IMG/VR virus record: IMGVR_UViG_2534682338_000010
Span: 1 to 33,953 of that record
Origin: a virus
Taxonomy: Duplodnaviria; Heunggongvirae; Uroviricota; Caudoviricetes
Length of the DNA stretch: 33,953 nucleotides
Direction: 5' to 3' (one strand)
Numbering within the stretch: position 1 is the first letter of the stretch; the number at the start of each line of letters is the position of its first letter. The notes under the pieces were generated by a model. That model had not been told where the DNA came from. It worked only from the letters and a program-made list of their open reading frames with translations, and searched no databases. This document shows, piece after piece, positions 1 to 33,953 of the stretch. The position numbers were made by a program, and so were the translations under genes.

Positions 1-273
1 ATGAACATCGGTAAAGCAATCATCAACTACGCAGCACGTCGCAACATGGACATTACCTTGATTGGCGATGAGACCGTAGCGTTCTGGGAAGCGGATAACG
101 ATTGTGAATGGATGTTCTCCTACATGATTGGTAATGATGGTTTCCTCCACTTTAAAGGCAATGTGTATCTGCCGCAGGAGATTAAAGAAGAATTACCGGC
201 GTGCATCGATACAGACAAGAAGCTGAAAGAAGTAATCAACTTTATCGCTAAAGAGTTTATCAGCAAGAAGTAA
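1..273 (+). CDS. hypothetical protein (ATG at window position 1; true N-terminus may lie upstream of the window)
   Basis: 90-aa ORF from the six-frame track; coding-like composition; no recognisable motif. Confidence 0.5.
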   Translation: MNIGKAIINYAARRNMDITLIGDETVAFWEADNDCEWMFSYMIGNDGFLHFKGNVYLPQEIKEELPACIDTDKKLKEVINFIAKEFISKK

Positions 274-285
274 GGCAGCAAAACA

Positions 286-672
286 ATGTTCAATATCATG
301 ATTCGTAAATTTGGTGAGATGACTTTCGAGAAAGCTGGTGTTGCGCGTACAGAAGAAGAAGCAATGGCCTTAGTTCTGGTAGCACTGAGATCATCAACTG
401 AGATTATCGACGCTGAATATGTAGCCGCAGAAGGTGAGATTAACGAGATTAAAGCGGTGGCTAAGGAATTAGGTGTTAAAGGTTTCCGTAAGCTGAGACT
501 ATCCCGCGAGTCATATGTAATTGGTAAGCAAGGACAATACCTAGATGAGAATACCGTGATTATTCTACTGAATAAGATCACCCGCTATGGTTTCCAGATT
601 GAGCAATATAAAACGTGTTTCGAATTATACGAAAAAGGTTTGCTGGATACTCTGACCATCGTTCGCGCTTAA
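286..672 (+). CDS. hypothetical protein
   Basis: 128-aa ORF; AAGG Shine-Dalgarno-like element upstream of the ATG; followed by an intrinsic terminator. Confidence 0.6.
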   Translation: MFNIMIRKFGEMTFEKAGVARTEEEAMALVLVALRSSTEIIDAEYVAAEGEINEIKAVAKELGVKGFRKLRLSRESYVIGKQGQYLDENTVIILLNKITRYGFQIEQYKTCFELYEKGLLDTLTIVRA

Positions 673-686
673 TTAATTTCTAATTT

Positions 687-712
687 GGTGGGTGTAATTC
701 CCACCGCTTTTT
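687..712 (+). terminator. rho-independent terminator
   Basis: stem GGTGGG/CCCACC (687-692 / 700-705), 7-nt loop, then TTTTT. Confidence 0.6.
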
Positions 713-728
713 AAATGGAGAATCAAAC

Positions 729-809
729 ATGTTAGCTTTTATCTCATTCGTGGGAGGTAGTCTCACAACTATGATTAGTCTTTCTTATCTTGTCGTTAGT
801 ATGGGGTGA
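729..809 (+). CDS. possible 26-aa hydrophobic micropeptide (MLAFISFVGGSLTTMISLSYLVVSMG)
   Basis: ATG 9 nt downstream of GGAG; below the ORF-track length cut-off; speculative. Confidence 0.2.
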   Translation: MLAFISFVGGSLTTMISLSYLVVSMG

Positions 810-812
810 GCA

Positions 813-938
813 ATGAAACAATTTCATGATGGCATTTCATCCAAGACATTCAAGAAAGAATATAGCGGATTGTGTATTAACTGGATTGATTTGATTGGTG
901 CGGTTGTGTTTGGTCTGGTAATTAGCATCAATTTTTAA
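813..938 (+). CDS. possible 41-aa small membrane protein (C-terminal hydrophobic helix WIDLIGAVVFGLVISINF)
   Basis: short ORF in an otherwise gene-free 300-bp gap; weak SD; speculative. Confidence 0.25.
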   Translation: MKQFHDGISSKTFKKEYSGLCINWIDLIGAVVFGLVISINF

Positions 939-982
939 CGATATAAATATATCGTAATTCAAATAACAAAGAGGATTCTATT

Positions 983-1228
983 ATGAAAAAGATTATCGCT
1001 GGTATCGTTCTTGCTCTGGGTTTGGTTGGTGCTGCAAATGCCGAACAATATGTACAGGGTGATAGTGTCAAACGTGCTGCCGTTGCACCTTCTTTAAATC
1101 AACTGTGTACTGAATTAGCACAGGTTGCCGGAGTTGGTGACGATGACGACTTTATTACTGCGTGTGTATGGAGTCATATCGAGGATATTAATAAACGTGA
1201 TGCAAAACTAACTGGAAAGAAATATTAA
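983..1228 (+). CDS. small secreted/periplasmic protein with Sec signal peptide
   Basis: N-terminus MKKIIAGIVLALGLVGAANA followed by EQ (AxA cleavage motif, no lipobox Cys); AGAGGA SD 7 nt upstream of the ATG. Confidence 0.6.
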   Translation: MKKIIAGIVLALGLVGAANAEQYVQGDSVKRAAVAPSLNQLCTELAQVAGVGDDDDFITACVWSHIEDINKRDAKLTGKKY

Positions 1229-1244
1229 TGACTTACTAACCAAT

Positions 1245-1284
1245 GCCCCTATCGTTATAATACACGGTAGGGGCGTTTTTGTTT
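1245..1284 (+). terminator. rho-independent terminator
   Basis: 10-bp stem GCCCCTATCG / CGGTAGGGGC followed by GTTTTTGTTT. Confidence 0.6.
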
Positions 1285-1293
1285 GGAAATGGT

Positions 1294-2973
1294 ATGAAAA
1301 CTAAACTATATTCGTATATTCGCTTCTCGTCTATGCGTCAGAGTGATGGTTCGAGTTATGAACGACAAATCAGGATGGCGAGAGAGATTGCGGCAAAGTA
1401 TGACCTTGAACTGGTAAATGATTATCAGGATCTGGGTGTATCTGCGTTTAAGGGTGCTAACTCTAAAACAGGGGCGCTATCTCGTTTCCTTGATGCAATT
1501 GGTAGATCCGTTCCTGTTGGTAGCTGGCTATTCATTGAAAACTTGGACCGCTTATCCCGTGCCGATATTGTCAGTGCGCAGGAGTTATTCCTTTCAATCA
1601 TCCGTAGGGGAATAACCATTGTTACTGGCATGGATAACAAGATCTACTCGCTGGATACTGTTACCGCTAATCCGATGGACCTGATGTTCTCCATCCTTTT
1701 ATTCATCCGTGGTAATGAGGAAAGTCAGACTAAGCGCAATCGTACTAATTCAAGCGCACTGATTAAGATTAAAGCCCATCAAGAAAATCCCCAGAATCCG
1801 GCAGTGGCAATCGAGGAAGTTGGAAAGAATATGTGGTGGACGGATACCACTTCCGGTTATGTGCTGCCTCATCCGGTGTACTTCCCTGTTGTTCAGGATA
1901 TTGTGGAATTGCGGAAGAATGGACGTTCAACCGCCGAGATACTGGATCACCTTAACGAGACTTATACACCGCCACCAGCGGTTAGCAACAAGAAGCATTC
2001 AAAATGGTCACGGGCAATGGTTGAAAGGTTGTTTCATACCCGCGCTTTGATTGGTATCAAGGAGGTCTCTGTAGATGGCGTTAACTATGAGTTAAAGGAT
2101 TATTACCCTCGTGTTATTGATGACCCTACGTTCTATCACCTTAAGAAAAATATTGGTGCTAGAGCATGGAACTTTGGAGACAAGGAAGAAGTTAAACCGA
2201 TCCCCCTGCTTAGTGGTATTGGCCTATTGAAATGTGATCATTGCGGTTGCGCTATGGTTAAAGTGAAGGGAACGAACAAACGTTCTGACCAGTATCGTTA
2301 TACATGTGATGCGACCCGTTCACGTAGACTTGATTGCGAGCATCCAAACTGGAGTTTTCGAGGGGATCAATTAGAGAAAGCTGTATTGCAATTGCTGGCT
2401 GATAAAATCTGGATTGCTGAGGATAAGGCTAATCCGGTTCCGGCGTTGAAAGTACAGGTTGATGAAATATCACGCAAGATTGATAACCTGATTGCCCTTT
2501 CTGCTATGACAGGAGCAACGAAGGAGCTAGCCGATCAGATTACTACCCTCAATAGCGAGCGTGAAACACTCTACAATCAGATCAAGATGGCAGAAGAGGA
2601 AATGTATTCTGTGGACTCTCAAGGCTGGGAGAAGCTCGCAGAATTTGATTTAGAAGATGTTTATAACGAGGAACGACTAAAGGTCCGGTTTAAGATTAAG
2701 CAAGCTCTAAAGCGGATCGGGTGTAGCAGGATTGACAGAAACAAAAACTTGTTTGTACTGGAATACATCGATGGAAAGACCCAGAGAGTTGTAATAGAAA
2801 ATTCAAGAGGAACGAGGAAAGGCCGGATATTCATTGATTTGAAAACTATCAATGATAGACAGATTCTGGAAAGTAACGGGCTTGTTTTGCATCCATGTTT
2901 AGACATGCTGACAGATAAAGACTGGAAACCAGAAGAGGAAATACCAGGTCCATTACAGGAATTTGGAATTTAA
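1294..2973 (+). CDS. large serine recombinase (resolvase/invertase catalytic domain, recombinase domain, zinc ribbon, coiled coil)
   Basis: N-terminal YSYIRFSSMRQ (catalytic-Ser motif of serine recombinases); ENLDRLSR (conserved DRLGR-type motif); Cys cluster CDHCGC...YRYTC...CEH; 560 aa. Track start is TTG at 1279; ATG at 1294 preferred. Confidence 0.85.
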   Translation: MKTKLYSYIRFSSMRQSDGSSYERQIRMAREIAAKYDLELVNDYQDLGVSAFKGANSKTGALSRFLDAIGRSVPVGSWLFIENLDRLSRADIVSAQELFLSIIRRGITIVTGMDNKIYSLDTVTANPMDLMFSILLFIRGNEESQTKRNRTNSSALIKIKAHQENPQNPAVAIEEVGKNMWWTDTTSGYVLPHPVYFPVVQDIVELRKNGRSTAEILDHLNETYTPPPAVSNKKHSKWSRAMVERLFHTRALIGIKEVSVDGVNYELKDYYPRVIDDPTFYHLKKNIGARAWNFGDKEEVKPIPLLSGIGLLKCDHCGCAMVKVKGTNKRSDQYRYTCDATRSRRLDCEHPNWSFRGDQLEKAVLQLLADKIWIAEDKANPVPALKVQVDEISRKIDNLIALSAMTGATKELADQITTLNSERETLYNQIKMAEEEMYSVDSQGWEKLAEFDLEDVYNEERLKVRFKIKQALKRIGCSRIDRNKNLFVLEYIDGKTQRVVIENSRGTRKGRIFIDLKTINDRQILESNGLVLHPCLDMLTDKDWKPEEEIPGPLQEFGI

Positions 2974-3010
2974 GCGGCCTAAATCGACGTATAACGAGCT
3001 AAAACAGTTA

Positions 3011-3036
3011 AGGGGTACATTCGTACCCCTTTTTTA
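3011..3036 (+). terminator. rho-independent terminator
   Basis: stem AGGGGTAC / GTACCCCT with loop ATTC, then TTTTTT. Confidence 0.65.
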
Positions 3037-3241
3037 ATTTAATTGCATTAGGCAGCGTAAGCAAGTTTCATAGTAGTTTCCTCTAAAATAATAAGTTCAC
3101 TACTATTTATCAGAGAAAATTGTCTTACTATTGCATTCTCTATCTGGATGTGGGTATAGGCGGGATTGAATACGGCAAAACTGAAACATTCCACTACTGC
3201 AATAAATCACTAAACAATATAAAGAATATTGCAAGTGTGGA

Positions 3242-4741
3242 GTGGAACTAATGCAAGATATTAAAATTCATTTTCAAGATTACAGTTTCGTTAAGGTTGA
3301 TTGCTCTCCTTCTATCGGAATGGAATTAAGAGATTATTTCTCGTTTGAGGTTGAAGGGGCTAGGTTTAGCCCCCGTTACAAGTATTCTGGCTGGGATGGA
3401 CGAATAAGACTGTTTACGCATGAAAACACCCTACCAATTGGACTATTAAAAACGTTGGGTGTCTTTGTTAAAAATATGGGGTATTCAGTCTGGATTGACC
3501 CTAGATTGCTTGAGAAGGAAGATGTAACCAAAGACGCGATTAATGAATGGATTGATTCCTTAGAAGTGTATTCCGGTTCCAATAAAATCAATCCTTACTG
3601 GTATCAAAGGGAGGCAGTCTTTCAGGGTATTCATAATCGCCGTAGAATGCTGGTTCTTCCTACCAGTGCGGGTAAGTCATTGATTGCTTGTATGCTGTCT
3701 CGTTGGTACTTAGAGAACTACACCGGAAAAGTTCTAATCATTGTCCCTACTACATCGCTGGTGGTTCAAATGAGGGATGATTTTGTCGATTATAGGCTAT
3801 TCCCTTATGAAGCAATTCATACAATGATGAGTGGTAGCGGGAAACATCCGGGAGACAGGTTAATCACGGTTAGTACCTGGCAATCAGCTTGCAAGATGCC
3901 TCCTGAATGGTTCCGACAATATGGAATGTTGATAGTTGATGAATCACATAAGGCTAGTGCCAAAAATATTACCAATATCATTAACGGAATGAATCATTGT
4001 CAATTTAAGATCGGCATGACTGGTTCCCCGAAAGAATCAAAGTGCCATTTAATGCAGTATGTCGGGCTTTTCGGTGATATTTCTAAGATCGTGAGTATTG
4101 ACCGCCTGATGGAAGAAGGGCAGGTGACAAAACTGAAAATTAACTGTCTTTTCCTTCGTTATACCGATGAGGAATGTAGCGCGGTTAAGGGGAGAGAATA
4201 TGCGGAAGAGATCAAGTATATTACGTCTAACCCACGACGAAATAAGTTTGCTTGTAATTTGGCGCTAAAACTCGCTAAGAAGGGCGAAAACGTATTCCTG
4301 ATGTTCCGCAATACTAAGCACGGAAAACTTATGTATGATGCGTTACAGAAGGTACACGACAAGGTTTATTATATTGACGGTGGAGTTAAGACAGAAGAAC
4401 GTGATGAATTTAAGAAATTAGCGGAAGGGGAAACAGGGATCATTTGCGTTGCATCCTATGGTGTGTTCTCTACTGGTGTTTCAATTAAGAACTTGCACCA
4501 TGTTATTTTCGGTCATCCAGTGAAGGAATCAACTATCGTTCGTCAGAGTATCGGTCGTGCATTGCGTAAACATGGTTCTAAGGATATTGCAACGGTCTGG
4601 GATCTTATAGATCATCTGTGTATATTCGGTCGTAACGGAAAAGTCAAGCATAAAAATTATGCGGTAAAACATGCACTTGAGAGAATACGCTATTATCTAA
4701 CCGACAAGTTCAGCTATGCAACTAAAACAATTGCTATATAA
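3242..4741 (+). CDS. SF2 DExH helicase, UvsW-like (branch-migration/recombination helicase family)
   Basis: Walker A LPTSAGKS, motif II LIVDESH, motif VI QSIGRALRKHG; 499 aa; overall resemblance to T4 UvsW as recalled from memory. Confidence 0.8.
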   Translation: MELMQDIKIHFQDYSFVKVDCSPSIGMELRDYFSFEVEGARFSPRYKYSGWDGRIRLFTHENTLPIGLLKTLGVFVKNMGYSVWIDPRLLEKEDVTKDAINEWIDSLEVYSGSNKINPYWYQREAVFQGIHNRRRMLVLPTSAGKSLIACMLSRWYLENYTGKVLIIVPTTSLVVQMRDDFVDYRLFPYEAIHTMMSGSGKHPGDRLITVSTWQSACKMPPEWFRQYGMLIVDESHKASAKNITNIINGMNHCQFKIGMTGSPKESKCHLMQYVGLFGDISKIVSIDRLMEEGQVTKLKINCLFLRYTDEECSAVKGREYAEEIKYITSNPRRNKFACNLALKLAKKGENVFLMFRNTKHGKLMYDALQKVHDKVYYIDGGVKTEERDEFKKLAEGETGIICVASYGVFSTGVSIKNLHHVIFGHPVKESTIVRQSIGRALRKHGSKDIATVWDLIDHLCIFGRNGKVKHKNYAVKHALERIRYYLTDKFSYATKTIAI

Positions 4742-4742
4742 C

Positions 4743-4770
4743 AAAAAAGCGCCCACTAGAGGCGCTTTAA
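4743..4770. terminator. bidirectional intrinsic terminator between convergent helicase and endolysin genes
   Basis: stem AGCGCC / GGCGCT flanked by an A-run on one side and a T-rich run on the other. Confidence 0.55.
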
Positions 4771-4772
4771 TT

Positions 4773-5126
4773 TTATCCATTCCATCGTGATTTTTTCGAT
4801 CTGGAATCGATATGCGTAAAGGTTTTATATTTGCCTAAGCCGTATTGAGTAGGGTATTTCCCATCAAGATAAGCATGGACAATATCAGGGGAGACACCCT
4901 TGATCACAATGTCAGCCGCACGGCCTCGAACGTGATAGCTGTTGGTTGCACCGCCTACATTCTTGTTATGAGTCGGGCAACGGTTGCCACTGTTAATAAT
5001 CACTGGTTTACCGAAGTGCTCTCGTACATCCTCAAGAATTACCAGTAATTCAGCGTCGATTGTATCATAATCACATTTTCCGCATTTACATTTAAATTCC
5101 TTGCGAGAAAAATGTTTGCTTAACAT
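4773..5126 (-). CDS. endolysin, peptidase M15 family (zinc D-Ala-D-Ala carboxypeptidase / L-Ala-D-Glu peptidase fold)
   Basis: SGNRCPTHNKNVGGATNSYHVRGRAADI...THID matches the His/Asp zinc-ligand pattern of the M15 family; last gene of the late operon. Confidence 0.75.
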   Translation of the reverse strand: MLSKHFSRKEFKCKCGKCDYDTIDAELLVILEDVREHFGKPVIINSGNRCPTHNKNVGGATNSYHVRGRAADIVIKGVSPDIVHAYLDGKYPTQYGLGKYKTFTHIDSRSKKSRWNG

Positions 5127-5135
5127 ATTACCCCC

Positions 5136-5483
5136 TTAGATCATTTCGAAGATATAACCAATAAAGCGCATACCCTTGATATAATAAGGAGCAGTGCCTA
5201 CACACACCGCGCGTGCATCACCCAGACAGTTAAAGCTATAAGGATTAACCACATCAACTTCTTGTCCTACACGAAAACGATACTTAGGACGTTTAGCCAA
5301 TGTAGCGACACAAAACACGGTCCCTTTTTCATGATCGCGGATACATTCTTTATATTGTTTATGTTTAACTCTCTTCGCCTCAAAATCATGTGTCATGGAT
5401 TCTGGGCTAATGCCATTAATAAAAATACCGGAAAGCTGGTCGACCGGATAAGTAGGAAATTCAGTGAAAATATTTTTAGCCAT
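5136..5483 (-). CDS. hypothetical protein
   Basis: 115-aa ORF tightly packed in the operon. Confidence 0.5.
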   Translation of the reverse strand: MAKNIFTEFPTYPVDQLSGIFINGISPESMTHDFEAKRVKHKQYKECIRDHEKGTVFCVATLAKRPKYRFRVGQEVDVVNPYSFNCLGDARAVCVGTAPYYIKGMRFIGYIFEMI

Positions 5484-5521
5484 GTTATACCCCCATAAGA
5501 TTCTATGAGGGTATTTATGTA

Positions 5522-6205
5522 TTAAACGTATCTCATGCGCGATTTAATGTGCTTATTAATGTTCTTAAGCATCATTTCCTCGTTGCTTTCCCACGATCCT
5601 AGCGTCGAATAACGAGTAGAAATTTTATCCGACTTAACGGCAACAATTCGCTTACTCTGTTTCTGTGTGCGTTTCTCTAAGCGACGTTTTGCCACCGCCG
5701 ATCCATTCTTAGCGCGTTTGGTTCTGGATTTCTTAGGCTTGTACTTCTTCATGATAAAAGTCCCTTCCTTATTCTCTACCTTGATGAAGTTGCCATTTTC
5801 GATGTTACGCATCATCTTACCGCCTTTGATGGCCTTAATGTTCCCGTGGGCGTCTAAGACCTTACCGTTAGCGATTGGCACTAGCTTATTGATTTTGCCC
5901 CCATCGAAATAGTGTTTCAGATAGTCGTCCTGACTGCCGATCTTCTTGTCCTTATCCCTTGCGCCCTTAATGAAGATTTGGTGTCTCGTCCCTGAACGGT
6001 TCTTGTAGTTGGTATTACCTACAGCTTGCTGAGTCCAGCGAGTAGGTCTATCAACATTCTTGTTAATCTTCTTCTGTAGTGCACGAGCAGCAAAGATCGC
6101 CCCTTCCCCTATCGCCCTTTCGAATGTATCGGTTGCCTTTTCAGACCATTGCCGTAACGCTTTCTTAGTCCTTAGAGCGTTTCGTTTATTGGTACTGGTT
6201 GCCAT
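5522..6205 (-). CDS. hypothetical highly basic (Lys/Arg-rich) protein
   Basis: 227-aa ORF; very basic composition suggests nucleic-acid binding; no motif recognised. Confidence 0.55.
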   Translation of the reverse strand: MATSTNKRNALRTKKALRQWSEKATDTFERAIGEGAIFAARALQKKINKNVDRPTRWTQQAVGNTNYKNRSGTRHQIFIKGARDKDKKIGSQDDYLKHYFDGGKINKLVPIANGKVLDAHGNIKAIKGGKMMRNIENGNFIKVENKEGTFIMKKYKPKKSRTKRAKNGSAVAKRRLEKRTQKQSKRIVAVKSDKISTRYSTLGSWESNEEMMLKNINKHIKSRMRYV

Positions 6206-6206
6206 G

Positions 6207-6377
6207 TTAGCCCCCTAATAACGAAAAGACCCCCGCCAGTGTCCTTAGCAATTGTTCATCCACGGTCATAGCCGGGAGTTCAAGCCCAAAGGACGTTAGC
6301 AGAGGTCTAATTGCTACGTTATAAGTGAGGGCGACAATCAAGAGATAACCAAAATATTTCTTAAGTTTATTCTTCAT
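6207..6377 (-). CDS. small membrane protein, holin candidate
   Basis: ATG preceded by AAGGGGTGA; about 56 aa with one hydrophobic helix (YFGYLLIVALTYNVAI); track ORF begins at an upstream TTG (6449). Confidence 0.4.
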   Translation of the reverse strand: MKNKLKKYFGYLLIVALTYNVAIRPLLTSFGLELPAMTVDEQLLRTLAGVFSLLGG

Positions 6378-6396
6378 ATATTCACCCCTTTTATTA

Positions 6397-6675
6397 TTAT
6401 TTTTGTCTGAGTAAATCGATAACTTGGTCAAATTTAGCGTCCATCGCAACCACTTTCTTTTCTATACCGTGAAGGGTTTGTTCCATGCGATAAACTCTCT
6501 CGGCGATCTGGTCGTGGTTATTCTGCATTGTTTCAAACTTCTGATTAAACAATGCATCATTGGACTCTAATTTCGACAATCTATTTTCTGTGGCTAATTG
6601 ATTTCGGTGAAGTCTCCATAATCCACCACAAATTAAGGCGATAACACCGATACCGCCATATATAATTTCAGTCAT
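6397..6675 (-). CDS. membrane-anchored coiled-coil protein (i-spanin-like or holin-like)
   Basis: N-terminal TM segment GGIGVIALICGGLW followed by a heptad-like hydrophilic domain; sits in the lysis module. Confidence 0.5.
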   Translation of the reverse strand: MTEIIYGGIGVIALICGGLWRLHRNQLATENRLSKLESNDALFNQKFETMQNNHDQIAERVYRMEQTLHGIEKKVVAMDAKFDQVIDLLRQK

Positions 6676-6720
6676 TACGCCCCCGATATTTTTATATAGT
6701 TTAATGGCAAAATTATTTAG

Positions 6721-6762
6721 ATAAAAATAATCCCGCCTAACTCAAAAGAATTAAGCGGGATT
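6721..6762 (-). terminator. intrinsic terminator after the J-like gene
   Basis: inverted repeat AATCCCGC / GCGGGATT with a U-tract on the minus strand. Confidence 0.5.
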
Positions 6763-6780
6763 TATTATTAAAATTAAATT

Positions 6781-9700
6781 TTAAGAAACAGTAATACCGG
6801 TAGTTGCTTTTTTAGTTACCATTACCGTTAAATCACTGATCCATGTGCTAGGCGTCCAGTTGTTGATTGCGCTTGATTGCACTTCAAAGGTCAAGGTCAC
6901 AGCACCCTTACCCGCTGGCATATCAATAACACCTGAGTAAAGACCAGTATTACCGCCATACGCCCTATTATACAACTCTGACCCATTCTTACGAACAATC
7001 AGGCGACAGGTGTCGTAATAGGTATTATTGTTCGACCCTTCACGCGCTCGCAATCCACCAAAACTAACAGCCGGAATAACGATTTGACGATCGAACTTGT
7101 GATCATCTTCAACGCGAACAGTGACCGTTCCCTGTGGATAACCAGCATAACCATTATCAACGTTAACATCACGATGCGGGAACTTACGTCCAATCACCTT
7201 AACGAAATCACCCTTAACCTGAGTAGCTTCAAGCATACCCTTAATAACACAGCTAGAGTTAATCGTGACGTTGTTCAGAGTACCAGAATCAGCAGTGATA
7301 TTACCTTTAACGGTTGCATTCATGAACGTAGCGGACCCGTTCTTGTTGATATGCCATCCGGTGGACCCGTTCCAGTTGGAAGACTGGATATAGTTACCGA
7401 TTTTAGCGTTATCAATTGCACCGTTTACGATCTTCGCGTTAGTGATTGCCCCGTCCTGAATCTTCGCGCTGTTAATTGCAGCATTGCCGATTTTAGCCGT
7501 GGTAATTGCCGCATCATTAATCTGGGCTGTACCAATTGCAGCATTACGAATCATCGCATTATCGAGATAAACCTTGTTACCTTCGATACCAAACGGGCAT
7601 ACTTCCGATCCGTTCTGTGGAGCTACCGCGATTTTATCAGCATTAAAGATGATTCTCGTCGGTTGTGCCGGATCGTTGGTTGCGCTCATGTGAATACCAG
7701 CCACGCGACCATCTGCATTAACCGCCAGATTATATTTGCTGTTAATGGTTCCCTTCAAAGCATCGATTTTTACATCTGCTTCCTGATTCACGCCAGCAAT
7801 CTTGCCATCCATTTCTACCCGAACTTGATCAATCTTGCTTGCGCTTGCTGCCTCACTGGTAGCAATTGCTTGTTTCAGGGTAGTAGCAGATGCGCTAACT
7901 TCTTTGGTGATATCGCCTTTCAATTCAGCTTTAACCTGGTCGATCTTAGTGGAACTTGCTTGATCACCAGAGACAATCAGACTCTTGAGAGTATCGGCTG
8001 AGGCTTGCACCGTCTGCCCTGTTTCTGTAGTGATTTGCTTATGCATTGCATCAATTTTAGCATCGGCATTAGCGCCAGCTTGAGCAATAGCATCAGCGAT
8101 GGTTTCATCTAAGCGATCTTGTAAACCAATCAGGTCTTCCAGTGCTTCTTTGTCCTGATCGTCCCAGCTAATTGTAGATCTCATTTGCATGAAATAAGGT
8201 TCAGACCAAACAGCATCATCCATACCGAAAATATCGTAATGTGCCGCACGAAGATAATAATCACCATCAGCCAAATCAAAGGAAGTATGGCTAACACTAT
8301 TCGTGCTTACTGCCCTTGCATCGGAGAAAGTGTTATCGGTTGCATACTGGATGATTGACCCTGCATAATCATGTTCTACGTCATCTGCCCAGCTAACAAA
8401 CACACTATTAAAGCCACCACGCGCACTAAAACCTTTCATTGGCTTATGTTGTGGGTTGATAGCCACTAAACGCGCTGGGGCGCTCTCTGAGTTGTTATAG
8501 CCCTTAGCCGATACTTCTACCGTCAGTTGACGCGAAAGGCCGTTAAACTGGTTCATATCAAGCGTATAAGTCCATGATTCAGGATCGCGGGTACGGTACT
8601 GAATAGACTTACCAGCCTTGTTAGTCACCTTGATAATGTATGCTTCAAACAGGTCACTAAACTTGTTAGTTTCACCGTTGATCTCAACATCTAAGCCTTG
8701 CTGGTTTTCCCATTCGATAATCAGATCATTACCTTCGAAAGTTCCTGGCGTGCTACCCTGATTTTTGATTCGAATAACCGGAGTCGGCAATTCATAGGTA
8801 ACAGTCGGATTCTGGTTAATCAGTTCTACCCAATCGGATCGAGCGATGATACCGAAAGCACAAACTCGGTAATCATAAGAGCGATCTTTTGCCAGTGCAT
8901 TGACACTGAAAATTTGCTGTGAAGTCTGTCCCAGCTTAATCCAGTTAGGCGATCCACTTACACGGTAATCAATCTGGAAGCCGTAGCGGTTAAAATCTTC
9001 CGGTGCATCCCATGTCAAAGTAACGTTTTTACCGTAAATCGTCTCACCAGTTGCCTTAATCCTGAAATTAGTAGGCTTCTGTACTGTCATTGAATCCGGT
9101 AAACCACTTGGTCTATTGTCTGGAGTTGCCGCATAGTTCAGGTCAGTATAAACCTGAGAATTATATTCTGTGGCGGTGATCGTCATCATCCCAGCAATAC
9201 CAGAATCAATCGAGCGGTCAATTGCAGTAATACGCCAAAGTGAATTATTCAGTTTTAATTCATCATAGGTTACGCTGATAACGTCCCAAACTTCGGCAGT
9301 GAATGCGTCAGTAGTCATAAAGCTGATAACCTGAGTGATACGAGATTTATTTCGCTCAATGCTCGCGAGTTTATCAATCTGATCTTTAGACTTAACGAAA
9401 CGATATTCTACATCCTTAGCAATAATTCGACCATCTGCGCGAACAGTAGCATCGTTTTCAGCATCAGCCGGATAACGTAGCATTTGCTCTGAATAGTCAA
9501 TTGATGGTTCTTGATACATCGCGTTAATGGTATTGAAATAACCGTTAGTGCCACCTGTTTTCAGTGATACCTTACCCATCATGATATTGTCTTCATTGAA
9601 GGTATGCTTAACAATATCAGGAGCATCCAGTTTCAGCGTAATACGTCCAAAGGATTCGAACATCACCCCGCCGAAAGTCTGCATAAGATTAGTCAAGTTC

Positions 9701-10557
9701 TCTTTAAAGCTGGCGTTCGGATCACATGCACCGTTTGAATGTAGATCCATCTGGCGTACTTGTTTACGTACTTTCAGGAATGAATCAACGTTAATGTTTT
9801 CAATTGGTACGGATAAGCCATATTTTTCATTTGTTAGGTAGTGGAAAATCTGATCCACGCCGTTAGTGCTAGCCTCAATAGCATTGGTTTCAAGGTTACG
9901 GATTTTAAGGCCGCAAACGTCTACTGCTACCTGGCTATTTGGCTGGAGAATATCAACACCAGCAGCAAGAGATTTGTCATCACGACGTAACACAATACAC
10001 ATGGTCGCAATGCCGTTACCCTTGAAAGCGTCGGTCCAGTCTGAGCCTAAATGACGTTTTGCCAGCGACAAAGCGGTGTTAGGATTCTTGCCCGTGCGGA
10101 ACTCGACTTCTAATACTTTACGATATTCTTCTTTAATGTTGCCCTTATCGAGAATACCATCACGGATCGTCATGTTCTTACCAACAAGAACATTTTTATT
10201 ATCAATAAAGAGTGCTTTGTAATGGTCGATTTCACCCTCGGCTACAGAGAAGATTTGCACTAGCTTATTGTTTTCTTGCTTAGAAACTGCTTTGTAAACA
10301 CAGTTTGTGCCAGTGCGGGTAGTACCGAAAACGACTGGTATCACCGCTTTCGGATCGTTTGATGTTCCTAGTGTCACCGCATTATCTGGGCTTTGTACTT
10401 TAGGTGTTTTTGGTGCGCCTACAGTGGAAGCGATCAAAGTCATTGCACCAGCAGCCATACCGATAGCGACTGCGGTCATAACAGAAAATGTTGCAGCAGC
10501 AGCCATCCCAGCAGACGCACCAGCAATAACCGCGCCTACCAATACTTCAAATCCCAT
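6781..10557 (-). CDS. central tail fibre / host-specificity protein (lambda J-like) with fibronectin-III-like regions and C-terminal repeat array
   Basis: 1258 aa; position after the tail-tip genes; repeated xAAIxxAKI units near residues 1005-1055; hydrophobic Gly/Ala-rich N-terminus. Confidence 0.75.
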   Translation of the reverse strand: MGFEVLVGAVIAGASAGMAAAATFSVMTAVAIGMAAGAMTLIASTVGAPKTPKVQSPDNAVTLGTSNDPKAVIPVVFGTTRTGTNCVYKAVSKQENNKLVQIFSVAEGEIDHYKALFIDNKNVLVGKNMTIRDGILDKGNIKEEYRKVLEVEFRTGKNPNTALSLAKRHLGSDWTDAFKGNGIATMCIVLRRDDKSLAAGVDILQPNSQVAVDVCGLKIRNLETNAIEASTNGVDQIFHYLTNEKYGLSVPIENINVDSFLKVRKQVRQMDLHSNGACDPNASFKENLTNLMQTFGGVMFESFGRITLKLDAPDIVKHTFNEDNIMMGKVSLKTGGTNGYFNTINAMYQEPSIDYSEQMLRYPADAENDATVRADGRIIAKDVEYRFVKSKDQIDKLASIERNKSRITQVISFMTTDAFTAEVWDVISVTYDELKLNNSLWRITAIDRSIDSGIAGMMTITATEYNSQVYTDLNYAATPDNRPSGLPDSMTVQKPTNFRIKATGETIYGKNVTLTWDAPEDFNRYGFQIDYRVSGSPNWIKLGQTSQQIFSVNALAKDRSYDYRVCAFGIIARSDWVELINQNPTVTYELPTPVIRIKNQGSTPGTFEGNDLIIEWENQQGLDVEINGETNKFSDLFEAYIIKVTNKAGKSIQYRTRDPESWTYTLDMNQFNGLSRQLTVEVSAKGYNNSESAPARLVAINPQHKPMKGFSARGGFNSVFVSWADDVEHDYAGSIIQYATDNTFSDARAVSTNSVSHTSFDLADGDYYLRAAHYDIFGMDDAVWSEPYFMQMRSTISWDDQDKEALEDLIGLQDRLDETIADAIAQAGANADAKIDAMHKQITTETGQTVQASADTLKSLIVSGDQASSTKIDQVKAELKGDITKEVSASATTLKQAIATSEAASASKIDQVRVEMDGKIAGVNQEADVKIDALKGTINSKYNLAVNADGRVAGIHMSATNDPAQPTRIIFNADKIAVAPQNGSEVCPFGIEGNKVYLDNAMIRNAAIGTAQINDAAITTAKIGNAAINSAKIQDGAITNAKIVNGAIDNAKIGNYIQSSNWNGSTGWHINKNGSATFMNATVKGNITADSGTLNNVTINSSCVIKGMLEATQVKGDFVKVIGRKFPHRDVNVDNGYAGYPQGTVTVRVEDDHKFDRQIVIPAVSFGGLRAREGSNNNTYYDTCRLIVRKNGSELYNRAYGGNTGLYSGVIDMPAGKGAVTLTFEVQSSAINNWTPSTWISDLTVMVTKKATTGITVS

Positions 10558-10976
10558 TATTCACCCCCGAATCTATAAACTTGTTCATAGTCAATGTCTG
10601 AAACAGGAATGGTCATCCAGATACCATCTTCTTCAACGAGGCCATAACCGGAATAATGAGGAACTACGGAATAATAATTACGGTTTCCTAATTTGTGGGC
10701 TGTGACCAGTAAGTCGCCGTCCTGTAAATCATCAGTGACTAATTTGAAATGTTTCTTAATTGGTTGAAGGATATTTGAATACCCGCTTAATTCTTTGCAG
10801 ATTTTCAAGCCTTCTTCTTTAGTTGAATATTTTTTATAAAGAGAATTATATAGGTCAGTACCAGCGAGAATATCGATGATCTTACATGCAATGAGATTGC
10901 AATCATTCTCGCCTTGAACGAACTCCTGACCTATTAAAGAATTGATGTAATCGGTGATAAGCCTAGTTTTTAGCAT
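10557..10976 (-). CDS. tail-tip assembly protein (lambda K-position; possible Cys-peptidase-like motif)
   Basis: ATG at 10976 preceded by GGAGG with 8-nt spacing; track start at 11132 would overlap the upstream gene; motif ENDCNLIAC. Confidence 0.5.
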   Translation of the reverse strand: MLKTRLITDYINSLIGQEFVQGENDCNLIACKIIDILAGTDLYNSLYKKYSTKEEGLKICKELSGYSNILQPIKKHFKLVTDDLQDGDLLVTAHKLGNRNYYSVVPHYSGYGLVEEDGIWMTIPVSDIDYEQVYRFGGE

Positions 10977-11022
10977 GTTGAATACCTCCATGCTGTTATT
11001 TACTAGGCTTAGGGAGAAGGGA

Positions 11023-11676
11023 TTATTTCTTCGATGAATGCCACTTGCTTTCGCTATTCCACTTCCCGGCACGGGAGAAGAATAGATCGTTCTCGTTTCC
11101 AACATAGGAACGGTGGATACCATCGGAGGCATGACTACGAGCGTTTTTATCTAGAACTTCCCAGATACTATTAAGCTGAAATTCTGATTCGTTTTTACAC
11201 TCATCATCTTCATGTTCGATGTTAATCCCGATGGAATCGACTACCCCACGGAAAACAGGGTAAGTGGTTTCAACTTTGCCCGTGTTGGGGTTAAGGAAAA
11301 CCATCTCGATTTTCACATCAGATTTATCGAATTGCTTGTTTCGAATCAGGGTAATGTATTCTTCGCGAACGTTAGAAACAGTTACGTTGATCCCGTTGTT
11401 GTTGATCTCCTTCTCTTCGGTATTCGATGAGATTTGAAGAAAATCACCCGTTGCGAGATACGTAAATCCGTTATAGTCCAAATCGAAATACCCATCTGTA
11501 AGCCGTAGAACGTCCCCTGACGCTGTTATCACTTCGATAATGTGAAACATCGATCCAGTGGAAAAAAGCTGCGGTAGCGTCAATCTAGACACGTTCTGAC
11601 CTGTCTGGTCGTTGTAGACCTCGATGAAGTCCAGATTAGTGCATAGTTTGCTGAATGATTCCTGAATAGTTGCCAT
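11023..11676 (-). CDS. minor tail protein (lambda L-position)
   Basis: ATG overlaps the upstream stop (TAATG coupling) and is preceded by GGAGA; about 217 aa. Confidence 0.5.
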   Translation of the reverse strand: MATIQESFSKLCTNLDFIEVYNDQTGQNVSRLTLPQLFSTGSMFHIIEVITASGDVLRLTDGYFDLDYNGFTYLATGDFLQISSNTEEKEINNNGINVTVSNVREEYITLIRNKQFDKSDVKIEMVFLNPNTGKVETTYPVFRGVVDSIGINIEHEDDECKNESEFQLNSIWEVLDKNARSHASDGIHRSYVGNENDLFFSRAGKWNSESKWHSSKK

Positions 11677-12236
11677 TATACATTCTCCACTAATTCGAAT
11701 TTCATCTTGCCAATCTGGGCGATCTTCCAATCGATATTTTCAGTTTTGAGAACAAATTCACCTTCTACGTTTTGATACTTGATCACCTCACCCGCCAGGA
11801 CGTTTTGACGCAAGTTAGGGAAGAGTTTCATTTCACCACCTGATTTCACGTCTTCGGTGATCGTGTAGATTTTCTTGTGGTTCTCAAACTGGATGATAGT
11901 TCCCGCTTTCAGTGTTCCGGTGAAGTTGGAGATTCTCACCTTACGCCCACCGCGAGCAGTACCAGCAGCAGCCGTTACCATCTGGCGTACATCACCTGTA
12001 TATTTTGAAAAGTAAGACAGTGGCACATTGAAAGGACGACCAAAAAGGTGACGTGCTACAAATTCTTTTACTTCGTTAATATCCTGAGCCATGAAATTCG
12101 CGGTAAATTCTGCTTCGTAAAAATGGATGCCAGTAAAGCGACGCTGGAACTTACCGGAGATAGATTGCGCCTTGAAGAAAGGTTGTTTTGATTTAAGAGT
12201 AAAATCTGTGATTTTAATATTCTTTGATTTGAACAT
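11676..12236 (-). CDS. distal tail protein / minor tail protein (lambda M-position)
   Basis: 186-aa ORF immediately downstream of the tape-measure gene. Confidence 0.5.
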   Translation of the reverse strand: MFKSKNIKITDFTLKSKQPFFKAQSISGKFQRRFTGIHFYEAEFTANFMAQDINEVKEFVARHLFGRPFNVPLSYFSKYTGDVRQMVTAAAGTARGGRKVRISNFTGTLKAGTIIQFENHKKIYTITEDVKSGGEMKLFPNLRQNVLAGEVIKYQNVEGEFVLKTENIDWKIAQIGKMKFELVENV

Positions 12237-12241
12237 AGAAA

Positions 12242-12281
12242 AGCCCCCATAGTTTTATGATTATTTATGACTATGGGGGCT
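12242..12281 (-). terminator. intrinsic terminator / RBS-sequestering hairpin between tape-measure and distal tail genes
   Basis: minus-strand RNA GCCCCCAUAG-18-nt loop-CUAUGGGGGC followed by UUUUCU and then the AUG of the next gene. Confidence 0.55.
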
Positions 12282-12286
12282 TTTAA

Positions 12287-14716
12287 TTACATCTTACGGC
12301 GCTGTGCGTCTTCTACCGCCTGAGCAACTAACTTAGCGTGACGTTTGATGGCGTCCATGACCATCTTGTCTGAGCTATTAACGTTGCCGTTAATGTTCAA
12401 AGGTGCGTTAACTTCAATCGGTTGAGAGTTGCCACCGCCTGATTTTTGAGCAGCAAGGAAGTCTTTCAAATCGCCGTTAGTACGCTGATCAACTACTCGT
12501 TCACCCTTATCAAGCAACCATGTACCCTCACGAGGGATGTTATCAATACCATCGTGAGCCATACCGCTAACGTTAGTAGACTTGATGTTTGCGATGTTCC
12601 CCATGTTCTGAGAAACAGCCAATGCAGCAGCAGCGATTTTTTGACCTGTGGTTACGTTGGTCGGATCGTTCCATGCATCGGTAGCAGCCGTCCACATGTT
12701 CACCGTCGCTTGTCCAATGGAGAATGCTTTATGAGCAGTGAAAGCCATCTGCATAGCTTTAGTGTTTTCCTGCCCGAAGAGAGTCATTGCAGCAGCAAAA
12801 CCGCCGTACATATCATCGGCTATTGACTGACGAGCATCAGCATATTTCTTCTCAATTGCAGCCATTCGTTTTTGATGGTTTTCATTGAGTTTTTCTAATG
12901 CTTCCATCCGTTTAGCCGGATCGGTGATCCCATCAATCTTGAGTTTATCGGTTTTATAATCTTGTTCCGCTTCCGATTTCTCTTTATCGATTGCATTAAA
13001 TTTAGCAAACGGGTTATTTGAGTCTTGATAGTCTAAGCTATTGGTCAACTGATTGGTTTTAAAACCATCCATTCCATGCAAAGAATCTTCAATCTGTGAA
13101 TAACTTTGTTCGGTATCATTCACACGACGCATATATTCTTCGTAGGAGATAGCCTTGCCATCAAGTAACCGTTTATGGCTTTCTAACTCGTTGTCCCTGA
13201 TTTGTTGCAATTGTGTTAAGGCATTCAAAGCATCAACCGGATCAGCACCTAAAATCATCTTGTATACGTTTTCAGTATTCTGATCGATTAAGGATTGGCG
13301 TTTCGCGGCTGCGTCTTGCTGAGAGATTAAGCCCAGATCTAAAGCAGTGTCCAAATCTTTCAAGCTGGCTTCTAACTGCTTGTTCTGAGAAGCAATAGAC
13401 GCGGCGACCTGCCCTTGCAATTTAACATCAAGTGCATTCAGACGCTTGATTGCATCCTCACGTTCTTTCTGTGCTTTTTCTGCGGCTTCCTTAGCCTTTT
13501 TAGCTTTCTCTTCCGCTTTCTTCTTGGCTTTTTCCTCTTCTTTCTTTTCTTTACCAGACTTACCCAATGAAGCTGGTCGAGTTGGTGTAGTCGGGATAGT
13601 CAAATCACGGTTAGGATCTGCCTTGCGGGTTAGATGTTCCCCGTTATCGACAACAATCAGAGAGCCATTTTTCTTATAAGAATCACCAAAACGTTTCTTA
13701 AATCCTTCAACATCAAAGCCAGCAGTACGAGGATCAACACCAGCACCACGGATCGCGGCCTTTTCCCAATCTGCCAGATTATTCCAACGCTTTTCTTTAT
13801 TGTACTTGTCAATAATCTTTTGAGCGTCTTTATGGTTGGCGTTAAGAATACCACCAGTTGCGGTCTTGCCTTCTTTATTCAGTCGATCTAATGCCCTGAA
13901 TAGAGAACTCTTTTCCCAATCAATATTAAACCAGTCAAATAACCAGTTTAAGCTATCAACAAGCGGACCAGTAATGGTCATGCCGACACCTTTCAGGTTA
14001 TTTTCCAGCTTATTAATATTCTGAGAGAATTTATCATATTTTTTAGCGTTTTCTTCGGTGACGTTAACAGATTGATTCTGAATAGCGATCATCGCCTCTT
14101 GAGCACTATTATATTTCTCAAGCTGGCTGGTCATATGGCTTGAATCACTGGCTAAAGATTCCATCATGAACTTGATTTCAGCCATTGATTTTCCGGCTTT
14201 CTTCATGTCATAGAACACTTGGATCGCCGCTTTCATACCACCTTGCGGATCTGTCATGAAGTGAGCATAGTTTTCTAACTTAAGGCCAACCGATTCTAAA
14301 TCATCGGCAATACCACCACCGTTAGCCCACGCATCACCCATCTTATCTAAGGTGTCTTTGTTGATATCACCAAATTTTTCAACTGTTAGGCCAGTACCAG
14401 AAAATTCCTTTTCCAGTCTTTGAAGGGATTCAATCGAGAGTCCGGTCGCCTTAGATACTTCTGAATATTGTTTAACGTATTCCGCGCCAGCTTTAGCGGC
14501 TGCAACCACTGCGGTCGCAACTAAGCCGATACCACCAGCAGCCAAACCAGCAGAGCCAGCGATCCCACGAAGAGATCCAGTCAGACCAGATAAGCCACCA
14601 CCAAAATCAATATTACTTGCCTTTTCAGACAAACTATCGAGAAGGTCGGCGGCTTCATTGGTACTTCTCCTTAGACCTTTATTATCCCCTTCTATTGTTA
14701 CTATATGTTTTGTCAT
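12287..14716 (-). CDS. tail tape-measure protein
   Basis: 809 aa, long coiled-coil/Ala-Lys-Glu-rich central region (KKEEEKAKKKAEEKAKKAKEAAEKAQKERE), preceded by two small chaperone-like ORFs. Confidence 0.8.
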   Translation of the reverse strand: MTKHIVTIEGDNKGLRRSTNEAADLLDSLSEKASNIDFGGGLSGLTGSLRGIAGSAGLAAGGIGLVATAVVAAAKAGAEYVKQYSEVSKATGLSIESLQRLEKEFSGTGLTVEKFGDINKDTLDKMGDAWANGGGIADDLESVGLKLENYAHFMTDPQGGMKAAIQVFYDMKKAGKSMAEIKFMMESLASDSSHMTSQLEKYNSAQEAMIAIQNQSVNVTEENAKKYDKFSQNINKLENNLKGVGMTITGPLVDSLNWLFDWFNIDWEKSSLFRALDRLNKEGKTATGGILNANHKDAQKIIDKYNKEKRWNNLADWEKAAIRGAGVDPRTAGFDVEGFKKRFGDSYKKNGSLIVVDNGEHLTRKADPNRDLTIPTTPTRPASLGKSGKEKKEEEKAKKKAEEKAKKAKEAAEKAQKEREDAIKRLNALDVKLQGQVAASIASQNKQLEASLKDLDTALDLGLISQQDAAAKRQSLIDQNTENVYKMILGADPVDALNALTQLQQIRDNELESHKRLLDGKAISYEEYMRRVNDTEQSYSQIEDSLHGMDGFKTNQLTNSLDYQDSNNPFAKFNAIDKEKSEAEQDYKTDKLKIDGITDPAKRMEALEKLNENHQKRMAAIEKKYADARQSIADDMYGGFAAAMTLFGQENTKAMQMAFTAHKAFSIGQATVNMWTAATDAWNDPTNVTTGQKIAAAALAVSQNMGNIANIKSTNVSGMAHDGIDNIPREGTWLLDKGERVVDQRTNGDLKDFLAAQKSGGGNSQPIEVNAPLNINGNVNSSDKMVMDAIKRHAKLVAQAVEDAQRRKM

Positions 14717-14727
14717 AAATTACCCCT

Positions 14728-15069
14728 TTAACCGCTTCTGAGTTTCTCAAGCAAAGATGGATCAAACATGTTCAGCATTGCCGCTTTACGTTCTTCTTCT
14801 TTCTTGCGTGCAAGTTCTTCCAGTTCTTCTTTAGTTTTAAAGAGTTTTTCTTCTCTAATTAATTGGAATTGGCTAGGCTTGAGTTTCTTTGCAGTTTCAC
14901 GAGTCATTCCTTGTGACGTCATATACATGGAATATTGCAACATCGCATTCTGCATATCATGAAACGCGGGGCTTTGTGGTTCTAAGTAGGTGTCGAAAAT
15001 GTATAATTTCCAAAACAGAGTGATTGGCATATTATCCATTTCATCTTTACTAAGCCCCGATCGCATCAT
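14728..15069 (-). CDS. tail assembly chaperone (T-like partner)
   Basis: 113-aa ORF directly upstream of the tape-measure gene; no good SD; -1 frame relative to the preceding chaperone ORF. Confidence 0.45.
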   Translation of the reverse strand: MMRSGLSKDEMDNMPITLFWKLYIFDTYLEPQSPAFHDMQNAMLQYSMYMTSQGMTRETAKKLKPSQFQLIREEKLFKTKEELEELARKKEEERKAAMLNMFDPSLLEKLRSG

Positions 15070-15098
15070 TTGCCGAAAATAGAAATTCAGAAGCGGGT

Positions 15099-15407
15099 TT
15101 ACTTTACCTCGTTTTCAATTACTGCCGGATCTTGCATCAATGATGCTTGAGCAACCAAACCGATTAATTCACTACGGACGTTAGTATACAGTGCCTTAAC
15201 TTGTTCCATAGATTCAAATACTGGTTTACCGTCTTCATCTTCAATACAACGAAGAATCGAACGTTCATCACGGTCTTCTTTATCAGTATTGAAAACATGT
15301 TCGTTAAATTCTTTTACCGACATAGGGCGAGCATAGAAAGTAAATCCACCGATGGTTAAAGATTCACGTTTCGGAGAAAGGGCTTTCAGCATTTCATTAA
15401 TATTCAT
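15099..15407 (-). CDS. tail assembly chaperone (G-like)
   Basis: 102-aa acidic ORF at the canonical position upstream of the tape-measure gene. Confidence 0.5.
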   Translation of the reverse strand: MNINEMLKALSPKRESLTIGGFTFYARPMSVKEFNEHVFNTDKEDRDERSILRCIEDEDGKPVFESMEQVKALYTNVRSELIGLVAQASLMQDPAVIENEVK

Positions 15408-15449
15408 TCTTGTTTCCTCTTAAGTTAATTCGATATGTTTATTTAGAAT

Positions 15450-15956
15450 TTAAGAGATTTTCAAAGTCTGCTTAGTGCCAGTCTTCTTAATGTTGGTAAG
15501 GAAAGCAGCCGGAGGATTGCTTAACCAGTAGTAATGAAAACCACTTTGCATACTGTTATAAGGAACAGTGACAGCAGCACCACCCAAATTAACGGTTATA
15601 TTCCCCGCTCTACCATTCTGGAGATATACAGCCATAGTAGGAGTACCACCATTGAATTGACCAACGATAACGCCAATCAGACGCCCTACGCCCACGTTTT
15701 CGGGGTTCTCCATAGATCCTTTACCGCGCATGTCAGTTACTGGATAGTTTGAAGCAGTTACACCCCAGTTATTACCCAATGAAGTAGACCACGCAGCAGT
15801 AGCTACAACCGTATCCATACCACGACCACACATCGCACTCATGTTAGCTGGGCGACTAACCTTTAATGCGTTCATTGCTGCGCTCATCCATCGTTGACCA
15901 GTTACAGAAACAGCAGATGACCCGACCCAGCCAGGCTTATTAACGACATTCGCCAT
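15450..15956 (-). CDS. tail-associated structural protein (Gly/Asn-rich)
   Basis: 168-aa ORF; GGAG SD 8 nt upstream; follows the terminator after the putative tube gene. Confidence 0.5.
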   Translation of the reverse strand: MANVVNKPGWVGSSAVSVTGQRWMSAAMNALKVSRPANMSAMCGRGMDTVVATAAWSTSLGNNWGVTASNYPVTDMRGKGSMENPENVGVGRLIGVIVGQFNGGTPTMAVYLQNGRAGNITVNLGGAAVTVPYNSMQSGFHYYWLSNPPAAFLTNIKKTGTKQTLKIS

Positions 15957-15971
15957 TTTGATTACTCCAAT

Positions 15972-15999
15972 AAAAAAGCCCCACCATTAAGGCAGGGCT
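15972..15999 (-). terminator. intrinsic terminator (homologous to the one after the capsid gene)
   Basis: minus-strand hairpin GCCCUGCC-UUAA-GGUGGGGC with a G-U pair, followed by UUUUUU. Confidence 0.65.
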
Positions 16000-16004
16000 T
16001 ATAA

Positions 16005-16124
16005 TTAATCTTTAGCCTTGCGGCTTCGTTTAGCTGTGGCTTTCGCCGTAACTTCTTCTACTTCTGGAATCACCACCGCTTCATGTTCCGGCTGTGGTTC
16101 CGGTTCGGGAAGTTCTTCGAAAGT
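16005..16124 (-). other. in-frame post-TGA extension of the putative tail-tube gene (39 codons then TAA)
   Basis: frame 0 after TGA (16125-16127) is open: TFEELPEPEPQPEHEAVVIPEVEEVTAKATAKRSRKAKD; homologous to the capsid extension. Confidence 0.45.
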
Positions 16125-16601
16125 TCAAGCGGCAGTATTGAAGATTTGCTGTTTCAGCGGAGCACCATCAACGGCAAAGGTAAACTCTTTAGTTACCACT
16201 TCTTCATCGCCACCGTTCATAGCAACTTTAGAAATGAAGCCGTTGTACGCAATGCGAATACCAGTCTGTTTTCCGGCGTCAACATAATACTCTACTTTGA
16301 TCTGGCAGCGAGTGCCGTCTTCGGCAGCTTTTGCGAGCTTCTCGTGTACCGCATCACCTGGGATGTAGTTAACGGTCAGAGTCAGATCTTCAACGTTCAG
16401 TTTACCAACCAGCTTACGGTTATACTGAGAAGAATACGATTTGACTTCTACCGTCCCGCGAGACAGTGAATATTCAGGAAAACCAGCACACTCTTTAATT
16501 TCTTCGTATGCTTCATCAGCAAGATCGGTGTTAGTGGTATCAGCGTGATAGAACAGACTTACCAGACCACCAGTAAAAATATCTTTAAATTGTTGAGACA
16601 T
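16125..16601 (-). CDS. putative major tail tube protein
   Basis: 158 aa; size typical of siphovirus tube proteins; followed by a strong terminator; ends with TGA. Confidence 0.5.
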   Translation of the reverse strand: MSQQFKDIFTGGLVSLFYHADTTNTDLADEAYEEIKECAGFPEYSLSRGTVEVKSYSSQYNRKLVGKLNVEDLTLTVNYIPGDAVHEKLAKAAEDGTRCQIKVEYYVDAGKQTGIRIAYNGFISKVAMNGGDEEVVTKEFTFAVDGAPLKQQIFNTAA

Positions 16602-16657
16602 AGAATTACCCCTTAATTAAATTTGTTATAACGGGGGAACTAGTCCCCCGACTTTTA

Positions 16658-19600
16658 TTATTTAGTTGCTTTCAGTTCGGCTAATTCAGCTTTAGTTTCG
16701 GCAAGTTCTTTAGCCATAGCATCAAACTTAGCGGTCATTTCCTGCATTGCTTTGATGATTAAAGCATTGACAGCAGAGTTAGAAATAGTCTTGATTGCTT
16801 CTGGATGTTCTGGATCTTCGGTGGATTGAATACCTACTGCTTCCGGCAATACTTTTTCCAGATCCTGAGCAATAATACCTACTTCGCGTTTAATCACCGT
16901 GTCATCGGAAAGAGATTTAACTTTATCGTAGGTGTAGACTTTCAGTGAGTTTACTTTCTCTAATGCGCCGTCCTGTAATTCTTCCTTGTTAATTTTCAAA
17001 CGGGAGTCGGAGCGAATGTAAACATCGTTAAACGAACCGTTACGACCTGCGGTAAAGTCACCAGCAGCGTTAAAGTCAAAAGTTGCATCGTGTACGTGCA
17101 TACGCACCATAGCATTTCCGATAGTACCGCTAGGAACATGTACACCCATTGCTGCGATATGATATTTACCTTGATGGGTTGCTTTCCATACGTTATGAGC
17201 GGAATCGGTTGATTGTTGACAGTCGACCTGAATACCAGAAGCACGATCACGCCAGCTAGTCCAACTACCGCCAGCAACAGAACCACGAATCAGACCATTA
17301 CCGCCACCGGAAACAGTACCCGTTTCAAGTTGAATCATCTTACCGCCGAATTTCCAGACTTCGGTTTGTTTCTCACCGCGCATACGCATAACGCCAGCAT
17401 CATCGCAGTACAACAGACCCAATTCTAAGCCATTTGGATCTCTAAACCACAAATGCTTATTGCCACTGCGACGAAACTCAATATCAGCACCGTTAAGCGT
17501 GATATTACCGCCAGTGTGAATTGCTTTAGGTTTAACAGTACCGTTGATGGCAAACTCGATTAATTCAGTACCCGGACCGCCCGGTCGTTGTGTGTACCAG
17601 TGCCAACCGCTTTCGTCCGCACATTCGAATACTTGTTTACGAGCATCAGCACCCCACGCACGGATATTAAAGCTAGAAGTAGCTGTATTTTTGCCCCACG
17701 TTAATTTTCCTTCGGTAGTTAAATCCCCTCGGAAATGAGCAAGTAAGCCACCAGTACCGTTACGTTCTGTAGTAAAGTGAGTTCCGCTAGTGTCCTGGAA
17801 TTGCAAAACGTTATATCGATTGGCATTACTATTCCCCCAATGGTTAATCGTAAAAGAATCCATCGACTGATTTCCACCAGCAGAGAAAGTAAGCAGTCCT
17901 TTTTCTAAGAATACATTGTTGCTAAAACGGGCAGCACGGCTATCTCTTTCAAGAACTAATGCACCTTCGTTACCATCACCGCCTAAAGTAACTTTACCGT
18001 TAGTCAAATCGTAAATGAACGGTCTGTTTCCATTCCATCCGCCCAATTTATCATTTTCGGCAGTAGAAAGAAGATAAACTTTACCACCGTCATTACGCCA
18101 GAATGCACCATAATTACCGTAGATCATGCGGTAGGCGTCGCTATTCATTGAGATGAATTGAGCGTTAGTATAAACTCGTTTTGTGTTACCGGTTGCAAGT
18201 TCGATCTGTCCGTCGATGTGGTGACGAATAGAAGTACCACCTACATCACTATACCATTCAAAAACGTTAGTATCAGCATTACCATAACCGATCCACCCTT
18301 GACGGGTAATAGATCCAGTACGATTATCTTGAAACGCAATATGGTTGGATTGACCAGCAGGACGCCGCAAGGTAATAACATTACTACCTCCACCCAACAT
18401 CATTCGACCAGAAAGAATATTACCTTTATGAGTCCCAGCAATAGAGCTACTAGATTCAACGGATAGAATCTCCTGAGCATCTGTACTACCCGTGGCGAGT
18501 CGATAAGTAGAACCCTGAACCGTCTCATGCCAGATCATTTCGTTATAGTTGCTACGGAATTTACGAATATATTTTCGTCCAGTACCTCTATCATTGCTTA
18601 GATGAACAATGTCATAGCTGTTTTGTGTATTGTCGTCAAAACTCAACACACCACGTTTATTTTCTGTGTTAAAAAGAGTTACGTTGCGACCACCGATAAC
18701 ACCAACGGAAGGTTTAATTAACGTGGCTTCCGGCGTATCATAAACCGTCAAACTTACATAAACAGATTTCCCATATTCGACAATGACGTTATCGGTATAA
18801 CGCTGATATTTCACGTAGATATCATAGTTATCACCGGAAGTATTGACAGCAAATACCTCAAAATCTTTGTTTGTATTTCTACGGTATGCAATTACGTTAA
18901 GACCTTTAGGTCTATCGTTACCACTACGGAGAAGAATTTCTACTACATCAACTTGGTCATATGCCGTAACGTTGTAACCATTACCACCATGAATACGGAA
19001 AAACACACTACGCCCGTTTTGTGGAATTGTTGCGGTTGCCAATTTGAAATATGCAGATACGTTTTCGCTAGAATTGGGAACAGACATAACGACGTTTTTA
19101 ACAAACATCTTATCAACTTCGGCTTTGGTGTATGCACCAATCTCGCCAGGAGTCGGCTTATCACCTTCGTGATACATCTTATAGCTAAAGTTCTTCTGTC
19201 CTTCTCTATCAAAACCATAGGTTTCAACACGAGATCCACCAGACGCATAACGGAAAGTAAATCCGCGACCGTGCGCTTTACCGGCAGAGTGAGGAACGTT
19301 AAGAGTTAGATCCATGAGTCCATCTTGACCATTGGTACGGAAAGCACCAAAGTAGTTAAGATCTCTCGCTGTCTGGTCTTCCAAATAGTTAGCTGTTTTG
19401 GTTAACAGATAGCCGTGATGGTAAGTGTTGGTATTCTTCTTGATGTAAGCAGCATCGGCACTACCTTCAATAGAATCAATTCGCTGGTTAGCTGCGGCAA
19501 TTGCGGCATCAGTAGAAGATTTATTCTGGTCTACCTTGTTGTTAATTGCTGTATGGTTGCTATTAACTGTCCCCGTAAGATTGGTGATCTTCGTGTCGGC

Positions 19601-20194
19601 ATCTTTCTTATTATCCGCTACCGTCTTTTCTATTGCTGATTTATTTGCTTCGACAGTATTCGTTAAGTTGGTAACGTTGGTATTCGTCTGATCAACCCGC
19701 GCATTAATATCTGTCTTGTTCTTGTTAATTGTCGCGTTGATAGTATCGCGGGTTGAAGTAATAGTCTGATTCAGTTCAGTCTTAGCAGCCGCCAGAGCGT
19801 TAGCAGCTTCGGTTTTATTGTTACCTACTGTGGTAGTCAAAGCATCAATTCGTTTGTTGGCTGCGGTATCGCCAGCAGTGATTGAAGCATTGAGAGTATC
19901 ACGGGTAGAAGTGATAGTCTGATTCAGTTCAGCTTTAGCACTAGCCAGATTATTAGCGGCTTCTTGTTTGTTGGAAGCAATAACACGGTCAGTGCTAGTT
20001 TTGTTATTGTCTACTTTCGTATTCAGTTCAGCGTGTTTTTCTGGAGAAACACTAATTTGGACTACGTTATTATTTTTGTCTTTGGTGTAAATCACATGAT
20101 CCGCCAACTGTAAGGCGATTTCACCCTGTGATAATTGTTCCGGCGTTGGTTTTTTACCCGCCGTCTGTGTGCGTTTAAATTGGATCGACTGCAT
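16658..20194 (-). CDS. fibre protein with coiled-coil repeat shaft and C-terminal intramolecular chaperone (S74-like autoproteolytic) domain
   Basis: 1178 aa; N-terminal repeated NQTITSTRDT-type heptad units; C-terminal DSRLKINKEEL...VYTYDK...GIIAQDLEKVLPEAV typical of self-cleaving fibre chaperone domains. Confidence 0.75.
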   Translation of the reverse strand: MQSIQFKRTQTAGKKPTPEQLSQGEIALQLADHVIYTKDKNNNVVQISVSPEKHAELNTKVDNNKTSTDRVIASNKQEAANNLASAKAELNQTITSTRDTLNASITAGDTAANKRIDALTTTVGNNKTEAANALAAAKTELNQTITSTRDTINATINKNKTDINARVDQTNTNVTNLTNTVEANKSAIEKTVADNKKDADTKITNLTGTVNSNHTAINNKVDQNKSSTDAAIAAANQRIDSIEGSADAAYIKKNTNTYHHGYLLTKTANYLEDQTARDLNYFGAFRTNGQDGLMDLTLNVPHSAGKAHGRGFTFRYASGGSRVETYGFDREGQKNFSYKMYHEGDKPTPGEIGAYTKAEVDKMFVKNVVMSVPNSSENVSAYFKLATATIPQNGRSVFFRIHGGNGYNVTAYDQVDVVEILLRSGNDRPKGLNVIAYRRNTNKDFEVFAVNTSGDNYDIYVKYQRYTDNVIVEYGKSVYVSLTVYDTPEATLIKPSVGVIGGRNVTLFNTENKRGVLSFDDNTQNSYDIVHLSNDRGTGRKYIRKFRSNYNEMIWHETVQGSTYRLATGSTDAQEILSVESSSSIAGTHKGNILSGRMMLGGGSNVITLRRPAGQSNHIAFQDNRTGSITRQGWIGYGNADTNVFEWYSDVGGTSIRHHIDGQIELATGNTKRVYTNAQFISMNSDAYRMIYGNYGAFWRNDGGKVYLLSTAENDKLGGWNGNRPFIYDLTNGKVTLGGDGNEGALVLERDSRAARFSNNVFLEKGLLTFSAGGNQSMDSFTINHWGNSNANRYNVLQFQDTSGTHFTTERNGTGGLLAHFRGDLTTEGKLTWGKNTATSSFNIRAWGADARKQVFECADESGWHWYTQRPGGPGTELIEFAINGTVKPKAIHTGGNITLNGADIEFRRSGNKHLWFRDPNGLELGLLYCDDAGVMRMRGEKQTEVWKFGGKMIQLETGTVSGGGNGLIRGSVAGGSWTSWRDRASGIQVDCQQSTDSAHNVWKATHQGKYHIAAMGVHVPSGTIGNAMVRMHVHDATFDFNAAGDFTAGRNGSFNDVYIRSDSRLKINKEELQDGALEKVNSLKVYTYDKVKSLSDDTVIKREVGIIAQDLEKVLPEAVGIQSTEDPEHPEAIKTISNSAVNALIIKAMQEMTAKFDAMAKELAETKAELAELKATK

Positions 20195-20271
20195 CGAATC
20201 ACCTCACTATAAAACAGGAATAAGGGAGGCGTTAACCTCCCAACGTTCATGTTTTATTTAGGTAAGCAATC

Positions 20272-21105
20272 TTAATACTCACCGAAATCGATCCGGTCCG
20301 TCTTAGCCACTGCGCCAATTTCGCTAGGTGTCGGTTTCTCATTGGTGGAATATACCTTGATCCATTCAGAACGACCGTTTTCCTGAATATTTCGGACACG
20401 TAAACGCGGTGCGCCAGAAGTATTACAGGTTAATTGCCATGCGCCATGCTCATTAGCTTGAAGGTGAATTAACGATGTATCAGCACCATAAGGGTTAGTG
20501 CTAGCCGTTCCTTTGTAGGTTACGAAACGGTTTCCTGCTAATGCCTCGCTATCAATACCGCCCGTGAATGGATGTACACCTGCACCCAAACCAAAATCAC
20601 CCTGACGTAAGATCCGGCCTTCGGTAGCAATACCCCTTGCCAAAATCCCGCCATCTGGTTCAAGTTTAAATTCCAGTGTTACAGCTTTGTTATCACTACC
20701 ACGGGTTTTATGTGATGTGACGTAAGCATCGAATATACAAAAGTACCCTGTGTTAGCAGCACTATAGCCAGAGTTCACAACATAGAACATACGGAAGCGT
20801 AAAGGTGTTTTATCCTCTACCGCTTTCATCAACATTGCTTGATGTTCATCGTCAAGAACACGGTTTAACGTGAGTGTTGTCGGTTCCAGTCTACGATAAC
20901 CAGCAAGTTTCCCCGTAGCGTCCTGATCGTACTCTTCCAGAGTTTCAATCTCTGTGGATTCGGTTAGCGTAGGGAATGCTGCGATGTTCTCAATAGAACT
21001 AAAGCTAGGATCGAAAAAGTCGACCTGATTGTCTATCTGGTTAGAGATCGACACTTCAACATGCGACCCCGTGAAAATGTCTAAGTTATCTTGTGTAATA
21101 TTCAT
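20272..21105 (-). CDS. tail/neck structural protein (possible tube or fibre-anchoring protein)
   Basis: 277 aa; C-terminus shares the motif KPTPSEIGA with the 1178-aa fibre. Confidence 0.5.
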   Translation of the reverse strand: MNITQDNLDIFTGSHVEVSISNQIDNQVDFFDPSFSSIENIAAFPTLTESTEIETLEEYDQDATGKLAGYRRLEPTTLTLNRVLDDEHQAMLMKAVEDKTPLRFRMFYVVNSGYSAANTGYFCIFDAYVTSHKTRGSDNKAVTLEFKLEPDGGILARGIATEGRILRQGDFGLGAGVHPFTGGIDSEALAGNRFVTYKGTASTNPYGADTSLIHLQANEHGAWQLTCNTSGAPRLRVRNIQENGRSEWIKVYSTNEKPTPSEIGAVAKTDRIDFGEY

Positions 21106-21114
21106 TATTACCCC

Positions 21115-21537
21115 TTAAAAACGCGCTAGATAAGAAAATTTAAGGCTAAGTGTCCCAACGATACCACCATCACTAGAATCATCGTCATAATCGGTATTAG
21201 AAGCTACTGGAGTGATATCTGAAATTGAGAAGCCCAAATCTTTAAAACGTGGGTTATCCGGCTGAATCTGGATTATCTGGCAAATACCCTCATGAATTTT
21301 CGTTTCATGAATCTGAGAATATAACTGCATTTCGATAACGCATTCAGCTTGCATTGCATTACCGCCACGGACCCTAGTGTAAGTCTCATTCATTCCGGTG
21401 ATCCAACAAACCACGTCATCACTAAAGCCTTGCTGAGTTTGTTCTACGTTTAAAGCCAGACCTAAATCTTGTTCGATAATATCCTGCAAGGCGCGTTTGA
21501 TTTTCAGTCTAGGCATATTATTAACGGTAGCGAGCAT
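21115..21537 (-). CDS. head-tail joining / tail completion protein
   Basis: ATG at 21537 preceded by AGGGGG with 6-nt spacing; overlaps the upstream gene end by 17 nt. Confidence 0.45.
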   Translation of the reverse strand: MLATVNNMPRLKIKRALQDIIEQDLGLALNVEQTQQGFSDDVVCWITGMNETYTRVRGGNAMQAECVIEMQLYSQIHETKIHEGICQIIQIQPDNPRFKDLGFSISDITPVASNTDYDDDSSDGGIVGTLSLKFSYLARF

Positions 21538-21811
21538 GTGTACCCCCTGCCAGAGTGATAAAGCAATCAGTTGTATTGTCACCATTGCGCTTAACGTATT
21601 GAACTTTGAAACGCTGATTTTCTACAGTGACAATATCACCCTGCTTTAAGTCTCCCTCACGACAGAATAGAAATTCTGTTTCTGTCATTACCCCTTGTTC
21701 GTCGGTAGTAGTAATTTCATGATAAGCACGAATTGATTTACCACCTTCCACCGAAAATACAGGAGCACTTCGGAACATTCTTGATAATTGTGATTCTGAT
21801 AATTTGAACAT
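21521..21811 (-). CDS. head completion / head-tail adaptor protein
   Basis: 96 aa; AAGGGGG SD 5 nt upstream of the ATG; first gene after the capsid terminator. Confidence 0.45.
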   Translation of the reverse strand: MFKLSESQLSRMFRSAPVFSVEGGKSIRAYHEITTTDEQGVMTETEFLFCREGDLKQGDIVTVENQRFKVQYVKRNGDNTTDCFITLAGGTHARYR

Positions 21812-21841
21812 AGTTACCCCCTTTATGGAGTATTTACATAC

Positions 21842-21868
21842 AAAAAAGCCCCACCGTTAGGCAGGGCT
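21842..21868 (-). terminator. intrinsic terminator after the capsid gene
   Basis: minus-strand hairpin AGCCCUGCC-UAAC-GGUGGGGCU followed by UUUUUUG, starting 2 nt after the tandem stops. Confidence 0.65.
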
Positions 21869-21870
21869 AA

Positions 21871-22002
21871 TTATTATTCTTTAGTTTTACGTTGTTTTTT
21901 AACTGTGGCTTTCGCCGTAACCGTCTGAGATTCTTCTTCCTGAGATGGAATCAGATTTTCTTCCCCCAAATCGGGGGAAGGTTCAGATGGTTCTACGTTA
22001 GT
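21871..22002 (-). other. in-frame post-TGA extension of the capsid gene (42 codons then TAA-TAA)
   Basis: frame 0 after TGA (22003-22005) is open: TNVEPSEPSPDLGEENLIPSQEEESQTVTAKATVKKQRKTKE. Confidence 0.45.
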
Positions 22003-24006
22003 TCATTCAGCGGAGATGTGAAGAACTTTCAGAGCTTCCGGCTGAACTACGGTGAAGTCCAGGTCTACCCAGATACGCGGAACGATAGCAGACTGTGCGC
22101 GGTAAGTGGTGTCGTCCATATCCAGTTCCAGACCACCCCATTCACCGATCATGATACCGGAGAAATCACCCAGAACGATGTGGTCTGCCGGAATAACGCC
22201 AGAAGTAACTACATCGTAACCAGCCAGTTTGCCGTTTTCGATGATATAACCGGAAACGCCGTTATCTTTCAGGGTAGATTCCAGTTCAGCAGCAGTTGCA
22301 CCGCTCATTGCAAACTTGATGGACTGTGCCGGAACGCCAGCGTCGGTCAGTGCTGCAATTTCTTTCAGGAAGTCTTTGTAGCTAAAAGCGGCTTTCTTAG
22401 TAACGCGACCACCGTCTACCAGTTGCTTAACCAGACCTTTCGGACCTCGAGTATTATCTTTGTCAGACAGAATCAGTTGTTCCAGTTTGATGCGAACAGC
22501 TTTGTTAATATGATCAGTGATCAGGGTAGCAATATTCGGAACAGTTTTCAGAGACTGACGGCTGATCGGGTTGCCACCAGCAAACGTCTTAGGAGCCATT
22601 TTCACGTTTGCAAATTCAGCTTTGCTTTCCGGTGCAGCACCGTTTTCATCAACGAAACCGAAAGCATCAACGCTGGAAGTAGTCATTTTCGGTACAGCAA
22701 TCGGAGCATTCAGACCAGACAGAACAGTCACACCCAGACGACCCAGAACAGACTGCGGAAGCAGCATTTCTACATAGGATTCGGTCAGCAGTTTTTCGTC
22801 GGTTACAGCAGTCAGAGTAGCTTTGGTGTTACCATCAGCAGCAGCACGCAGAGCAGCAGCCGGAACGAATACAGAGCCACCGCGAGCAGCACGACCACGC
22901 TGCATTGCAGCACCAGCAGCCATTGCAGAAAACTCGGCTTCGTTAGCACCCAGAGCTTCACCATCTACCAGGGAGCGAATTACGTTGTTCAGGTCAAAAG
23001 TTTTTTCCATTTTAGAGTCCTTAATTTGTTCGTTATTACGTTGAGCAGTAGCGATTTTATTTAGTGTCTTAGTGCGGAATGCTTCCGGCGTCATGTCTTT
23101 AATTGCTAATGCGCGTTTCAATTCTTCGTCATCAATATTTAGTTCGCGTGCAATTTCGCGAATTTCTAATTCATCTTCTTCGGAACGTTCAGCCACTTCC
23201 TCGGTTTTTTCTTCTTCATCCGGAGCGGCTTCACGTTCTTCTTTTACTTCTTCTGCTTCCCGAACAGTTGAACTATCATCATCAACACTTTCAGGATGTT
23301 CAGCGTCTTTTCCGTCTTCGAGATTTTCATCTTCTTTATTCTCTTCAACTTGGCGCTCTTGAGTTTCTTCAACTTCCGGTTCTTTATTTTCTTCTACCGG
23401 AGTTTCTTCAACCTGAGCGGATTCTTGTTCTTCTTTGATTTCTTCGATTTGTTCTTTAGTCATATCGCGTTTAGCCTCCAAATTAACTGTGATAGTATTT
23501 AGAGAGCGATTTAAACCGACAGAATCATCGGCAGGGACCGTCACAAATGAAATTTCAAAAGGCGCCCACTTAGTAACAATCAATTGCCCTTTGGTGTAGT
23601 CGATGTGATATTCTTTAATGTCATAACCGACAGAAATTTTTTCCATCGTACCTTCAATGACTTTATTGCGAATATCATTAGCCAAAGTGCCATGCTTAGA
23701 GAATTTAACCAGAGCACGACCTACGTTATCCGCATCGATTCGAGCGTTACAAACGACACCAATATGATTATCGAAATTATGATTGAACAGCAACGGAGCG
23801 TTATTATTCAGACGGGACAGATCAACCGCTTCCGGTGTATGTACCAGAATTTCATCTAATACCACCATTTCTTGATTTTGCTCATCCCAGAATTGGCGCT
23901 GATAAGGCTGTTCACTGGAGAAAGCAATTTCAAATTCGTATTGATCGTTATGCCCTTCGTTAATAACTCCACCGTAACCGTTAAGATCGCGGCGAAATTT
24001 AAGCAT
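22003..24006 (-). CDS. prohead protease / acidic scaffold (delta-like) / HK97-fold major capsid protein fusion
   Basis: 667 aa: N-terminal about 170 aa protease-like (ends EISFVTVPAD), about 150 aa extremely Glu-rich linker, C-terminal about 330 aa capsid-like. Confidence 0.75.
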   Translation of the reverse strand: MLKFRRDLNGYGGVINEGHNDQYEFEIAFSSEQPYQRQFWDEQNQEMVVLDEILVHTPEAVDLSRLNNNAPLLFNHNFDNHIGVVCNARIDADNVGRALVKFSKHGTLANDIRNKVIEGTMEKISVGYDIKEYHIDYTKGQLIVTKWAPFEISFVTVPADDSVGLNRSLNTITVNLEAKRDMTKEQIEEIKEEQESAQVEETPVEENKEPEVEETQERQVEENKEDENLEDGKDAEHPESVDDDSSTVREAEEVKEEREAAPDEEEKTEEVAERSEEDELEIREIARELNIDDEELKRALAIKDMTPEAFRTKTLNKIATAQRNNEQIKDSKMEKTFDLNNVIRSLVDGEALGANEAEFSAMAAGAAMQRGRAARGGSVFVPAAALRAAADGNTKATLTAVTDEKLLTESYVEMLLPQSVLGRLGVTVLSGLNAPIAVPKMTTSSVDAFGFVDENGAAPESKAEFANVKMAPKTFAGGNPISRQSLKTVPNIATLITDHINKAVRIKLEQLILSDKDNTRGPKGLVKQLVDGGRVTKKAAFSYKDFLKEIAALTDAGVPAQSIKFAMSGATAAELESTLKDNGVSGYIIENGKLAGYDVVTSGVIPADHIVLGDFSGIMIGEWGGLELDMDDTTYRAQSAIVPRIWVDLDFTVVQPEALKVLHISAE

Positions 24007-24051
24007 TTAATCACCTTTAATTAATTGGGGGCATTGCGCCCCCGTTGGTTA

Positions 24052-25563
24052 TTAGGGATCGGCTGGGGAATTTTTTTCTTCACCCTCGCCATCAACGATA
24101 ATATTTAGTGCGCTCTTTTCGGCTTGAATCTCTGAGAATACTTTTTCAGGATCATCACCACGTTCAAGAATAACGGCAGTACGTGATTTAAGTCCTTTAT
24201 CAATTAAAGCAATATCAGCGTTTACGTCTTTAATAACATCGACAGACTCGAAACGCGGACGAATAATAGTTGTATTATCGATAATATGTGGAATTGCAGT
24301 AATACGAATCGGAACAATACCACGCGCGGAATAATGGCGTAGATATGCTTCAAAAATTGGCAATACCACTGTTTCAATTAATTTGTTTTGAAGTGCTTTA
24401 ACGCGGTTACGTTGAAGTAGTTCACCAAAACGTGCGGCTGAGTAGTTGATCTGTGAACAATCTCCCGTTAAGCCCTGTTTAAACACGCCTAAGCCCATTG
24501 ATACGCTAGTAAACATCGCATCATTGAAGCTGTTAAAGTCATCACCGCTTTGCGTCGCCTGGATGCTCTTGATCGTTGCCCCTTCCGGTAATTCCTGAAT
24601 AGTACCCGGTGCAAAATCCTGTACTACTTCCGGCGCTTGATATTGTTCATCCTCTTCACCAGTATCAAAATCGTCACCAGAATCTTTCGGACGTTCGATA
24701 AAGCCCATAGAGCTAGCTGCAATACGTTTCTGGACGATCGCAGTTTCGCGGAATGCGTCTTGATGTGCGATATCCTTAATCACTGGCAGGAAGTCAGTCA
24801 CACCACGCAGAGATTCAGCCGCAAGTGGTTGATAATAATGACATACTTGCGAAGCATCTACGCGATAGTTATCACCTGTGTAAGTCTGAGTCAGTAGGTT
24901 GATTTTACGAAACCAAAATGCAACAGGGCGCATTGTTTCTACGTCATACTCGATCCCCTGATAGATAGCGCGTTCTTTGCTTACTTCACGGTTTAGCGAC
25001 CAGTCGCACTTATCAGCAGACAGGATAGAAACATTTAACTCATTGTTTTCTTTGGTTAAAACGATGAAGCACTCACCACCCATAACGCGCTCACGTTCAG
25101 CCATTACCAGCAGTTCACGGAAGTTAAAGCGACCGTTACGAGAGAAGCGTTTAGCGTTCTGCGCCCACTTCCAGAAAGCATTCTCGATCTGCTTATTCAG
25201 TGCGCTATCAAGTTTGCCATTTGATTTAACGATTGATGGCTTCGGATCTAGGCCAGTACCTACCACCATATCGGTGATGTATTGCGTGTATCGACTGCCT
25301 ACGGAAGTGTTTAAGGCCAGAGTACGACCCTGATCATAAAGGCGCTTACCGTTCGATTTGAGAGCCTTATTGAAGGTTCCTGTAATGGTGTCTTGTTGAA
25401 GTGATCCATCAATGCGATCACCCACCAGACCTAAACTACGAGTCGCCAAAGATCTCTGGTATTTTTCTATAGATTTGTCGATGAAAATTTTTGGTTGTTG
25501 CTGGCGGTGATTAGTTTTAACTGGAGTTTCTACCGCCTTTTTGCGTCGAAAAAGATTAAACAT
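24052..25563 (-). CDS. portal protein
   Basis: 503 aa; position between terminase and capsid; composition and length typical of lambda-type portals. Confidence 0.75.
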   Translation of the reverse strand: MFNLFRRKKAVETPVKTNHRQQQPKIFIDKSIEKYQRSLATRSLGLVGDRIDGSLQQDTITGTFNKALKSNGKRLYDQGRTLALNTSVGSRYTQYITDMVVGTGLDPKPSIVKSNGKLDSALNKQIENAFWKWAQNAKRFSRNGRFNFRELLVMAERERVMGGECFIVLTKENNELNVSILSADKCDWSLNREVSKERAIYQGIEYDVETMRPVAFWFRKINLLTQTYTGDNYRVDASQVCHYYQPLAAESLRGVTDFLPVIKDIAHQDAFRETAIVQKRIAASSMGFIERPKDSGDDFDTGEEDEQYQAPEVVQDFAPGTIQELPEGATIKSIQATQSGDDFNSFNDAMFTSVSMGLGVFKQGLTGDCSQINYSAARFGELLQRNRVKALQNKLIETVVLPIFEAYLRHYSARGIVPIRITAIPHIIDNTTIIRPRFESVDVIKDVNADIALIDKGLKSRTAVILERGDDPEKVFSEIQAEKSALNIIVDGEGEEKNSPADP

Positions 25564-25573
25564 GATTTACCCC

Positions 25574-26071
25574 TTATCGCGTAAGACGTAATTTGATATT
25601 TTTAATCGGGCTAATTCCCTGTTTACGTCGTTCGGCTTGAATTAATTTTGATAACTGACGTTCATAATCAGTCTTCAATTGCTGGAGAACACCCAATGAC
25701 TCGTACACAAATGTAGTATTTTTGATACTCATCTGAGACAAAGCCGCCTCGTCATTCGCTAATCGAGCAAATATAACCTGCTCAATTAAAGCAATGGTCT
25801 CTCTTAGGTATTCTTTTTTTGTTTGACGTTGAAAAATAGGTAAAACTGTCAGTTCCTGCATTGATACCAGTTCTTCATCAAGAGTAATAACAATGGTCAT
25901 CTTCCCTTCTGGAAAGTCTAACGTTTTAATCTCGTGATTAGCCGGAGTATCATCAACCTGATAAATGATACCTTTATTATTATTTCCTACCTGAATTGTT
26001 ACACCCTCTTCATTCGCCAGCGTGATTTTTTCGCCTTTACGAATTACTAAGGGAATTAGTTCTAAACTCAT
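25574..26071 (-). CDS. hypothetical head-morphogenesis protein (between terminase and portal)
   Basis: 165-aa ORF in the position occupied by W-like proteins in lambda-type head modules. Confidence 0.45.
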   Translation of the reverse strand: MSLELIPLVIRKGEKITLANEEGVTIQVGNNNKGIIYQVDDTPANHEIKTLDFPEGKMTIVITLDEELVSMQELTVLPIFQRQTKKEYLRETIALIEQVIFARLANDEAALSQMSIKNTTFVYESLGVLQQLKTDYERQLSKLIQAERRKQGISPIKNIKLRLTR

Positions 26072-26143
26072 AATTACCCCTTATTTAATTGTTATTGGAT
26101 TAACAATATTTAGGAGTAAGCCGCCCCGAAGGACGGCGAGTTA

Positions 26144-28048
26144 TTAGAACGATGTTACCCAGCTACGGCCTCTATTTGGGCGTCTGGCGATGTTTTTACG
26201 TTGTGGTCGTGTGATTGGCTTATTTTCTTCGATTTGCTCGTCAGATTGCGATTTAGGAGCTTCTACGGGTTCTTCTGGTTCACGGTTCAAACTATCTTTG
26301 ATGGCTTCGAGTTTTTCCCATGACATTTTATTGAGTACATGGCGAGAAGCAGCATAGGAATAAGCCAGGCAGTCGAGAGCCTCGTTTCGTTGCTGACCAA
26401 CTTTTACCCAACGTGTGGTATTACCCTGCCGTTTCAACTGTTCAGAAAGCAATTGCTCGCAATAGTCATCAGGAACGTCACCAATCTGGAAGACAGTGTG
26501 AGGATCGCCATCTCTCAAGTTCCGGTTAATCATTTCACGGATCATCGTTTTAAGGTTGTTTACGCCCAGAATTTTAAGGGTAAAACCACCCGTTCTTGTG
26601 TCTTTTACCGGAAGGATTGGTGCATCAACATTGCTTGCGCCTTTAATGGCGGTTAGATTTTGCCACCGACTACAGAATCGGTAGATCACTTGCGTAGCTC
26701 GTCCGTTCGATGAGTCCACGAAAGCAGATAGCATCGGGATTCGTTCACCGGATCGGGTATAGAATTTCGCTTTCAGGAAGTTATAAAGCTGGTCATATGC
26801 TGGTGATTCGTGGCGTTCGCAGTTCACATCATAGAATGATCGGTGATCAACTACGCATAGACCTTTACGAGAAATACCCAGCAAGGTAGATTCCAGACGG
26901 TCTTTTTGCTGGTCAACTCCACCTACCAGAGCCAGTACATCATCAGGAATATTGTCTAGGCTAATATCAGTTTTCAGCGTTTCCAGTTCGTCGGCTGTGC
27001 GGTCTTCGTTAAGATCATCGAAGGTTTCACCGAGGACTGTATTGTAGAACGTTGCCAGGGACATATTCGCGTAGCTATCAGCAAAGTCCACCACACACGC
27101 ACGGATAGAACTAAACGGAGACATAAGGCGGTTAGCATGAAAACCGATTACTTCCGCATTTGGTTCGGTGGCGACCCATTCTCCCTTAGCAACAGCACGT
27201 AGGCGATCCCCTTCGGTCCAGTCGGTTTCACATTCAGGACAACGATAAACGGCTGTATCTGGGTTGGGTAATGATTTACCGTTAATCGTATGCCAATCGA
27301 AATGTACGTTACTCCATTCCATTACGTGCTTGTGTCCGCAATGCTGGCAAACGACATGATATTTTCTCTTATCCGAGAGTTCCCATTGTTGGTTAATCGC
27401 CCCATCACGAGCGGTTGGAGTGGAAGCAATTACGATCCTTGCATCTTCCCCGAAAGTGGTTGCGCGTTGTTCCGCTAGCTGGATCGGGTTCCCTTCGTCT
27501 GACTCATCAGCCGCATCAACTTCATCAAGAATAATCAAAGGGAGTGTTTTACCGCGAAGATGTGACGGACTATTCAACGACATGAAATACATAAACGATC
27601 CGTTACGAAGCTGAATAATCGATGAGTTGTTAACGGCATTGCGATCTGATTTGTCGGTGATCATCGCCTTTAATTCTGGCGTTGCCTCTAATACTGGCTT
27701 CACCTTACCAGCGATCCAAGAATTTAGTTCCCTAACGTTACTTTGCAACACCCCGATATTAGTAGGGTTACTCGCGATCCGATGGAAGATAATTCCGTTA
27801 AGAATCATGGTCTTACCCAACTGTGCCGAACATTTAAACACAATTTTTCTACGGTCTTCGGTGATCGCGTCCATCATTCCACGTTGGAAGGGATGCAATT
27901 TAATTAGAGATCCGGCTTTAACACCATCGGTAGCAACTACGTTAGCCTCTACCCACTCGCTAGGTTTCATTGCTTTAGGTGGGCGAATTGCAGCAGAGAT
28001 ATTTCTGAGAATCTTTTTTAATTTTGCCTTATTAGAAATCAGTTTCAT
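26144..28048 (-). CDS. terminase large subunit, lambda GpA-type
   Basis: 634 aa; Walker A KCSAQLGKT; acidic ILDEVDAADESDEG (Walker B-like); Cys/His cluster CQHCGHKH...CPECE as in GpA-family terminases. Confidence 0.85.
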   Translation of the reverse strand: MKLISNKAKLKKILRNISAAIRPPKAMKPSEWVEANVVATDGVKAGSLIKLHPFQRGMMDAITEDRRKIVFKCSAQLGKTMILNGIIFHRIASNPTNIGVLQSNVRELNSWIAGKVKPVLEATPELKAMITDKSDRNAVNNSSIIQLRNGSFMYFMSLNSPSHLRGKTLPLIILDEVDAADESDEGNPIQLAEQRATTFGEDARIVIASTPTARDGAINQQWELSDKRKYHVVCQHCGHKHVMEWSNVHFDWHTINGKSLPNPDTAVYRCPECETDWTEGDRLRAVAKGEWVATEPNAEVIGFHANRLMSPFSSIRACVVDFADSYANMSLATFYNTVLGETFDDLNEDRTADELETLKTDISLDNIPDDVLALVGGVDQQKDRLESTLLGISRKGLCVVDHRSFYDVNCERHESPAYDQLYNFLKAKFYTRSGERIPMLSAFVDSSNGRATQVIYRFCSRWQNLTAIKGASNVDAPILPVKDTRTGGFTLKILGVNNLKTMIREMINRNLRDGDPHTVFQIGDVPDDYCEQLLSEQLKRQGNTTRWVKVGQQRNEALDCLAYSYAASRHVLNKMSWEKLEAIKDSLNREPEEPVEAPKSQSDEQIEENKPITRPQRKNIARRPNRGRSWVTSF

Positions 28049-28091
28049 GTAATTACCCTCATTACGAAATATGAAGGTATTTATTAAATTG

Positions 28092-28119
28092 TTGATATTT
28101 TGATAAATACGGGTATTAA
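28092..28119 (+). promoter_or_regulatory. sigma70-like promoter for the 28136 gene
   Basis: TTGATA (28092-28097), 16-nt spacer, TATTAA (28114-28119); AAGGGGG SD before the ATG. Confidence 0.45.
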
Positions 28120-28135
28120 GATTTAAGGGGGTTGT

Positions 28136-28741
28136 ATGCTAATTAATCAGCAACAAAGAGATGAATTAAAATTAGCCTTTTCTTGTTGTACCGATCATGA
28201 ATATCGTTTGCCAGTAAAACATAAGCACTTAAAGACTGATTACACAACATCCGGGTTTAGCCGTGAGGAAGCGAAAGAGATTTTAATAGAATTTTACCGT
28301 GATAATGGTTATACAGACGTTCACAACTTCTTTAAGAAACATAGAACATCACATACAGAGTTTCGGAGAGTCCGAGATTGGTTTGATTTTGATATCAAGC
28401 GTTATTATCGCATTGATGACGGTCCTATCTATCGGTTGCAGTGGAAGCCGATCCGAGAAGTGTTGAAACAGACAAGGGATAGTATGGCTGTCACAATGCC
28501 ACGTAACATAGCTTTTAAGAAAGGATATGGTGATACAAGGGAACTATTCGTTGAACTCGCTAACGTGAAGTACAGCCACTATTACAACGATCCTAAGTCC
28601 TTCTTTGAAGTGCTTCGCAAGGTTGATATTAGTCGGGGTACATATTATTCACGGTTGAAGAAGTACGGGATTAAGGCAGAGTTCTTTATGTCGGTTGACG
28701 ATGGAGAACTTTTTCCGATAAAATGTAAGTCCTCTAAATAA
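28136..28741 (+). CDS. hypothetical protein with C-terminal small DNA-binding (HTH-like) domain
   Basis: 201 aa; C-terminal segment ISRGTYYSRLKKYGIKAEF resembles the two small paralogs at 28777 and 32146. Confidence 0.6.
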   Translation: MLINQQQRDELKLAFSCCTDHEYRLPVKHKHLKTDYTTSGFSREEAKEILIEFYRDNGYTDVHNFFKKHRTSHTEFRRVRDWFDFDIKRYYRIDDGPIYRLQWKPIREVLKQTRDSMAVTMPRNIAFKKGYGDTRELFVELANVKYSHYYNDPKSFFEVLRKVDISRGTYYSRLKKYGIKAEFFMSVDDGELFPIKCKSSK

Positions 28742-28776
28742 AGGTGAACATTCACTTTAATTTGGAGAAAATGACT

Positions 28777-29004
28777 ATGACTACTAAAGCTACTCGCGGT
28801 CGTCCTGCCCGTTTTAACGCTGAACAGATGGCTGATATTGCCTACGCTTATTATACAGCGGATCGTGGTAAGGAAGCGAAAGAACAGATTCTTAGTGAAC
28901 ATGGGATTTCAATTGCCCAATTCTATAAGAATATGAAGAAGTTAGACATTAAATTCTATGTTCAGATCGGTGATGGTCAGATCGTAGAAGCAACAGGTTT
29001 TTGA
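28777..29004 (+). CDS. small DNA-binding protein (GRP/AT-hook-like N-terminus plus HTH-like core)
   Basis: MTTKATRGRPARFNAEQMADIAYAYY...; GGAG 9 nt upstream of this ATG; track ORF begins at an upstream GTG (28744). Confidence 0.55.
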   Translation: MTTKATRGRPARFNAEQMADIAYAYYTADRGKEAKEQILSEHGISIAQFYKNMKKLDIKFYVQIGDGQIVEATGF

Positions 29005-29019
29005 GTTTTGATTCTCTTT

Positions 29020-29044
29020 GCCACTCTTCGGAGTGGCTTTTTTG
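29020..29044 (+). terminator. rho-independent terminator
   Basis: stem GCCACTC / GAGTGGC with loop TTCG, followed by TTTTTTG. Confidence 0.7.
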
Positions 29045-29151
29045 TATCTGTAGGGTGTCCAAAACGCCATCGGCGGGTTGGTGGAAGATGGCGCGAAAAG
29101 TCGCGTGATGTAGGTATGAAAAAGCCACGCACTAGGCGAGGCTAAAAATTA

Positions 29152-29967
29152 TTACAGTCCGAAGACTTCCAGTGATCCAACATTCTGACGGAGACGTTCA
29201 GCCGCTTTATTTTGAATCAGAATAGTGTTATTTGGCTGCGGTAGTTTAAGAGTTGCTTTCTGTTCTTCTTCCAAAACGCCCAATTCAACCAGCACCGGAA
29301 GCACATCAACAGTAAACTCAAGTTGGTAGTGAGCATTCATGCGGCAGAAAGACAGAGAAGAGTCATTAGCAACATACCCACACGGCTTGTTATTTTCATC
29401 ATAGACGCGCTCAATGTATCCAGCAGTACGCAAGGCCGTCAGTGCTTCTTTAACCTTCGTAGCGCCCTTTTTAGCGCCTAACAGACGCGTCATTGAATGG
29501 CTATCTACAGACTTACGAACATGAAGTTCAATCAGCTTTTTGTTTTCGCGAGTTTTCTTTAATGCCAGTTCGATCCAGTCTGTTTCTTCAAAGTCTGCAT
29601 ACGGGTTAACAGCTAAACGTTCCTGACGCAGTTTTTCATTTTCTTCTTTCAGTCGTTTCCATTCCTGAATAACAACCATTCGACGCTTAACATCGTAACC
29701 AGTAACAAGAGTCAGCGTAAGTTCTTCGTCAAGGTGATATTCGGTTTGTTCACGTCCATATTGGTCAAAAAAGATGCGTCCAAATTTGGACTCATCTAAT
29801 TCAAGAGAAGTAAGCATAGTTTTAATATCACGTTTAACATGCTTATGTTCTTTTCCGGTAAATTCAGCGATCTGACGGGAAGACATGGTCAGCGGTTTGG
29901 TGTTATCAACAACCAGAGACACGGAAGCAGTTTTAACAGCAGTATTCATAGTAGTAACAGTATTCAT
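29152..29967 (-). CDS. Rha-family phage regulatory protein
   Basis: N-terminal LTMSSRQIAEFTGKEHKHVKRDIKTM matches the conserved Rha motif; likely start at the first ATG of an 18-bp tandem duplication. Confidence 0.7.
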   Translation of the reverse strand: MNTVTTMNTAVKTASVSLVVDNTKPLTMSSRQIAEFTGKEHKHVKRDIKTMLTSLELDESKFGRIFFDQYGREQTEYHLDEELTLTLVTGYDVKRRMVVIQEWKRLKEENEKLRQERLAVNPYADFEETDWIELALKKTRENKKLIELHVRKSVDSHSMTRLLGAKKGATKVKEALTALRTAGYIERVYDENNKPCGYVANDSSLSFCRMNAHYQLEFTVDVLPVLVELGVLEEEQKATLKLPQPNNTILIQNKAAERLRQNVGSLEVFGL

Positions 29968-29976
29968 AGTAGTAAT
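29941..29976. repeat. perfect-but-one 18-bp tandem duplication at the start of the Rha gene
   Basis: AGTATTCATAGTAGTAAC followed by AGTATTCATAGTAGTAAT; encodes MNTVTT-MNT on the minus strand. Confidence 0.8.
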
Positions 29977-30063
29977 TCCCCTTAAACGGTTTTGCGATAA
30001 TGATATTGGTCCTCCTAGTTCCGGCATCACCACCGGAACAATTTTATTTATAATAGAAATTTA

Positions 30064-30396
30064 TCACCAATCGATTTCTACTTGGTCTTCTTCATAATAA
30101 GGAATCGCATATTCATAACGCCAGTTTTCGATGATTTCACGTTCTTCATTAGTAAGAAGGTGATTGTTAACTGGAGTCGCATTGTGATTACCAGCTTCGA
30201 ATTGCTCGCGAACTTCCAGCATTGCATGAATACCAGTTAAGGACATCAGATCAAACGGAACATGCATACTACGGGAGATAGTTTCACGGGATACGCCCCA
30301 ATCATTTTCTACATGGCTAGGGGTTACAGAAACGGTTTTGCCGGAGATTTTAACAGTCCAGTCATACAGGGATTTAGTGATGGTAAATTCTTTCAT
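30064..30396 (-). CDS. hypothetical protein
   Basis: 110 aa; AGAGGA SD; driven by a near-consensus promoter just upstream. Confidence 0.6.
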   Translation of the reverse strand: MKEFTITKSLYDWTVKISGKTVSVTPSHVENDWGVSRETISRSMHVPFDLMSLTGIHAMLEVREQFEAGNHNATPVNNHLLTNEEREIIENWRYEYAIPYYEEDQVEIDW

Positions 30397-30452
30397 GTTA
30401 CATCCTCTTTACAAATCTAGGTCAAATAGGTTCAAAGTTGTCAAGTGCGATA

Positions 30453-30481
30453 ATCATAAAAAAGTTTGAAGATATTGTCAA
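30453..30481 (-). promoter_or_regulatory. near-consensus sigma70 promoter (minus strand)
   Basis: minus-strand TTGACA (30481-30476), 17-nt spacer, TATGAT (30458-30453); a second TTGACA lies at 30444-30439. Confidence 0.55.
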
Positions 30482-30517
30482 ATACCCCTTGACAGGACGC
30501 CAAAGGGTTGACCTAAC

Positions 30518-30985
30518 TTACAGCATATCTAAGCCTTCATCGTAACCGTAGAAGCCATTCTGAGAAGAGAAACAGATTGGAGCGTAGTCGTCGTCATCTT
30601 CGTCTTGTTCATCGCGTTCTGGTGCTTTCTGAGCGGTTTCTTTGCCGTAGTTAAACATTGCTTCATCCAGTTCATAGACAGTAACGAAGCTACCTAAATC
30701 AATGTCATAATCACGGACTTCGAAAGGCAGGTCATCACGAACAATGATTGCTGGAATGTTCTGGTATTTCAGGCGGTCTTCATCGGTGAAGCAGTTAACA
30801 ACAATGGTCGGCTTCTTATTACGGCAAAACGCATAACATGCACTAGAGAAATGGGATTCATCGGAATTGAAAAGGATGTTATAACCACGTTCACGGAACA
30901 TCTTCATTAACTTGTCATTGTGGAAGCTATCAGCATCAAAACCTAACAGGATGAAAGGAGTAGTGGTAGTCATTTTATGGTTCAT
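30518..30985 (-). CDS. hypothetical early protein with strongly acidic C-terminal region
   Basis: 155 aa; AGAGGA SD 8 nt upstream; C-terminal ERDEQDEDDDDY. Confidence 0.6.
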   Translation of the reverse strand: MNHKMTTTTPFILLGFDADSFHNDKLMKMFRERGYNILFNSDESHFSSACYAFCRNKKPTIVVNCFTDEDRLKYQNIPAIIVRDDLPFEVRDYDIDLGSFVTVYELDEAMFNYGKETAQKAPERDEQDEDDDDYAPICFSSQNGFYGYDEGLDML

Positions 30986-31388
30986 AGTGGAAATCCTCTA
31001 AAAGAAAGTGAATCAAAGTAATTCTGATATTATTTATAAGAGAAAATTCTTGATGATTTTGGAAGGGATTGTTACTCACTTCGTTCGTTTACTAGAATCA
31101 GTTATCATCTGGTATTAAATCCCTTTCTAAGAAAATCCTTTCAAAAGTGATTCTCGATGCCACGCAGTGGCGTCGCAGACGTTTGGGAGTGAGCGAAGCG
31201 AGCGAGCAAACTAGTTAATTCCTTCTAAGATCATCTAGTTTAAATTAGTGTTACTAGAAGTAATTGGTTAGCGCTTCGCGCAGTCGGGCTACGCCCTCCT
31301 AATATCTTTTTGGTTATTTGTTGTTTTTGGTTTTACACATGAGCGTAGCGAATGTGTTATATAATATCTATGCACGCCCGATTCCCCG

Positions 31389-31630
31389 TTTTGCCCCTCA
31401 CTAAGTTAATGTTTTATAAAGAGTTTTTCTCACAAATCCTTTTCGGGGGCAAATTTCAGGGGCAAAAATTAGATTTTCAGGGGCAATTATTGGCATTTCA
31501 GGGGCAAAAATGAGGGGCAAAATCACTGTTTCCCAGAATTTCAGGGGCAAAAATAGTAGGTTTCAGGGGCAAAAATGGGATGTGGAATCTAGGGGATTTT
31601 GGTTCAGGGGCAAAATTCGGGGGCAATTTT
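31389..31630 (+). repeat. iteron-like array: 9 direct copies and 1 inverted copy of GGGGCAA(A/T)
   Basis: direct copies starting at 31445, 31459, 31480, 31501, 31514, 31544, 31566, 31607, 31619; inverted copy at 31389-31397; several have the extended form TTTCAGGGGCAAAAAT. Confidence 0.8.
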
Positions 31631-31667
31631 CATAGTGTAGGGCTAGTGTAGGTTTGAAAATCCTTTG

Positions 31668-31696
31668 TTGACACTGTGTAGGATCGGTGGTATACT
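31668..31696 (+). promoter_or_regulatory. near-consensus sigma70 promoter P1
   Basis: TTGACA (31668-31673), 17-nt spacer, TATACT (31691-31696). Confidence 0.55.
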
Positions 31697-31724
31697 TGAA
31701 AATTCGAGATAAATATTTTATAAT
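31696..31724 (+). promoter_or_regulatory. near-consensus sigma70 promoter P2 (tandem with P1)
   Basis: TTGAAA (31696-31701), 17-nt spacer, TATAAT (31719-31724). Confidence 0.55.
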
Positions 31725-32145
31725 ATTTGTATTGAAAGTGAAAATTTACCGATTTTCCTTCCTATTGTTATCACCGTGTTAAATTGTTATATGTCTGTGA
31801 AGATTTGGATCTGAGAGAAAATCTTGTAACAAATCTTTACAATTCATAGCTCAATTAATGCTCACCGCTTTAGCAAAAAGTGCTATGCCTTTTTCTAAAT
31901 TGATTGAATATACATCAATTTGGTTAAATCGTGTTCTTCGCTTTAGCAATTCGTGCTGTGGTTTAACACATTTAACACGTCTGATAACATCTGAATAACA
32001 TTTTAACATATCTCTGTTATAAATACATATATAAGAGATAAATGTGAGGGGTTGAAAAATAAAATACAATCCCCATATAAATAATAGTGAGCGGTTAACG
32101 CTCTTTTTTAAGAAATCATTAATCCACATTGTAGGAGGATTCGAG

Positions 32146-32328
32146 ATGGCACGACCTGTTAAGTTCACTCGCGAAATCATCTTAGAAATGGCTAAACGCT
32201 ACTTTGAGTTAACGCCGGGTGTGAGAATTGAAGAGTGGTTTAAAAATGAGGGCATCGATAAATCAACCTTTCATAAACTGCTAAAACGATATGACATTAA
32301 AGTGAAGATTGAAGCTACCGTTTGGTAA
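32146..32328 (+). CDS. small DNA-binding protein (paralog of the 28777 gene)
   Basis: 60 aa MARPVKFTREIILEMAKRYFELTPGV...; AGGAGGA SD 6 nt upstream. Confidence 0.65.
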   Translation: MARPVKFTREIILEMAKRYFELTPGVRIEEWFKNEGIDKSTFHKLLKRYDIKVKIEATVW

Positions 32329-32442
32329 TCAACTTTGACTGAGAATTATATGATGGCTTTAAAAAAGAAAAAGCCTCCCTTGTTGCAGCAAAGGAGGCTT
32401 GAAATGAACAATTAAAACTAACTTTCCACAGGAGTATTTATA

Positions 32443-33384
32443 ATGTTATTTTCCGCTAACTTTTTCACTAACGAAGTAACCAACGCTAAAGCAGTTATCA
32501 AATTTGGCACCGAAGCAAACAAGAAGATTCAGCCGAAAGTTGTTGCTCATGTTTCCTTTGCGCAGCAGAAATCCGCCTTCGCTGGCTTTAAAGCACATCG
32601 TGAAGCACTGATCGCGGCTGGCTTTGGTGTTGACGGTAAACTGCCTAACGGCATTCGTAAAGCAATCGACCGCGTTAAACCTGCTAAAGACGTTGCAGTA
32701 GACCACATCGTTACTTTTACCGTTAAGAACTCTTCTGAACTGTTCCACCTGGTTATTGCTGGTGATACTGCTATCGTTTCCGCTCCTAACATGGATTTTC
32801 AGGATACCGCTGATTGCCAGATCACCTTCGGTCGTCGTAAAGAAGTTACCGGAAAAGCTAAACTGAACTTCACTAAATCTGGCAATCCTTACTTTGCTGT
32901 TTTCTTTAACAGCCACGCTACCGAAAAAGAAGTTGTAGAACTGGTTGCTTATGAAGGTGAAGAGAAAGAACGTATTGAATCTTGCGAAGCATTTCTGGAA
33001 CTGGAAGCACAGGTGAATGCTGTTTCTCCGGTTGTTGAAGATCGCTTTGCTGCACTGGAAGCACAGATCGCAGAACTGAAAGCTGCACTGGAAGAAAAAG
33101 ACCAGATTATCGAAGCACAGAAAGCTGAGATTGAAGAACTGAAAGCTAAAGAAGTTGCTCCGGTAGCAGTAGTTGAAAACGCGGCTGATGAGGCCGCAAA
33201 TGATGAAGTAGAAGTGAAAATCGATGTGATGCGTGATCCGATGGCTGCACTGCAATTACTTCGTTCTTTTAAGGGCAAATCTCATTTTTCTAGTGATGTA
33301 GAAGATGAGGAAGAAGAACAGAAACGCAATGCTGCAATGCTTCATGATGAAATGTACGGTACTAACTTTTCTTACTGCCAATAA
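32443..33384 (+). CDS. abundant early-type protein with central coiled coil and acidic C-terminal region
   Basis: 313 aa; codon usage strongly skewed to high-expression codons (CTG, GAA, AAA, CGT, GGT); coiled-coil segment LEAQIAELKAALEEKDQIIEAQKAEIEELKAKE. Confidence 0.7.
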   Translation: MLFSANFFTNEVTNAKAVIKFGTEANKKIQPKVVAHVSFAQQKSAFAGFKAHREALIAAGFGVDGKLPNGIRKAIDRVKPAKDVAVDHIVTFTVKNSSELFHLVIAGDTAIVSAPNMDFQDTADCQITFGRRKEVTGKAKLNFTKSGNPYFAVFFNSHATEKEVVELVAYEGEEKERIESCEAFLELEAQVNAVSPVVEDRFAALEAQIAELKAALEEKDQIIEAQKAEIEELKAKEVAPVAVVENAADEAANDEVEVKIDVMRDPMAALQLLRSFKGKSHFSSDVEDEEEEQKRNAAMLHDEMYGTNFSYCQ

Positions 33385-33668
33385 AAAAAGGGACTCCGAA
33401 GAGTCCCTAGTAAGTTTAGGTTAGGTTTGCGCAACAAAGATGAGGTTATAATGAACATAATGCTACATTATTCTTTAAAGCCAGAAAAATAACCGCCCCC
33501 GAAGGGGCGGGAGGATTAATACTCAATCTATACTTGTTATGTTTTTATGTTGTATAGTCACTGACTATGAAAACACTGTACTGAATGTGTTTTATGGCTT
33601 TTAATCGGGAACTCTCTTTCGAAAGCCCCCTGTTAAAACCACATAAGGAGAAATGGCAGATTACAATA

Positions 33669-33953
33669 TTATTTAGTCTGTTTGAAAACAAACGTTAAAA
33701 ATTCGATTAAGCAATATACCCAGAATACCGTCAGTAGTAAATGCATAGCAATAGTTGGATGGAAGTTAAAAAGTGTCATACTAACTAGGCCAACAATATA
33801 AGAAATCCCTTCGACAATTAACGCAAGGCTAGCAAATGCAACAAACGCACCCAAGAATAATTCGCCTCGTTCTTTCGGTTCGGTTCCGAGTTTATAAGCA
33901 GAGATAGCAGCCAGAATAGTAATGATGACAGCATAGGTAATAAAAGTAGCCAT
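33669..33953 (-). CDS. small integral membrane protein (about 3 TM helices); start codon at the window edge
   Basis: 94 aa, hydrophobic throughout; ATG coincides with the last 3 bases of the window. Confidence 0.5.
   Translation of the reverse strand: MATFITYAVIITILAAISAYKLGTEPKERGELFLGAFVAFASLALIVEGISYIVGLVSMTLFNFHPTIAMHLLLTVFWVYCLIEFLTFVFKQTK

Follow-up and report, generated by a model that had tools for sequence, protein, structure and literature searches.

Separated genes for a putative lambda-type terminase in an Escherichia coli prophage

Introduction

In bacteriophage lambda, as in phages 21 and N15, the terminase locus has the order cos-Nu1-A. The small-subunit gene Nu1 (191-736) is located directly after cos and overlaps the large-subunit gene A (711-2636), whose product combines the ATPase and nuclease domains of the GpA type. 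Nu1 contacts the N-terminus of gpA through its own C-terminus, and the Nu1 binding sites are found immediately upstream of the Nu1 gene itself. The adjacency of the small-subunit gene and cos to the large-subunit gene is, however, only the typical arrangement and not a defining property of the GpA protein family.

Another layout is found in the late region of phage P2. The large-subunit gene P heads a leftward operon (P-Q) that starts from a short control region (2994-3166) with a central activator-binding site, and the divergent operon O-N-M-L starts from the same region. The small-subunit gene M belongs to the divergent operon and lies 2.2 kb away, and cos is not adjacent to the terminase genes. 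A third case is the record of Escherichia phage DCP80 (PQ671644), the sole sequenced phage record with close relatives of both terminase subunits described below. Its two terminase genes are non-adjacent (1734-3716 and 25760-26251).

Here we describe a terminase locus in viral DNA of 33,953 nucleotides (IMG/VR record IMGVR_UViG_2534682338_000010), which was analyzed at its whole length and is referred to as the window. A preliminary description of this DNA had noted a large terminase gene that heads its operon without an adjacent small-subunit gene. The data presented below indicate that it is mostly the position of the window's edge that makes the small subunit seem missing, and that the locus has an unusual gene order of a lambda-type terminase and not a new packaging mechanism.

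Results

The window comprises nearly the whole of an E. coli prophage of about 35 kb. In the complete E. coli genome NZ_CP178634.1 the prophage measures about 34.8 kb and splits ycdX into two halves; near its left end is a gene for a large serine recombinase (1279-2973). The window runs from the first prophage gene to the start codon of the second-to-last gene, so that one gene at the right end is cut off. The prophage junctions (L019 7440-7530; L018 29640-29700) have a short GGGAT core in common, located between inverted CCCACAATAACAC / GGTGTTATTGGGGG arms. In other strains the prophage adjoins hicAB, which represents a second integration site. A literature search on prophages in ycdX yielded nothing relevant and returned an unrelated Salmonella paper only.

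The 634-aa ORF on the minus strand at 26144-28048 is, judging by its sequence, a GpA-type large terminase (TerL). Residues 50-291 match Pfam GpA_ATPase (PF05876; 7e-62, 209.7 bits against a cut-off of 25.6), residues 301-571 match Pfam GpA_nuclease (PF20454; 2e-46, 159.2 bits against a cut-off of 22.5), and the protein matches PHROG 15 'terminase large subunit' at 4e-145. It is 43% identical to the DCP80 TerL and 27-29% identical to those of other phages among the matches listed; a megablast search of the locus against sequenced phages gave no match. The ATG codon occupies 28046-28048 and is preceded, at a distance of 7 nt, by a GAGGG ribosome-binding site. The possibility that a small-subunit domain is fused to TerL was ruled out: the GpA ATPase domain begins already at residue 50, and a fusion is also countered by the size of the protein, 634 aa as against the approximately 641 aa derived from lambda A.

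TerL is the first gene of a leftward head-tail operon, and the gene order 3′ of it is lambda-like. The second gene on the minus strand (25574-26071) encodes a gpW-like head-tail joining protein of 165 aa, residues 48-160 of which match PHROG 5774 (2e-8), and the third (24052-25563) encodes a lambda-family portal (Pfam Phage_portal_2, 2e-62). These are followed by a protease-capsid fusion of 667 aa (22003-24006), in which a Peptidase_S78 prohead protease, an acidic linker and an HK97-type major capsid domain are joined in one ORF, and by tail genes that extend to about 4773. In the tail module (ORFs at 15450-15956, 16125-16601, 16658-20194 and 20272-21105) two ORFs match one and the same tail-tube family, PHROG 158; the module is otherwise siphovirus-like. 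It also contains an ORF that RefSeq names a T4 Gp38-like adhesin, and in a relative a long fibre protein has T4 Gp34-like and Peptidase_S74 domains.

The TerL gene is mosaic. A second allele (L013 6001-7905) is 59% identical overall to the window TerL, while its first 16 and last approximately 43 residues are identical to those of the window protein and the flanking DNA is nearly identical. The N-terminal 16 residues, MKLISNKAKLKKILRN, are basic and constant even in this allele.

Directly upstream of TerL, where lambda has Nu1 and cos, neither was found. The upstream neighbour is a divergent gene on the plus strand, a 201-aa ORF that begins at 28136 behind an AAGGGGG ribosome-binding site, so the gap between the two genes is exactly 28049-28135, or 87 bp. 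This confirmed that TerL heads its operon without an adjacent small-subunit gene, as had been stated in the preliminary description. Both ribosome-binding sites lie inside the 87 bp. The region has a mean column identity of 97% among 10 relatives, including loci with TerL only 59-60% identical, and it is 89% conserved in an alignment that takes in the Salmonella relative. It contains an inverted repeat, GTATTTAT-N18-ATAAATAC (28077-28110), with 12-nt arms complementary at 11 of 12 positions. The dyad is centred at 28093.5, about 45 bp from each start codon, and the 8-nt cores of both arms are unchanged in all aligned relatives. This is the sole perfect match to the pattern in the window; one more site was found with 3 mismatches, as against 0.27 expected by chance. 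The dyad is a candidate operator or activator site.

The 87 bp had been described earlier as a divergent promoter region. The length and the divergent genes proved correct; the promoter is a presumed one. A consensus scan detected no sigma-70 site inside the 87 bp, and a relaxed scan of the region produced only matches of 8-9 out of 12, none of them convincing, the better ones being so near the start codons that the transcript would be leaderless. Such weak matches would fit overlapping, factor-dependent promoters, as at P2 pP/pO, and we presume that gene control is compactly organised here, by weak promoters that overlap. Inspection by eye found no P2-type TGT-N12-ACA site around the sole TGT of the 87 bp, and no Ogr-like gene was identified. 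Read-through from the Rha operon was considered as a possible source of the TerL transcript but found no support; a terminator-like hairpin, noticed by eye and absent from the list of the terminator scan, is present 3′ of Rha.

None of the ORFs in the window matches a small-terminase family. The last of them, on the minus strand at 33669-33953, encodes an otherwise uncharacterised protein of 94 aa. The source contig GL871841.1 (GCA_000190855.1; L055) encodes the exact TerL protein and is 100% identical to positions 18144-33953 of the window (15,810 bp). In this contig a gene for a 184-aa protein (1445-1999) is found 96 bp past the right edge of the window, the same 96 bp separating it from the start codon of the 94-aa ORF. 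Its position is equivalent to 34050-34604 of the window, on the minus strand, that is, the strand of TerL. Among the contigs listed that encode an identical 94-aa protein, the 184-aa gene adjoins in five out of five. As it is located beyond the right edge, this gene could not be seen when the window was first described. A GC-rich hairpin with a T-run is present just beyond window-equivalent 33953, between the 184-aa gene and the 94-aa ORF (L018 28683-28701), which suggests that the former may be a transcription unit of its own.

The sequence of the 184-aa protein identifies it as a small terminase subunit of the lambda Nu1 type. Its residues 1-168 match PHROG 57 'terminase small subunit' (E 2.8e-15). 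When the profile of its family was compared with lambda Nu1 using hhalign, a probability of 94.9% (E 4.8e-8) was obtained over 87 columns, residues 4-90 being aligned with Nu1 2-108; the homology extends over the winged-HTH domain and the next helix. BLASTP of the protein against lambda Nu1 gave E 4e-5 over the WQExGMP helix and paired the recognition helix LTEISRLYGYTINAAKKWQERGMP with QLADIFGASIRTIQNWQEQGMP of Nu1. Weaker matches were obtained between the family profile and the small-terminase chains 6hn7_B and 1j9i_A (68 residues; E 0.082), in the range of E 0.025-0.08. The score against Pfam Phage_Nu1 was 15.4 bits, under the 30-bit cut-off, and this model matches 13 of the 19 family members, all under the cut-off, with a best E of 8.6e-5. 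A few homologues are named 'terminase small subunit' by NCBI. In RefSeq the gene is a 'hypothetical protein' in all E. coli records among the matches listed, and it can now be named.

Its genomic context agrees with this identification. ORFs found with the small-subunit profile are located directly upstream of, or overlap, a GpA gene in 17 distant bacterial loci, which is the canonical position of a small subunit. In every relative examined the small subunit and the GpA TerL are encoded in the same element and on the same strand. The length of the protein is also well kept, at 171-187 aa in 62 out of 70 near-full-length homologues. The earlier suggestion that the small subunit must be encoded elsewhere was therefore right; the alternative offered with it, replacement by one of the divergently encoded DNA-binding proteins, found no support, as described below.

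The stop codon of the small-subunit gene and the start codon of TerL are separated by about 6 kb and roughly nine genes. Counting from the small-subunit gene, the block between them contains the 94-aa ORF, genes for proteins of 313 and 60 aa on the other strand, a non-coding region of 1.1 kb, genes for proteins of 155 aa, 110 aa and Rha, and then the 75-aa and 201-aa genes on the other strand. These would be early or regulatory genes in alternating orientation.

The split order is kept in the Salmonella relative and in divergent E. coli variants, in which the 201-aa protein is only about 52% identical, and it is also found at the second integration site near hicAB. Both terminase genes are present on several IMG/VR contigs. 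Among 5426 complete E. coli genomes the small-subunit segment was detected in 63 and the large-subunit segment in 55; in those genomes that appear in both listings the coordinates place the two segments a few kb apart. In an Atlantibacter relative, with a TerL that is 51% identical, the small subunit is 4.8 kb upstream. Since distant GpA loci keep the terminase genes adjacent, the split is a derived trait of the enterobacterial lineage. A literature search on non-adjacent terminase genes returned nothing useful. In Atlantibacter subterraneus the spot of the window's divergent HTH genes is occupied by a 151-aa ORF (L057 9351-9806), directly upstream of TerL, with Cys/His motifs and an HNH-type look by eye.

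The small-subunit gene is preceded by approximately 270 bp of conserved non-coding DNA, in which a GC-rich GTCGC-TAC-GCGAC dyad and TTTCC-rich repeats are found. One TerL allele occurs with two versions of this dyad, so the dyad may not be the nicking site. Comparison of allele L047 (6005-6906) with L018, L045 and L055 revealed that the N-terminal DNA-binding domain of the small subunit and the DNA just upstream of the gene are both divergent, whereas the C-terminal half is nearly identical to that of the other alleles. Across alleles, the C-terminal half and the acidic tail of the small subunit are nearly constant. The attP core was located by eye, in one prophage (L018/L019), about 370 bp upstream of the small-subunit gene. 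We also looked for physical genome ends in separately assembled contigs of about 35 kb; their ends coincide with the att site or with breakpoints between alleles, and none with a cos site.

The 201-aa gene (28136-28741, plus strand) and the 75-aa gene (28777-29004, plus strand, with 28777 chosen as the start codon) form a short rightward operon, which ends at an intrinsic terminator at 29020-29037 on the plus strand (GCCACTCTTCGGAGTGGC then TTTTTTGTAT). The 201-aa protein consists of two tandem modules, each with a tri-helical HTH and a beta-hairpin, and belongs to an orphan family. The 75-aa protein has one copy of the module and an N-terminal RGRP arm. A third paralogue of 60 aa is encoded at 32146-32328 on the plus strand, upstream of the 313-aa gene; it has a shorter ARP arm in place of RGRP and matches Pfam HTH_Tnp_1 weakly (0.003). 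The three paralogous genes thus carry four copies in total of one module of approximately 60 residues. Predicted structures give three helices and a beta-hairpin for each module, and the models of the 201-aa and 75-aa proteins contain such modules only, with no long helical or barrel oligomerisation domain. The fold resembles tri-helical HTH domains with an N-terminal arm, such as the C-terminal domain of Hin and resolvases, the HTH of IS3-type transposases, Myb and CENP-B.

An exhaustive profile search of 1.84 billion representative proteins detected 12 members of the 201-aa family. As the search retrieved only the family's own members, it provided no functional lead. The homologues are restricted to E. 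coli, Salmonella and Proteus. No small-terminase family in Pfam, PHROGs, NCBIfam or the PDB sequences was matched by the 201-aa and 75-aa proteins, and hhalign of their family against the Nu1-like family gave a probability of 0.2%. It was these results, together with the lack of an oligomerisation domain in the models, that went against the proposed replacement of the small subunit by a divergently encoded protein. The 201-aa and 75-aa proteins are probably DNA-binding regulators and not small terminases.

The 1.1-kb non-coding region contains an array of about ten iterons, copies of TTCAGGGGCAAAA, at 31441-31628, with an inverted copy at 31390-31398. The spacings are 13, 21 or 22, 30 and 41 bp. 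The array is kept in most relatives, including Salmonella; in some relatives there is a single copy of the motif. The array probably serves as a replication origin or as a set of operators. An ORF-less stretch of 407 nt (31704-32110), with a terminator at 32089-32103, is led into by two strong promoters of the sigma-70 type (31668-31696 and 31696-31724), each matching at 11 of 12 positions. As RNA this stretch folds at z = -7.3 relative to shuffles and has no Rfam match. A structured RNA was considered for 31704-32110, but the pairs have no supporting co-variation. The pairing is due to two conserved sets of clustered TGTTA/TAACA repeats, some 200 nt from each other, and this points to sites in the DNA; such binding sites are no less likely here than a structured RNA.

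Discussion

Overall, we consider that the locus is best explained as a lambda-type Nu1 and GpA terminase, the two genes of which have been pulled apart, and we give this explanation as a whole a probability of roughly 80%. What the two genes are, where they lie and that their split is conserved come directly from the comparisons above; the further steps we infer. TerL, as first gene of the leftward head-tail operon, would be expressed from a short upstream region of its own, and the two subunits would assemble in trans. By analogy with lambda, the contact between them would probably involve the conserved acidic C-terminal portion of the small subunit and, in TerL, the 16 conserved basic residues at the N-terminus. 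The winged-HTH domain at the N-terminus of the small subunit would recognise the approximately 270 bp upstream of its own gene, as happens in lambda at cosB. The 87-bp region would combine weak, factor-dependent promoters with the dyad at its centre in a compact control region, and the 201-aa and 75-aa HTH proteins would be regulators and not terminase subunits. As the window cut largely accounts for the missing small subunit, no new packaging mechanism is needed.

The locus resembles that of lambda in the GpA ATPase and nuclease domains of the large subunit, in the homology of the small subunit to Nu1 and in the order of terminase, W-like gene and portal. Unlike lambda, where Nu1 and A overlap, it has the two genes some 6 kb and about nine genes apart; TerL has an 87-bp upstream region of its own, which it shares with the divergent operon, and a separate terminator-like hairpin comes after the small-subunit gene. 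The resemblance to P2 concerns the organisation of the late genes: there too a terminase-containing leftward operon departs from a short divergent control region, and the conserved dyad centred between the two start codons might correspond to the central activator-binding site. The small subunit of P2, however, belongs to the divergent operon, whereas in the prophage the products of that operon are two HTH proteins, and the small-subunit gene is found farther upstream on the TerL strand. The existence in E. coli, Salmonella and Atlantibacter of a prophage clade in which the Nu1 and GpA genes are split by a regulatory block of 5-6 kb is unusual for lambda-type terminases, and automated detection of cos sites and small subunits could be led astray by the split.

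The best candidate for the cos site is the conserved stretch of approximately 270 bp upstream of the small-subunit gene and not the 87-bp region. If the small subunit binds its own upstream DNA, cos would be located there, about 6.5 kb from the 87 bp. The pattern seen in allele L047 resembles that expected of a cosB/Nu1 specificity pair, such as distinguishes lambda from phage 21, but the co-variation could also reflect plain linkage within one recombination block. The preliminary description had weighed against its own reading a conventional small-subunit gene elsewhere in the genome together with a distant cos site; such a gene was found, while the distant site is what we infer from the upstream DNA.

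The packaging site could instead be the iteron array at 31441-31628, between the terminase genes, with the Nu1-like protein still acting as the small subunit. Small subunits bind repeated sites; such sites would be offered by the direct repeats, which are densely packed in the 1.1-kb non-coding region and kept in most relatives, Salmonella among them. Nevertheless, ten iterons followed by AT-rich DNA and strong promoters have more the look of a replication origin or of an array of operators, and some relatives that share the small subunit contain the iteron only once. In lambda the Nu1 sites are immediately upstream of Nu1, and it is the DNA upstream of the small-subunit gene that is conserved in this lineage and varies together with the allele of the DNA-binding domain. 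We therefore regard the iterons as an unlikely packaging site.

As a genuine small subunit is present, the best interpretation of the 201-aa and 75-aa proteins is that they are regulators; they belong to an uncharacterised HTH family that can be tested as late-gene regulators. A more specific role, in which they are dedicated factors that couple late transcription to packaging, is improbable when taken jointly with the related reading that cos lies about 100-250 bp from attP. As an example of such coupling, they could bind DNA at a second site as accessory partners of the split terminase and not be ordinary regulators. If cos were that close to attP, the prophage map would be nearly collinear with virion DNA.

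It is very improbable that the 201-aa or the 75-aa protein is the DNA-recognition partner of TerL, replacing or supplementing the Nu1-like protein, with the packaging site in the 87 bp or nearby. The constant position of the HTH genes next to TerL, across the ultra-conserved 87 bp, could be explained in this way; the proteins, with their RGRP arm and HTH, are predicted to bind DNA, and 201 aa falls within the size range of small terminases. However, the same element encodes a genuine small subunit of the Nu1 type, and neither the small-terminase families searched nor the Nu1-like family showed similarity to the HTH proteins. Their models consist of independent HTH modules, two in the 201-aa protein, and lack an oligomerisation helix or barrel. 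The third paralogue at 32146 is situated beside another promoter region, which fits a family of regulators, and the 201-aa protein diverges to approximately 50% identity while the 87-bp DNA hardly changes.

That the split is a non-functional accident in a decaying, rearranged prophage, as might be suggested by the absence of a family assignment for most genes right of TerL and by the lack of a nameable repressor or replication initiator, is hardly credible given that the order is kept in dozens of E. coli genomes, Salmonella and Atlantibacter and at two integration sites, that the length of the small subunit is maintained in 62 of 70 homologues, that the structural genes appear intact and that the alleles are mosaic like those of actively recombining phages.

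The DCP80 record shares with the prophage a separated pair of terminase genes, its Nu1-like ORF being 33% identical to the small subunit described here. It differs in that the gene resembling a small subunit comes after the endolysin, where the structural block ends, and in that two small ORFs on the same strand precede TerL. The record (L001, L052) is 141 kb long, is filed under T4-like viruses and carries motA, while its first 26 kb or so contain the GpA terminase near the start, the endolysin and, as the last gene, the Nu1-like one. It may be a chimeric assembly.

Follow-up and report, generated by a model that had tools for sequence, protein, structure and literature searches.

Introduction

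The tethering adaptor SspB of Escherichia coli is built from a substrate-binding domain, a disordered linker, and a C-terminal peptide that binds ClpX. In SSB-type tails, the hydrophobic or aromatic residues that follow an acidic stretch serve as a protein-docking tip; E. coli SSB ends in ...DFDDDIPF and T7 gp2.5 in ...DGDF, and the partners of these tails read the terminal carboxylate. Binding to the beta clamp follows the consensus QL[SD]LF or QLxLxL. Packaging tags have precedents in the cargo-loading peptides of encapsulins and in the targeting sequence of the T4 internal proteins.

The 155-residue open reading frame discussed in this report is a real gene of an unstudied E. coli prophage. 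Like SspB, its product has a folded domain of ~110 residues, a flexible linker of ~20 to 40 residues, and a short conserved C-terminal peptide that may serve for docking. There is no sequence or fold relationship between the two proteins, however, and the ..GLDML end of the phage protein is unlike the XB motif of SspB; the comparison is an analogy of working principle and not one of membership.

The prophage and its gene layout

The window, by which we mean the whole stretch of 33,953 nucleotides that was analyzed, represents a prophage of ~37 kb that carries a serine recombinase and is inserted in ycdX. The same region is found in E. coli chromosomes at 92 to 96% identity, again in ycdX, and the gene for the 155-residue protein is present in 58 of 5,426 complete E. 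coli genomes. Two prophages of the same type, L023 and L026, sit in hicB instead of ycdX and have a serine recombinase that is 91% identical to that of the window. A literature search on the prophage, its insertion sites, and the protein accessions found nothing relevant.

At the left end, the gene for the large serine recombinase is followed by a cargo slot and then, on the minus strand, by genes for lysis, tail, an HK97-type protease-capsid protein, portal, and a gpA-type large terminase. Beyond the large terminase lies a ~6-kb block of small unannotated genes. The closest relative of the terminase in INPHARED is 43% identical, and among the 50,697 phage records of that collection there was no match for either the DNA of the region or the 155-residue protein. 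The phage family is one of uncharacterized enterobacterial temperate phages with a serine recombinase, a lambda-like Nu1/gpA terminase, and an HK97-type capsid.

The Nu1-like small terminase is encoded just past the right end of the window (L001 26259-26825, minus strand; phrog_57, E = 1.8e-16). It is split from the gpA-type large terminase gene (26144-28048) by the ~6-kb regulatory block, an unusual separation of packaging genes. The cargo slot (2973-4770), between the recombinase and the lysis genes, holds the gene of a 499-residue SF2 helicase with weak matches to defense helicases (PbeA, type IV restriction). The corresponding slot of prophage PSJ-22 has an SF2 helicase, a GIY-YIG nuclease, and a 185-residue gene product, and that of L022, L023, and L026 is empty or holds other genes. 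The slot may carry defense cargo. A 91-nt tRNA-Glu reported by ARAGORN (21260-21350, plus strand) lies inside, and antisense to, the structural reading frame 21115..21585 and is probably a false positive.

On the right-hand side of the window, the gene at 29152..30033 matches Phage_pRha (3.6e-12). The plus strand encodes paralogous small HTH-like proteins, namely, one of 60 residues (32146-32328), one of 86 residues (28744-29004), and the C-terminal part of one of 201 residues (28136-28741). Their mutual identity is 33 to 41%, and they are candidate repressor/Cro-type regulators.

An orphan gene in a conserved position

The segment from 30397 to 30985 consists of one minus-strand reading frame, for the 155-residue protein, and a 121-nt spacer to the next minus-strand reading frame (30064..30396), which encodes 110 residues. 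The coding sequence occupies 30518..30985, with its TAA stop at 30518-30520. It begins with ATG, and the ribosome binding site AGAGGA (30994..30999, minus strand) is readable in the sequence 8 nt upstream of the start codon and recurs as GAGGA in all loci. With this start and ribosome binding site, the gene that an earlier note on this DNA had placed here is real.

A word-indexed search of 5.8 billion proteins returned 78 clusters of homologues; E. coli and Shigella account for every one of them, and each is named “hypothetical.” When 1.84 billion representative proteins were searched with a full profile, about nine true family members were recovered; the one hit outside the family was a repeat protein and was dismissed as spurious. 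The protein had no match in Pfam, PHROGs, NCBIfam, or PADLOC and no relative among the GTDB species representatives (185,579 species), and a profile search of the PDB gave nothing below E = 0.4. It is a member of a tiny new orphan family.

The distant members of this family, at 33 to 42% identity, are encoded in the same kind of prophage and at the same position, where the orphan gene is followed by a small gene and then by a Rha-family gene and adjoins a long gene-free stretch. All family members keep this position, down to relatives at 33 to 38% identity, and the orphan gene thus belongs, in a fixed place, to the core genes of a single narrow lineage of phages.

Domain organization and charge of the protein

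AlphaFold2, run with a 20-sequence alignment, predicts a confident alpha/beta domain for residues 5 to 115 (block pLDDT of about 77 to 90; 30641..30973, minus strand), referred to here as the head. Residues 116 to 155 have pLDDT values of <50 and are predicted to be disordered, although the shallow alignment of 20 sequences could also account for the apparent disorder of this tail. The tail has two parts. Residues 116 to 133 (30587..30640, minus strand) form a linker with pLDDT of <50 that holds the ERDEQDEDDDD run and is always acidic among the homologues. Residues 134 to 155 (30521..30586, minus strand) are the C-terminal peptide YAPICFSSQNGFYGYDEGLDML, the best-conserved segment of the protein, which is predicted to be disordered and which we propose to be a docking motif. 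The C-terminal consensus of the family is DDDY-x-P-[IV]-x-F-S-S ... G-[FY]-Y-G-Y-[DN]-E-[GA]-[LF]-D-M-L-COOH, and in the window it reads DDDYAPICFSS..GFYGYDEGLDML. The evidence supports a protein of three parts: the folded head, which can be exchanged, the flexible acidic linker, and the terminal peptide, which is conserved.

The acidic run, ERDEQDEDDDDY, spans residues 123 to 134 of the 155-residue protein and has 9 D/E in 12 residues, a density that was reached in 193 of 100,000 shuffles of the protein. An acidic stretch is retained in every homologue, with variable length and sequence. The earlier note had taken this run for a poly-acidic tail that ends the protein. The run is indeed there and is unusually dense, but it is internal: it is followed by 21 non-acidic, aromatic or hydrophobic residues, APICFSSQNGFYGYDEGLDML, that extend to the C-terminus, and the true end of the protein is the conserved hydrophobic/aromatic peptide.

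From this acidity the same note had drawn the suggestion of a DNA mimic or anti-restriction factor, that is, an acidic protein that imitates DNA and blocks restriction enzymes or other DNA-binding defenses of the host. The whole protein has a pI of 4.34 and a net charge of −16, its acidic run stands out statistically and, as a feature, is conserved, and its family is a small, fast-evolving phage orphan. It also resembles Ocr and ArdA in being small, acidic, phage-encoded, and located in an early-type region. The distribution of the charge is different, however. Residues 1 to 115 are only mildly acidic (net charge −5, pI 5.05), the disordered residues 116 to 155 hold 11 of the 16 net negative charges, and the 19 residues from 116 to 134 have a net charge of −8. 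The acidity thus belongs to a short disordered linker of ~18 residues, variable in length and sequence, and not to a charged folded surface with the shape of DNA as in Ocr and ArdA, and neither structure prediction nor sequence profiles turned up a protein that is described as mimicking DNA or countering restriction. The best-conserved segment, moreover, is a non-acidic aromatic end peptide for which a charge mimic would have no need. DNA mimicry is, on this evidence, very unlikely. The wider idea of an anti-host early protein holds up in part: the gene belongs to the part of a temperate phage that serves regulation and replication, its product is an orphan, and the head evolves much faster than the rest of the phage and has alleles that assort independently of all other phage genes compared. 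These features are compatible with an accessory protein whose target lies outside the phage. An anti-defense role in this broad sense is possible.

The hydrophobic end of the disordered tail, ...DML-COOH, also invites comparison with degradation signals, and several phage regulators are controlled by such signals at their C-termini. The tail would in that case be an instability signal, with a nonpolar C-terminus read by host proteases, and the protein would be a short-lived regulator. We find this hardly credible, since the 22 conserved residues go far beyond the needs of known C-terminal degrons and the terminal sequence is unlike the LAA-type motif.

The Foldseek scores of the head with P-loop nucleoside and nucleotide kinases (gluconate kinase, T4 dNMP kinase, and guanylate-kinase-like domains) have E-values that are all >0.05, there is no profile match to these kinases, and strand 1 of the predicted fold is followed by LLGFDADSFHNDK, which has neither GK[ST] nor the Walker A pattern GxxxxGK[ST] and in which only G15 is invariant. 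The scores appear to indicate shared topology and not membership. The flavodoxin-like fold with an acidic phosphorylation pocket that marks a CheY-like receiver was looked for and is not found in the protein either. With neither a Walker A motif nor a family match, the protein has no enzymatic signature.

Divergence of the head and conservation of the tail

Residues 131 to 155 are 64 to 88% identical in five of the six homologues that were compared and 44% identical in the most distant one; the identity of the head among the same six is 32 to 57%. When the tails of the window and the distant prophage L003 are compared, pS is 0.72, which is near saturation, and pN is 0.21, against a pN of 0.44 for the head. 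Low pN of the tail with synonymous sites near saturation means that the constraint is on the peptide and not on the DNA, and the end peptide is kept by purifying selection at the protein level. A DNA-level constraint on the tail, through operators or an RNA element, was rejected on the same ground of near-saturated synonymous sites between lineages.

The comparison of the window with PSJ-22 shows how the head has moved. Positions 30611-31088, which comprise the head-coding part and ~100 nt upstream, are 50 to 78% identical at the nucleotide level, whereas the flanks are 93 to 100% identical and the tail-coding part is 93 to 98% identical. For the head in this pair, dS is 1.2 and dN/dS is 0.28; the full range of head dN/dS, 0.12 to 0.36, indicates relaxed purifying selection plus recombination, with no demonstrable positive selection. 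The head is an old allele that has been moved by recombination, with breakpoints in the linker or tail and in the upstream spacer, and two classes of head allele circulate in the 58 E. coli genomes. Mosaicism is common in this phage group and strong even among prophages that are nearly identical otherwise: relative to the copies in the window, the large terminase gene (26144-28048) is 59% or 95 to 98% identical depending on the strain, Rha is 54 to 98% identical, and the 60-residue gene is 53 to 95% identical. Allele swapping is therefore no special mark of an arms race.

As a whole, the orphan protein is 38% identical to its L003 counterpart, against 60 to 83% for the core proteins of the phage, which places it with the fastest-evolving ones. 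The tail alone, at ~64%, is about at the phage average and not above the core proteins, so that a conserved phage partner of the tail, such as the recombinase, the capsid, or the Rha protein, is also possible. A search with the tail alone returned solely fragments of the protein's own family, with the motif absent from other protein contexts, and thus gives no independent support for a portable motif.

Some prophages carry decayed copies of the gene (L009, L022, and the proteins P0078 and P0085-P0089), with a premature stop after 34 codons or with in-frame deletions in which the head is lost and the tail reading frame is kept. In another case, an IS1-mediated deletion took the neighboring genes and left the orphan gene intact.

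The head was compared for co-variation with the other genes of seven prophages, i.e., the window, PSJ-22, and L022 to L026. In this small sample no other reading frame partitions like the two head classes, so none of the phage proteins examined qualifies as a partner that varies along with the head. An apparent link to the left-end genes for 90 and 128 residues, seen in four prophages, was gone after L024 and L026 were added. The 110-residue protein encoded downstream was rejected as an obligatory partner, as L005 lacks its gene and several prophages with the same tail carry unrelated small genes in its place.

A proposed tethering adaptor or decoy

Our preferred reading, which we hold tentatively and with low confidence, is that the protein is a tethering adaptor or a decoy whose tail docks on a conserved partner, most likely one of the host. 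The C-terminal peptide would dock in a groove of this invariant partner, most likely a conserved host protein, and the head would then bring a second, variable target to the docked partner or would block the partner. The host is favored as the source because none of the phage genes that were compared varies in step with the head. The docking function of the tail, the host origin of the partner, and the timing of expression considered below are all things that we infer.

Should the tail indeed dock on a conserved host machine, the family would offer a simple, experimentally tractable case in which a phage adaptor or decoy works through a short linear motif. It would also provide a first functional entry to a temperate lineage that occurs in ~1% of complete E. 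coli genomes and in which all genes of the regulatory and replication region are unannotated. If the gene is an ordinary dispensable accessory gene, its interest is local. The exchangeable head on a fixed tail is an instructive evolutionary pattern of the head-and-tail kind.

A variable cargo joined by a flexible linker to a conserved terminal peptide also recalls the design of cargo-loading systems, and the C-terminal peptide might be a packaging tag that brings the variable head into the HK97-type capsid, from which it would be injected along with the DNA. The protease-capsid fusion is well conserved among these prophages, and the orphan gene lies between terS and terL on the same strand. 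The TATAAATA box upstream of the orphan gene, described below, is shared with the operon for the 60- and 313-residue proteins, however, and not with terL or terS, and an acidic protein would be an unusual companion of packaged DNA. We consider packaging of the protein highly unlikely.

Promoters and putative operators

The earlier note described the orphan gene as strongly promoted and also recorded a near-consensus promoter ahead of the next small gene. The promoter is present: TTGACA-17-TATGAT lies on the minus strand at 30453..30481, matches 11 of 12 consensus positions of sigma-70 in a promoter scan, and stands between the orphan gene and the next gene (30064..30396). It sits 3′ of the stop codon of the orphan gene, though, and serves the 110-residue gene, so the strong promotion does not apply to the orphan gene. 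Directly upstream of the latter, the scan found no sigma-70-like site of at least 9 of 12 positions. The downstream promoter is conserved in the relatives L001, L003, and L005; distant relatives have at the same place the similar TTGACA-18-TATCAT and TTGACA-18-TAGAAT.

Around this promoter, between 30420 and 30513, five half-sites of the form TTGACA, TGTCAA, or GGTCAA can be read in a nested dyad arrangement; the half-sites are kept in relatives including L003 and L005. The −35 element of the promoter shares sequence with a palindrome, TGTCAA-N7-TTGACA, whose spacer is N6 in most relatives. Judged from this arrangement, the half-sites look like an operator set that controls the promoter of the 110-residue and Rha genes, and they are probably the operators of the main repressor of the phage.

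The orphan gene is co-directional with, and directly upstream of, this operator-controlled strong promoter of the 110-residue and Rha-family genes, a layout that recalls lambda, in which cI-rex is followed by OL/PL. The protein might accordingly be thought a regulator of the lysis-lysogeny decision, as an antirepressor-type protein or a partner protein of the downstream Rha operon that acts on a phage regulator. This seems improbable, because the protein is acidic and has no DNA-binding motif, it gave no match to the Phage_pRha, ANT, or KilAC profiles and shows no similarity to the Ant, KilAC, or Rha families, and neither Rha nor the 60-, 86-, and 201-residue HTH-like proteins nor the operators follow the head alleles, the operators being conserved in both head classes.

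For the orphan gene itself the likely promoter is of another kind. The TATAAATA box (31031..31038, minus strand) lies 44 to 48 nt before the ATG and is invariant in nine of nine loci, including the distant L003 and L005 with their diverged flanks. It is likely the −10 element of the gene's own promoter, which has no −35 element and may need an activator. The same box, again with no −35 element, precedes the divergent operon for the 60- and 313-residue proteins (32076-32083, plus strand) in every locus that was examined; it does not occur before terL or terS. As the box is common to the two transcription units, the orphan gene is probably co-regulated with that operon. Under the adaptor or decoy reading, the protein would be transcribed from its own −10-only promoter, and because the box is shared with a divergent operon that encodes a putative iteron-binding initiator, it would probably be made together with the early and replication genes.

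The putative iteron region and a possible role in replication

The gene-free stretch upstream of the orphan gene measures 1.16 kb (30986-32145). Between 31383 and 31641 it holds about ten copies of TTYCRGGGGCAA, spaced by 13, 21, or 22 bp, with inverted copies at the left edge. Other prophages have a different repeat in this place, i.e., AACCTACACTA, or still others in L003 and L005. The type of repeat tracks the neighboring protein, which has 313 or ~331 residues, and does not track the orphan gene, the 60-residue gene, or the small terminase. The pattern suggests that the repeat array and its 313- or ~331-residue neighbor are probably an iteron origin and its initiator. A homologue search with the 313-residue protein found “hypothetical” proteins only. 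The head of the orphan protein was considered as an iteron-specific binder and rejected, since each head class occurs with each iteron type, in all four combinations.

The location raises an alternative to the adaptor or decoy, namely, that the protein is a replication accessory factor that works with the neighboring iteron origin and initiator and whose tail recruits a part of the host replisome (DnaB, the beta clamp, or an SSB-interacting protein) in a role like that of lambda P or DciA. The gene adjoins the 1.16-kb iteron region, and its TATAAATA box recurs before the operon that encodes the protein co-varying with iteron type. In the core phage genome there is an initiator candidate and no recognizable helicase loader, primase, or polymerase, the SF2 helicase being optional cargo. 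Like DciA and lambda P, the orphan protein is small and lies beside a putative origin, and its folded N-terminal part and disordered conserved C-terminal part recall the arrangement of DciA. The tail has partial likenesses of its own. The terminal GLDML is loosely like the clamp motif QL[SD]LF, and DDDY-AP-I-x-F is loosely like the SSB tip DDDIPF; as in SSB, conserved hydrophobic or aromatic residues come after an acidic stretch that is disordered, and the DDDY-A-P-I-C-F segment appears similar.

Each of these likenesses has its limits. In the family C-terminus, [GA]-[LF]-[DEQ]-[MT]-L, four of five positions fit the clamp motif, and the Q is absent in every member. The SSB-like segment DDDYAPICF is internal (residues 131 to 139), with 16 more residues after it, twelve of them conserved, and so it offers no free terminal tip or terminal carboxylate of the SSB type; nor is the head an OB fold, or basic. 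The protein has no homology to lambda P, DciA, or any other loader, its head alleles are distributed without regard to the types of iteron and initiator, and the iteron region is itself a putative origin. We regard a replication accessory role as rather unlikely. A more specific version combines the two ideas: the tail would mimic a hub motif of the host replisome, of the clamp-binding or SSB-tip-like kind, and the protein would be an adaptor that recruits or blocks the replisome and replaces the missing helicase loader or accessory factor, while the choice of host factor or defense to be engaged would lie with the exchangeable head. This version, too, strikes us as unlikely, and less probable than an accessory role in replication as such.

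Two further features of the noncoding sequence were observed. The spacer at 31050-31300, and the matching spacers in L001, L003, and L007 to L026, contain short GC-rich hairpins one after another, and several of these have loops of the TTCG type. A repeated element, GGAGGGCGTAGCCCGACTG, occurs in this spacer and is nearly identical in the distant L003, and indels of ~200 bp distinguish the spacer alleles. An Rfam search of the region gave no match, and the spacer could be a structured leader RNA or a set of DNA sites. At the 60-residue gene, the TATAAATA box is followed by a conserved hairpin and T-run (32089-32109) that has the appearance of an attenuator.

Follow-up and report, generated by a model that had tools for sequence, protein, structure and literature searches.

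A conserved cluster of GC-rich mini-hairpins beside a repeat array in an Escherichia coli prophage: a possible ssi-like auxiliary part of a putative replication origin

Why should a long, AT-rich non-coding region of a prophage contain an abrupt, GC-rich segment of nested inverted repeats? The question arises at positions 31151-31313 of the window, the whole stretch of 33,953 nucleotides analysed here, which is an E. coli prophage integrated in ycdX; the segment lies inside a 1160-nt non-coding gap. A reading made from the letters alone (hereafter, the sequence-only reading) had proposed a structured small RNA, a packaging or recombination site, or a protein-recognition element. In the present study, the general idea of a structured or recognised element is supported, and the segment is a real, conserved, non-coding element present in single copy. 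As to its function, we tentatively favour, judging from its sequence features, a DNA-level element resembling a single-strand initiation (ssi) signal, which might serve as an auxiliary part of a putative replication origin rather than as an RNA gene.

Anatomy of the element

Every feature listed in the sequence-only reading was present, displaced by 2-3 nt. The contrast between a GC-rich segment and its AT-rich surroundings was borne out by base composition, with GC contents of 64% (31156-31205), 27% (core, 31206-31265), 69% (31266-31300) and 22% (31301-31340), compared with 36% for the whole non-coding gap. The element consists of an AT- and CTAG-rich core between two opposed clusters of tiny GC-rich hairpins. 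To the left is a conserved flank, AAATCCCTTTCTAAGAAAATCCTTTCAAAAGTGA (31117-31150), common to module types A, B, C and E, and a mosaic breakpoint is located directly after 31150. The left cluster begins with hairpin L1, GATGCCAC-GCA-GTGGCGTC (31156-31174, + strand), whose core is the previously noted GCCAC-GCA-GTGGC, confirmed at 31159-31171, with a C-GCA-G triloop, that is, a GNA loop on the + strand. Hairpin L2, CGTC-GCA-GACG (31171-31181, + strand), has one base in common with L1 and also has a GNA triloop on the + strand. These are followed by GCGAAGC(G) (31193-31200, + strand), an exact copy of the d(GCGAAGC) mini-hairpin motif, a class described in PMC13037366; the motif GTGAGCGAAGCGA at this site is common to types A and B. 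The same octamer is the 5' arm of the outer inverted pair, GCGAAGCG (31193-31200) and CGCTTCGC (31272-31279), which does exist, with 71 nt between the arms and 79 nt from start to start instead of the roughly 85 bp first estimated.

The core includes the inner pair, with AAACTAG at 31208 and CTAGTTT at 31235, and a 10-nt unit, ATCATCTAGT (31230-31239), found in 1-3 copies across relatives. Three CTAG tetramers occur in these 60 nt versus 1.65 per kb window-wide, an enrichment of about tenfold. The right cluster contains hairpin R1, GCGC-TTC-GCGC (31271-31281), which on the - strand is GCGC-GAA-GCGC and contains GCGAAGC, and hairpin R2, GGGC-TAC-GCCC (31286-31296), with a GTA triloop on the - strand; L2, R1 and R2 are additions to the hairpins originally listed. 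The T-rich tract, likewise present, starts at 31300 with the conserved tail TAATATCTTTTTGG (tail motif TAATATCTTT) and continues as a T-rich stretch of 22% GC (31300-31334), which is a candidate for an easily melted segment. Further to the right are palindrome 4, ACACAT-GAGCGTAGCGA-ATGTGT (31335-31357, + strand), which has a GCGTAGC mini-hairpin in its loop and TATATAAT next to it, and then about 12 direct repeats of GGGGCAAAA, beginning some 70 nt from the element. This iteron-like array (31383-31628; about 12 copies of TTTCAGGGGCAAAAAT, mostly 21-22 nt apart, in repeat families D1, D2, I6 and I15) has one inverted repeat copy at 31383-31398, to the left of an AT-rich stretch. The gene of an orphan 313-aa protein lies at 32443-33384 on the + strand.

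Not all of this structure is unusual by itself. An inverted repeat at least as long as the 8-bp outer pair occurred in 95 of 1000 dinucleotide shuffles of the span, and the RNA folding energy of type A was moderately unusual against shuffles (z = -2.4 for the + strand and -1.5 for the - strand). The element exceeds chance because some 30 related prophage loci have conserved it, because its hairpins are kept in sequence-different analogues, and because its loop type is highly non-random.

Conservation and exchange of the module

Among these loci, approximately 30 in number, the identity of the element is 89-99%, and further relatives have sequence-different analogues in exactly the same slot, with the breakpoint at 31150/31151. 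For 11 IMG/VR relatives, homology to the window ends exactly at 31150 and resumes near 32076-32097. The analogues are always exchanged jointly with the repeat array and the orphan 313-aa protein, the array of the window being replaced by unrelated repeat arrays in the other module types. Types C and D are without the large element, retaining one GC hairpin and the tail, and therefore the element is not indispensable to the family. The window itself is without approximately 180 nt, lost by recombination between two AAAG(T/G)GATTG boxes. In 5426 complete E. coli genomes, the element was observed at 35 places in 34 genomes (median one per genome), and all examined copies sit in the context of this prophage family. 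A dispersed repeat or MITE of the REP or ERIC kind was thus rejected, as the element is single-copy and prophage-specific in these genomes. No uptake sequences were found. Outside this family, a gapped pattern scan of 185,579 species genomes matched only a Chitinophagaceae repeat beside a tyrosine recombinase gene, which was judged probably coincidental or convergent. The known phages of INPHARED showed no DNA match to the window in near or distant mode; the closest TerL among known phages, in DCP80, is 43% identical, and the DCP80 neighbourhood was uninformative. A search of the literature on ycdX prophages found nothing relevant.

The prophage boundaries bear directly on the suggestion that the serine recombinase encoded at 1279-2973 acts on the element, either as its attP or as some other target. 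A ycdX fragment without its N-terminus lies to the left of the recombinase gene, and a fragment without its C-terminus lies approximately 3.4 kb to the right of the element. Because the prophage ends are these two ycdX halves, attP is split between them, whereas the element is intact and internal, and its type varies among prophages integrated at the same ycdX site. Imperfect inverted repeats are present, and nothing else favours this proposal, which is refuted as regards attP and hardly credible in general.

The mosaic pattern also bears on packaging. According to this explanation, the GC-rich symmetric segment would be a cos or pac cleavage region, the repeats would be small-terminase sites, and a 60-aa HTH protein together with the 313-aa protein would give specificity. 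The TerL of the phage is of the lambda gpA type, with no Nu1-like small terminase upstream of it and a divergent gene beginning 87 nt away instead; the 313-aa protein resembles a small terminase in its layout, in which a coiled coil lies between the variable, DNA-binding N-terminus and the conserved C-terminal tail; and the small HTH proteins start with an RGRP..F motif, as in terminase and transposase HTH domains, a resemblance backed by a weak PF01527 match alone. However, 3.1 kb of DNA that includes a regulatory operon separates the element from TerL, in contrast to the adjacency of a lambda-type cos. TerL type varies independently of element and repeat type, the GC-rich sequences differ among phages with a common TerL, types C and D are without the element, and the metagenome contig ends near the element are mosaic or repeat junctions rather than one fixed site. 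To our knowledge, about 12 repeats at a spacing of 21-22 nt do not resemble known cosB or pac regions. Taken together, a packaging role appears quite improbable.

Hairpin pairing, loops and strands

Covariance across related phages, proposed as a check on the original observation, gave a divided answer, with the local hairpins kept through compensatory changes and the outer pairing lost. Hairpins L1 and R2 and palindrome 4 still pair with differing stems in types A, B, E and C and in the distant relative L103, double compensatory changes included. At the L1 position, ACGCC-GTA-GGCGT (type B), CCGCG-CTCG-CGCGG (type E) and GCGCCC-CGCA-GGGCGC (type C) all pair. Compensatory stems of R2 are ACGGC/GCCGT in type B, GCC/GGC in L103 and TGGC/GCCA in a second, upstream copy in two loci (L077 and L079), and palindrome 4 has the stem GGTAAC/GTTACC in L103, where the loop keeps GAGCGAAGCG, and TAAGGGG/CCCCTTA in type E. 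The long-range RNA helix GCGAAGCG/CGCTTCGC was rejected as a conserved pairing, since type E lacks it and a T-to-A change breaks it in seven type-B loci, where hairpin R1 is kept. Covariation of the inner stem, position by position between types A and B, was not clean either: by reading of the predicted folds, the helices are in different registers, with the innermost four pairs alone in common. The pair tables across types were built by hand, a MAFFT alignment of the right arm having misaligned type B. A cruder arm-to-arm alignment showed no strong G-T bias toward either strand, and within-type covariation was not obtainable because the element is nearly invariant inside each type.

The loops of these hairpins are strongly biased. 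The 162 nt of the element contain four perfect, GC-rich triloop hairpins, and every one is of the C-GNA-G type; in the remaining 33.8 kb, the same holds for one of 15 (Fisher p = 0.0013). The two to the left of the core are + strand hairpins, and the two to its right are - strand hairpins. Types A and B agree in this pattern, + + | - -, which is extended to + + + + | - - | + in L103. The independent triloop hairpins of relatives are also GNA (ACGCC-GTA-GGCGT, GCAACC-GAA-GGTTGC, ATCCC-GAA-GGGAT and four more in L103), except for GGGC-AAA-GCCC and GACGCTC-CCT-GAGCGTC. Loop variants of R1, TTC, TAC and TGC, read as GAA, GTA and GCA on the - strand, so that G and A are constant and the middle base alone varies; similarly, GCAACC-GAA-GGTTGC is changed in one locus (L010) to GCAACC-GCA-GGTTGC. 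Type E has no GNA loops, its R1 loop being TAAA. C-GNA-G loops are the signature of DNA mini-hairpins, which are exceptionally stable in single-stranded DNA. GNA and GNNA mini-hairpins constitute a DNA-specific stability motif that has been reported at the G4 complementary-strand origin, RSF1010 ssiA and the N4 hairpin promoters (PMC13037366). A standard DNA energy model, which includes no GNA bonus, gave no strand preference for the local hairpins.

The same structures have to be considered at the RNA level. If the + strand were transcribed rightward from upstream, the element might be a structured RNA or the 3' end of one, formed by R2 and the U-rich tail. Its role might be that of a terminator (weak or bidirectional) or insulator separating the repeat array from the control region of the leftward antirepressor operon; alternatively, it might be a small RNA with a regulatory or primer function, like lambda oop. 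Consistent with this, + strand RNA folds better than shuffles (z = -2.4 in type A, -4.0 in type B, where the MFE structure is 11% of the ensemble, and -3.1 in type E), and the + strand structure tolerates three changes found within types (GGCGT to GGTGT, GATGG to GGTGG, and the loss of a bulged C in L014). In types A, B and E, the + strand folds approximately 10 kcal/mol better than the - strand, with more G-U pairs, an observation that also speaks against an origin. In all module types, L103 included, the last GC hairpin is followed by a T-rich tail with the motif (T)AAT(A)T(T)CTTT(T/G)T; in types C and D, ATAATATTCTTTTCTTTT comes after a lone GC hairpin of 6 bp. Relatives also have an upstream + strand extended -10 promoter (TTTATA-16-TATTAT); however, this promoter is deleted in the window itself, and the sole candidate promoter beside the element, TTGTTA-18-TAGAAT, is not conserved, with a spacer of 14 or 9 nt in relatives.

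Several further observations argue against transcription as the basis of the element. In L103, the - strand folds 7 kcal/mol better, so the better-folding strand is not conserved; the outer helix is broken in the type-B loci despite the retention of R1; and GNA-loop hairpins on opposite strands on either side of the core are left unexplained by a single transcript. Rfam 15 gave no match at the gathering threshold in the window and five relatives, and a permissive search gave none within the element up to E = 10, with three chance-level matches (E > 1) elsewhere in the gap. Like Rho-independent terminators and lambda oop, the element has GC-rich hairpins followed by T-rich sequence in non-coding DNA beside a presumed origin. 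Unlike them, its stems are just 4-5 bp with triloops, and the T-run is displaced behind a conserved TAATATC spacer, beginning 9-12 nt after R2 and not within 0-2 nt; the terminator scan called none in 31100-31400 on either strand. The clear terminators of this phage (29021-29045, 33391-33408 and 33494-33512) differ: their stems are of 7 bp, their loops are cUUCGg tetraloops as read on the transcribed strand, and the T-run comes directly after. The structured small RNA of the sequence-only reading is therefore not upheld by the Rfam, promoter, terminator, strand, loop and outer-pairing results, and we regard an RNA-level element more broadly as rather unlikely.

Protein recognition, also proposed from the sequence, is plausible for the CTAG-rich core. 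In this explanation, the core palindromes AACTAGTT, the CATCTAGT repeats and CTTCTAAG/CTAGAAG would be operator-like sites in double-stranded DNA, the inverted repeats would be inverted binding sites, the GC hairpins would be boundary or punctuation sequences, and the same phage regulator would also bind the AAAGTGAT, TCTAGAATCA and GTAACTAGT boxes to the left. The CATCTAGT and AACTAGTT boxes of the core are seen again in the operator-like region to the left in relatives, where the same 8-10-nt boxes occur both in the core and between the element and the leftward promoter, and the core of type E has a full duplicate of the left box region. Each copy of the 10-nt core unit, of which there are one to three, corresponds to one helical turn. 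The CTAG enrichment and the evolution of the region by duplication and deletion of boxes, including the loss between boxes in the window, are further points in its favour. The occurrence of CTAG boxes in both the core and the left operator-like region fits protein binding as well as it fits an origin, and to that extent counts against the latter. However, protein binding does not explain why L1, R2 and palindrome 4 covary with unrelated sequences or why the GNA rule is strand-specific; type B keeps the hairpin clusters with a core of different sequence and no CTAG box; and no regulator was identified. A double-stranded protein-binding region thus seems unlikely as an account of the whole element.

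A possible origin role and comparison with known systems

The protein exchanged together with the repeat array is presumed, from its sequence and position in the module, to be repeat-binding and initiator-like. Its N-terminal part is unrelated between types and is followed by a central coiled coil and an acidic linker, and the types have a C-terminal motif, M.LHD..Y.TN.S, in common. No family match was found in Pfam, PHROGs or NCBIfam, and PDB sequences gave chance-level matches (E >= 0.18). An exhaustive search of 1.84 billion proteins revealed about 12 representatives, and a word-based homologue search returned near-identical copies only. Roughly 2,200 assembly blocks contain this protein and its analogues. 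Single-sequence AlphaFold gave an unusable model (pLDDT 46) with no recognisable fold. A RepB'-like primase was rejected for this protein, as the N-terminal domains have no common motif across types, and no conserved catalytic acidic motif was found between types. Scans of the window ORFs against Pfam, PHROGs and NCBIfam revealed no primase or replicative helicase gene, the sole helicase being UvsW-like. One relaxed DnaA-box-like sequence, TTTTACACA, occurs in type A only.

Herein, we propose how an ssi-like element of this kind might work. The proposal draws on the observed anatomy, conservation, stem covariation, loop bias, strand symmetry and linkage to the array; from these we infer an origin at the array, formation of the hairpins in vivo and a part for them in directing priming. 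First, the 313-aa protein would bind the repeats and the AT-rich DNA would melt. Second, each exposed strand would fold its own hairpin cluster. Third, these hairpins would exclude SSB and mark the start for a host primase or primosome, of the DnaG or PriA type, or for a helicase, with an effect comparable to that of the ssi signals beside plasmid and phage origins. Given a left cluster on the + strand and a right cluster on the - strand, DNA synthesis that starts from primers in the core would proceed outward in both directions.

A wider hypothesis, which we consider doubtful but worth stating, is that temperate dsDNA phages of this family mark the start of replication with strand-specific arrays of GNA-triloop mini-hairpins around a meltable core, recruiting the host priming or helicase-loading machinery without a phage primase. 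Such arrays would be the outward-facing equivalent, in phages, of the ssi signals of plasmids, and would be swapped as a single cassette together with iterons and orphan modular repeat-binding proteins, in which a coiled coil lies between a variable N-terminal domain and a conserved C-terminal docking peptide. If true, this would be a natural, compact case of d(GCGAAGC)-type mini-hairpins acting as strand-specific signals at the origin of a dsDNA temperate phage, the cases of DNA mini-hairpin signals documented so far coming mainly from single-stranded phages, IncQ plasmids and N4 promoters. Both the orphan protein family and the unannotated control region of 1.1 kb, the latter present in approximately 1% of E. 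coli genomes, could then be assigned a function, and the sequence rule (a GC stem with a C-GNA-G triloop and a strand switch across an AT-rich core) could be used to seek priming sites in other phage and plasmid origins. If the element is instead a terminator or an operator cluster, it is ordinary phage regulatory DNA.

Among known systems, the N4 early promoters are DNA hairpins with a 5-7-bp stem and a 3-nt purine-rich loop (GGA or GAA) that serve as single-stranded recognition signals (PMC13037366). The hairpins described here are of similar size; unlike them, the N4 promoters require a virion RNA polymerase, and no RNA polymerase domain is present in any window ORF, the large ORFs being tail tip and fibre proteins. 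The origin of lambda (iterons annotated in NC_001416) also has a direct-repeat array beside AT-rich DNA and a palindrome (TCAGAG...CTCTGA), and its specificity module of repeats and initiator is exchanged between related phages. It differs in lying inside gene O with four iterons, whereas the present array is intergenic, with about 12 repeats and elaborate hairpin clusters, and the lambda origin was rejected as a structural analogue of the hairpins because it contains no GNA mini-hairpins.

A second resemblance is to the G4-type, DnaG primase-dependent complementary-strand origin, with which the G-sites of plasmids such as R1 are grouped. Such origins have hairpins with GCGNAGC and GCGNNAGC mini-hairpin motifs like those of the element, and such mini-hairpins are thought to exclude SSB and to mark the primase start (PMC13037366). 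In G4-type origins, a CTG start triplet is found 3' of the hairpin on the template strand; types A and E have a CTG on the - strand between R2 and R1 (GCCCGACTGCGC), and type B and L103 have none. A G4-type origin needs host enzymes only, which by analogy would fit a phage without its own primase; it acts, however, on a permanently single-stranded genome, unlike that of this phage.

The closest analogue is the ssiA/ssiB hairpin pair beside the iterons of the IncQ oriV (RSF1010/R1162), a system whose mechanism is described in PMC8567376. The phage host context is different, the element being carried by a temperate siphovirus-like prophage and not by a plasmid, and the window encodes no RepB'-like primase or RepA-like helicase. 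The element has clusters of two to four tiny hairpins in place of one 40-nt signal per strand, and it shows no alignable sequence with the 40-nt ssiA/ssiB consensus, the loop types alone being in common. Its GNA hairpins point outward (+ left, - right), whereas ssiB and ssiA face each other (- left, + right), a difference that also weighs against an origin. On the other hand, our reading of the IncQ oriV sequence (L117) showed iterons, an AT-rich stretch, ssiB (C-TGC-G, - strand) and then ssiA (C-GAA-G, + strand), with GCGGGC-AAA-GCCCGC, GCCGC-TTTA-GCGGC and GCCC-CGCA-GGGC between or beside them, the same loop repertoire as that of the phage element and its variants. In both systems, two GC-rich hairpin signals are located on complementary strands and have C-GAA-G and C-GCA-G triloop caps; in the phage, the GNA-capped arrangement is seen in types A and B and in L103. 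The layout is likewise non-coding, with about 12 direct repeats, which would constitute the phage origin, approximately 70 nt to the right of the element and AT-rich DNA between them.

The prophage and its non-coding gap

The window is a temperate siphovirus-like prophage (33,953 nt, 42% GC) hosted by E. coli. It encodes a large terminase of the lambda gpA type (TerL; 26144-28048, - strand), a lambda-type portal, an HK97-type capsid-protease fusion, and J-like tail-tip and fibre proteins. Also encoded are a large serine recombinase at 1279-2973, a UvsW-like helicase at 3242-4741 and, at 29152-30033, a Rha/antirepressor-like protein. The 1.3 kb surrounding the element matched 57 genomes among 5426 complete ones of E. 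coli, chromosomal in every case, and INPHARED contained no related phage at the DNA level. In strain ES2, whose RefSeq annotation is empty across the non-coding gap, the two halves of ycdX bound the prophage on both sides. This excludes the element as attP and, in that form, the recombination site suggested by the sequence-only reading; a dispersed repeat was also excluded. Two other regions were observed. A 91-nt tRNA-Glu(TTC) called by ARAGORN (21260-21350, + strand) lies within the - strand structural gene block and overlaps the ORF 21115-21585, and, being unusually long, it may be an odd tRNA or a false call. The GC-rich non-coding stretch 29005-29151, between convergent genes and following a canonical UUCG terminator (29021-29045), is a candidate cos region; positions 29048-29143 are swapped out in many relatives, representing a further mosaic joint.

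Two operons flank the 1160-nt gap (30986-32145) that contains the element (31151-31313): the leftward one encodes the Rha-like protein together with a 110-aa and an acidic 155-aa protein, and the rightward one an orphan protein of 313 aa and an HTH protein of 60 aa. Read from the left, the gap comprises a conserved flank to 31150, the element, a T-rich stretch, palindrome 4 (ACACAT-GAGCGTAGCGA-ATGTGT, 31335-31357), TATATAAT, an array of about 12 copies of TTTCAGGGGCAAAAAT (31383-31628; spacing mostly 21-22 nt, one copy inverted) whose span includes an AT-rich stretch (31400-31440), two near-consensus rightward sigma-70 promoters (31668-31724; TTGACA-17-TATACT with TG, and TTGAAA-17-TATAAT), about 400 nt, and a good terminator (32089-32103) just 5' of the 60-aa HTH gene. 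The 400 nt lack an ORF and keep their outline across module types, and 31668-32145 could represent an extended leader or a non-coding RNA of its own.

Several regulatory features were also observed around the gap. Three GTGTAGG boxes, the repeat unit of another module type (type B), flank and enter the strong promoter (31633-31690), one falling between -35 and -10, and this arrangement suggests a shared operator or cross-talk among module types. Between the 110-aa and 155-aa genes, inverted TTGTCAA/TTGACA motifs (30397-30517; TTGTCAAGTG, ATTGTCAAATACCCCTTGACAGGACG...GGGTTGACC) look like a separate operator/promoter region within the leftward operon. About 180 nt present in most relatives are missing from the window (31052-31063) and from GCA_000190855.1 (L064), including a second CAGTC-GGGC-loop-GCCC-TCCT hairpin, GCAACC-GAA-GGTTGC, ATCCC-GAA-GGGAT and a predicted leftward promoter, TTGCCA-17-TATTAT. 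Since this deletion is bounded by two AAAG(T/G)GATTG boxes, the window prophage may be a deletion variant affecting regulation. Small paralogous HTH proteins, whose N-terminal motif is (R)GRP..F and C-terminal motif ..DG.I.E, are encoded at 32146-32328, 28771-29004 and 28136-28741, and at 2256-2471 of the distant relative L103; one precedes the 313-aa gene, another is divergent from TerL, and the search for a family gave nothing past a weak HTH_Tnp_1 match.

Pairing and module exchange among relatives

All of the features listed in the sequence-only reading were found within 2-3 nt of their reported positions, and the composition is as described, with flanks of 64-69% GC, a core (31206-31265) of 27% and a downstream tract of 22%. 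Three further hairpins, CGTC-GCA-GACG, GCGC-TTC-GCGC and GGGC-TAC-GCCC, had been overlooked. The 8-bp outer repeat is not significant by itself (matched in 95 of 1000 shuffles), and the predicted fold has a modestly low energy (z = -2.4 for the + strand and -1.5 for the - strand).

About 70 loci were gathered from IMG/VR, metagenomes, NCBI assemblies and RefSeq through the neighbouring 155-aa and 60-aa proteins and DNA patterns. Among loci with the module type of the window (type A), the element is nearly invariant, differing by one G/A substitution, a 7-nt deletion in the T-tract, one, two or three copies of the 10-nt core unit ATCATCTAGT, and a TAC, AAA or TAAA loop in R2 (31286-31296, - strand). 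This variation is too small for covariation inside a type to be assessed, and conservation within a type is no greater than that of the adjacent 313-aa gene. In many relatives, homology ends exactly after 31150 and resumes near 32076-32097, with a different module of the same plan between. Type B (e.g. L003) reads ACGCC-GTA-GGCGT, GTGAGCGAAGCGA, a different core, GCGC-TTC-GCGC, ACGGC-TAC-GCCGT, TATTCTTTTTG and GTGTAGG repeats. Type E (E. coli STEC1575) has CCGCG-CTCG-CGCGG, a longer core, GCGC-TAAA-GCGC, GGGC-TAAA-GCCC and TCCTAATATCTTT; an inverted second copy of the R2 motif supplies its outer stem. The higher-GC L103 carries four + strand hairpins with GAA or GTA loops, GCGC-TGC-GCGC, GCC-TAC-GGC, GTAATTCTTTTTG and a GGTAAC...GTTACC palindrome whose loop retains GAGCGAAGCG. 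Types C and D consist of a single hairpin, GCGCCC-CGCA-GGGCGC, plus tail, showing that some members of the family can do without the large element. Every exchange of the module also replaces the repeat array and the protein occupying the 313-aa slot; replacement arrays are GTGTAGG, GTACATCC plus TAATACCGGGGGATT, ACGGGGA, GTGGAATCTTGGGGATTT and TTCAAATGCTACTTT, and the slot proteins have dissimilar N-termini with a common coiled coil, acidic linker and C-terminal M.LHD..Y.TN.S. Separately, a dispersed GC-rich repeat of about 150 nt beside tyrosine recombinase genes in Chitinophaga and Agriterribacter (L055-L061) matches the gapped pattern GTGAGCGAAGCGA...GCGCTTCGCGCA, with GCGAAGC at left and GCTTCGC at right, about 80 nt apart and arranged as in the element; this likeness is probably coincidental, or reflects convergent use of mini-hairpin motifs.

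Even where their stem sequences are unrelated between types, the local hairpins L1 (31156-31174, + strand), R2 and palindrome 4 still pair perfectly or nearly so, and some of the changes are double and compensatory (GGGC/GCCC to TGGC/GCCA; in type B and L103, flips of G-C to C-G). The long outer helix (31193-31200/31272-31279) is rejected as a conserved pairing. In seven type-B loci, GCGCTACGCGC places an A-A mismatch mid-helix and the local hairpin GCGC-TAC-GCGC is intact, and in type E the 5' partner is wholly absent. Thus, the structured element proposed earlier is real as a conserved functional non-coding module with covarying local hairpins, but not as a long-range helix.

Loop classes and candidate functions

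The loops are the most informative property of the element. Among the 19 GC-rich perfect triloop hairpins of the 34-kb window, all four in the 162-nt element are C-GNA-G, two on the + strand at left and two on the - strand at right, compared with one of 15 elsewhere (Fisher p = 0.0013); that one belongs to a terminator with an alternative tetraloop reading. Exact mini-hairpin heptamers occur at 31193 (GCGAAGC, +) and 31343 (GCGTAGC, +). Independent triloop hairpins in relatives are also GNA, except GGGC-AAA-GCCC and GACGCTC-CCT-GAGCGTC, and the strand order is two + then two - in type B, and four +, two - and one + in L103. Within a varying hairpin, the middle loop base alone changes: the R1 loop (31271-31281) is TTC, TAC or TGC, corresponding to GAA, GTA or GCA on the - strand, and another hairpin has GAA or GCA. 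In the clear terminators of the window (29021-29045, 33391-33408, 33494-33512), a 7-bp stem carries a cUUCGg tetraloop on the transcribed strand and adjoins a T-run. UUCG is the optimum for RNA stability. The phage thus uses RNA-type loops at sites that require RNA hairpins, and the loops of the element are of the DNA type.

A structured RNA gene, as in the small RNA first suggested, is an unlikely reading, retained because the type B fold is a long, well-defined hairpin (z = -4.0), + strand pairing accommodates three changes seen within types, and all types show a T-rich tail 3' of the last hairpin. The + strand RNA is also favoured by about 10 kcal/mol in types A, B and E (4-9 versus 1-6 G-U pairs), but this advantage is reversed in L103; Rfam holds no matching family, the terminator scan called none at the element, and the sole promoter-like site beside it has spacers of 18, 14 or 9 nt among relatives. 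A role of similarly low probability, as main or additional function, is that the CTAG-rich core is an array of putative protein-binding boxes. The inner AAACTAG/CTAGTTT pair is one of several short CTAG palindromes, and the core boxes recur among relatives in the operator-like region at left, which in these loci includes the predicted leftward promoter TTGCCA-17-TATTAT. A packaging site appears highly improbable: it keeps a little weight because TerL is not preceded by a Nu1-like small terminase, but the element is far from TerL, whose gene is mosaic across the family (from about 95% down to about 65% identical to the window in DNA, or with undetectable identity) independently of element and repeat type.

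Comparison with known origins

The best-supported mechanism, tentatively preferred here, is a DNA-level auxiliary element, resembling a single-strand initiation signal (ssi), of a presumed iteron origin; we infer an origin function for the repeat array, hairpin formation in vivo and priming. DNA mini-hairpins of GCGNAGC and GCGNNAGC are extraordinarily stable; these motifs are rarer than expected in natural sequences, and they occur at the complementary-strand origin of phage G4, in RSF1010 ssiA and in the N4 hairpin promoters (PMC13037366, review). In RSF1010, RepC binds the iterons and the RepA helicase unwinds the DNA, exposing two 40-nt inverted ssi hairpins on complementary strands for the RepB' primase (PMC8567376). 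The IncQ1 oriV (L117), retrieved by the ssiA sequence, is ordered as iterons, a GC-rich then an AT-rich stretch, ssiB (CCGC-TGC-GCGG, GNA on -), GCGGGC-AAA-GCCCGC, GCCGC-TTTA-GCGGC, ssiA (ACCC-GAA-GGGT, GNA on +) and GCCC-CGCA-GGGC. It shares no sequence similarity with the phage element, whose hairpins are clustered and point outward, whereas the IncQ ssi hairpins point toward each other; unlike IncQ, the window has no detectable primase gene. The lambda ori also combines iterons, AT-rich DNA and a palindrome, but lacks GNA mini-hairpins. IncQ1 oriV, in contrast, has the same repertoire of mini-hairpins and loops as the element and its variants, with iterons adjoining.

Follow-up and report, generated by a model that had tools for sequence, protein, structure and literature searches.

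A phased direct-repeat array and its candidate cognate protein in an enterobacterial prophage family without a cultured representative

Iteron origins of replication, among them R6K gamma ori with pi, P1 oriR with RepA and lambda ori with O, have direct repeats spaced at multiples of the helical turn, AT-rich DNA beside them, and a specificity protein encoded next to the repeats, downstream of a promoter (reviewed in PMC4980987). In lambda O, it is the N-terminal domain that reads the repeats. Such modules can be exchanged between related mobile elements: the PLE satellites of Vibrio cholerae swap the DNA-binding domain of the initiator together with the repeat array, so that specificity co-varies, as has been shown experimentally (PMC8263062, PMC7145576), and exchangeable allelic modules of initiator N-domain and iterons have been documented in them (PMC8263062). 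In the origins of SaPIs, six to twelve short iterons are placed around a central AT-rich region and are specific to the Rep protein of each island (PMC9371898). Phage T4, which encodes the UvsW helicase, has evenly spaced short direct repeats at oriE, the 12-nt iterons, whose role is still unproven (PMC3016281).

Short phased repeats also serve other functions. The lambda cosB site of gpNu1 (R3-I1-R2-R1) combines a single inverted repeat with several direct ones, placed around AT-rich DNA. The parC site bound by ParR in plasmid R1 and the sites of omega-type autoregulators are made of 7-11-bp direct repeats in helical phase, sometimes around an AT-rich core, which are coated cooperatively by a small oligomeric protein.

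Here we describe an array of direct repeats in an E. coli prophage, and a protein of 313 residues, p313, that is its candidate binding partner. The window, by which we mean the whole stretch of DNA that was analyzed, has 33,953 bp. The locus resembles iteron origins in the spacing of its repeats and in the nearby gene for the specificity protein, downstream of predicted promoters; its AT-rich DNA may be a counterpart of theirs, and the N-terminal domain of p313 would read the repeats as that of lambda O does; unlike them, p313 has no detectable similarity to Rep_3/winged-helix proteins, lambda O or other initiator families, the cores are short (6-16 bp) and numerous (5-16), DnaA boxes are missing, a ~400-nt leader and a small HTH gene stand between the promoters and p313, and the origin role is a putative one. 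PLE RepA belongs to the RepA_N family and has three semi-palindromic ~30-bp repeats, whereas here an orphan protein is paired with short direct repeats, with a specificity that is suggested by co-variation (PMC8263062, PMC7145576). Two of the repeat types described below (D and E) are similar to SaPI origins; however, Rep of SaPIs is a helicase that loads itself and has a winged-helix domain at its C-terminus, while p313 has no ATPase domain, the SaPI origin is just downstream of rep while the array is upstream of p313, and the array of the window has no internal AT-rich spacer (PMC9371898). With T4 the locus shares evenly spaced short repeats and a UvsW-type helicase gene, but we found no sequence or protein relationship, and T4 supplies its own replisome (PMC3016281).

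The similarity to lambda cosB comprises a lambda-type terminase and one inverted plus several direct repeats around AT-rich DNA, but the repeats neither co-vary with the small terminase nor adjoin it, and it is the region upstream of the small terminase gene that does co-vary. In contrast to parC/ParR and omega-type systems, the element is chromosomal, the ORFs scanned include no partner NTPase, the spacers have no detectable promoter, and p313 is not a ribbon-helix-helix protein by sequence.

The prophage and its repeat array

The window belongs to a ~36-kb prophage in an E. coli chromosome, where it interrupts hicB; relatives are integrated in ycdX or in a cytosine permease gene (annotated as partial "cytosine permease"). 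Members of the family were found in ~1% of complete E. coli genomes, and others in Salmonella, Providencia and Proteus. Each of the 61 occurrences in the complete E. coli set was in a chromosome, and none on a plasmid. The left part of the prophage encodes a serine integrase and a UvsW-type helicase on the + strand, followed on the - strand by the lysis, tail and head genes, a lambda-type portal and a gpA-type large terminase. To the right of this block are two small GRP/HTH genes (+ strand), and then a leftward operon on the - strand that heads towards the terminase and structural genes, with p155 (30518-30985) as its first gene, followed by p110 and a Rha-like gene. The gap that contains the array is bordered on its left by p155. 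To its right, on the + strand, are p60 (32146-32328), which encodes a small GRP/HTH protein with a weak HTH_Tnp_1 match, and p313 (32443-33384), 0.8 kb from the array. At the end of the prophage, just outside the window and ~2 kb to the right of the array, the - strand encodes a small terminase of the Nu1 type (phrog_57, E = 3e-11). In the ~36-kb prophage we did not recognize any polymerase, primase, helicase loader or known initiator, the UvsW-type helicase being the only replication-type gene, nor did we recognize a CI-like repressor anywhere in it. The family has no recognizable replication or immunity genes, nor does it have an isolated, sequenced representative.

The gap spans 1160 bp (30986-32145) and is non-coding, in agreement with an earlier, sequence-only reading that had described a non-coding region of 1.1 kb. 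No annotated feature underlies it in the listed rows of the 57 matching complete E. coli records, and its indels between relatives are frame-breaking rather than held to multiples of three (whole-unit losses of 22, 58 and 66 nt, and a 1-nt indel in a 109-aa ORF). The same reading had noticed nine direct copies and one inverted copy of GGGGCAA(A/T) within 240 bp, several of them in a longer form; the motif scan and shuffled sequences agree with it on all of these points. On the + strand, GGGGCAAW starts at 31446, 31459, 31480, 31501, 31514, 31544, 31566, 31607 and 31620, and a single inverted match occupies 31390-31397 on the - strand. The whole window has 13 matches against 1.8 expected (0 of 100 shuffles reached 13), 10 of which are packed into those 240 bp; elsewhere in the 34-kb window the motif does not exceed chance.

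The repeat unit is longer than GGGGCAAW. Its consensus, TTTCAGGGGCAAAAAT, has four exact copies (at 31454, 31496, 31539 and 31561) and three near copies (31441, 31475 and 31602). The type-A array, as we call it, thus consists of nine direct units with the core GGGGCAAAA at 31441-31630 on the + strand, whose 16-nt registers are 31441-31456, 31454-31469, 31475-31490, 31496-31511, 31509-31524, 31539-31554, 31561-31576, 31602-31617 and 31615-31630. The inverted copy, TGAGGGGCAAAA on the - strand (31389-31400), is ~45 bp to the left of the array, with AT-rich DNA between. It is kept in most relatives, including Salmonella L100, and also in L099, and is degenerate in the E. coli relatives L005, L067, L023, L043 and L045.

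Start-to-start spacings of GGGGCAAW are 13, 21, 21, 13, 30, 22, 41 and 13 bp. The values 21, 21, 13, 30, 22 and 41 had been given correctly before, while the first and the last had been given as 14 and 12, each off by one. With nine units, the array has the at least three direct repeats at about one or two helical turns that characterize iterons. The six long-form units, spaced by 21, 21, 43, 22 and 41 bp, are strongly phased (vector strength R = 0.90 at a period of 10.5 bp, p ~0.006). For all nine units the vector strength is 0.61 (p ~0.02; best period 10.7 bp), and this weaker phasing is due to the remaining three units, which form doublets, each 13 bp from a long-form unit. Helical phasing is genuine yet partial, with the repeats on roughly one face of the DNA.

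To the right of the array, two tandem sigma-70-like promoters are predicted on the + strand from consensus matches: P1 (TTGACA-17-TATACT, 31668-31696) and a second one (TTGAAA-17-TATAAT, 31696-31724). The gap is at its most AT-rich at 31691-31750, a stretch that the two promoters overlap. A terminator-like hairpin with a T run (32089-32103, + strand) marks the end of a ~400-nt untranslated leader, just 5' of the 60-aa gene, and an equivalent hairpin is present in the sequences of relatives. To the left, the flank at 31140-31440 has a cluster of GC-rich mini-hairpins (GCGAAGC, GCGTAGC and GGGCTACGCCC) in AT-rich DNA, followed by 40 AT-rich bp next to the array; the stretch 31060-31365 folds better than shuffled sequences on both strands (z = -2.5 and -3.0). 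We did not find a DnaA box (TTWTNCACA) nor an IHF consensus (WATCAANNNNTTR) conserved beside any array type, and a scan for GATC likewise gave nothing conserved. Iteron origins do not always have DnaA and IHF sites. GC skew reflects the orientation of the genes only, and does not mark the site of the array. A tRNA scan returned one match, unrelated and doubtful.

Repeat types in relatives and their co-variation with p313

The array is kept in 15 close relatives, with a copy number that varies from 6 to 9 by loss of whole units. Absence or lack of conservation of the repeats in related phages had been named as an outcome that would speak against a binding array, and this is not what we observed. 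In three of the 15, the DNA to the right of the last unit, including the promoters, is replaced by an unrelated module; we refer to the right-hand module of the window as R1 and to the one that replaces it under the same array type as R2. Windows of at least 85% AT adjoin the array in all R2-type loci, whereas in the window such DNA is 60 bp away, coinciding with the promoters. The array of Salmonella L100 is collinear with that of the window (spacings 13, 21, 22, 13, 30, 22, 43 and 13). Between these two arrays the cores are 90% identical and the spacers 68% (Fisher p = 2.6e-4); since the cores are better conserved than the spacers, selection acts on the repeats themselves.

Near-identical copies from E. 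coli made up most of a first protein search, and the distant relatives were obtained by another one, with subsequent look-ups of contigs. Pattern scans of viral, genome and metagenome collections for distant relatives gave no match. In the relatives, the same position between p155 and p60, within the same gene order, is occupied by at least six types of repeats. Type A (GGGGCAAAA, 6-9 copies) occurs in the window and in L067, L059, L100 and L099. Type A2 (TTTCACGGACAAAAAT, core CACGGACAAAA) has 9 copies in a Salmonella locus, L098. Type B (AGTGTAGGTTT) has 7-9 copies in L085, L088, L089 and L090, and type C (GGAATCTTGGGGATTT) has 5 copies in L087. Type D, in L091 and L092, has ~16 copies of CGGGGA, mostly 11 bp apart. 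Type E, in the Proteus locus L097, has 15 copies of CTAGGGAT 11 bp apart in three clusters, which are parted by two 54-bp start-to-start gaps with AT-rich spacers. In both D and E, in-phase clusters thus flank AT-rich spacers of ~45 bp (start-to-start gaps of 51 and 54 bp). The spacings of relatives include 11, 20 and 22 bp. The idea of a protein-binding array on roughly one face of the DNA is supported by these loci, in which quite different repeats keep spacings of 11, 13 or 21-23 bp, as well as by the greater conservation of the cores between E. coli and Salmonella.

Compared with these types, the array of the window is composite, with sites of types C and B besides type A, which the sequence-only reading had not noticed. 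A type-C-like site (GTGGAATCTAGGGGATTTT, 31582-31600, + strand) fills the 41-bp gap of the array; its motif forms the 5-copy array of L087. Two type-B-like sites (AGTGTAGG twice, 31633-31655, + strand) are at the right edge, and a third, GTGTAGG (31676-31682), is within the spacer of promoter P1; the type-B motif forms arrays of 7-9 copies in L085, L088, L089, L090 and L095. None of the type-B or type-C sites of the window is kept in the type-A array of Salmonella. Since the type-C-like site is not conserved in L100, it is probably a remnant of recombination, and the foreign sites in general are probably scars of recombination that swapped arrays; they may instead reflect cross-talk between co-resident prophages.

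Which protein goes with the repeats was apparent from a tblastn matrix of seven E. coli loci. Only the first ~180-185 residues of p313 follow the type of the array; TerL, p201, p86, the N- and C-domains of Rha, p155, p60 and the small terminase, in both its halves, vary independently of it. In a survey of 5426 complete E. coli genomes, array and N-domain of type A were found together in 33 of 33 records, 25 of which have the right-hand module of the window between array and p313, and 8 the other module. The type-B array and N-domain were together in 18 of 18. The only records with an array or an N-domain alone were two remnants, an IS3-associated deletion and one further partial remnant. The pairing holds across four genera: N-domains 76% and 55% identical to that of the window come with the same GGGGCAAAA core, and one 36% identical comes with the related, distinct core CACGGACAAAA. 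A Providencia prophage with a type-B N-domain (62-66% identical) has the same AGTGTAGGT core, although its TerL is only 56% identical to that of E. coli. The ~300 bp to the left of the array are co-inherited with it, but the promoter/leader module and p60, which are located between array and p313, are not. Since the match between array and N-domain survives recombination in the DNA between them, the two are likely to be a functional pair. From this co-variation we conclude that the array is the putative cognate DNA target of p313, which would bind it via its N-terminal domain. Array, left flank and N-domain thus appear to constitute a swappable specificity cassette, split in two by the DNA between them, with at least six allelic types.

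p313 comprises a putative N-terminal specificity domain (~1-180), a long helix that forms a coiled coil (182-236), then an acidic linker, and finally a short tail at the C-terminus. Its AlphaFold model has a mean pLDDT of 59 (~75-85 for residues 30-120), and predicts a beta-rich N-domain with two helices, a 55-residue helix (182-236), a disordered acidic part and a short helical tail. Searches against Pfam, PHROGs, NCBIfam, PADLOC and PDB yielded nothing beyond coiled-coil noise, fold searches gave no specific match, and p313 does not belong to a known Rep or initiator family. We found only 12 relatives among 1.84 billion representative proteins (a 50%-representative library), and no homologue on a plasmid or in an isolated phage. 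The six types of N-domain mostly cannot be aligned to one another, but the proteins have the coiled coil and the two alternative tails in common.

Candidate functions of the array

Three functions had been suggested for the array: a replication origin, a regulator array, or a recognition region for the small terminase. The first is now the leading candidate and the second comes after it, while the third is rejected. In our assessment the array and p313 are most likely the replication origin of the phage and its initiator, a reading to which we assign a probability of about one in two, and which we favor because no other initiator is recognizable in the prophage. Many copies of p313 would bind the direct repeats through their sequence-reading N-terminal domains, and the long coiled coil would hold them together, so that a nucleoprotein complex would form along one helical face. 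Once the prophage is induced, the rightward promoters would drive synthesis of p313, much as cro, O and P are expressed in lambda; the protein would then load on the repeats, open the adjoining AT-rich DNA and recruit the replication proteins of the host.

Several observations point to an origin. The repeats are direct and spaced by 11 or 21-23 bp, as in iteron origins; the most AT-rich 40-50 bp adjoin the array as a possible unwinding element; the motif is at chance level in the rest of the 34-kb window; and a candidate cognate initiator is encoded nearby, p313, with an N-domain that co-varies with the array and would bind it. The AT-rich spacers between the in-phase clusters of types D and E resemble SaPI origins (PMC9371898). 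Exchangeable pairs of initiator domain and iterons have a precedent in PLE satellites (PMC8263062). The order of promoter, small HTH gene, hairpin and p313 resembles PR-cro-tR1-O of lambda. Other observations speak against it: the absence of p313 homologues on any plasmid or isolated phage, the lack of a conserved DnaA box or IHF consensus beside the arrays, and a GC skew that does not mark the site. In addition, arrays of 11-bp repeats around a short AT-rich core also fit autoregulated sites of the ParR/parC type, and the array is in the one divergent control region of a phage in which no CI-like repressor was recognized, and a regulatory role would explain the same co-variation.

That regulatory role is the main rival to the origin, though in our view a less likely one: the repeats could be an operator or silencing array of the lysis-lysogeny switch, with p313 as master regulator and immunity determinant. 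In this reading, p313 made from constitutive rightward promoters would coat the repeats and silence (or activate) the leftward operon of p155, Rha, terminase and structural genes, and the six types would be heteroimmunity groups. The array does separate this leftward lytic operon from the rightward p60-p313 operon, in the only divergent control region, and CI-like repressors were recognized nowhere. Strong sigma-70-like promoters are predicted to drive p60 and p313, the type-specific left flank could hold a regulated leftward promoter, and immunity regions show allelic diversification of a protein with its sites. The resemblance of 11-bp repeats around a short AT-rich core to ParR/parC and omega-type autoregulators would also fit. 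However, we found no sigma-70-like leftward promoter at or inside the arrays, the repeats are all direct, and there are no secondary operators elsewhere in the window. Between the array and the strong rightward promoter there are 40 bp in the window, ~200 bp in L091 and ~550 bp in L097, and the promoter module is freely swapped under one array type, both of which would argue against a promoter-proximal operator. p313 has no HTH or peptidase match, and does not show the known architecture of repressors (an HTH with an oligomerization or S24 domain). The small HTH proteins p60, p86 and p201 and the Rha-like protein are available as regulators, whereas for an initiator there is no candidate other than p313. 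Finally, strain BS74R-D has two prophages of the family with identical p313 and p60, a situation that classical immunity permits but does not favor. An initiator that also regulates its own expression would be compatible with both the origin and the operator readings.

A centromere-like partition site, or a repeat that acts at the RNA level as a protein sponge, is improbable. Phased 11-bp direct repeats with a coiled-coil protein do resemble parC/ParR, but the family was chromosomal in 61 of 61 places in complete E. coli genomes, and the ORFs scanned included no ParA- or ParM-type NTPase. Short motifs repeated in a transcribed leader would be similar to CsrB-type RNAs, but the array is upstream of the promoter-like sites, is less structured than shuffled sequences (z = +1.75 and +1.82 on the two strands), and has no match in Rfam at the gathering score.

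Binding of the array by the small GRP/HTH proteins encoded nearby, which the sequence-only reading had proposed, is very improbable. The three proteins (p60, p86 and p201, of 60, 86 and 201 aa) are genuine paralogs with a shared N-terminal RGRP/ARP motif and an HTH-like C-terminal segment, and p60, with its weak HTH_Tnp_1 match, is the product of the nearest gene to the right of the array. Their variants, however, are independent of array type, while the N-domain of p313 co-varies with it without exception. Type-B and type-C phages have a p60 that is 86% identical to that of the window, whereas in a type-A phage the value is down to 66%; identities of p86 and p201 range from 65 to 98% over all types, and inheritance of the p60 gene is tied neither to the array nor to the N-domain of p313.

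Least probable of all is a cosB- or pac-like region, where the small terminase would bind the repeats and position the gpA-type large terminase for cutting and packaging. The large terminase of the prophage is indeed of the lambda gpA type and its small subunit is Nu1-like, and the inverted copy, AT-rich DNA and direct copies loosely recall R3-I1-R2/R1 of lambda, but the repeats do not match the HTH of the small terminase, nor does the array lie between a cosN and the small terminase gene, which is ~2 kb away on the other strand. The N-terminal HTH of the small terminase is independent of array type, with 84% identity for a type-B phage against 77% for a type-A one and 47-49% for others; an IHF consensus is absent; and the GC-rich patch at the would-be cosN position (31371-31400) is the most variable part of the alignment. 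What this N-terminus does follow is the 200-bp stretch upstream of the gene that encodes it, with three types among six loci, and the packaging recognition site is therefore most probably there, as in lambda. The AT-rich stretch also shares TTAATGTTTT(T)AT with the lambda I1 segment, a resemblance that we dropped, as it had neither an IHF consensus nor terminase co-variation behind it.

Scope and context of the prophage family

Phased iteron arrays with allelic cognate proteins are already known. What is new here is the protein family, the prophage family that it serves, the arrangement as a split cassette, and the six natural specificity types, which include very short units spaced by 11 bp. 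Tentatively, p313 and its relatives could be a new family of sequence-specific repeat-binding proteins (beta-rich reader, coiled coil, acidic linker and short tail) and the sole phage-encoded initiator of a widespread, uncharacterized group of temperate siphophages of Enterobacterales, with at least six origin/initiator types exchanged as a split cassette. For this family, residues 1-180 of p313 and the six repeat types make a precise candidate protein-DNA pair. If p313 is an initiator, it would add a new family to the few known origin-binding proteins, and supply natural orthogonal pairs of protein and site. If it is the immunity determinant, it would be a new kind of repeat-coating phage repressor that defines the heteroimmunity groups of the family. 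Either way, the two most natural guesses from the sequence of the locus, the small HTH proteins and the terminase, are corrected.

Neither near nor distant DNA similarity searches matched the 1160-bp gap to an isolated phage or a plasmid, and a literature search on this prophage family and on phage DCP80 returned nothing relevant. DCP80 has the nearest large terminase (43% identical), and its first 24 kb are a syntenic structural module. Short elements of the left flank also occur in DCP80.

Elements flanking the array

To the right of the array, an untranslated leader of about 400 nt comes after two strong sigma-70-like promoters in tandem (31668-32145). At the end of the leader, directly 5' of the 60-aa gene p60, is a hairpin with a T run that resembles a terminator (32089-32103). 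Another hairpin, which is conserved, is located at 32371-32400, between p60 and p313, the gene of the inferred array-binding protein. Taken together, the tandem promoters, the long leader and the two hairpins suggest control by attenuation or antitermination, or else a separate non-coding RNA, across 31668-32145 and 32371-32400. The leader also carries CTGTTATAAATA (sites 32014-32025 and 32076-32083), and the same element occurs in phage DCP80 (L070 1256-1267) directly 5' of the first gene of the structural operon. Within it is TATAAATA, the T4 late-promoter consensus, and TATAAATAC was found again in the alternative leader module of the relatives. These occurrences of CTGTTATAAATA could be due to chance in AT-rich DNA.

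To the left of the array, a cluster of tiny GC-rich hairpins is set in AT-rich DNA (31140-31360, and also 31074-31090). Their triloops are GAA, GTA or TTC, in the forms GCGAAGC, GCGTAGC, GGGCTACGCCC and GCCACGCAGTGGC, and the region 31060-31365 folds better than shuffled sequences on both strands (z = -2.5 and -3.0). Most of the E. coli relatives have, at the left end of the non-coding gap, some 225 bp that are missing from the window at 31003, and this stretch contains additional mini-hairpins (e.g., CAACCGAAGGTTG and TCCCGAAGGGA). DCP80, a distant relative of the window prophage, has some of the same short elements: ACTCACTTCGTTCGT, CGGGCTACGCCCT and CATGAGCG(A/T)AGCGAATG are common to the mini-hairpin region of the window and to DCP80 (L070 440-900), where they are found 5' of the terminase operon. 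A late-operon leader and single-strand DNA signals are both possibilities for the cluster.

DCP80 (PQ671644.1, Escherichia phage; positions 1-50000) is the closest isolated phage record. Its first 24.5 kb (1-24.5 kb) encode a lambda-like siphovirus structural module, syntenic with the window prophage at 30-45% amino-acid identity. This module is joined to T4-like genes (motA, ndd and endonuclease VII), and rIIA is present twice in the record, in opposite orientations. The record may be a chimeric assembly and not one genome.

Gene content of the prophage family

The prophage, of about 36 kb, has all the genes for a virion and for lysis, and it also encodes a serine integrase and a UvsW-type helicase; in the whole window and in the records L067 and L068, there was no recognisable polymerase or primase, no helicase loader or initiator, and no CI-like repressor. 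Its GC content is approximately 42%, versus approximately 51% in E. coli. The Nu1-like small terminase gene is located just right of the window, at the far prophage end (region 23283-24350 in L067, which has a type-A array). Roughly 6 kb, with oppositely oriented genes, separate it from the gene for the large terminase. The N-terminal HTH of the small terminase and the 200 bp 5' of its gene each come in three types, and the two sets co-vary; these 200 bp are probably the real cosB.

A further gene, absent from the window, lies 3' of the p313 homologue in relatives with array types B (L085 8330-8572), A (L059 12075-12446), C (L087 9230-10090) and D (L091 7891-8892). Its products span 80-333 aa and end in LRLVA or LRIVA in every case. 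For most proteins of the p313 family the last two residues are AA (KAA, YAA, FAA). Both kinds of C-terminal end may act as degradation tags or as docking motifs.

On the + strand, ARAGORN predicted a tRNA-Glu(ttc) of 91 nt at 21260-21350, inside − strand ORFs (21115-21585). Rfam gave no tRNA there, and the prediction is probably a false positive.

Natural variants

The genome of E. coli BS74R-D (NZ_CP063332.1) contains two complete prophages of the family (L093 and L094), inserted in ycdX and hicB. The pair has identical p60 and p313 but different terminase and Rha proteins, a pattern which suggests gene conversion between the co-resident prophages. In E. coli 14EC029 (L086 6122-8048), an IS3 element replaces the array, p60 and the start of p313; this is a naturally occurring deletion of the cassette in a prophage that is otherwise intact.

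Follow-up and report, generated by a model that had tools for sequence, protein, structure and literature searches.

The stretch of DNA analysed here (referred to as the window; 33,953 bases in full) makes up most of a prophage of ∼36 kb in Escherichia coli, which in strain ETEC1738 (NZ_CP122768) is flanked on each side by one half of a split hicB gene. Similar DNA is present in 63 of 5426 complete E. coli genomes (∼1%), and the prophage family appears not to extend beyond E. coli and Shigella; when one genome of each species was scanned for the protein pattern, no relatives turned up outside this group. Searches among cultured phages, both near and distant, returned no DNA similar to the region described below, a near search of plasmids was equally negative, and a search of phages with the protein p313, encoded beside this region, was empty. 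Relatives of the capsid do exist among cultured phages, all of them distant. A literature search for a prophage inserted in hicB gave nothing relevant.

The recognisable genes on the plus strand of the window encode a large serine recombinase and a UvsW-like helicase. Those on the minus strand comprise lysis and tail genes, a protease–capsid fusion, the portal and a gpA-type large terminase, with a Rha-like gene and two unknown genes further along the same strand. After these comes a non-coding gap of 1.16 kb (30986–32145), within which lie a GC-rich island that hardly varies, a DnaA box, a repeat array, a set of GTGTAGG boxes, two promoter sequences that we call P1 and P2, and a long leader. 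To the right of the gap lie p60 and then p313. None of the ORFs scanned was recognisable as a CI-type repressor, a replication initiator or a small terminase, and no Q-like antiterminator was recognised.

Searches with p313, searches with leader motifs and the E. coli genomes together provided ∼40 distinct versions of the region, which display two leader architectures and three promoter contexts. All of these loci have in common a near-consensus promoter, a leader of 335–440 nt without a conserved ORF, and a GC hairpin with a T-run 35–40 nt before the start codon. In type 1, the type found in the window, tandem promoters P1 and P2 stand at −478 and −450 from the ATG, there are two copies of a motif that we call C, the hairpins M_A and M_B lie near the 3′ end, and the terminator-like hairpin is GAGCG-GTTAA-CGCTC followed by T6–8, at −57. 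Type 2, of which L009 and L016 are examples, has a single TTGACA-17-TATACT promoter at −372 with a TTGACAnnTGTCAA dyad over its −35, one copy of motif C, M_A right after the promoter and then M_B, and the terminator-like hairpin AG(A/G)GC-GAAAA-GCTCT followed by T5–6, at −54; it carries two further terminator-like hairpins within the leader, of which type 1 has none. In one locus, L017, a type-1 leader follows a third promoter context, unrelated to the other two, that again has TTGACA-17-TATACT. Motif scans of viral and metagenome contigs produced only the same two leader types and chance matches. The relatives compared are close to one another.

The repeat array (31391–31626, plus strand) lies directly upstream of the promoters and consists of nine direct copies of GGGGCAA and one inverted copy; in the window as a whole this heptamer occurs 14 times, against 2.5 expected. 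The first gene of the operon, p60 (32146–32328, plus strand), encodes a helix–turn–helix protein of 60 amino acids and has an AGGAGG (32133–32138) 7 nt upstream of its ATG. The domain gives a weak match to HTH_Tnp_1 and is otherwise of the generic HTH_23/28 type, with very few relatives. The 313 amino acids encoded by p313 (32443–33384, plus strand) are arranged as a variable N-terminal domain, a coiled coil (about residues 181–236) and an acidic tail. This protein has no match in Pfam, PHROG, NCBIfam or the PDB and none to a known initiator family such as Rep_3, the RepA-type winged helix or lambda O; a large protein search returned only near-identical E. coli hypothetical proteins, and an AlphaFold model built from the single sequence reached a pLDDT of 46, too low for it to be of use.

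The repeat unit of the array differs between relatives, and the protein encoded after p60 differs with it. Arrays of GGGGCAA go with a protein of 313 amino acids beginning MLFSANFF, arrays of GTGTAGG with one of 328–341 amino acids beginning MKNSKRI, and arrays of CGGGGA, at 11-nt spacing, with one of 337 amino acids beginning MKQNNFS. The three array types covary perfectly with three unrelated N-terminal domains, carried on proteins that have the coiled coil and the acidic C-terminal part in common. Because the array type tracks the N-terminal type in this way, whilst leader type, p60 allele and left-hand genes assort independently of the pairing, p313 is most likely the protein that binds the array. 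Its possible roles are the initiation of replication, repression in immunity and recognition of DNA for packaging. No other candidate for any of these roles was recognisable among the ORFs scanned. The covariation would name the array-reading protein and give a handle on replication, packaging or lysogeny, and the two leader architectures, three promoter contexts and three array/protein types can be regarded as natural swap experiments.

The preliminary description of this DNA had placed tandem rightward promoters at 31668–31724, directly downstream of a repeat array, and had followed them with an AT-rich leader of about 420 nt running to a first gene at 32146. All of these features were recovered. 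P1 (31668–31696, plus strand) reads TTGACA-17-TATACT, with a TG before the −10, and would start transcripts near 31703; P2 (31696–31724, plus strand) reads TTGAAA-17-TATAAT, with a predicted start near 31731. The −10 of P1 abuts the −35 of P2. Both match the sigma-70 hexamers at 11 of 12 positions, with a spacer of 17 bp that falls within the 16–18 bp looked for. On the two strands of the window only three sites score at least 11/12, namely P1, P2 and a minus-strand site at 30481.

These sequences are well kept among the relatives. In the type-1 loci the −10 of P1 is TATACT, TATAAT or TACACT, and in all but one of those with the tandem pair P2 takes the form TTGAC(A/G)-17/18-TGnTATAAT, that is, it is a consensus promoter with an extended −10. 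The near-consensus TTGACA-17-TATACT/TATAAT is retained in three contexts, as the tandem of type 1, as the single promoter with its dyad in type 2 and in L017. The retention of near-perfect hexamers and spacing in three unrelated contexts is the strongest available argument that P1 and P2 are working promoters, and we infer from it that they are active, as strong sigma-70 promoters. Three GTGTAGG boxes (at 31635, 31646 and 31676, spanning 31635–31682 on the plus strand) surround P1, two just upstream of its −35 and one within its spacer. The arrays of the type B relatives are built from this same GTGTAGG unit, and the boxes form a possible operator.

AT-rich DNA resembles promoters, and when the threshold was lowered to 9/12 promoter-like sites were not enriched, with 8 observed and 9.3 expected. 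Both points would suit the view that the whole region is an AT-rich spacer of no specific function, in which matches to promoters and terminators have arisen by chance. However, two sites of at least 11/12 within 1.2 kb did not occur in any of 2000 random sequences of local composition, and the elements are conserved in ∼40 distinct loci and three promoter contexts. The leader itself, considered below, also argues against a chance spacer, since its diversity is below that of the neighbouring gene and its predicted fold is far more stable than that of shuffled sequence. We consider a functionless spacer improbable in the extreme.

The structured leader is taken to begin at the P2 start and to include the whole T-run (31731–32109, plus strand) and would be ∼28 nt longer if transcribed from P1. 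Counted to the T-run its length is ∼405 nt from P1 or ∼377 nt from P2, and counted to the ATG at 32146 it is ∼442 or ∼414 nt. Its GC content of 28–33% is the lowest of the area. AT-rich sequence readily makes hairpins. We rejected coding potential as an explanation for the leader, as its ORFs on both strands are broken in relatives: a plus-strand ORF of 46 amino acids (31858–31998) is cut to 17 in 6 of the 14 type-1 variants, a minus-strand ORF of 109 amino acids is broken in 9 of the same 14, and neither is present in type 2. No other ORF on either strand is conserved among the relatives. Nucleotide diversity is low, at 0.006–0.076 in the leader versus 0.07–0.18 in p60.

The minimum free energy of the leader is −98 kcal/mol, whereas dinucleotide-shuffled versions reach −66 ± 5 kcal/mol (z = −6.4). 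For the reverse strand z is −4.1, and the plus strand is the more stable in 29 of 30 variants, by ∼12 kcal/mol on average. Within the last 113 nt the fold resolves into three clean hairpins, M_B, M_A and the terminator-like hairpin, with a z of −5.5. When the 16 type-2 sequences were aligned, 98.8% of the pair cells held standard pairs, against 31–49% in slid controls. In this alignment four pairs change on both sides, a number matched by 7 of 500 shuffles, and the covariation score was matched by 1 of 500; this support is modest, because the structure was predicted from the same alignment. The type-1 sequences contain no pair with changes on both sides, as they are too alike for covariation to be detectable. 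Changes on one side of a stem are mostly from A-U or G-C to G·U, and since such switches preserve pairing only in the RNA of the plus strand, they point to that RNA as the molecule that folds. On this computational evidence the leader is conserved and non-coding and folds as plus-strand RNA. At gathering score Rfam 15 gave no match in the window, L009, L016 or L017, and at E-values up to 10 it gave chance-level matches only, for both leader types. At ∼400 nt, structured and provided with a terminator-like end, the leader may be a new RNA, cis-regulatory or small, that is missing from Rfam.

The last of the three hairpins had been noted in the preliminary description as GAGCG-GTTAA-CGCTC followed by six T residues shortly before the gene, and it lies at 32089–32109 on the plus strand. 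The arms are at 32089–32093 and 32099–32103 and the T6 at 32104–32109, which gives a 5-bp stem with four G-C pairs, a 5-nt loop and U6, at −8.3 kcal/mol. The GC-rich hairpin and the U-tract of an intrinsic terminator are both present here on the transcribed strand. Each of the 20 sequence variants of this spot keeps a GC-rich hairpin of 5–6 bp followed by at least five T residues, whilst the loop (GTTAA, GTTGA, GAAAA, GAAAT or AAAAA) varies, as does the stretch that leads to the ribosome-binding site. In 8 of 16 type-2 sequences an A-U pair of the stem has become G·U, and the 5-bp stems range in energy from −6.7 to −8.3 kcal/mol. The hairpin forms in both the minimum free energy and the centroid folds of both leader types, and no antiterminator pairing that would compete with it was found by inspection, nor did the analysis turn up a regulator. 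Transcription would presumably terminate at 32089–32109, and the shortness of the stem suggests that the terminator is leaky.

From the T-run to the ATG of p60 there are 36 nt. The best promoter-like site between the hairpin and the ATG scores 8/12, and its start would fall inside the ribosome-binding site. With no credible promoter after the hairpin, p60 and p313 would be expressed only by read-through, and the hairpin would be an attenuator by virtue of its position, since transcripts of the two genes must pass it.

The reading that we favour, and hold to be probable though by no means secure, is that strong promoters, a structured leader and a leaky terminator together set the dose of p60 and p313, with a short leader RNA as a by-product. 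P1 and P2 would transcribe rightward, away from the array, into an untranslated leader of 380–440 nt, which would fold into a defined set of hairpins, the last of them forming with U6 a weak intrinsic terminator in front of p60. As p60 and p313 would be made only from transcripts that read through this hairpin, attenuation would hold the supply of the array-binding protein to a limited and possibly adjustable level in spite of the very strong promoter, and termination would at the same time produce an abundant short leader RNA of ∼380–405 nt. We infer from this layout that the leader controls the dosage of p60 and p313. An attenuator or a small non-coding RNA had been suggested at the outset, and this suggestion gains support from the conserved promoters, the lack of a conserved ORF, the stable plus-strand fold and the presence of the hairpin in 20 of 20 variants. 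The element would then be the control point of a prophage family without a cultured relative.

Further upstream the leader contains a direct repeat, CGCTTTAGCAA, at 31866–31876 and 31939–31949. The repeat itself and the position of its first copy had been described correctly, whereas the second copy had been put at about 31929 and lies 10 nt further on. The similarity extends to 29 nt at 76% identity (31859–31887 versus 31932–31960), and a 17-nt core, CTTTAGCAAnnnGTGCT, is present in two copies where 0.06 would be expected. This core is motif C (31868–31884 and 31941–31957, plus strand); its two copies flank the hairpin AAATTGAT...ATCAATTT (about 31895–31923), and one copy is present unchanged in all type-2 leaders. 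A predicted long-range helix, in which 31766–31789 pairs with 31964–31989 on the plus strand, closes the 5′ domain of the leader. Its pairs are invariant among 14 type-1 sequences, so that covariation is neutral with regard to it.

Hairpin M_B (32009–32040, plus strand) has the stem UAUCUCU/AGAGAUA and a conserved top, UAUAAAUAC (32018–32026). The same top is found on four different stems, all of which pair, and the type-2 stem includes G·U pairs. Hairpin M_A (32042–32078, plus strand) consists of AUGUG.GGGGUUG, a 12-nt loop and CAAUCCCCAUAU, and sits at the 5′ end of type-2 leaders. We also considered M_A as a third promoter (TTGAAA-18-TATAAA/TATAGA) and rejected this, the final T of the −10 being missing in both leader types. 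L017 has a degenerate M_A copy upstream of its promoter, which hints at a role for this motif at the DNA level.

This copy bears on a different view of the region, that it acts mainly as DNA. It would then be the AT-rich unwinding and host-factor region of an origin beside the iterons, in which the promoters provide transcriptional activation or an RNA primer and the hairpins are incidental or are dyads bound by protein. The direct repeats, a perfect DnaA box at 31331–31339 and the GC content of 28–33% fit the layout of an iteron origin, the M_A dyad upstream of the L017 promoter is in keeping with it, and the ORFs scanned contain no other recognisable replication initiator. On the other hand, the G·U changes in the stems would leave C-A mismatches if the other strand, or a cruciform, were the folded form, and the plus strand folds better in all but one of 30 variants. 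The promoters point away from the repeats, and the hairpin with its T-run keeps a fixed distance from the start codon while its flanks vary. DnaA boxes are moreover not enriched (3 found, 4.2 expected), and nor are IHF consensus sites. Taken together, we judge a mainly DNA-level role very unlikely.

The conserved top of M_B has a potential partner downstream, in the spacer that leads from the ribosome-binding site of p313 to its start codon (32434–32445, plus strand; GUAUUUAUAAUG), to which the M_B top is complementary. Positions 32017–32026 match 32434–32443 at 10 of 10 positions, and a second stretch of the leader, 31994–32006, matches 32438–32450 at 12 of 13. Of 39 distinct loci, 36 have both the M_B top and this p313 start sequence, one of them by way of a wobble-compatible change, and these joint occurrences span both leader types and two protein types; in the three remaining loci, of type C, both are replaced.

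These matches raise an alternative to attenuation as the main purpose of the leader. The terminated leader, or the unit formed by M_B, M_A and the terminator, may be a regulatory RNA, transcribed from the promoter of its own target, whose M_B loop UAUAAAUAC pairs with the p313 spacer GUAUUUAUA and so limits translation of the array-binding protein, in a form of RNA immunity or copy control like that exerted by P1 c4 or P4 CI. The two complementarities between the leader and the p313 start region, and the co-occurrence of that region with the M_B top, speak for such an RNA. In type 2 the M_B and M_A hairpins come directly after the promoter and are followed by a better terminator-like hairpin (−10.1 kcal/mol, with U5), and the last 113 nt of the window's leader have the well-defined structure typical of small RNAs; a prophage in which no CI-type repressor was recognisable among the ORFs scanned would also have room for immunity of this kind. 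However, the energy of the duplex is not better than with shuffled AU-rich targets (z from +0.9 to −2.3), AU-rich and nearly palindromic 9-mers match easily, and the co-occurrence may stem from a single recombination event. The type-C leader has no complementarity to its own start region, so that the change in these loci is not a compensatory one. Overall we regard a regulatory RNA of this type as possible but unlikely, and the pairing of M_B with the p313 start as a lead only, not a result. The more specific proposal that an M_B–M_A–terminator RNA, freed by termination, controls p313 through this pairing is decidedly unlikely. If true, it would add a factor for immunity or copy control that resembles P4 CI or P1 c4 in kind and is unrelated to them in sequence, in which the hairpin modules have been reordered by recombination.

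Several known systems resemble parts of the arrangement. Attenuation in the leader of a rep gene by countertranscripts operates in pT181 (repC) and in pIP501 and pAMbeta1 (repR, together with CopR). The copB-copA-repA unit of the IncFII plasmid R1 is a further case for comparison. As in these systems, a long untranslated leader precedes the gene of a repeat-binding protein (here a candidate one), and, as in pT181 and pIP501 in particular, a terminator hairpin (here a terminator-like one) stands immediately before the ribosome-binding site. The small DNA-binding protein gene in the unit, p60, may be compared with those of CopR in pIP501 and CopB in R1, the latter system also having tandem promoters. 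However, the prophage leader has no convincing antisense promoter or terminator, and p313 matches no Rep family. Minus-strand promoter-like sites in the leader score 8–10/12 at best, none of them is common to type 1 and type 2, and the minus strand showed no hairpin with a U-run. A countertranscript mechanism of the pT181/pIP501 kind is unsupported, because the leader contains no conserved antisense promoter or terminator. The prophage element further differs from the rep-gene plasmids in being integrated, and its leader is longer, with hairpin modules that are ordered differently between variants.

The likeness to c4 of P1 and P7 (immI) and to CI of P4 lies in a promoter that would be active in the prophage and give a non-coding leader with direct repeats, short stretches of which have their complement at the translation start of a gene that follows in the same RNA. 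If replication or antirepressor genes were controlled in this manner, no classical protein repressor would be needed. In contrast to those RNAs, the complementarity here amounts to one AU-rich 9–10-mer and is statistically insecure, and neither a processing signal of the RNase P type nor a tRNA-like fold was found. There is no similarity in sequence or in Rfam either, and the direct repeats are not complementary to a seqB-like internal element.

A strong promoter, a short non-coding transcript, an intrinsic terminator and a need for read-through into the genes downstream are also features of lambda pR′-tR′ (6S RNA) and of the like arrangement in Stx phages that gives the StxS RNA. The terminated RNA of this arrangement can have a function of its own. 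Unlike in lambda, the genes that follow in the prophage are not the late ones (the structural genes are on the other strand), no Q-like protein was recognised, and the leader has twice the length and far more structure.

With the iteron replicons (P1 oriR/repA, pSC101, R6K) the region has in common a series of direct repeats, a promoter and the gene of a protein matched to the repeats, in that order, and a nearby DnaA box, and the covariation of array sequence with a candidate DNA-binding protein that marks an iteron origin is seen here in three types. It differs from them in the ∼400-nt leader and the extra helix–turn–helix gene that separate the promoter from the candidate binder p313, in array repeats that do not overlap the promoter, and in that p313 has no recognisable Rep fold. 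Judged by these comparisons, the region is a putative promoter, leader RNA and attenuator arrangement that is not a member of any named family.

Two smaller elements deserve mention. Just upstream of the three-hairpin unit, at 31963–31990 on the plus strand, is the sequence TTAACA-16-TGaTAACAT, which scores 9/12 and has an extended −10. It is invariant in the type-1 relatives and might, speculatively, be a weak internal promoter. Between p60 and p313 a conserved hairpin of 12 bp and −17 kcal/mol (32371–32400), not assigned to either strand, is preceded by an A-run and has no U-run after it on the plus strand; its stem shows compensatory differences in L009 and L017.

The repeat arrays of the related loci were of three kinds, built from the units GGGGCAA (type A; window 31391-31626), GTGTAGG (type B; 4600-4800 in the related locus L017) and CGGGGA (type C; 4210-4470 in the related locus L070), the last with its repeats phased at 11 nt. 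Comparison of these loci showed that p60, the gene for a 60-aa HTH protein, is followed by a gene whose product has one of three unrelated N-terminal domains, each paired with one kind of array. The lengths of this protein are 313 aa with GGGGCAA, 328-341 aa with GTGTAGG and 337 aa with CGGGGA arrays. The leader, like p60 and the genes to the left, assorts independently of the pairing between array and N-terminal domain. At the other end of the protein, types B and C terminate in ...YAYAA and ...DFAA, respectively, both similar to the ssrA degradation tag.

The GTGTAGG unit of type B also occurs in the window as three boxes at 31635-31682, flanking the promoter P1 and inside it, yet the window's own array is of GGGGCAA. 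These boxes may serve as an operator, mediate cross-regulation or be a recombination scar. Loci with the second of the two leader architectures all carry a dyad, TTGACAnnTGTCAA, over the -35 element of their promoter (5335-5348 in the type-2 locus L009), in which the central dinucleotide is variable. The dyad resembles the operator of a dimeric protein, possibly p60. One type-2 locus, L016 (NZ_CP121356.1 2776280-2782345), is a remnant prophage in which everything left of the Rha-like gene has been deleted, and the array, leader, p60 and p313 are intact. Its RefSeq annotation places a 69-aa 'hypothetical protein' (5752-5961) inside the repeat array; this is probably not a real gene.

Left of the window's array, a GC-rich island (31150-31340) is nearly invariant in relatives, with a diversity of 0-0.03. 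It contains the hairpin GATGCCAC-gca-GTGGCGTC and a second hairpin, in which GAGCGAAGCG pairs with CGCTTCGC; a perfect DnaA box (31331-31339) follows the island. The island may belong to an origin or a cos site. At 31078-31089, most relatives have an additional 220-320 bp compared with the window.

Three hairpins are oriented as minus-strand terminators (32371-32400, 33389-33408 and 33493-33510). The first, between p60 and p313, lacks a U-run on the plus strand, and compensatory changes preserve its pairing in L009 and L017; it might act as a block to antisense transcription, or in stabilising or processing the mRNA.

Adjoining the large terminase gene is a 201-aa ORF (28136-28741) with two p60-like HTH repeats, in place of which some relatives have a 75-aa paralogue of p60, ∼31% identical (8908-9135 in the related locus L015). 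The 88-nt gap directly upstream of the large terminase gene holds an exact IHF consensus, TATCAACAATTTA (28085-28097, minus strand), and no small terminase gene was recognisable beside it. The third strong promoter-like site in the window, TTGACA-17-TATGAT (30453-30481, minus strand), is directed leftward, ahead of the 110-aa and Rha-like genes.

Follow-up and report, generated by a model that had tools for sequence, protein, structure and literature searches.

Gene X, a highly codon-adapted gene encoding an orphan modular protein in the control region of a common Escherichia coli prophage lineage

Several described systems resemble the locus considered here. Plasmid Rep and lambda O initiators are made in small amounts, and among the lambdoid O proteins specificity modules are swapped between relatives. 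The repressor c of phage Mu comprises an N-terminal DNA-binding domain, a leucine-zipper centre and a C-terminal regulatory tail, and its repeated operators are situated between divergent promoters. Short phased repeats are typical of TerS sites, such as the R sites of lambda cosB and the hexamers of P1 pac. ORF6N is generally regarded as a DNA-binding domain, and T4 gp32 and T7 gp2.5 combine high expression with an acidic C-terminal region. In the immI region of phage P22 the expression of ant is controlled by the mnt and arc repressors together with the sar antisense RNA, and an opposite-strand terminator is located in the intercistronic region over the ribosome binding site (RBS) (PMC2629481, PMC13397905). 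The locus examined in the present study contains a gene of 313 codons, here termed gene X, within a stretch of 33,953 nucleotides that was analysed as a whole and is referred to as the window.

The prophage and the codon adaptation of gene X

The window represents nearly all of a prophage of approximately 35 kb with its insertion site in hicB, which was found in 63 of 5426 complete E. coli genomes. The prophage has no cultured relative: the nearest cultured phage exhibits a terminase identity of only 43%, and only the tail-fibre gene matches known phages. Recognisable genes encode a large serine recombinase, a UvsW-like helicase, an endolysin, a gpJ-like tip protein, a T-even-like gp37/gp38 fibre, an S78-protease-capsid fusion, a lambda-type portal and a GpA terminase. 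The helicase is the only recognisable replication-type enzyme. Common though the prophage is, almost none of its non-structural genes has a family match or could be annotated, and a literature search (hicB, serine recombinase) found nothing relevant to it. A Rha/Ant-like protein is encoded at 29152-30033. Gene X is located approximately 1.7 kb from the prophage/chromosome junction and 4.4 kb from TerL on the opposite strand, and no TerS gene adjoins TerL.

The codon adaptation index (CAI) was calculated with weights derived from 30 E. coli K-12 genes (ribosomal proteins, tufA, fusA and rpoA) totalling 5185 codons. Gene X yielded a CAI of 0.721 and ranked first among the 35 ORFs of the window, the remaining 34 having a mean of 0.43 (s.d. 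0.11). On this scale the reference ribosomal genes ranged between 0.55 and 0.84 and ordinary chromosomal genes between 0.29 and 0.54. A preliminary description, made from the sequence alone, had judged the gene to be more biased than the structural genes. The formal calculation confirmed this, since the protease-capsid fusion and the tail tube reached 0.623 and 0.618, respectively, and the index also set gene X apart from its immediate neighbours, a 60-aa gene (0.39) and a 94-aa gene (0.38). Wright's Nc for gene X was 35.3, the minimum among window ORFs of at least 100 aa. When synonymous codons were redrawn from the prophage's own usage with the amino-acid sequence of X fixed, the CAI of the resampled genes was 0.496 ± 0.025; gene X lies at z = 9.2 and none of 1000 resamples scored as high. 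A 'gap' gene in locus L001 (CAI 0.41), adjoining cybB and aldA, was kept out of the highly expressed controls because it is probably gapC rather than gapA.

The bias is conserved, with a CAI of 0.66-0.79 for diverged orthologues. The orthologue in L018, of 50% amino-acid identity, has a CAI of 0.79, the highest at its locus, and the Salmonella orthologues range between 0.66 and 0.72. Adaptation is uneven along the gene: values of 0.69-0.80 were obtained for codons 1-250 and 0.54 for codons 251-300, the last 60 or so codons being less adapted. Among 15 E. coli alleles dN/dS was 0-0.14, and the long ORF on the opposite strand across gene X translates to low-complexity junk. Protein X is real and strongly constrained by purifying selection, and its gene is built for very high expression. 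That the product is very abundant, as the preliminary description had proposed, is a reasonable inference from codon usage, strengthened by the conservation of the bias in orthologues, an optimal RBS and near-consensus promoters. The difference between X (0.72) and its operon partner (0.39) indicates that the demand is specific to X.

Architecture and family of protein X

Protein X has three parts, namely a basic head, a zipper of the dimer type and a tail that is both acidic and swappable (Table 1). The head has a pI of 9.75 and a net charge of +8, whereas the remainder of the protein is acidic. AlphaFold2 (AF2) prediction with a 10-sequence alignment was usable for the head and zipper only, with a pLDDT of about 80-90 across residues 30-115; prediction from the single sequence (pLDDT 46) was unusable. 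The head model gave no fold match, no recognisable DNA-binding fold and no winged-helix match. The acidic stretch EDEEEE occupies residues 287-292 and the protein ends ...MYGTNFSYCQ; relatives have an unrelated module in place of this region. As judged by eye, the sequence contains neither a signal peptide nor a membrane segment.

The coiled-coil middle and acidic C-terminal region suggested in the preliminary description are both real, the former corresponding to the long AF2 helix and to Pfam matches that were zipper-type only (ZapB, SlyX, DivIC, TSC22 and PKcGMP_CC). Its statement that no motif could be recognised also stood, as searches against Pfam, PHROG, NCBIfam, PADLOC and profiles of PDB sequences yielded coiled-coil noise only and the AF2 structure check gave no fold match. 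The sole PADLOC match was a coiled-coil-level similarity to LmuB (E = 0.004), and no known defence-system model was matched. An OB-fold or Pfam SSB domain was not detected, nor were RecT/Red-beta, Erf or Rad52/Sak domains, a Rad52-like beta-beta-beta-alpha fold, a Rep_3 domain (Pfam) or any Nu1 or HTH signal (Pfam and PDB profile searches).

An identical protein is encoded on more than 1000 E. coli and Shigella contigs, always labelled 'hypothetical', and the family as a whole is very small and belongs to Enterobacterales prophages. An exhaustive search of 1.84 billion cluster representatives recovered only two further full-length clusters. Seeding the search with P0128, the most divergent cluster, added members from Salmonella, Providencia and Proteus, and word-indexed protein searches with X or with an N-domain profile returned near-identical E. 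coli copies only. No further lineages were found among GTDB representative genomes, IMG/VR or metagenomes, and neither X nor its region matched the phage collection by nucleotide or tblastn search. Two candidates from the representative search, P0130 and P0132, were discarded as repeat-protein noise.

The family is modular. Ten members carry the head of X and three carry other heads, and there are two unrelated tails, that of X and an alternative of the form ...WNKYL..KKNG...RKAA. The Proteus and Providencia heads were considered as divergent homologues of the X head and rejected, the hhalign probability being 0.5% with only a short N-terminal motif in common. In P0131, a metagenomic protein that matches PHROG 'anti-repressor' families at 1e-33, an ORF6N head is joined to a near-identical X zipper and the alternative tail. 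Bro-N and ANT (KilAC) domains are absent from every family member with an X-type head.

The control region and its repeat array

Gene order was the same in all lineages with enough flanking sequence: GpA terminase, Rha and a minus-strand gene of 150-220 aa were followed by 1.2-1.6 kb of non-coding DNA, then by a plus-strand HTH gene of 59/60 aa, by X and finally by a minus-strand gene of 175-185 aa. X directly follows the 59/60-aa gene, as the second gene of the operon, in 13 of 13 loci of divergent homologues, those of Salmonella, Proteus and Providencia included, and this holds even where the head of X is replaced. Wherever the contig extends far enough upstream, the non-coding DNA contains a repeat array; in the window, conserved GC-rich palindromes adjoin the array at the left end of the non-coding region. 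An AbiTii gene is found close to the X homologue in the Providencia locus L022.

Table 1. Coordinates of gene X, the parts of its product and the neighbouring sequence features in the window.
Feature	Position	Strand	Remarks
Array of nine direct and one inverted TTCAGGGGCAAAA repeats	31391..31628	+	adjoins X operon
Three (A/T)GTGTAGG repeats	31634..31683	+	one inside the spacer of the first promoter
Two tandem sigma-70 promoters	31668..31724	+	TTGACA-17-TATACT and TTGAAA-17-TATAAT; each 11/12 consensus matches
Two CTTTAGCA-N5-TGCT hairpin motifs	31866..31957	+	in leader of ~420 nt
Terminator-like hairpin and T-run in leader	32089..32109	+	~35 nt upstream of 60-aa gene
60-aa HTH protein, first cistron	32146..32328	+	weak HTH_Tnp_1 match, E = 0.003
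Small ORF MMALKKKKPPLLQQRRLEMNN	32350..32415	+	overlaps intergenic hairpin
Intergenic hairpin, strong intrinsic terminator	32371..32400	-	12-bp stem, then U5CU6
RBS AGGAG with 8-nt AU-rich spacer TATTTATA	32430..32442	+	read from sequence
Gene X, 313 aa	32443..33384	+	ORF, ATG start, TAA stop; highly codon-adapted
N-terminal domain of X (head), residues 1-~172	32443..32958	+	basic; alpha/beta, then 7-strand beta-meander (AF2)
Coiled coil/zipper of X, residues 182-236 (~55)	32986..33150	+	single long helix (AF2)
Acidic exchangeable C-terminal module of X, residues 237-313	33151..33381	+	net charge -11; CAI 0.54
Two terminator-like hairpins downstream of X	33389-33408, 33493-33510	-	

The signals preceding gene X are largely conserved. 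Promoters of the form TTGACA-N17-TATAAT/TATACT occupy the equivalent position in L018, L024 and L175. One or two copies of CTTTAGCA-N5-TGCT were found by regular expression in six of ten lineages searched (the window, L024, L175, L025, L026 and L027), and the leader terminator, GAGCG-loop-CGCTC-T5-7, is kept in all ten. An ORF of 15-21 codons beginning M-A/T-L-K was present in every lineage read. The intergenic hairpin, with a fold energy of -19 to -22.5 kcal/mol, is retained in ten lineages, some pairs showing compensatory changes; the 3' arm on the plus strand contains AAGGAGG, and the minus-strand terminator lies 43 nt upstream of the ATG of X. The RBS of X, AGGAGTATTTATA-ATG, is kept in nine of ten lineages. 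A promoter scan revealed no convincing minus-strand promoter for a proposed antisense RNA over this RBS, and an Rfam scan of 30.9-33.95 kb gave no match.

The TTCAGGGGCAAAA repeats are phased, with spacings of 13, 21, 21, 13, 30, 22, 41 and 13 nt, and 10 of the 14 GGGGCAA heptamers of the window fall inside the array. At the equivalent position, the arrays of relatives are built from GGGGCAAA, CACGGACAAAA, CTAGGGAT or AGTGTAGG, and the (A/T)GTGTAGG motif, which lies beside the array in the window, constitutes the main array of L022. Repeats are spaced at 11/22 nt in L020 and L022 and at 13/21/22 nt in the window, resembling iterons. Only in the L018/L182 sub-lineage does the interval separating X from the 60-aa gene contain three perfect DnaA boxes; the window has one relaxed DnaA box and AT-rich stretches at 31400-31440 and 31700-31760. 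When IMG/VR was scanned for these motifs, a single 15-mer repeat gave chance matches only, a two-repeat C-type pattern yielded one coincidental coding repeat and a G-type pattern recovered only the known E. coli prophage.

Covariation with the repeat motif was assessed from pairwise protein identities. The head class of X follows the motif: over 8-10 loci comprising four motif classes only, same-motif pairs were at least 52% identical and different-motif pairs no more than 42-44%. In locus L024 the head is homologous but diverged (41% identity), and the repeat is likewise related, TTCAcGGaCAAAA as against TTCAgGGgCAAAA, differing at two of 13 positions. The 155-aa, Rha and 201-aa proteins and the C-terminus of X do not follow the motif, nor does the 60-aa protein, which is 87% identical between the window and L024 where the repeats differ. 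In nucleotide profiles no segment was better conserved than the 60-aa gene when the comparison was with L024, and none less conserved when it was with L027; the mosaicism around this gene is genuine. The downstream 185-aa protein, whose gene lies just beyond the right end of the window, separates the motif classes as cleanly as the X head does, and its recognition-helix residues differ between classes. It combines an HTH at the N-terminus with a coiled coil and an acidic tail. Profile searches of the PDB placed lambda Nu1 (1j9i) and two other TerS N-domains among its top matches at E values of 0.2-0.9, and of seven orthologues three matched Pfam Phage_Nu1 and one HTH_17, suggesting a weak resemblance to the lambda Nu1-type small terminase. 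The discordant lineage L174/L175, to which Salmonella Livingstone GCA_009283865.1 belongs, is a natural recombinant with its breakpoint between X and the TerS-like gene. In both assemblies the contigs end at the edge of the array, and the adjacent DNA resembles neither motif class. The association between head and motif could partly reflect physical linkage.

Possible roles of protein X and comparison with known systems

Protein X exhibits the strongest expression signature in the element and is placed within its control region, and is therefore probably central to phage replication or switching. By position it is non-structural. A role as a DNA-associated factor acting stoichiometrically is possible, as is one in host takeover or of the anti-repressor type. 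Tentatively, and with a probability of about 0.3, X is read here as an abundant organiser that binds the array, possibly an origin-binding or initiator-like protein. The head would be a putative sequence-specific dsDNA-binding domain reading the adjacent phased array of approximately ten TTCAGGGGCAAAA repeats, the zipper would pair two heads and the tail would recruit a partner protein, by analogy with iteron plasmid Rep proteins and lambda O. On this view the high codon adaptation would allow some ten sites on many genome copies to be loaded quickly and stoichiometrically. The origin-binding role is proposed on account of the layout, in which direct repeats are followed by a promoter and then the gene, and of the lack of any other recognisable initiator in this phage, which has only the UvsW-like helicase. 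The expression signature, the conserved synteny, the covariation of head and motif, the basic head, the ORF6N chimera P0131, the iteron-like spacing and the DnaA boxes of L018/L182 are consistent with this organiser role. Against it, the head has no recognisable DNA-binding fold and its binding is putative, the covariation comprises only four motif classes and is common to the TerS-like protein, for which there is a strong prior as a reader of repeat arrays, the sole discordant lineage provides no array sequence in either assembly, and most lineages have no DnaA boxes. The scarcity of known initiators sits badly with a CAI above that of capsid, and ten or so sites per genome present no obvious need for expression at the level of ribosomal proteins.

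The main rival reading, conceivable though doubtful, is that X acts as an Ant-like effector through stoichiometric protein binding. It would be an anti-repressor or host-takeover protein, produced in a burst upon release of the operon and titrating either a repressor or some abundant host protein; target recognition would fall to the exchangeable head and tail modules, and the array would have another reader. The operon layout parallels that of P22 immI, and the conserved minus-strand terminator shortly before the ATG of X is as expected of a sar-like antisense RNA over the RBS, although no convincing promoter for such an RNA emerged from the scan. X shares its zipper with the 'anti-repressor'-matching P0131, and a tail of the family is found there too. 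Stoichiometric action fits the high codon adaptation, module swapping at both ends fits a protein engaged in an arms race, and the position near the prophage end and the nearby AbiTii gene of L022 point the same way. Set against these, X has no homology to Ant, KilAC, Bro-N or Rha domains, the prophage already encodes a Rha/Ant-like protein, and the tracking of the repeat motif by the head is left unexplained. Alternatively, the array might be a cosB- or pac-like packaging site read by the 185-aa protein, X being either a packaging accessory that co-evolves with TerS or the site, or functionally unrelated to the array. The domain layout of that protein, its Nu1 and TerS matches, its class-specific recognition helix and the orphaned TerL agree with this, the array is of the short phased type usual for TerS sites, and the GC-rich palindromes beside it could be cosN. 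Packaging is nevertheless an unlikely explanation: the TerS assignment is weak, the same type of HTH occurring in excisionases and one orthologue matching HTH_17; X separates the 185-aa gene from the array, which is some 2.4 kb away; the pairing of X with the TerS-like gene is broken in natural recombinants; and the extreme codon adaptation of X is given no reason.

The host-like codon usage of X, far above that of its neighbours, together with its proximity to the chromosome junction, the hairpins flanking it on both sides, its variable ends and the Abi gene in one relative, would suit a moron expressed in the lysogen, a defence, exclusion or host-fitness factor abundant in uninduced cells. 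This seems decidedly unlikely, as X gave no PADLOC defence match, is without a signal peptide or membrane segment and is not an independent insertion, holding a fixed place in a conserved operon in every lineage, behind a leader terminator that gates it. A virion or assembly protein made at capsid-like stoichiometry (scaffold, decoration or head fibre), anchored by its head with the coiled coil as a stalk, would account for a CAI at or above those of capsid and tail tube; a coiled-coil stalk with exchangeable ends resembles fibres, and PHROG searches gave weak matches (E about 0.006-0.009) to scaffold-like coiled-coil segments within head proteins. A structural role is very unlikely all the same, given that X is encoded apart from the morphogenetic operon, on the other strand, and shares its own operon with an HTH gene. 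An S78 protease and a delta region are already part of the capsid gene, comparison of X with the phage's own capsid fusion and scaffold region revealed no similarity, the head is basic, and the zipper and a family tail are also found fused to an ORF6N domain. The preliminary description had offered single-strand binding or annealing as a possible function, and the high expression and acidic C-terminal region do recall T4 gp32 and T7 gp2.5, while the prophage carries a UvsW-like helicase. None of 13 family members matched SSB, RecT, Erf, Rad52 or Sak models, PHROGs gave no such signal, and no OB or Rad52-like fold was matched. A 55-residue zipper is atypical of SSB and annealing families, and the acidic stretch is away from the extreme C-terminus. 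With no family or fold signal, and with a sequence-specific duplex array as the associated DNA, the suggestion is unsupported and such a function extremely improbable; the genomic context points to a dsDNA repeat array, not ssDNA. None of the proposed readings accounts for X outranking capsid in codon adaptation.

The codon bias is real, reproducible and conserved, and X is a modular orphan encoded at the control hub of a prophage lineage that is common but unstudied. A more speculative proposal, possible but far from assured, is that X is the first member of a new class of 'head-zipper-tail' proteins, abundant in phage infection or induction, in which a previously unseen DNA-binding fold reads a phased array; in an uncultured lineage of Enterobacterales prophages, head and tail cassettes would be swapped together with the array, re-targeting either replication initiation or the lysis-lysogeny switch, with gating by the leader terminator and a sar-like antisense RNA. 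If the head binds the repeats, it would represent a new DNA-binding fold, its natural head/site variants (GGGGCAAA, CGGACAAA, CTAGGGAT and GTGTAGG) could be used in specificity studies or as orthogonal DNA-binding parts, and it would help to explain how replication starts in a minimal temperate phage with only a UvsW-like helicase. If X is Ant-like, it would be a new abundant induction or host-takeover protein. A codon-adaptation outlier is also shown to be a useful guide to which 'hypothetical' prophage genes merit early study.

Of the known systems, the iteron initiators (the plasmid Rep proteins of P1, F and pSC101, and lambda O) resemble X in their size of approximately 300 aa, in a gene beside phased direct repeats and in a promoter just past the array. 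They also have an N-terminal part that reads the sites and a C-terminal part that recruits partners, and their specificity modules are swapped between relatives, the corresponding roles in X being proposed ones. X differs in the absence of a Rep_3/winged-helix fold, its long zipper and its very high codon adaptation, in the restriction of DnaA boxes to one sub-lineage and in the 60-aa gene and terminator situated between promoter and X. P22 immI shares with the X operon a strong promoter, a small DNA-binding gene, a protein of approximately 300 aa and the character of a moron-like variable region. By contrast, the X operon has no Ant or Arc homology and no detected antisense promoter, is preceded by an array and occupies another position in the genome.

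The ORF6N, Rha and KilA-N regulators ('anti-repressors') likewise place a linker between an N-terminal head and a C-terminal domain that varies, whereas the head of X falls outside the ORF6N, Rha, Bro-N and KilA-N families by Pfam and its predicted fold differs. Mu repressor c shares the succession of head, central zipper and tail and acts at many repeated sites, but has no homology to X and is not highly expressed; the X array, unlike the Mu operators, lies upstream of the X-facing promoters and does not overlap them. The small terminase of the lambda Nu1 type similarly combines a DNA-binding head (putative in X), a coiled coil and an acidic tail, and reads short repeats. X, in contrast, has no HTH and is not beside TerL, and the nearby 185-aa protein is the better Nu1-like candidate.

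Putative control elements around the 60-aa/X operon

The leader preceding the operon formed by the 60-aa helix-turn-helix (HTH) gene and X, the codon-adapted 313-aa gene, contains two CTTTAGCA-N5-TGCT hairpin motifs with a boxA-like CGCTTTA to their 5' side. At the 3' end of the leader, approximately 35 nt 5' of the 60-aa gene, is a hairpin resembling a terminator (GAGCG-loop-CGCTC-T6), which was retained in 10 of 10 lineages. This arrangement suggests either control by read-through or antitermination, or that the leader is itself an RNA product of approximately 400 nt. One of the (A/T)GTGTAGG repeats lies within the spacer of the first sigma-70 promoter, and the repeats at these promoters look like an operator, for which they are a candidate.

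The small ORF between the 60-aa gene and X overlaps a conserved hairpin located 43 nt 5' of the ATG of X; read on the minus strand, this hairpin is a perfect intrinsic terminator. The hairpin and small ORF may mark where a sar-like antisense RNA terminates or, alternatively, serve as a translational coupling device. The first eight or so codons of X (window 32443-32470; F-x-x-N-[FIV]-[FH]) are kept in the starts of homologous genes, including those for Proteus and Providencia proteins whose N-terminal domains are otherwise unrelated to that of X; this retention hints at a constraint upon the gene start in the X family, at either the nucleotide or the peptide level. In two related loci, L018 and L182, an insertion of approximately 210 nt lying 3' of the 60-aa gene and 5' of the X homologue carries perfect DnaA boxes, which are limited to this sub-lineage.

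Features located in the window and in related loci (CAI, codon adaptation versus an E. coli ribosomal-protein/EF reference)
Feature	Location	Strand	Remarks
UvsW helicase, gp37 distal fibre and gp38 adhesin genes	window 3242-4741, 15450-15956, 16658-20194		
667-aa 'major capsid protein' gene	window 22003-24006	minus	Peptidase_S78-Phage_capsid fusion
201-aa ORF	window 28136-28741	plus	opposite in direction to flanking late genes
110-aa gene	window 30064-30396	minus	divergent operon; CAI 0.62
155-aa gene	window 30518-30985	minus	divergent operon; CAI 0.64
GC-rich palindromes	window 31142-31363		among CTTCTAGAA-like repeats
TTCAGGGGCAAAA array	window 31391-31628		9 direct and 1 inverted repeats; immediately 5' of 60-aa/X promoters
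Three (A/T)GTGTAGG repeats	window 31634-31683		beside the tandem promoters
Two tandem near-consensus sigma-70 promoters	window 31668-31724		11/12 matches each; facing 60-aa/X operon
Hairpin motifs and terminator-like hairpin	window 31866-32109		in the leader (~420 nt) of 60-aa/X operon
Conserved small ORF	window 32350-32415		15-21 codons (MMALKKKKPPLLQQRRLEMNN in window)
185-aa TerS-like gene	L001 22998-23555	minus	~0.6 kb right of window end
Three perfect DnaA boxes (TTATCCACA)	L018 9692-9859; L182 4690-4857		

Repeat array, palindromes and a recombinant locus

Related prophages carry arrays of other motifs at the equivalent position (CACGGACAAAA, CTAGGGAT or AGTGTAGG), that of CTAGGGAT comprising 12 copies at 11/22-nt spacing. 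The palindromes include GATGCCAC-GCA-GTGGCGTC, GCGC-TTC-GCGC, GGGC-TAC-GCCC and GAGCG(A/T)AGCGA repeats. Conservation between lineages is 65-75%, with compensatory changes in two pairs between the window and L018/L024, and no match was found in Rfam. The palindromes could serve as cosN, form a structured RNA or be bound by proteins.

Judged by nucleotide identity, positions 1-3600 of L175 (Salmonella Livingstone) are a natural recombinant of the two locus classes distinguished by array motif. From the 60-aa gene through X the locus resembles C-class L024 (78-98%) and over the TerS-like gene G-class L018 (82-97%), with the breakpoint at approximately 2220-2460. The edge of the repeat array is the break point of both available assemblies of the L175 lineage.

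Putative terminase gene split, a candidate regulator and additional codon-adapted genes

The 185-aa protein gave weak but consistent lambda Nu1/small-terminase signals. Its gene is separated by approximately 6.5 kb, encompassing the entire control region, from that of the GpA large terminase (L001 26144-28048), an unusual split of a putative terminase gene pair. Residues 121-187 of the 201-aa protein share 33-37% identity with the HTH protein (59/60 aa) that the X operon encodes, making the 201-aa protein a candidate regulator or repressor. The 155-aa and 110-aa genes, the first two of their operon, show strong codon adaptation, equal to that of the capsid gene; neither product matched a family in Pfam, PHROGs or PADLOC, nor did the 155-aa protein, the only one of the two searched there, in NCBIfam.

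Capsid, helicase and fibre genes

The capsid gene (CAI 0.62, Nc 38.2) encodes a fusion protein, and scaffold and protease functions are therefore probably built in. A T4-type UvsW helicase (UvsW_N, E = 2e-34) is present in this temperate, lambda-like-headed prophage, together with a T-even-like gp37 distal fibre accompanied by a gp38 adhesin, the gp37 gene sharing approximately 80% nucleotide identity with RB49-group phages. On the basis of these genes, the prophage is a mosaic of temperate and T-even gene pools.
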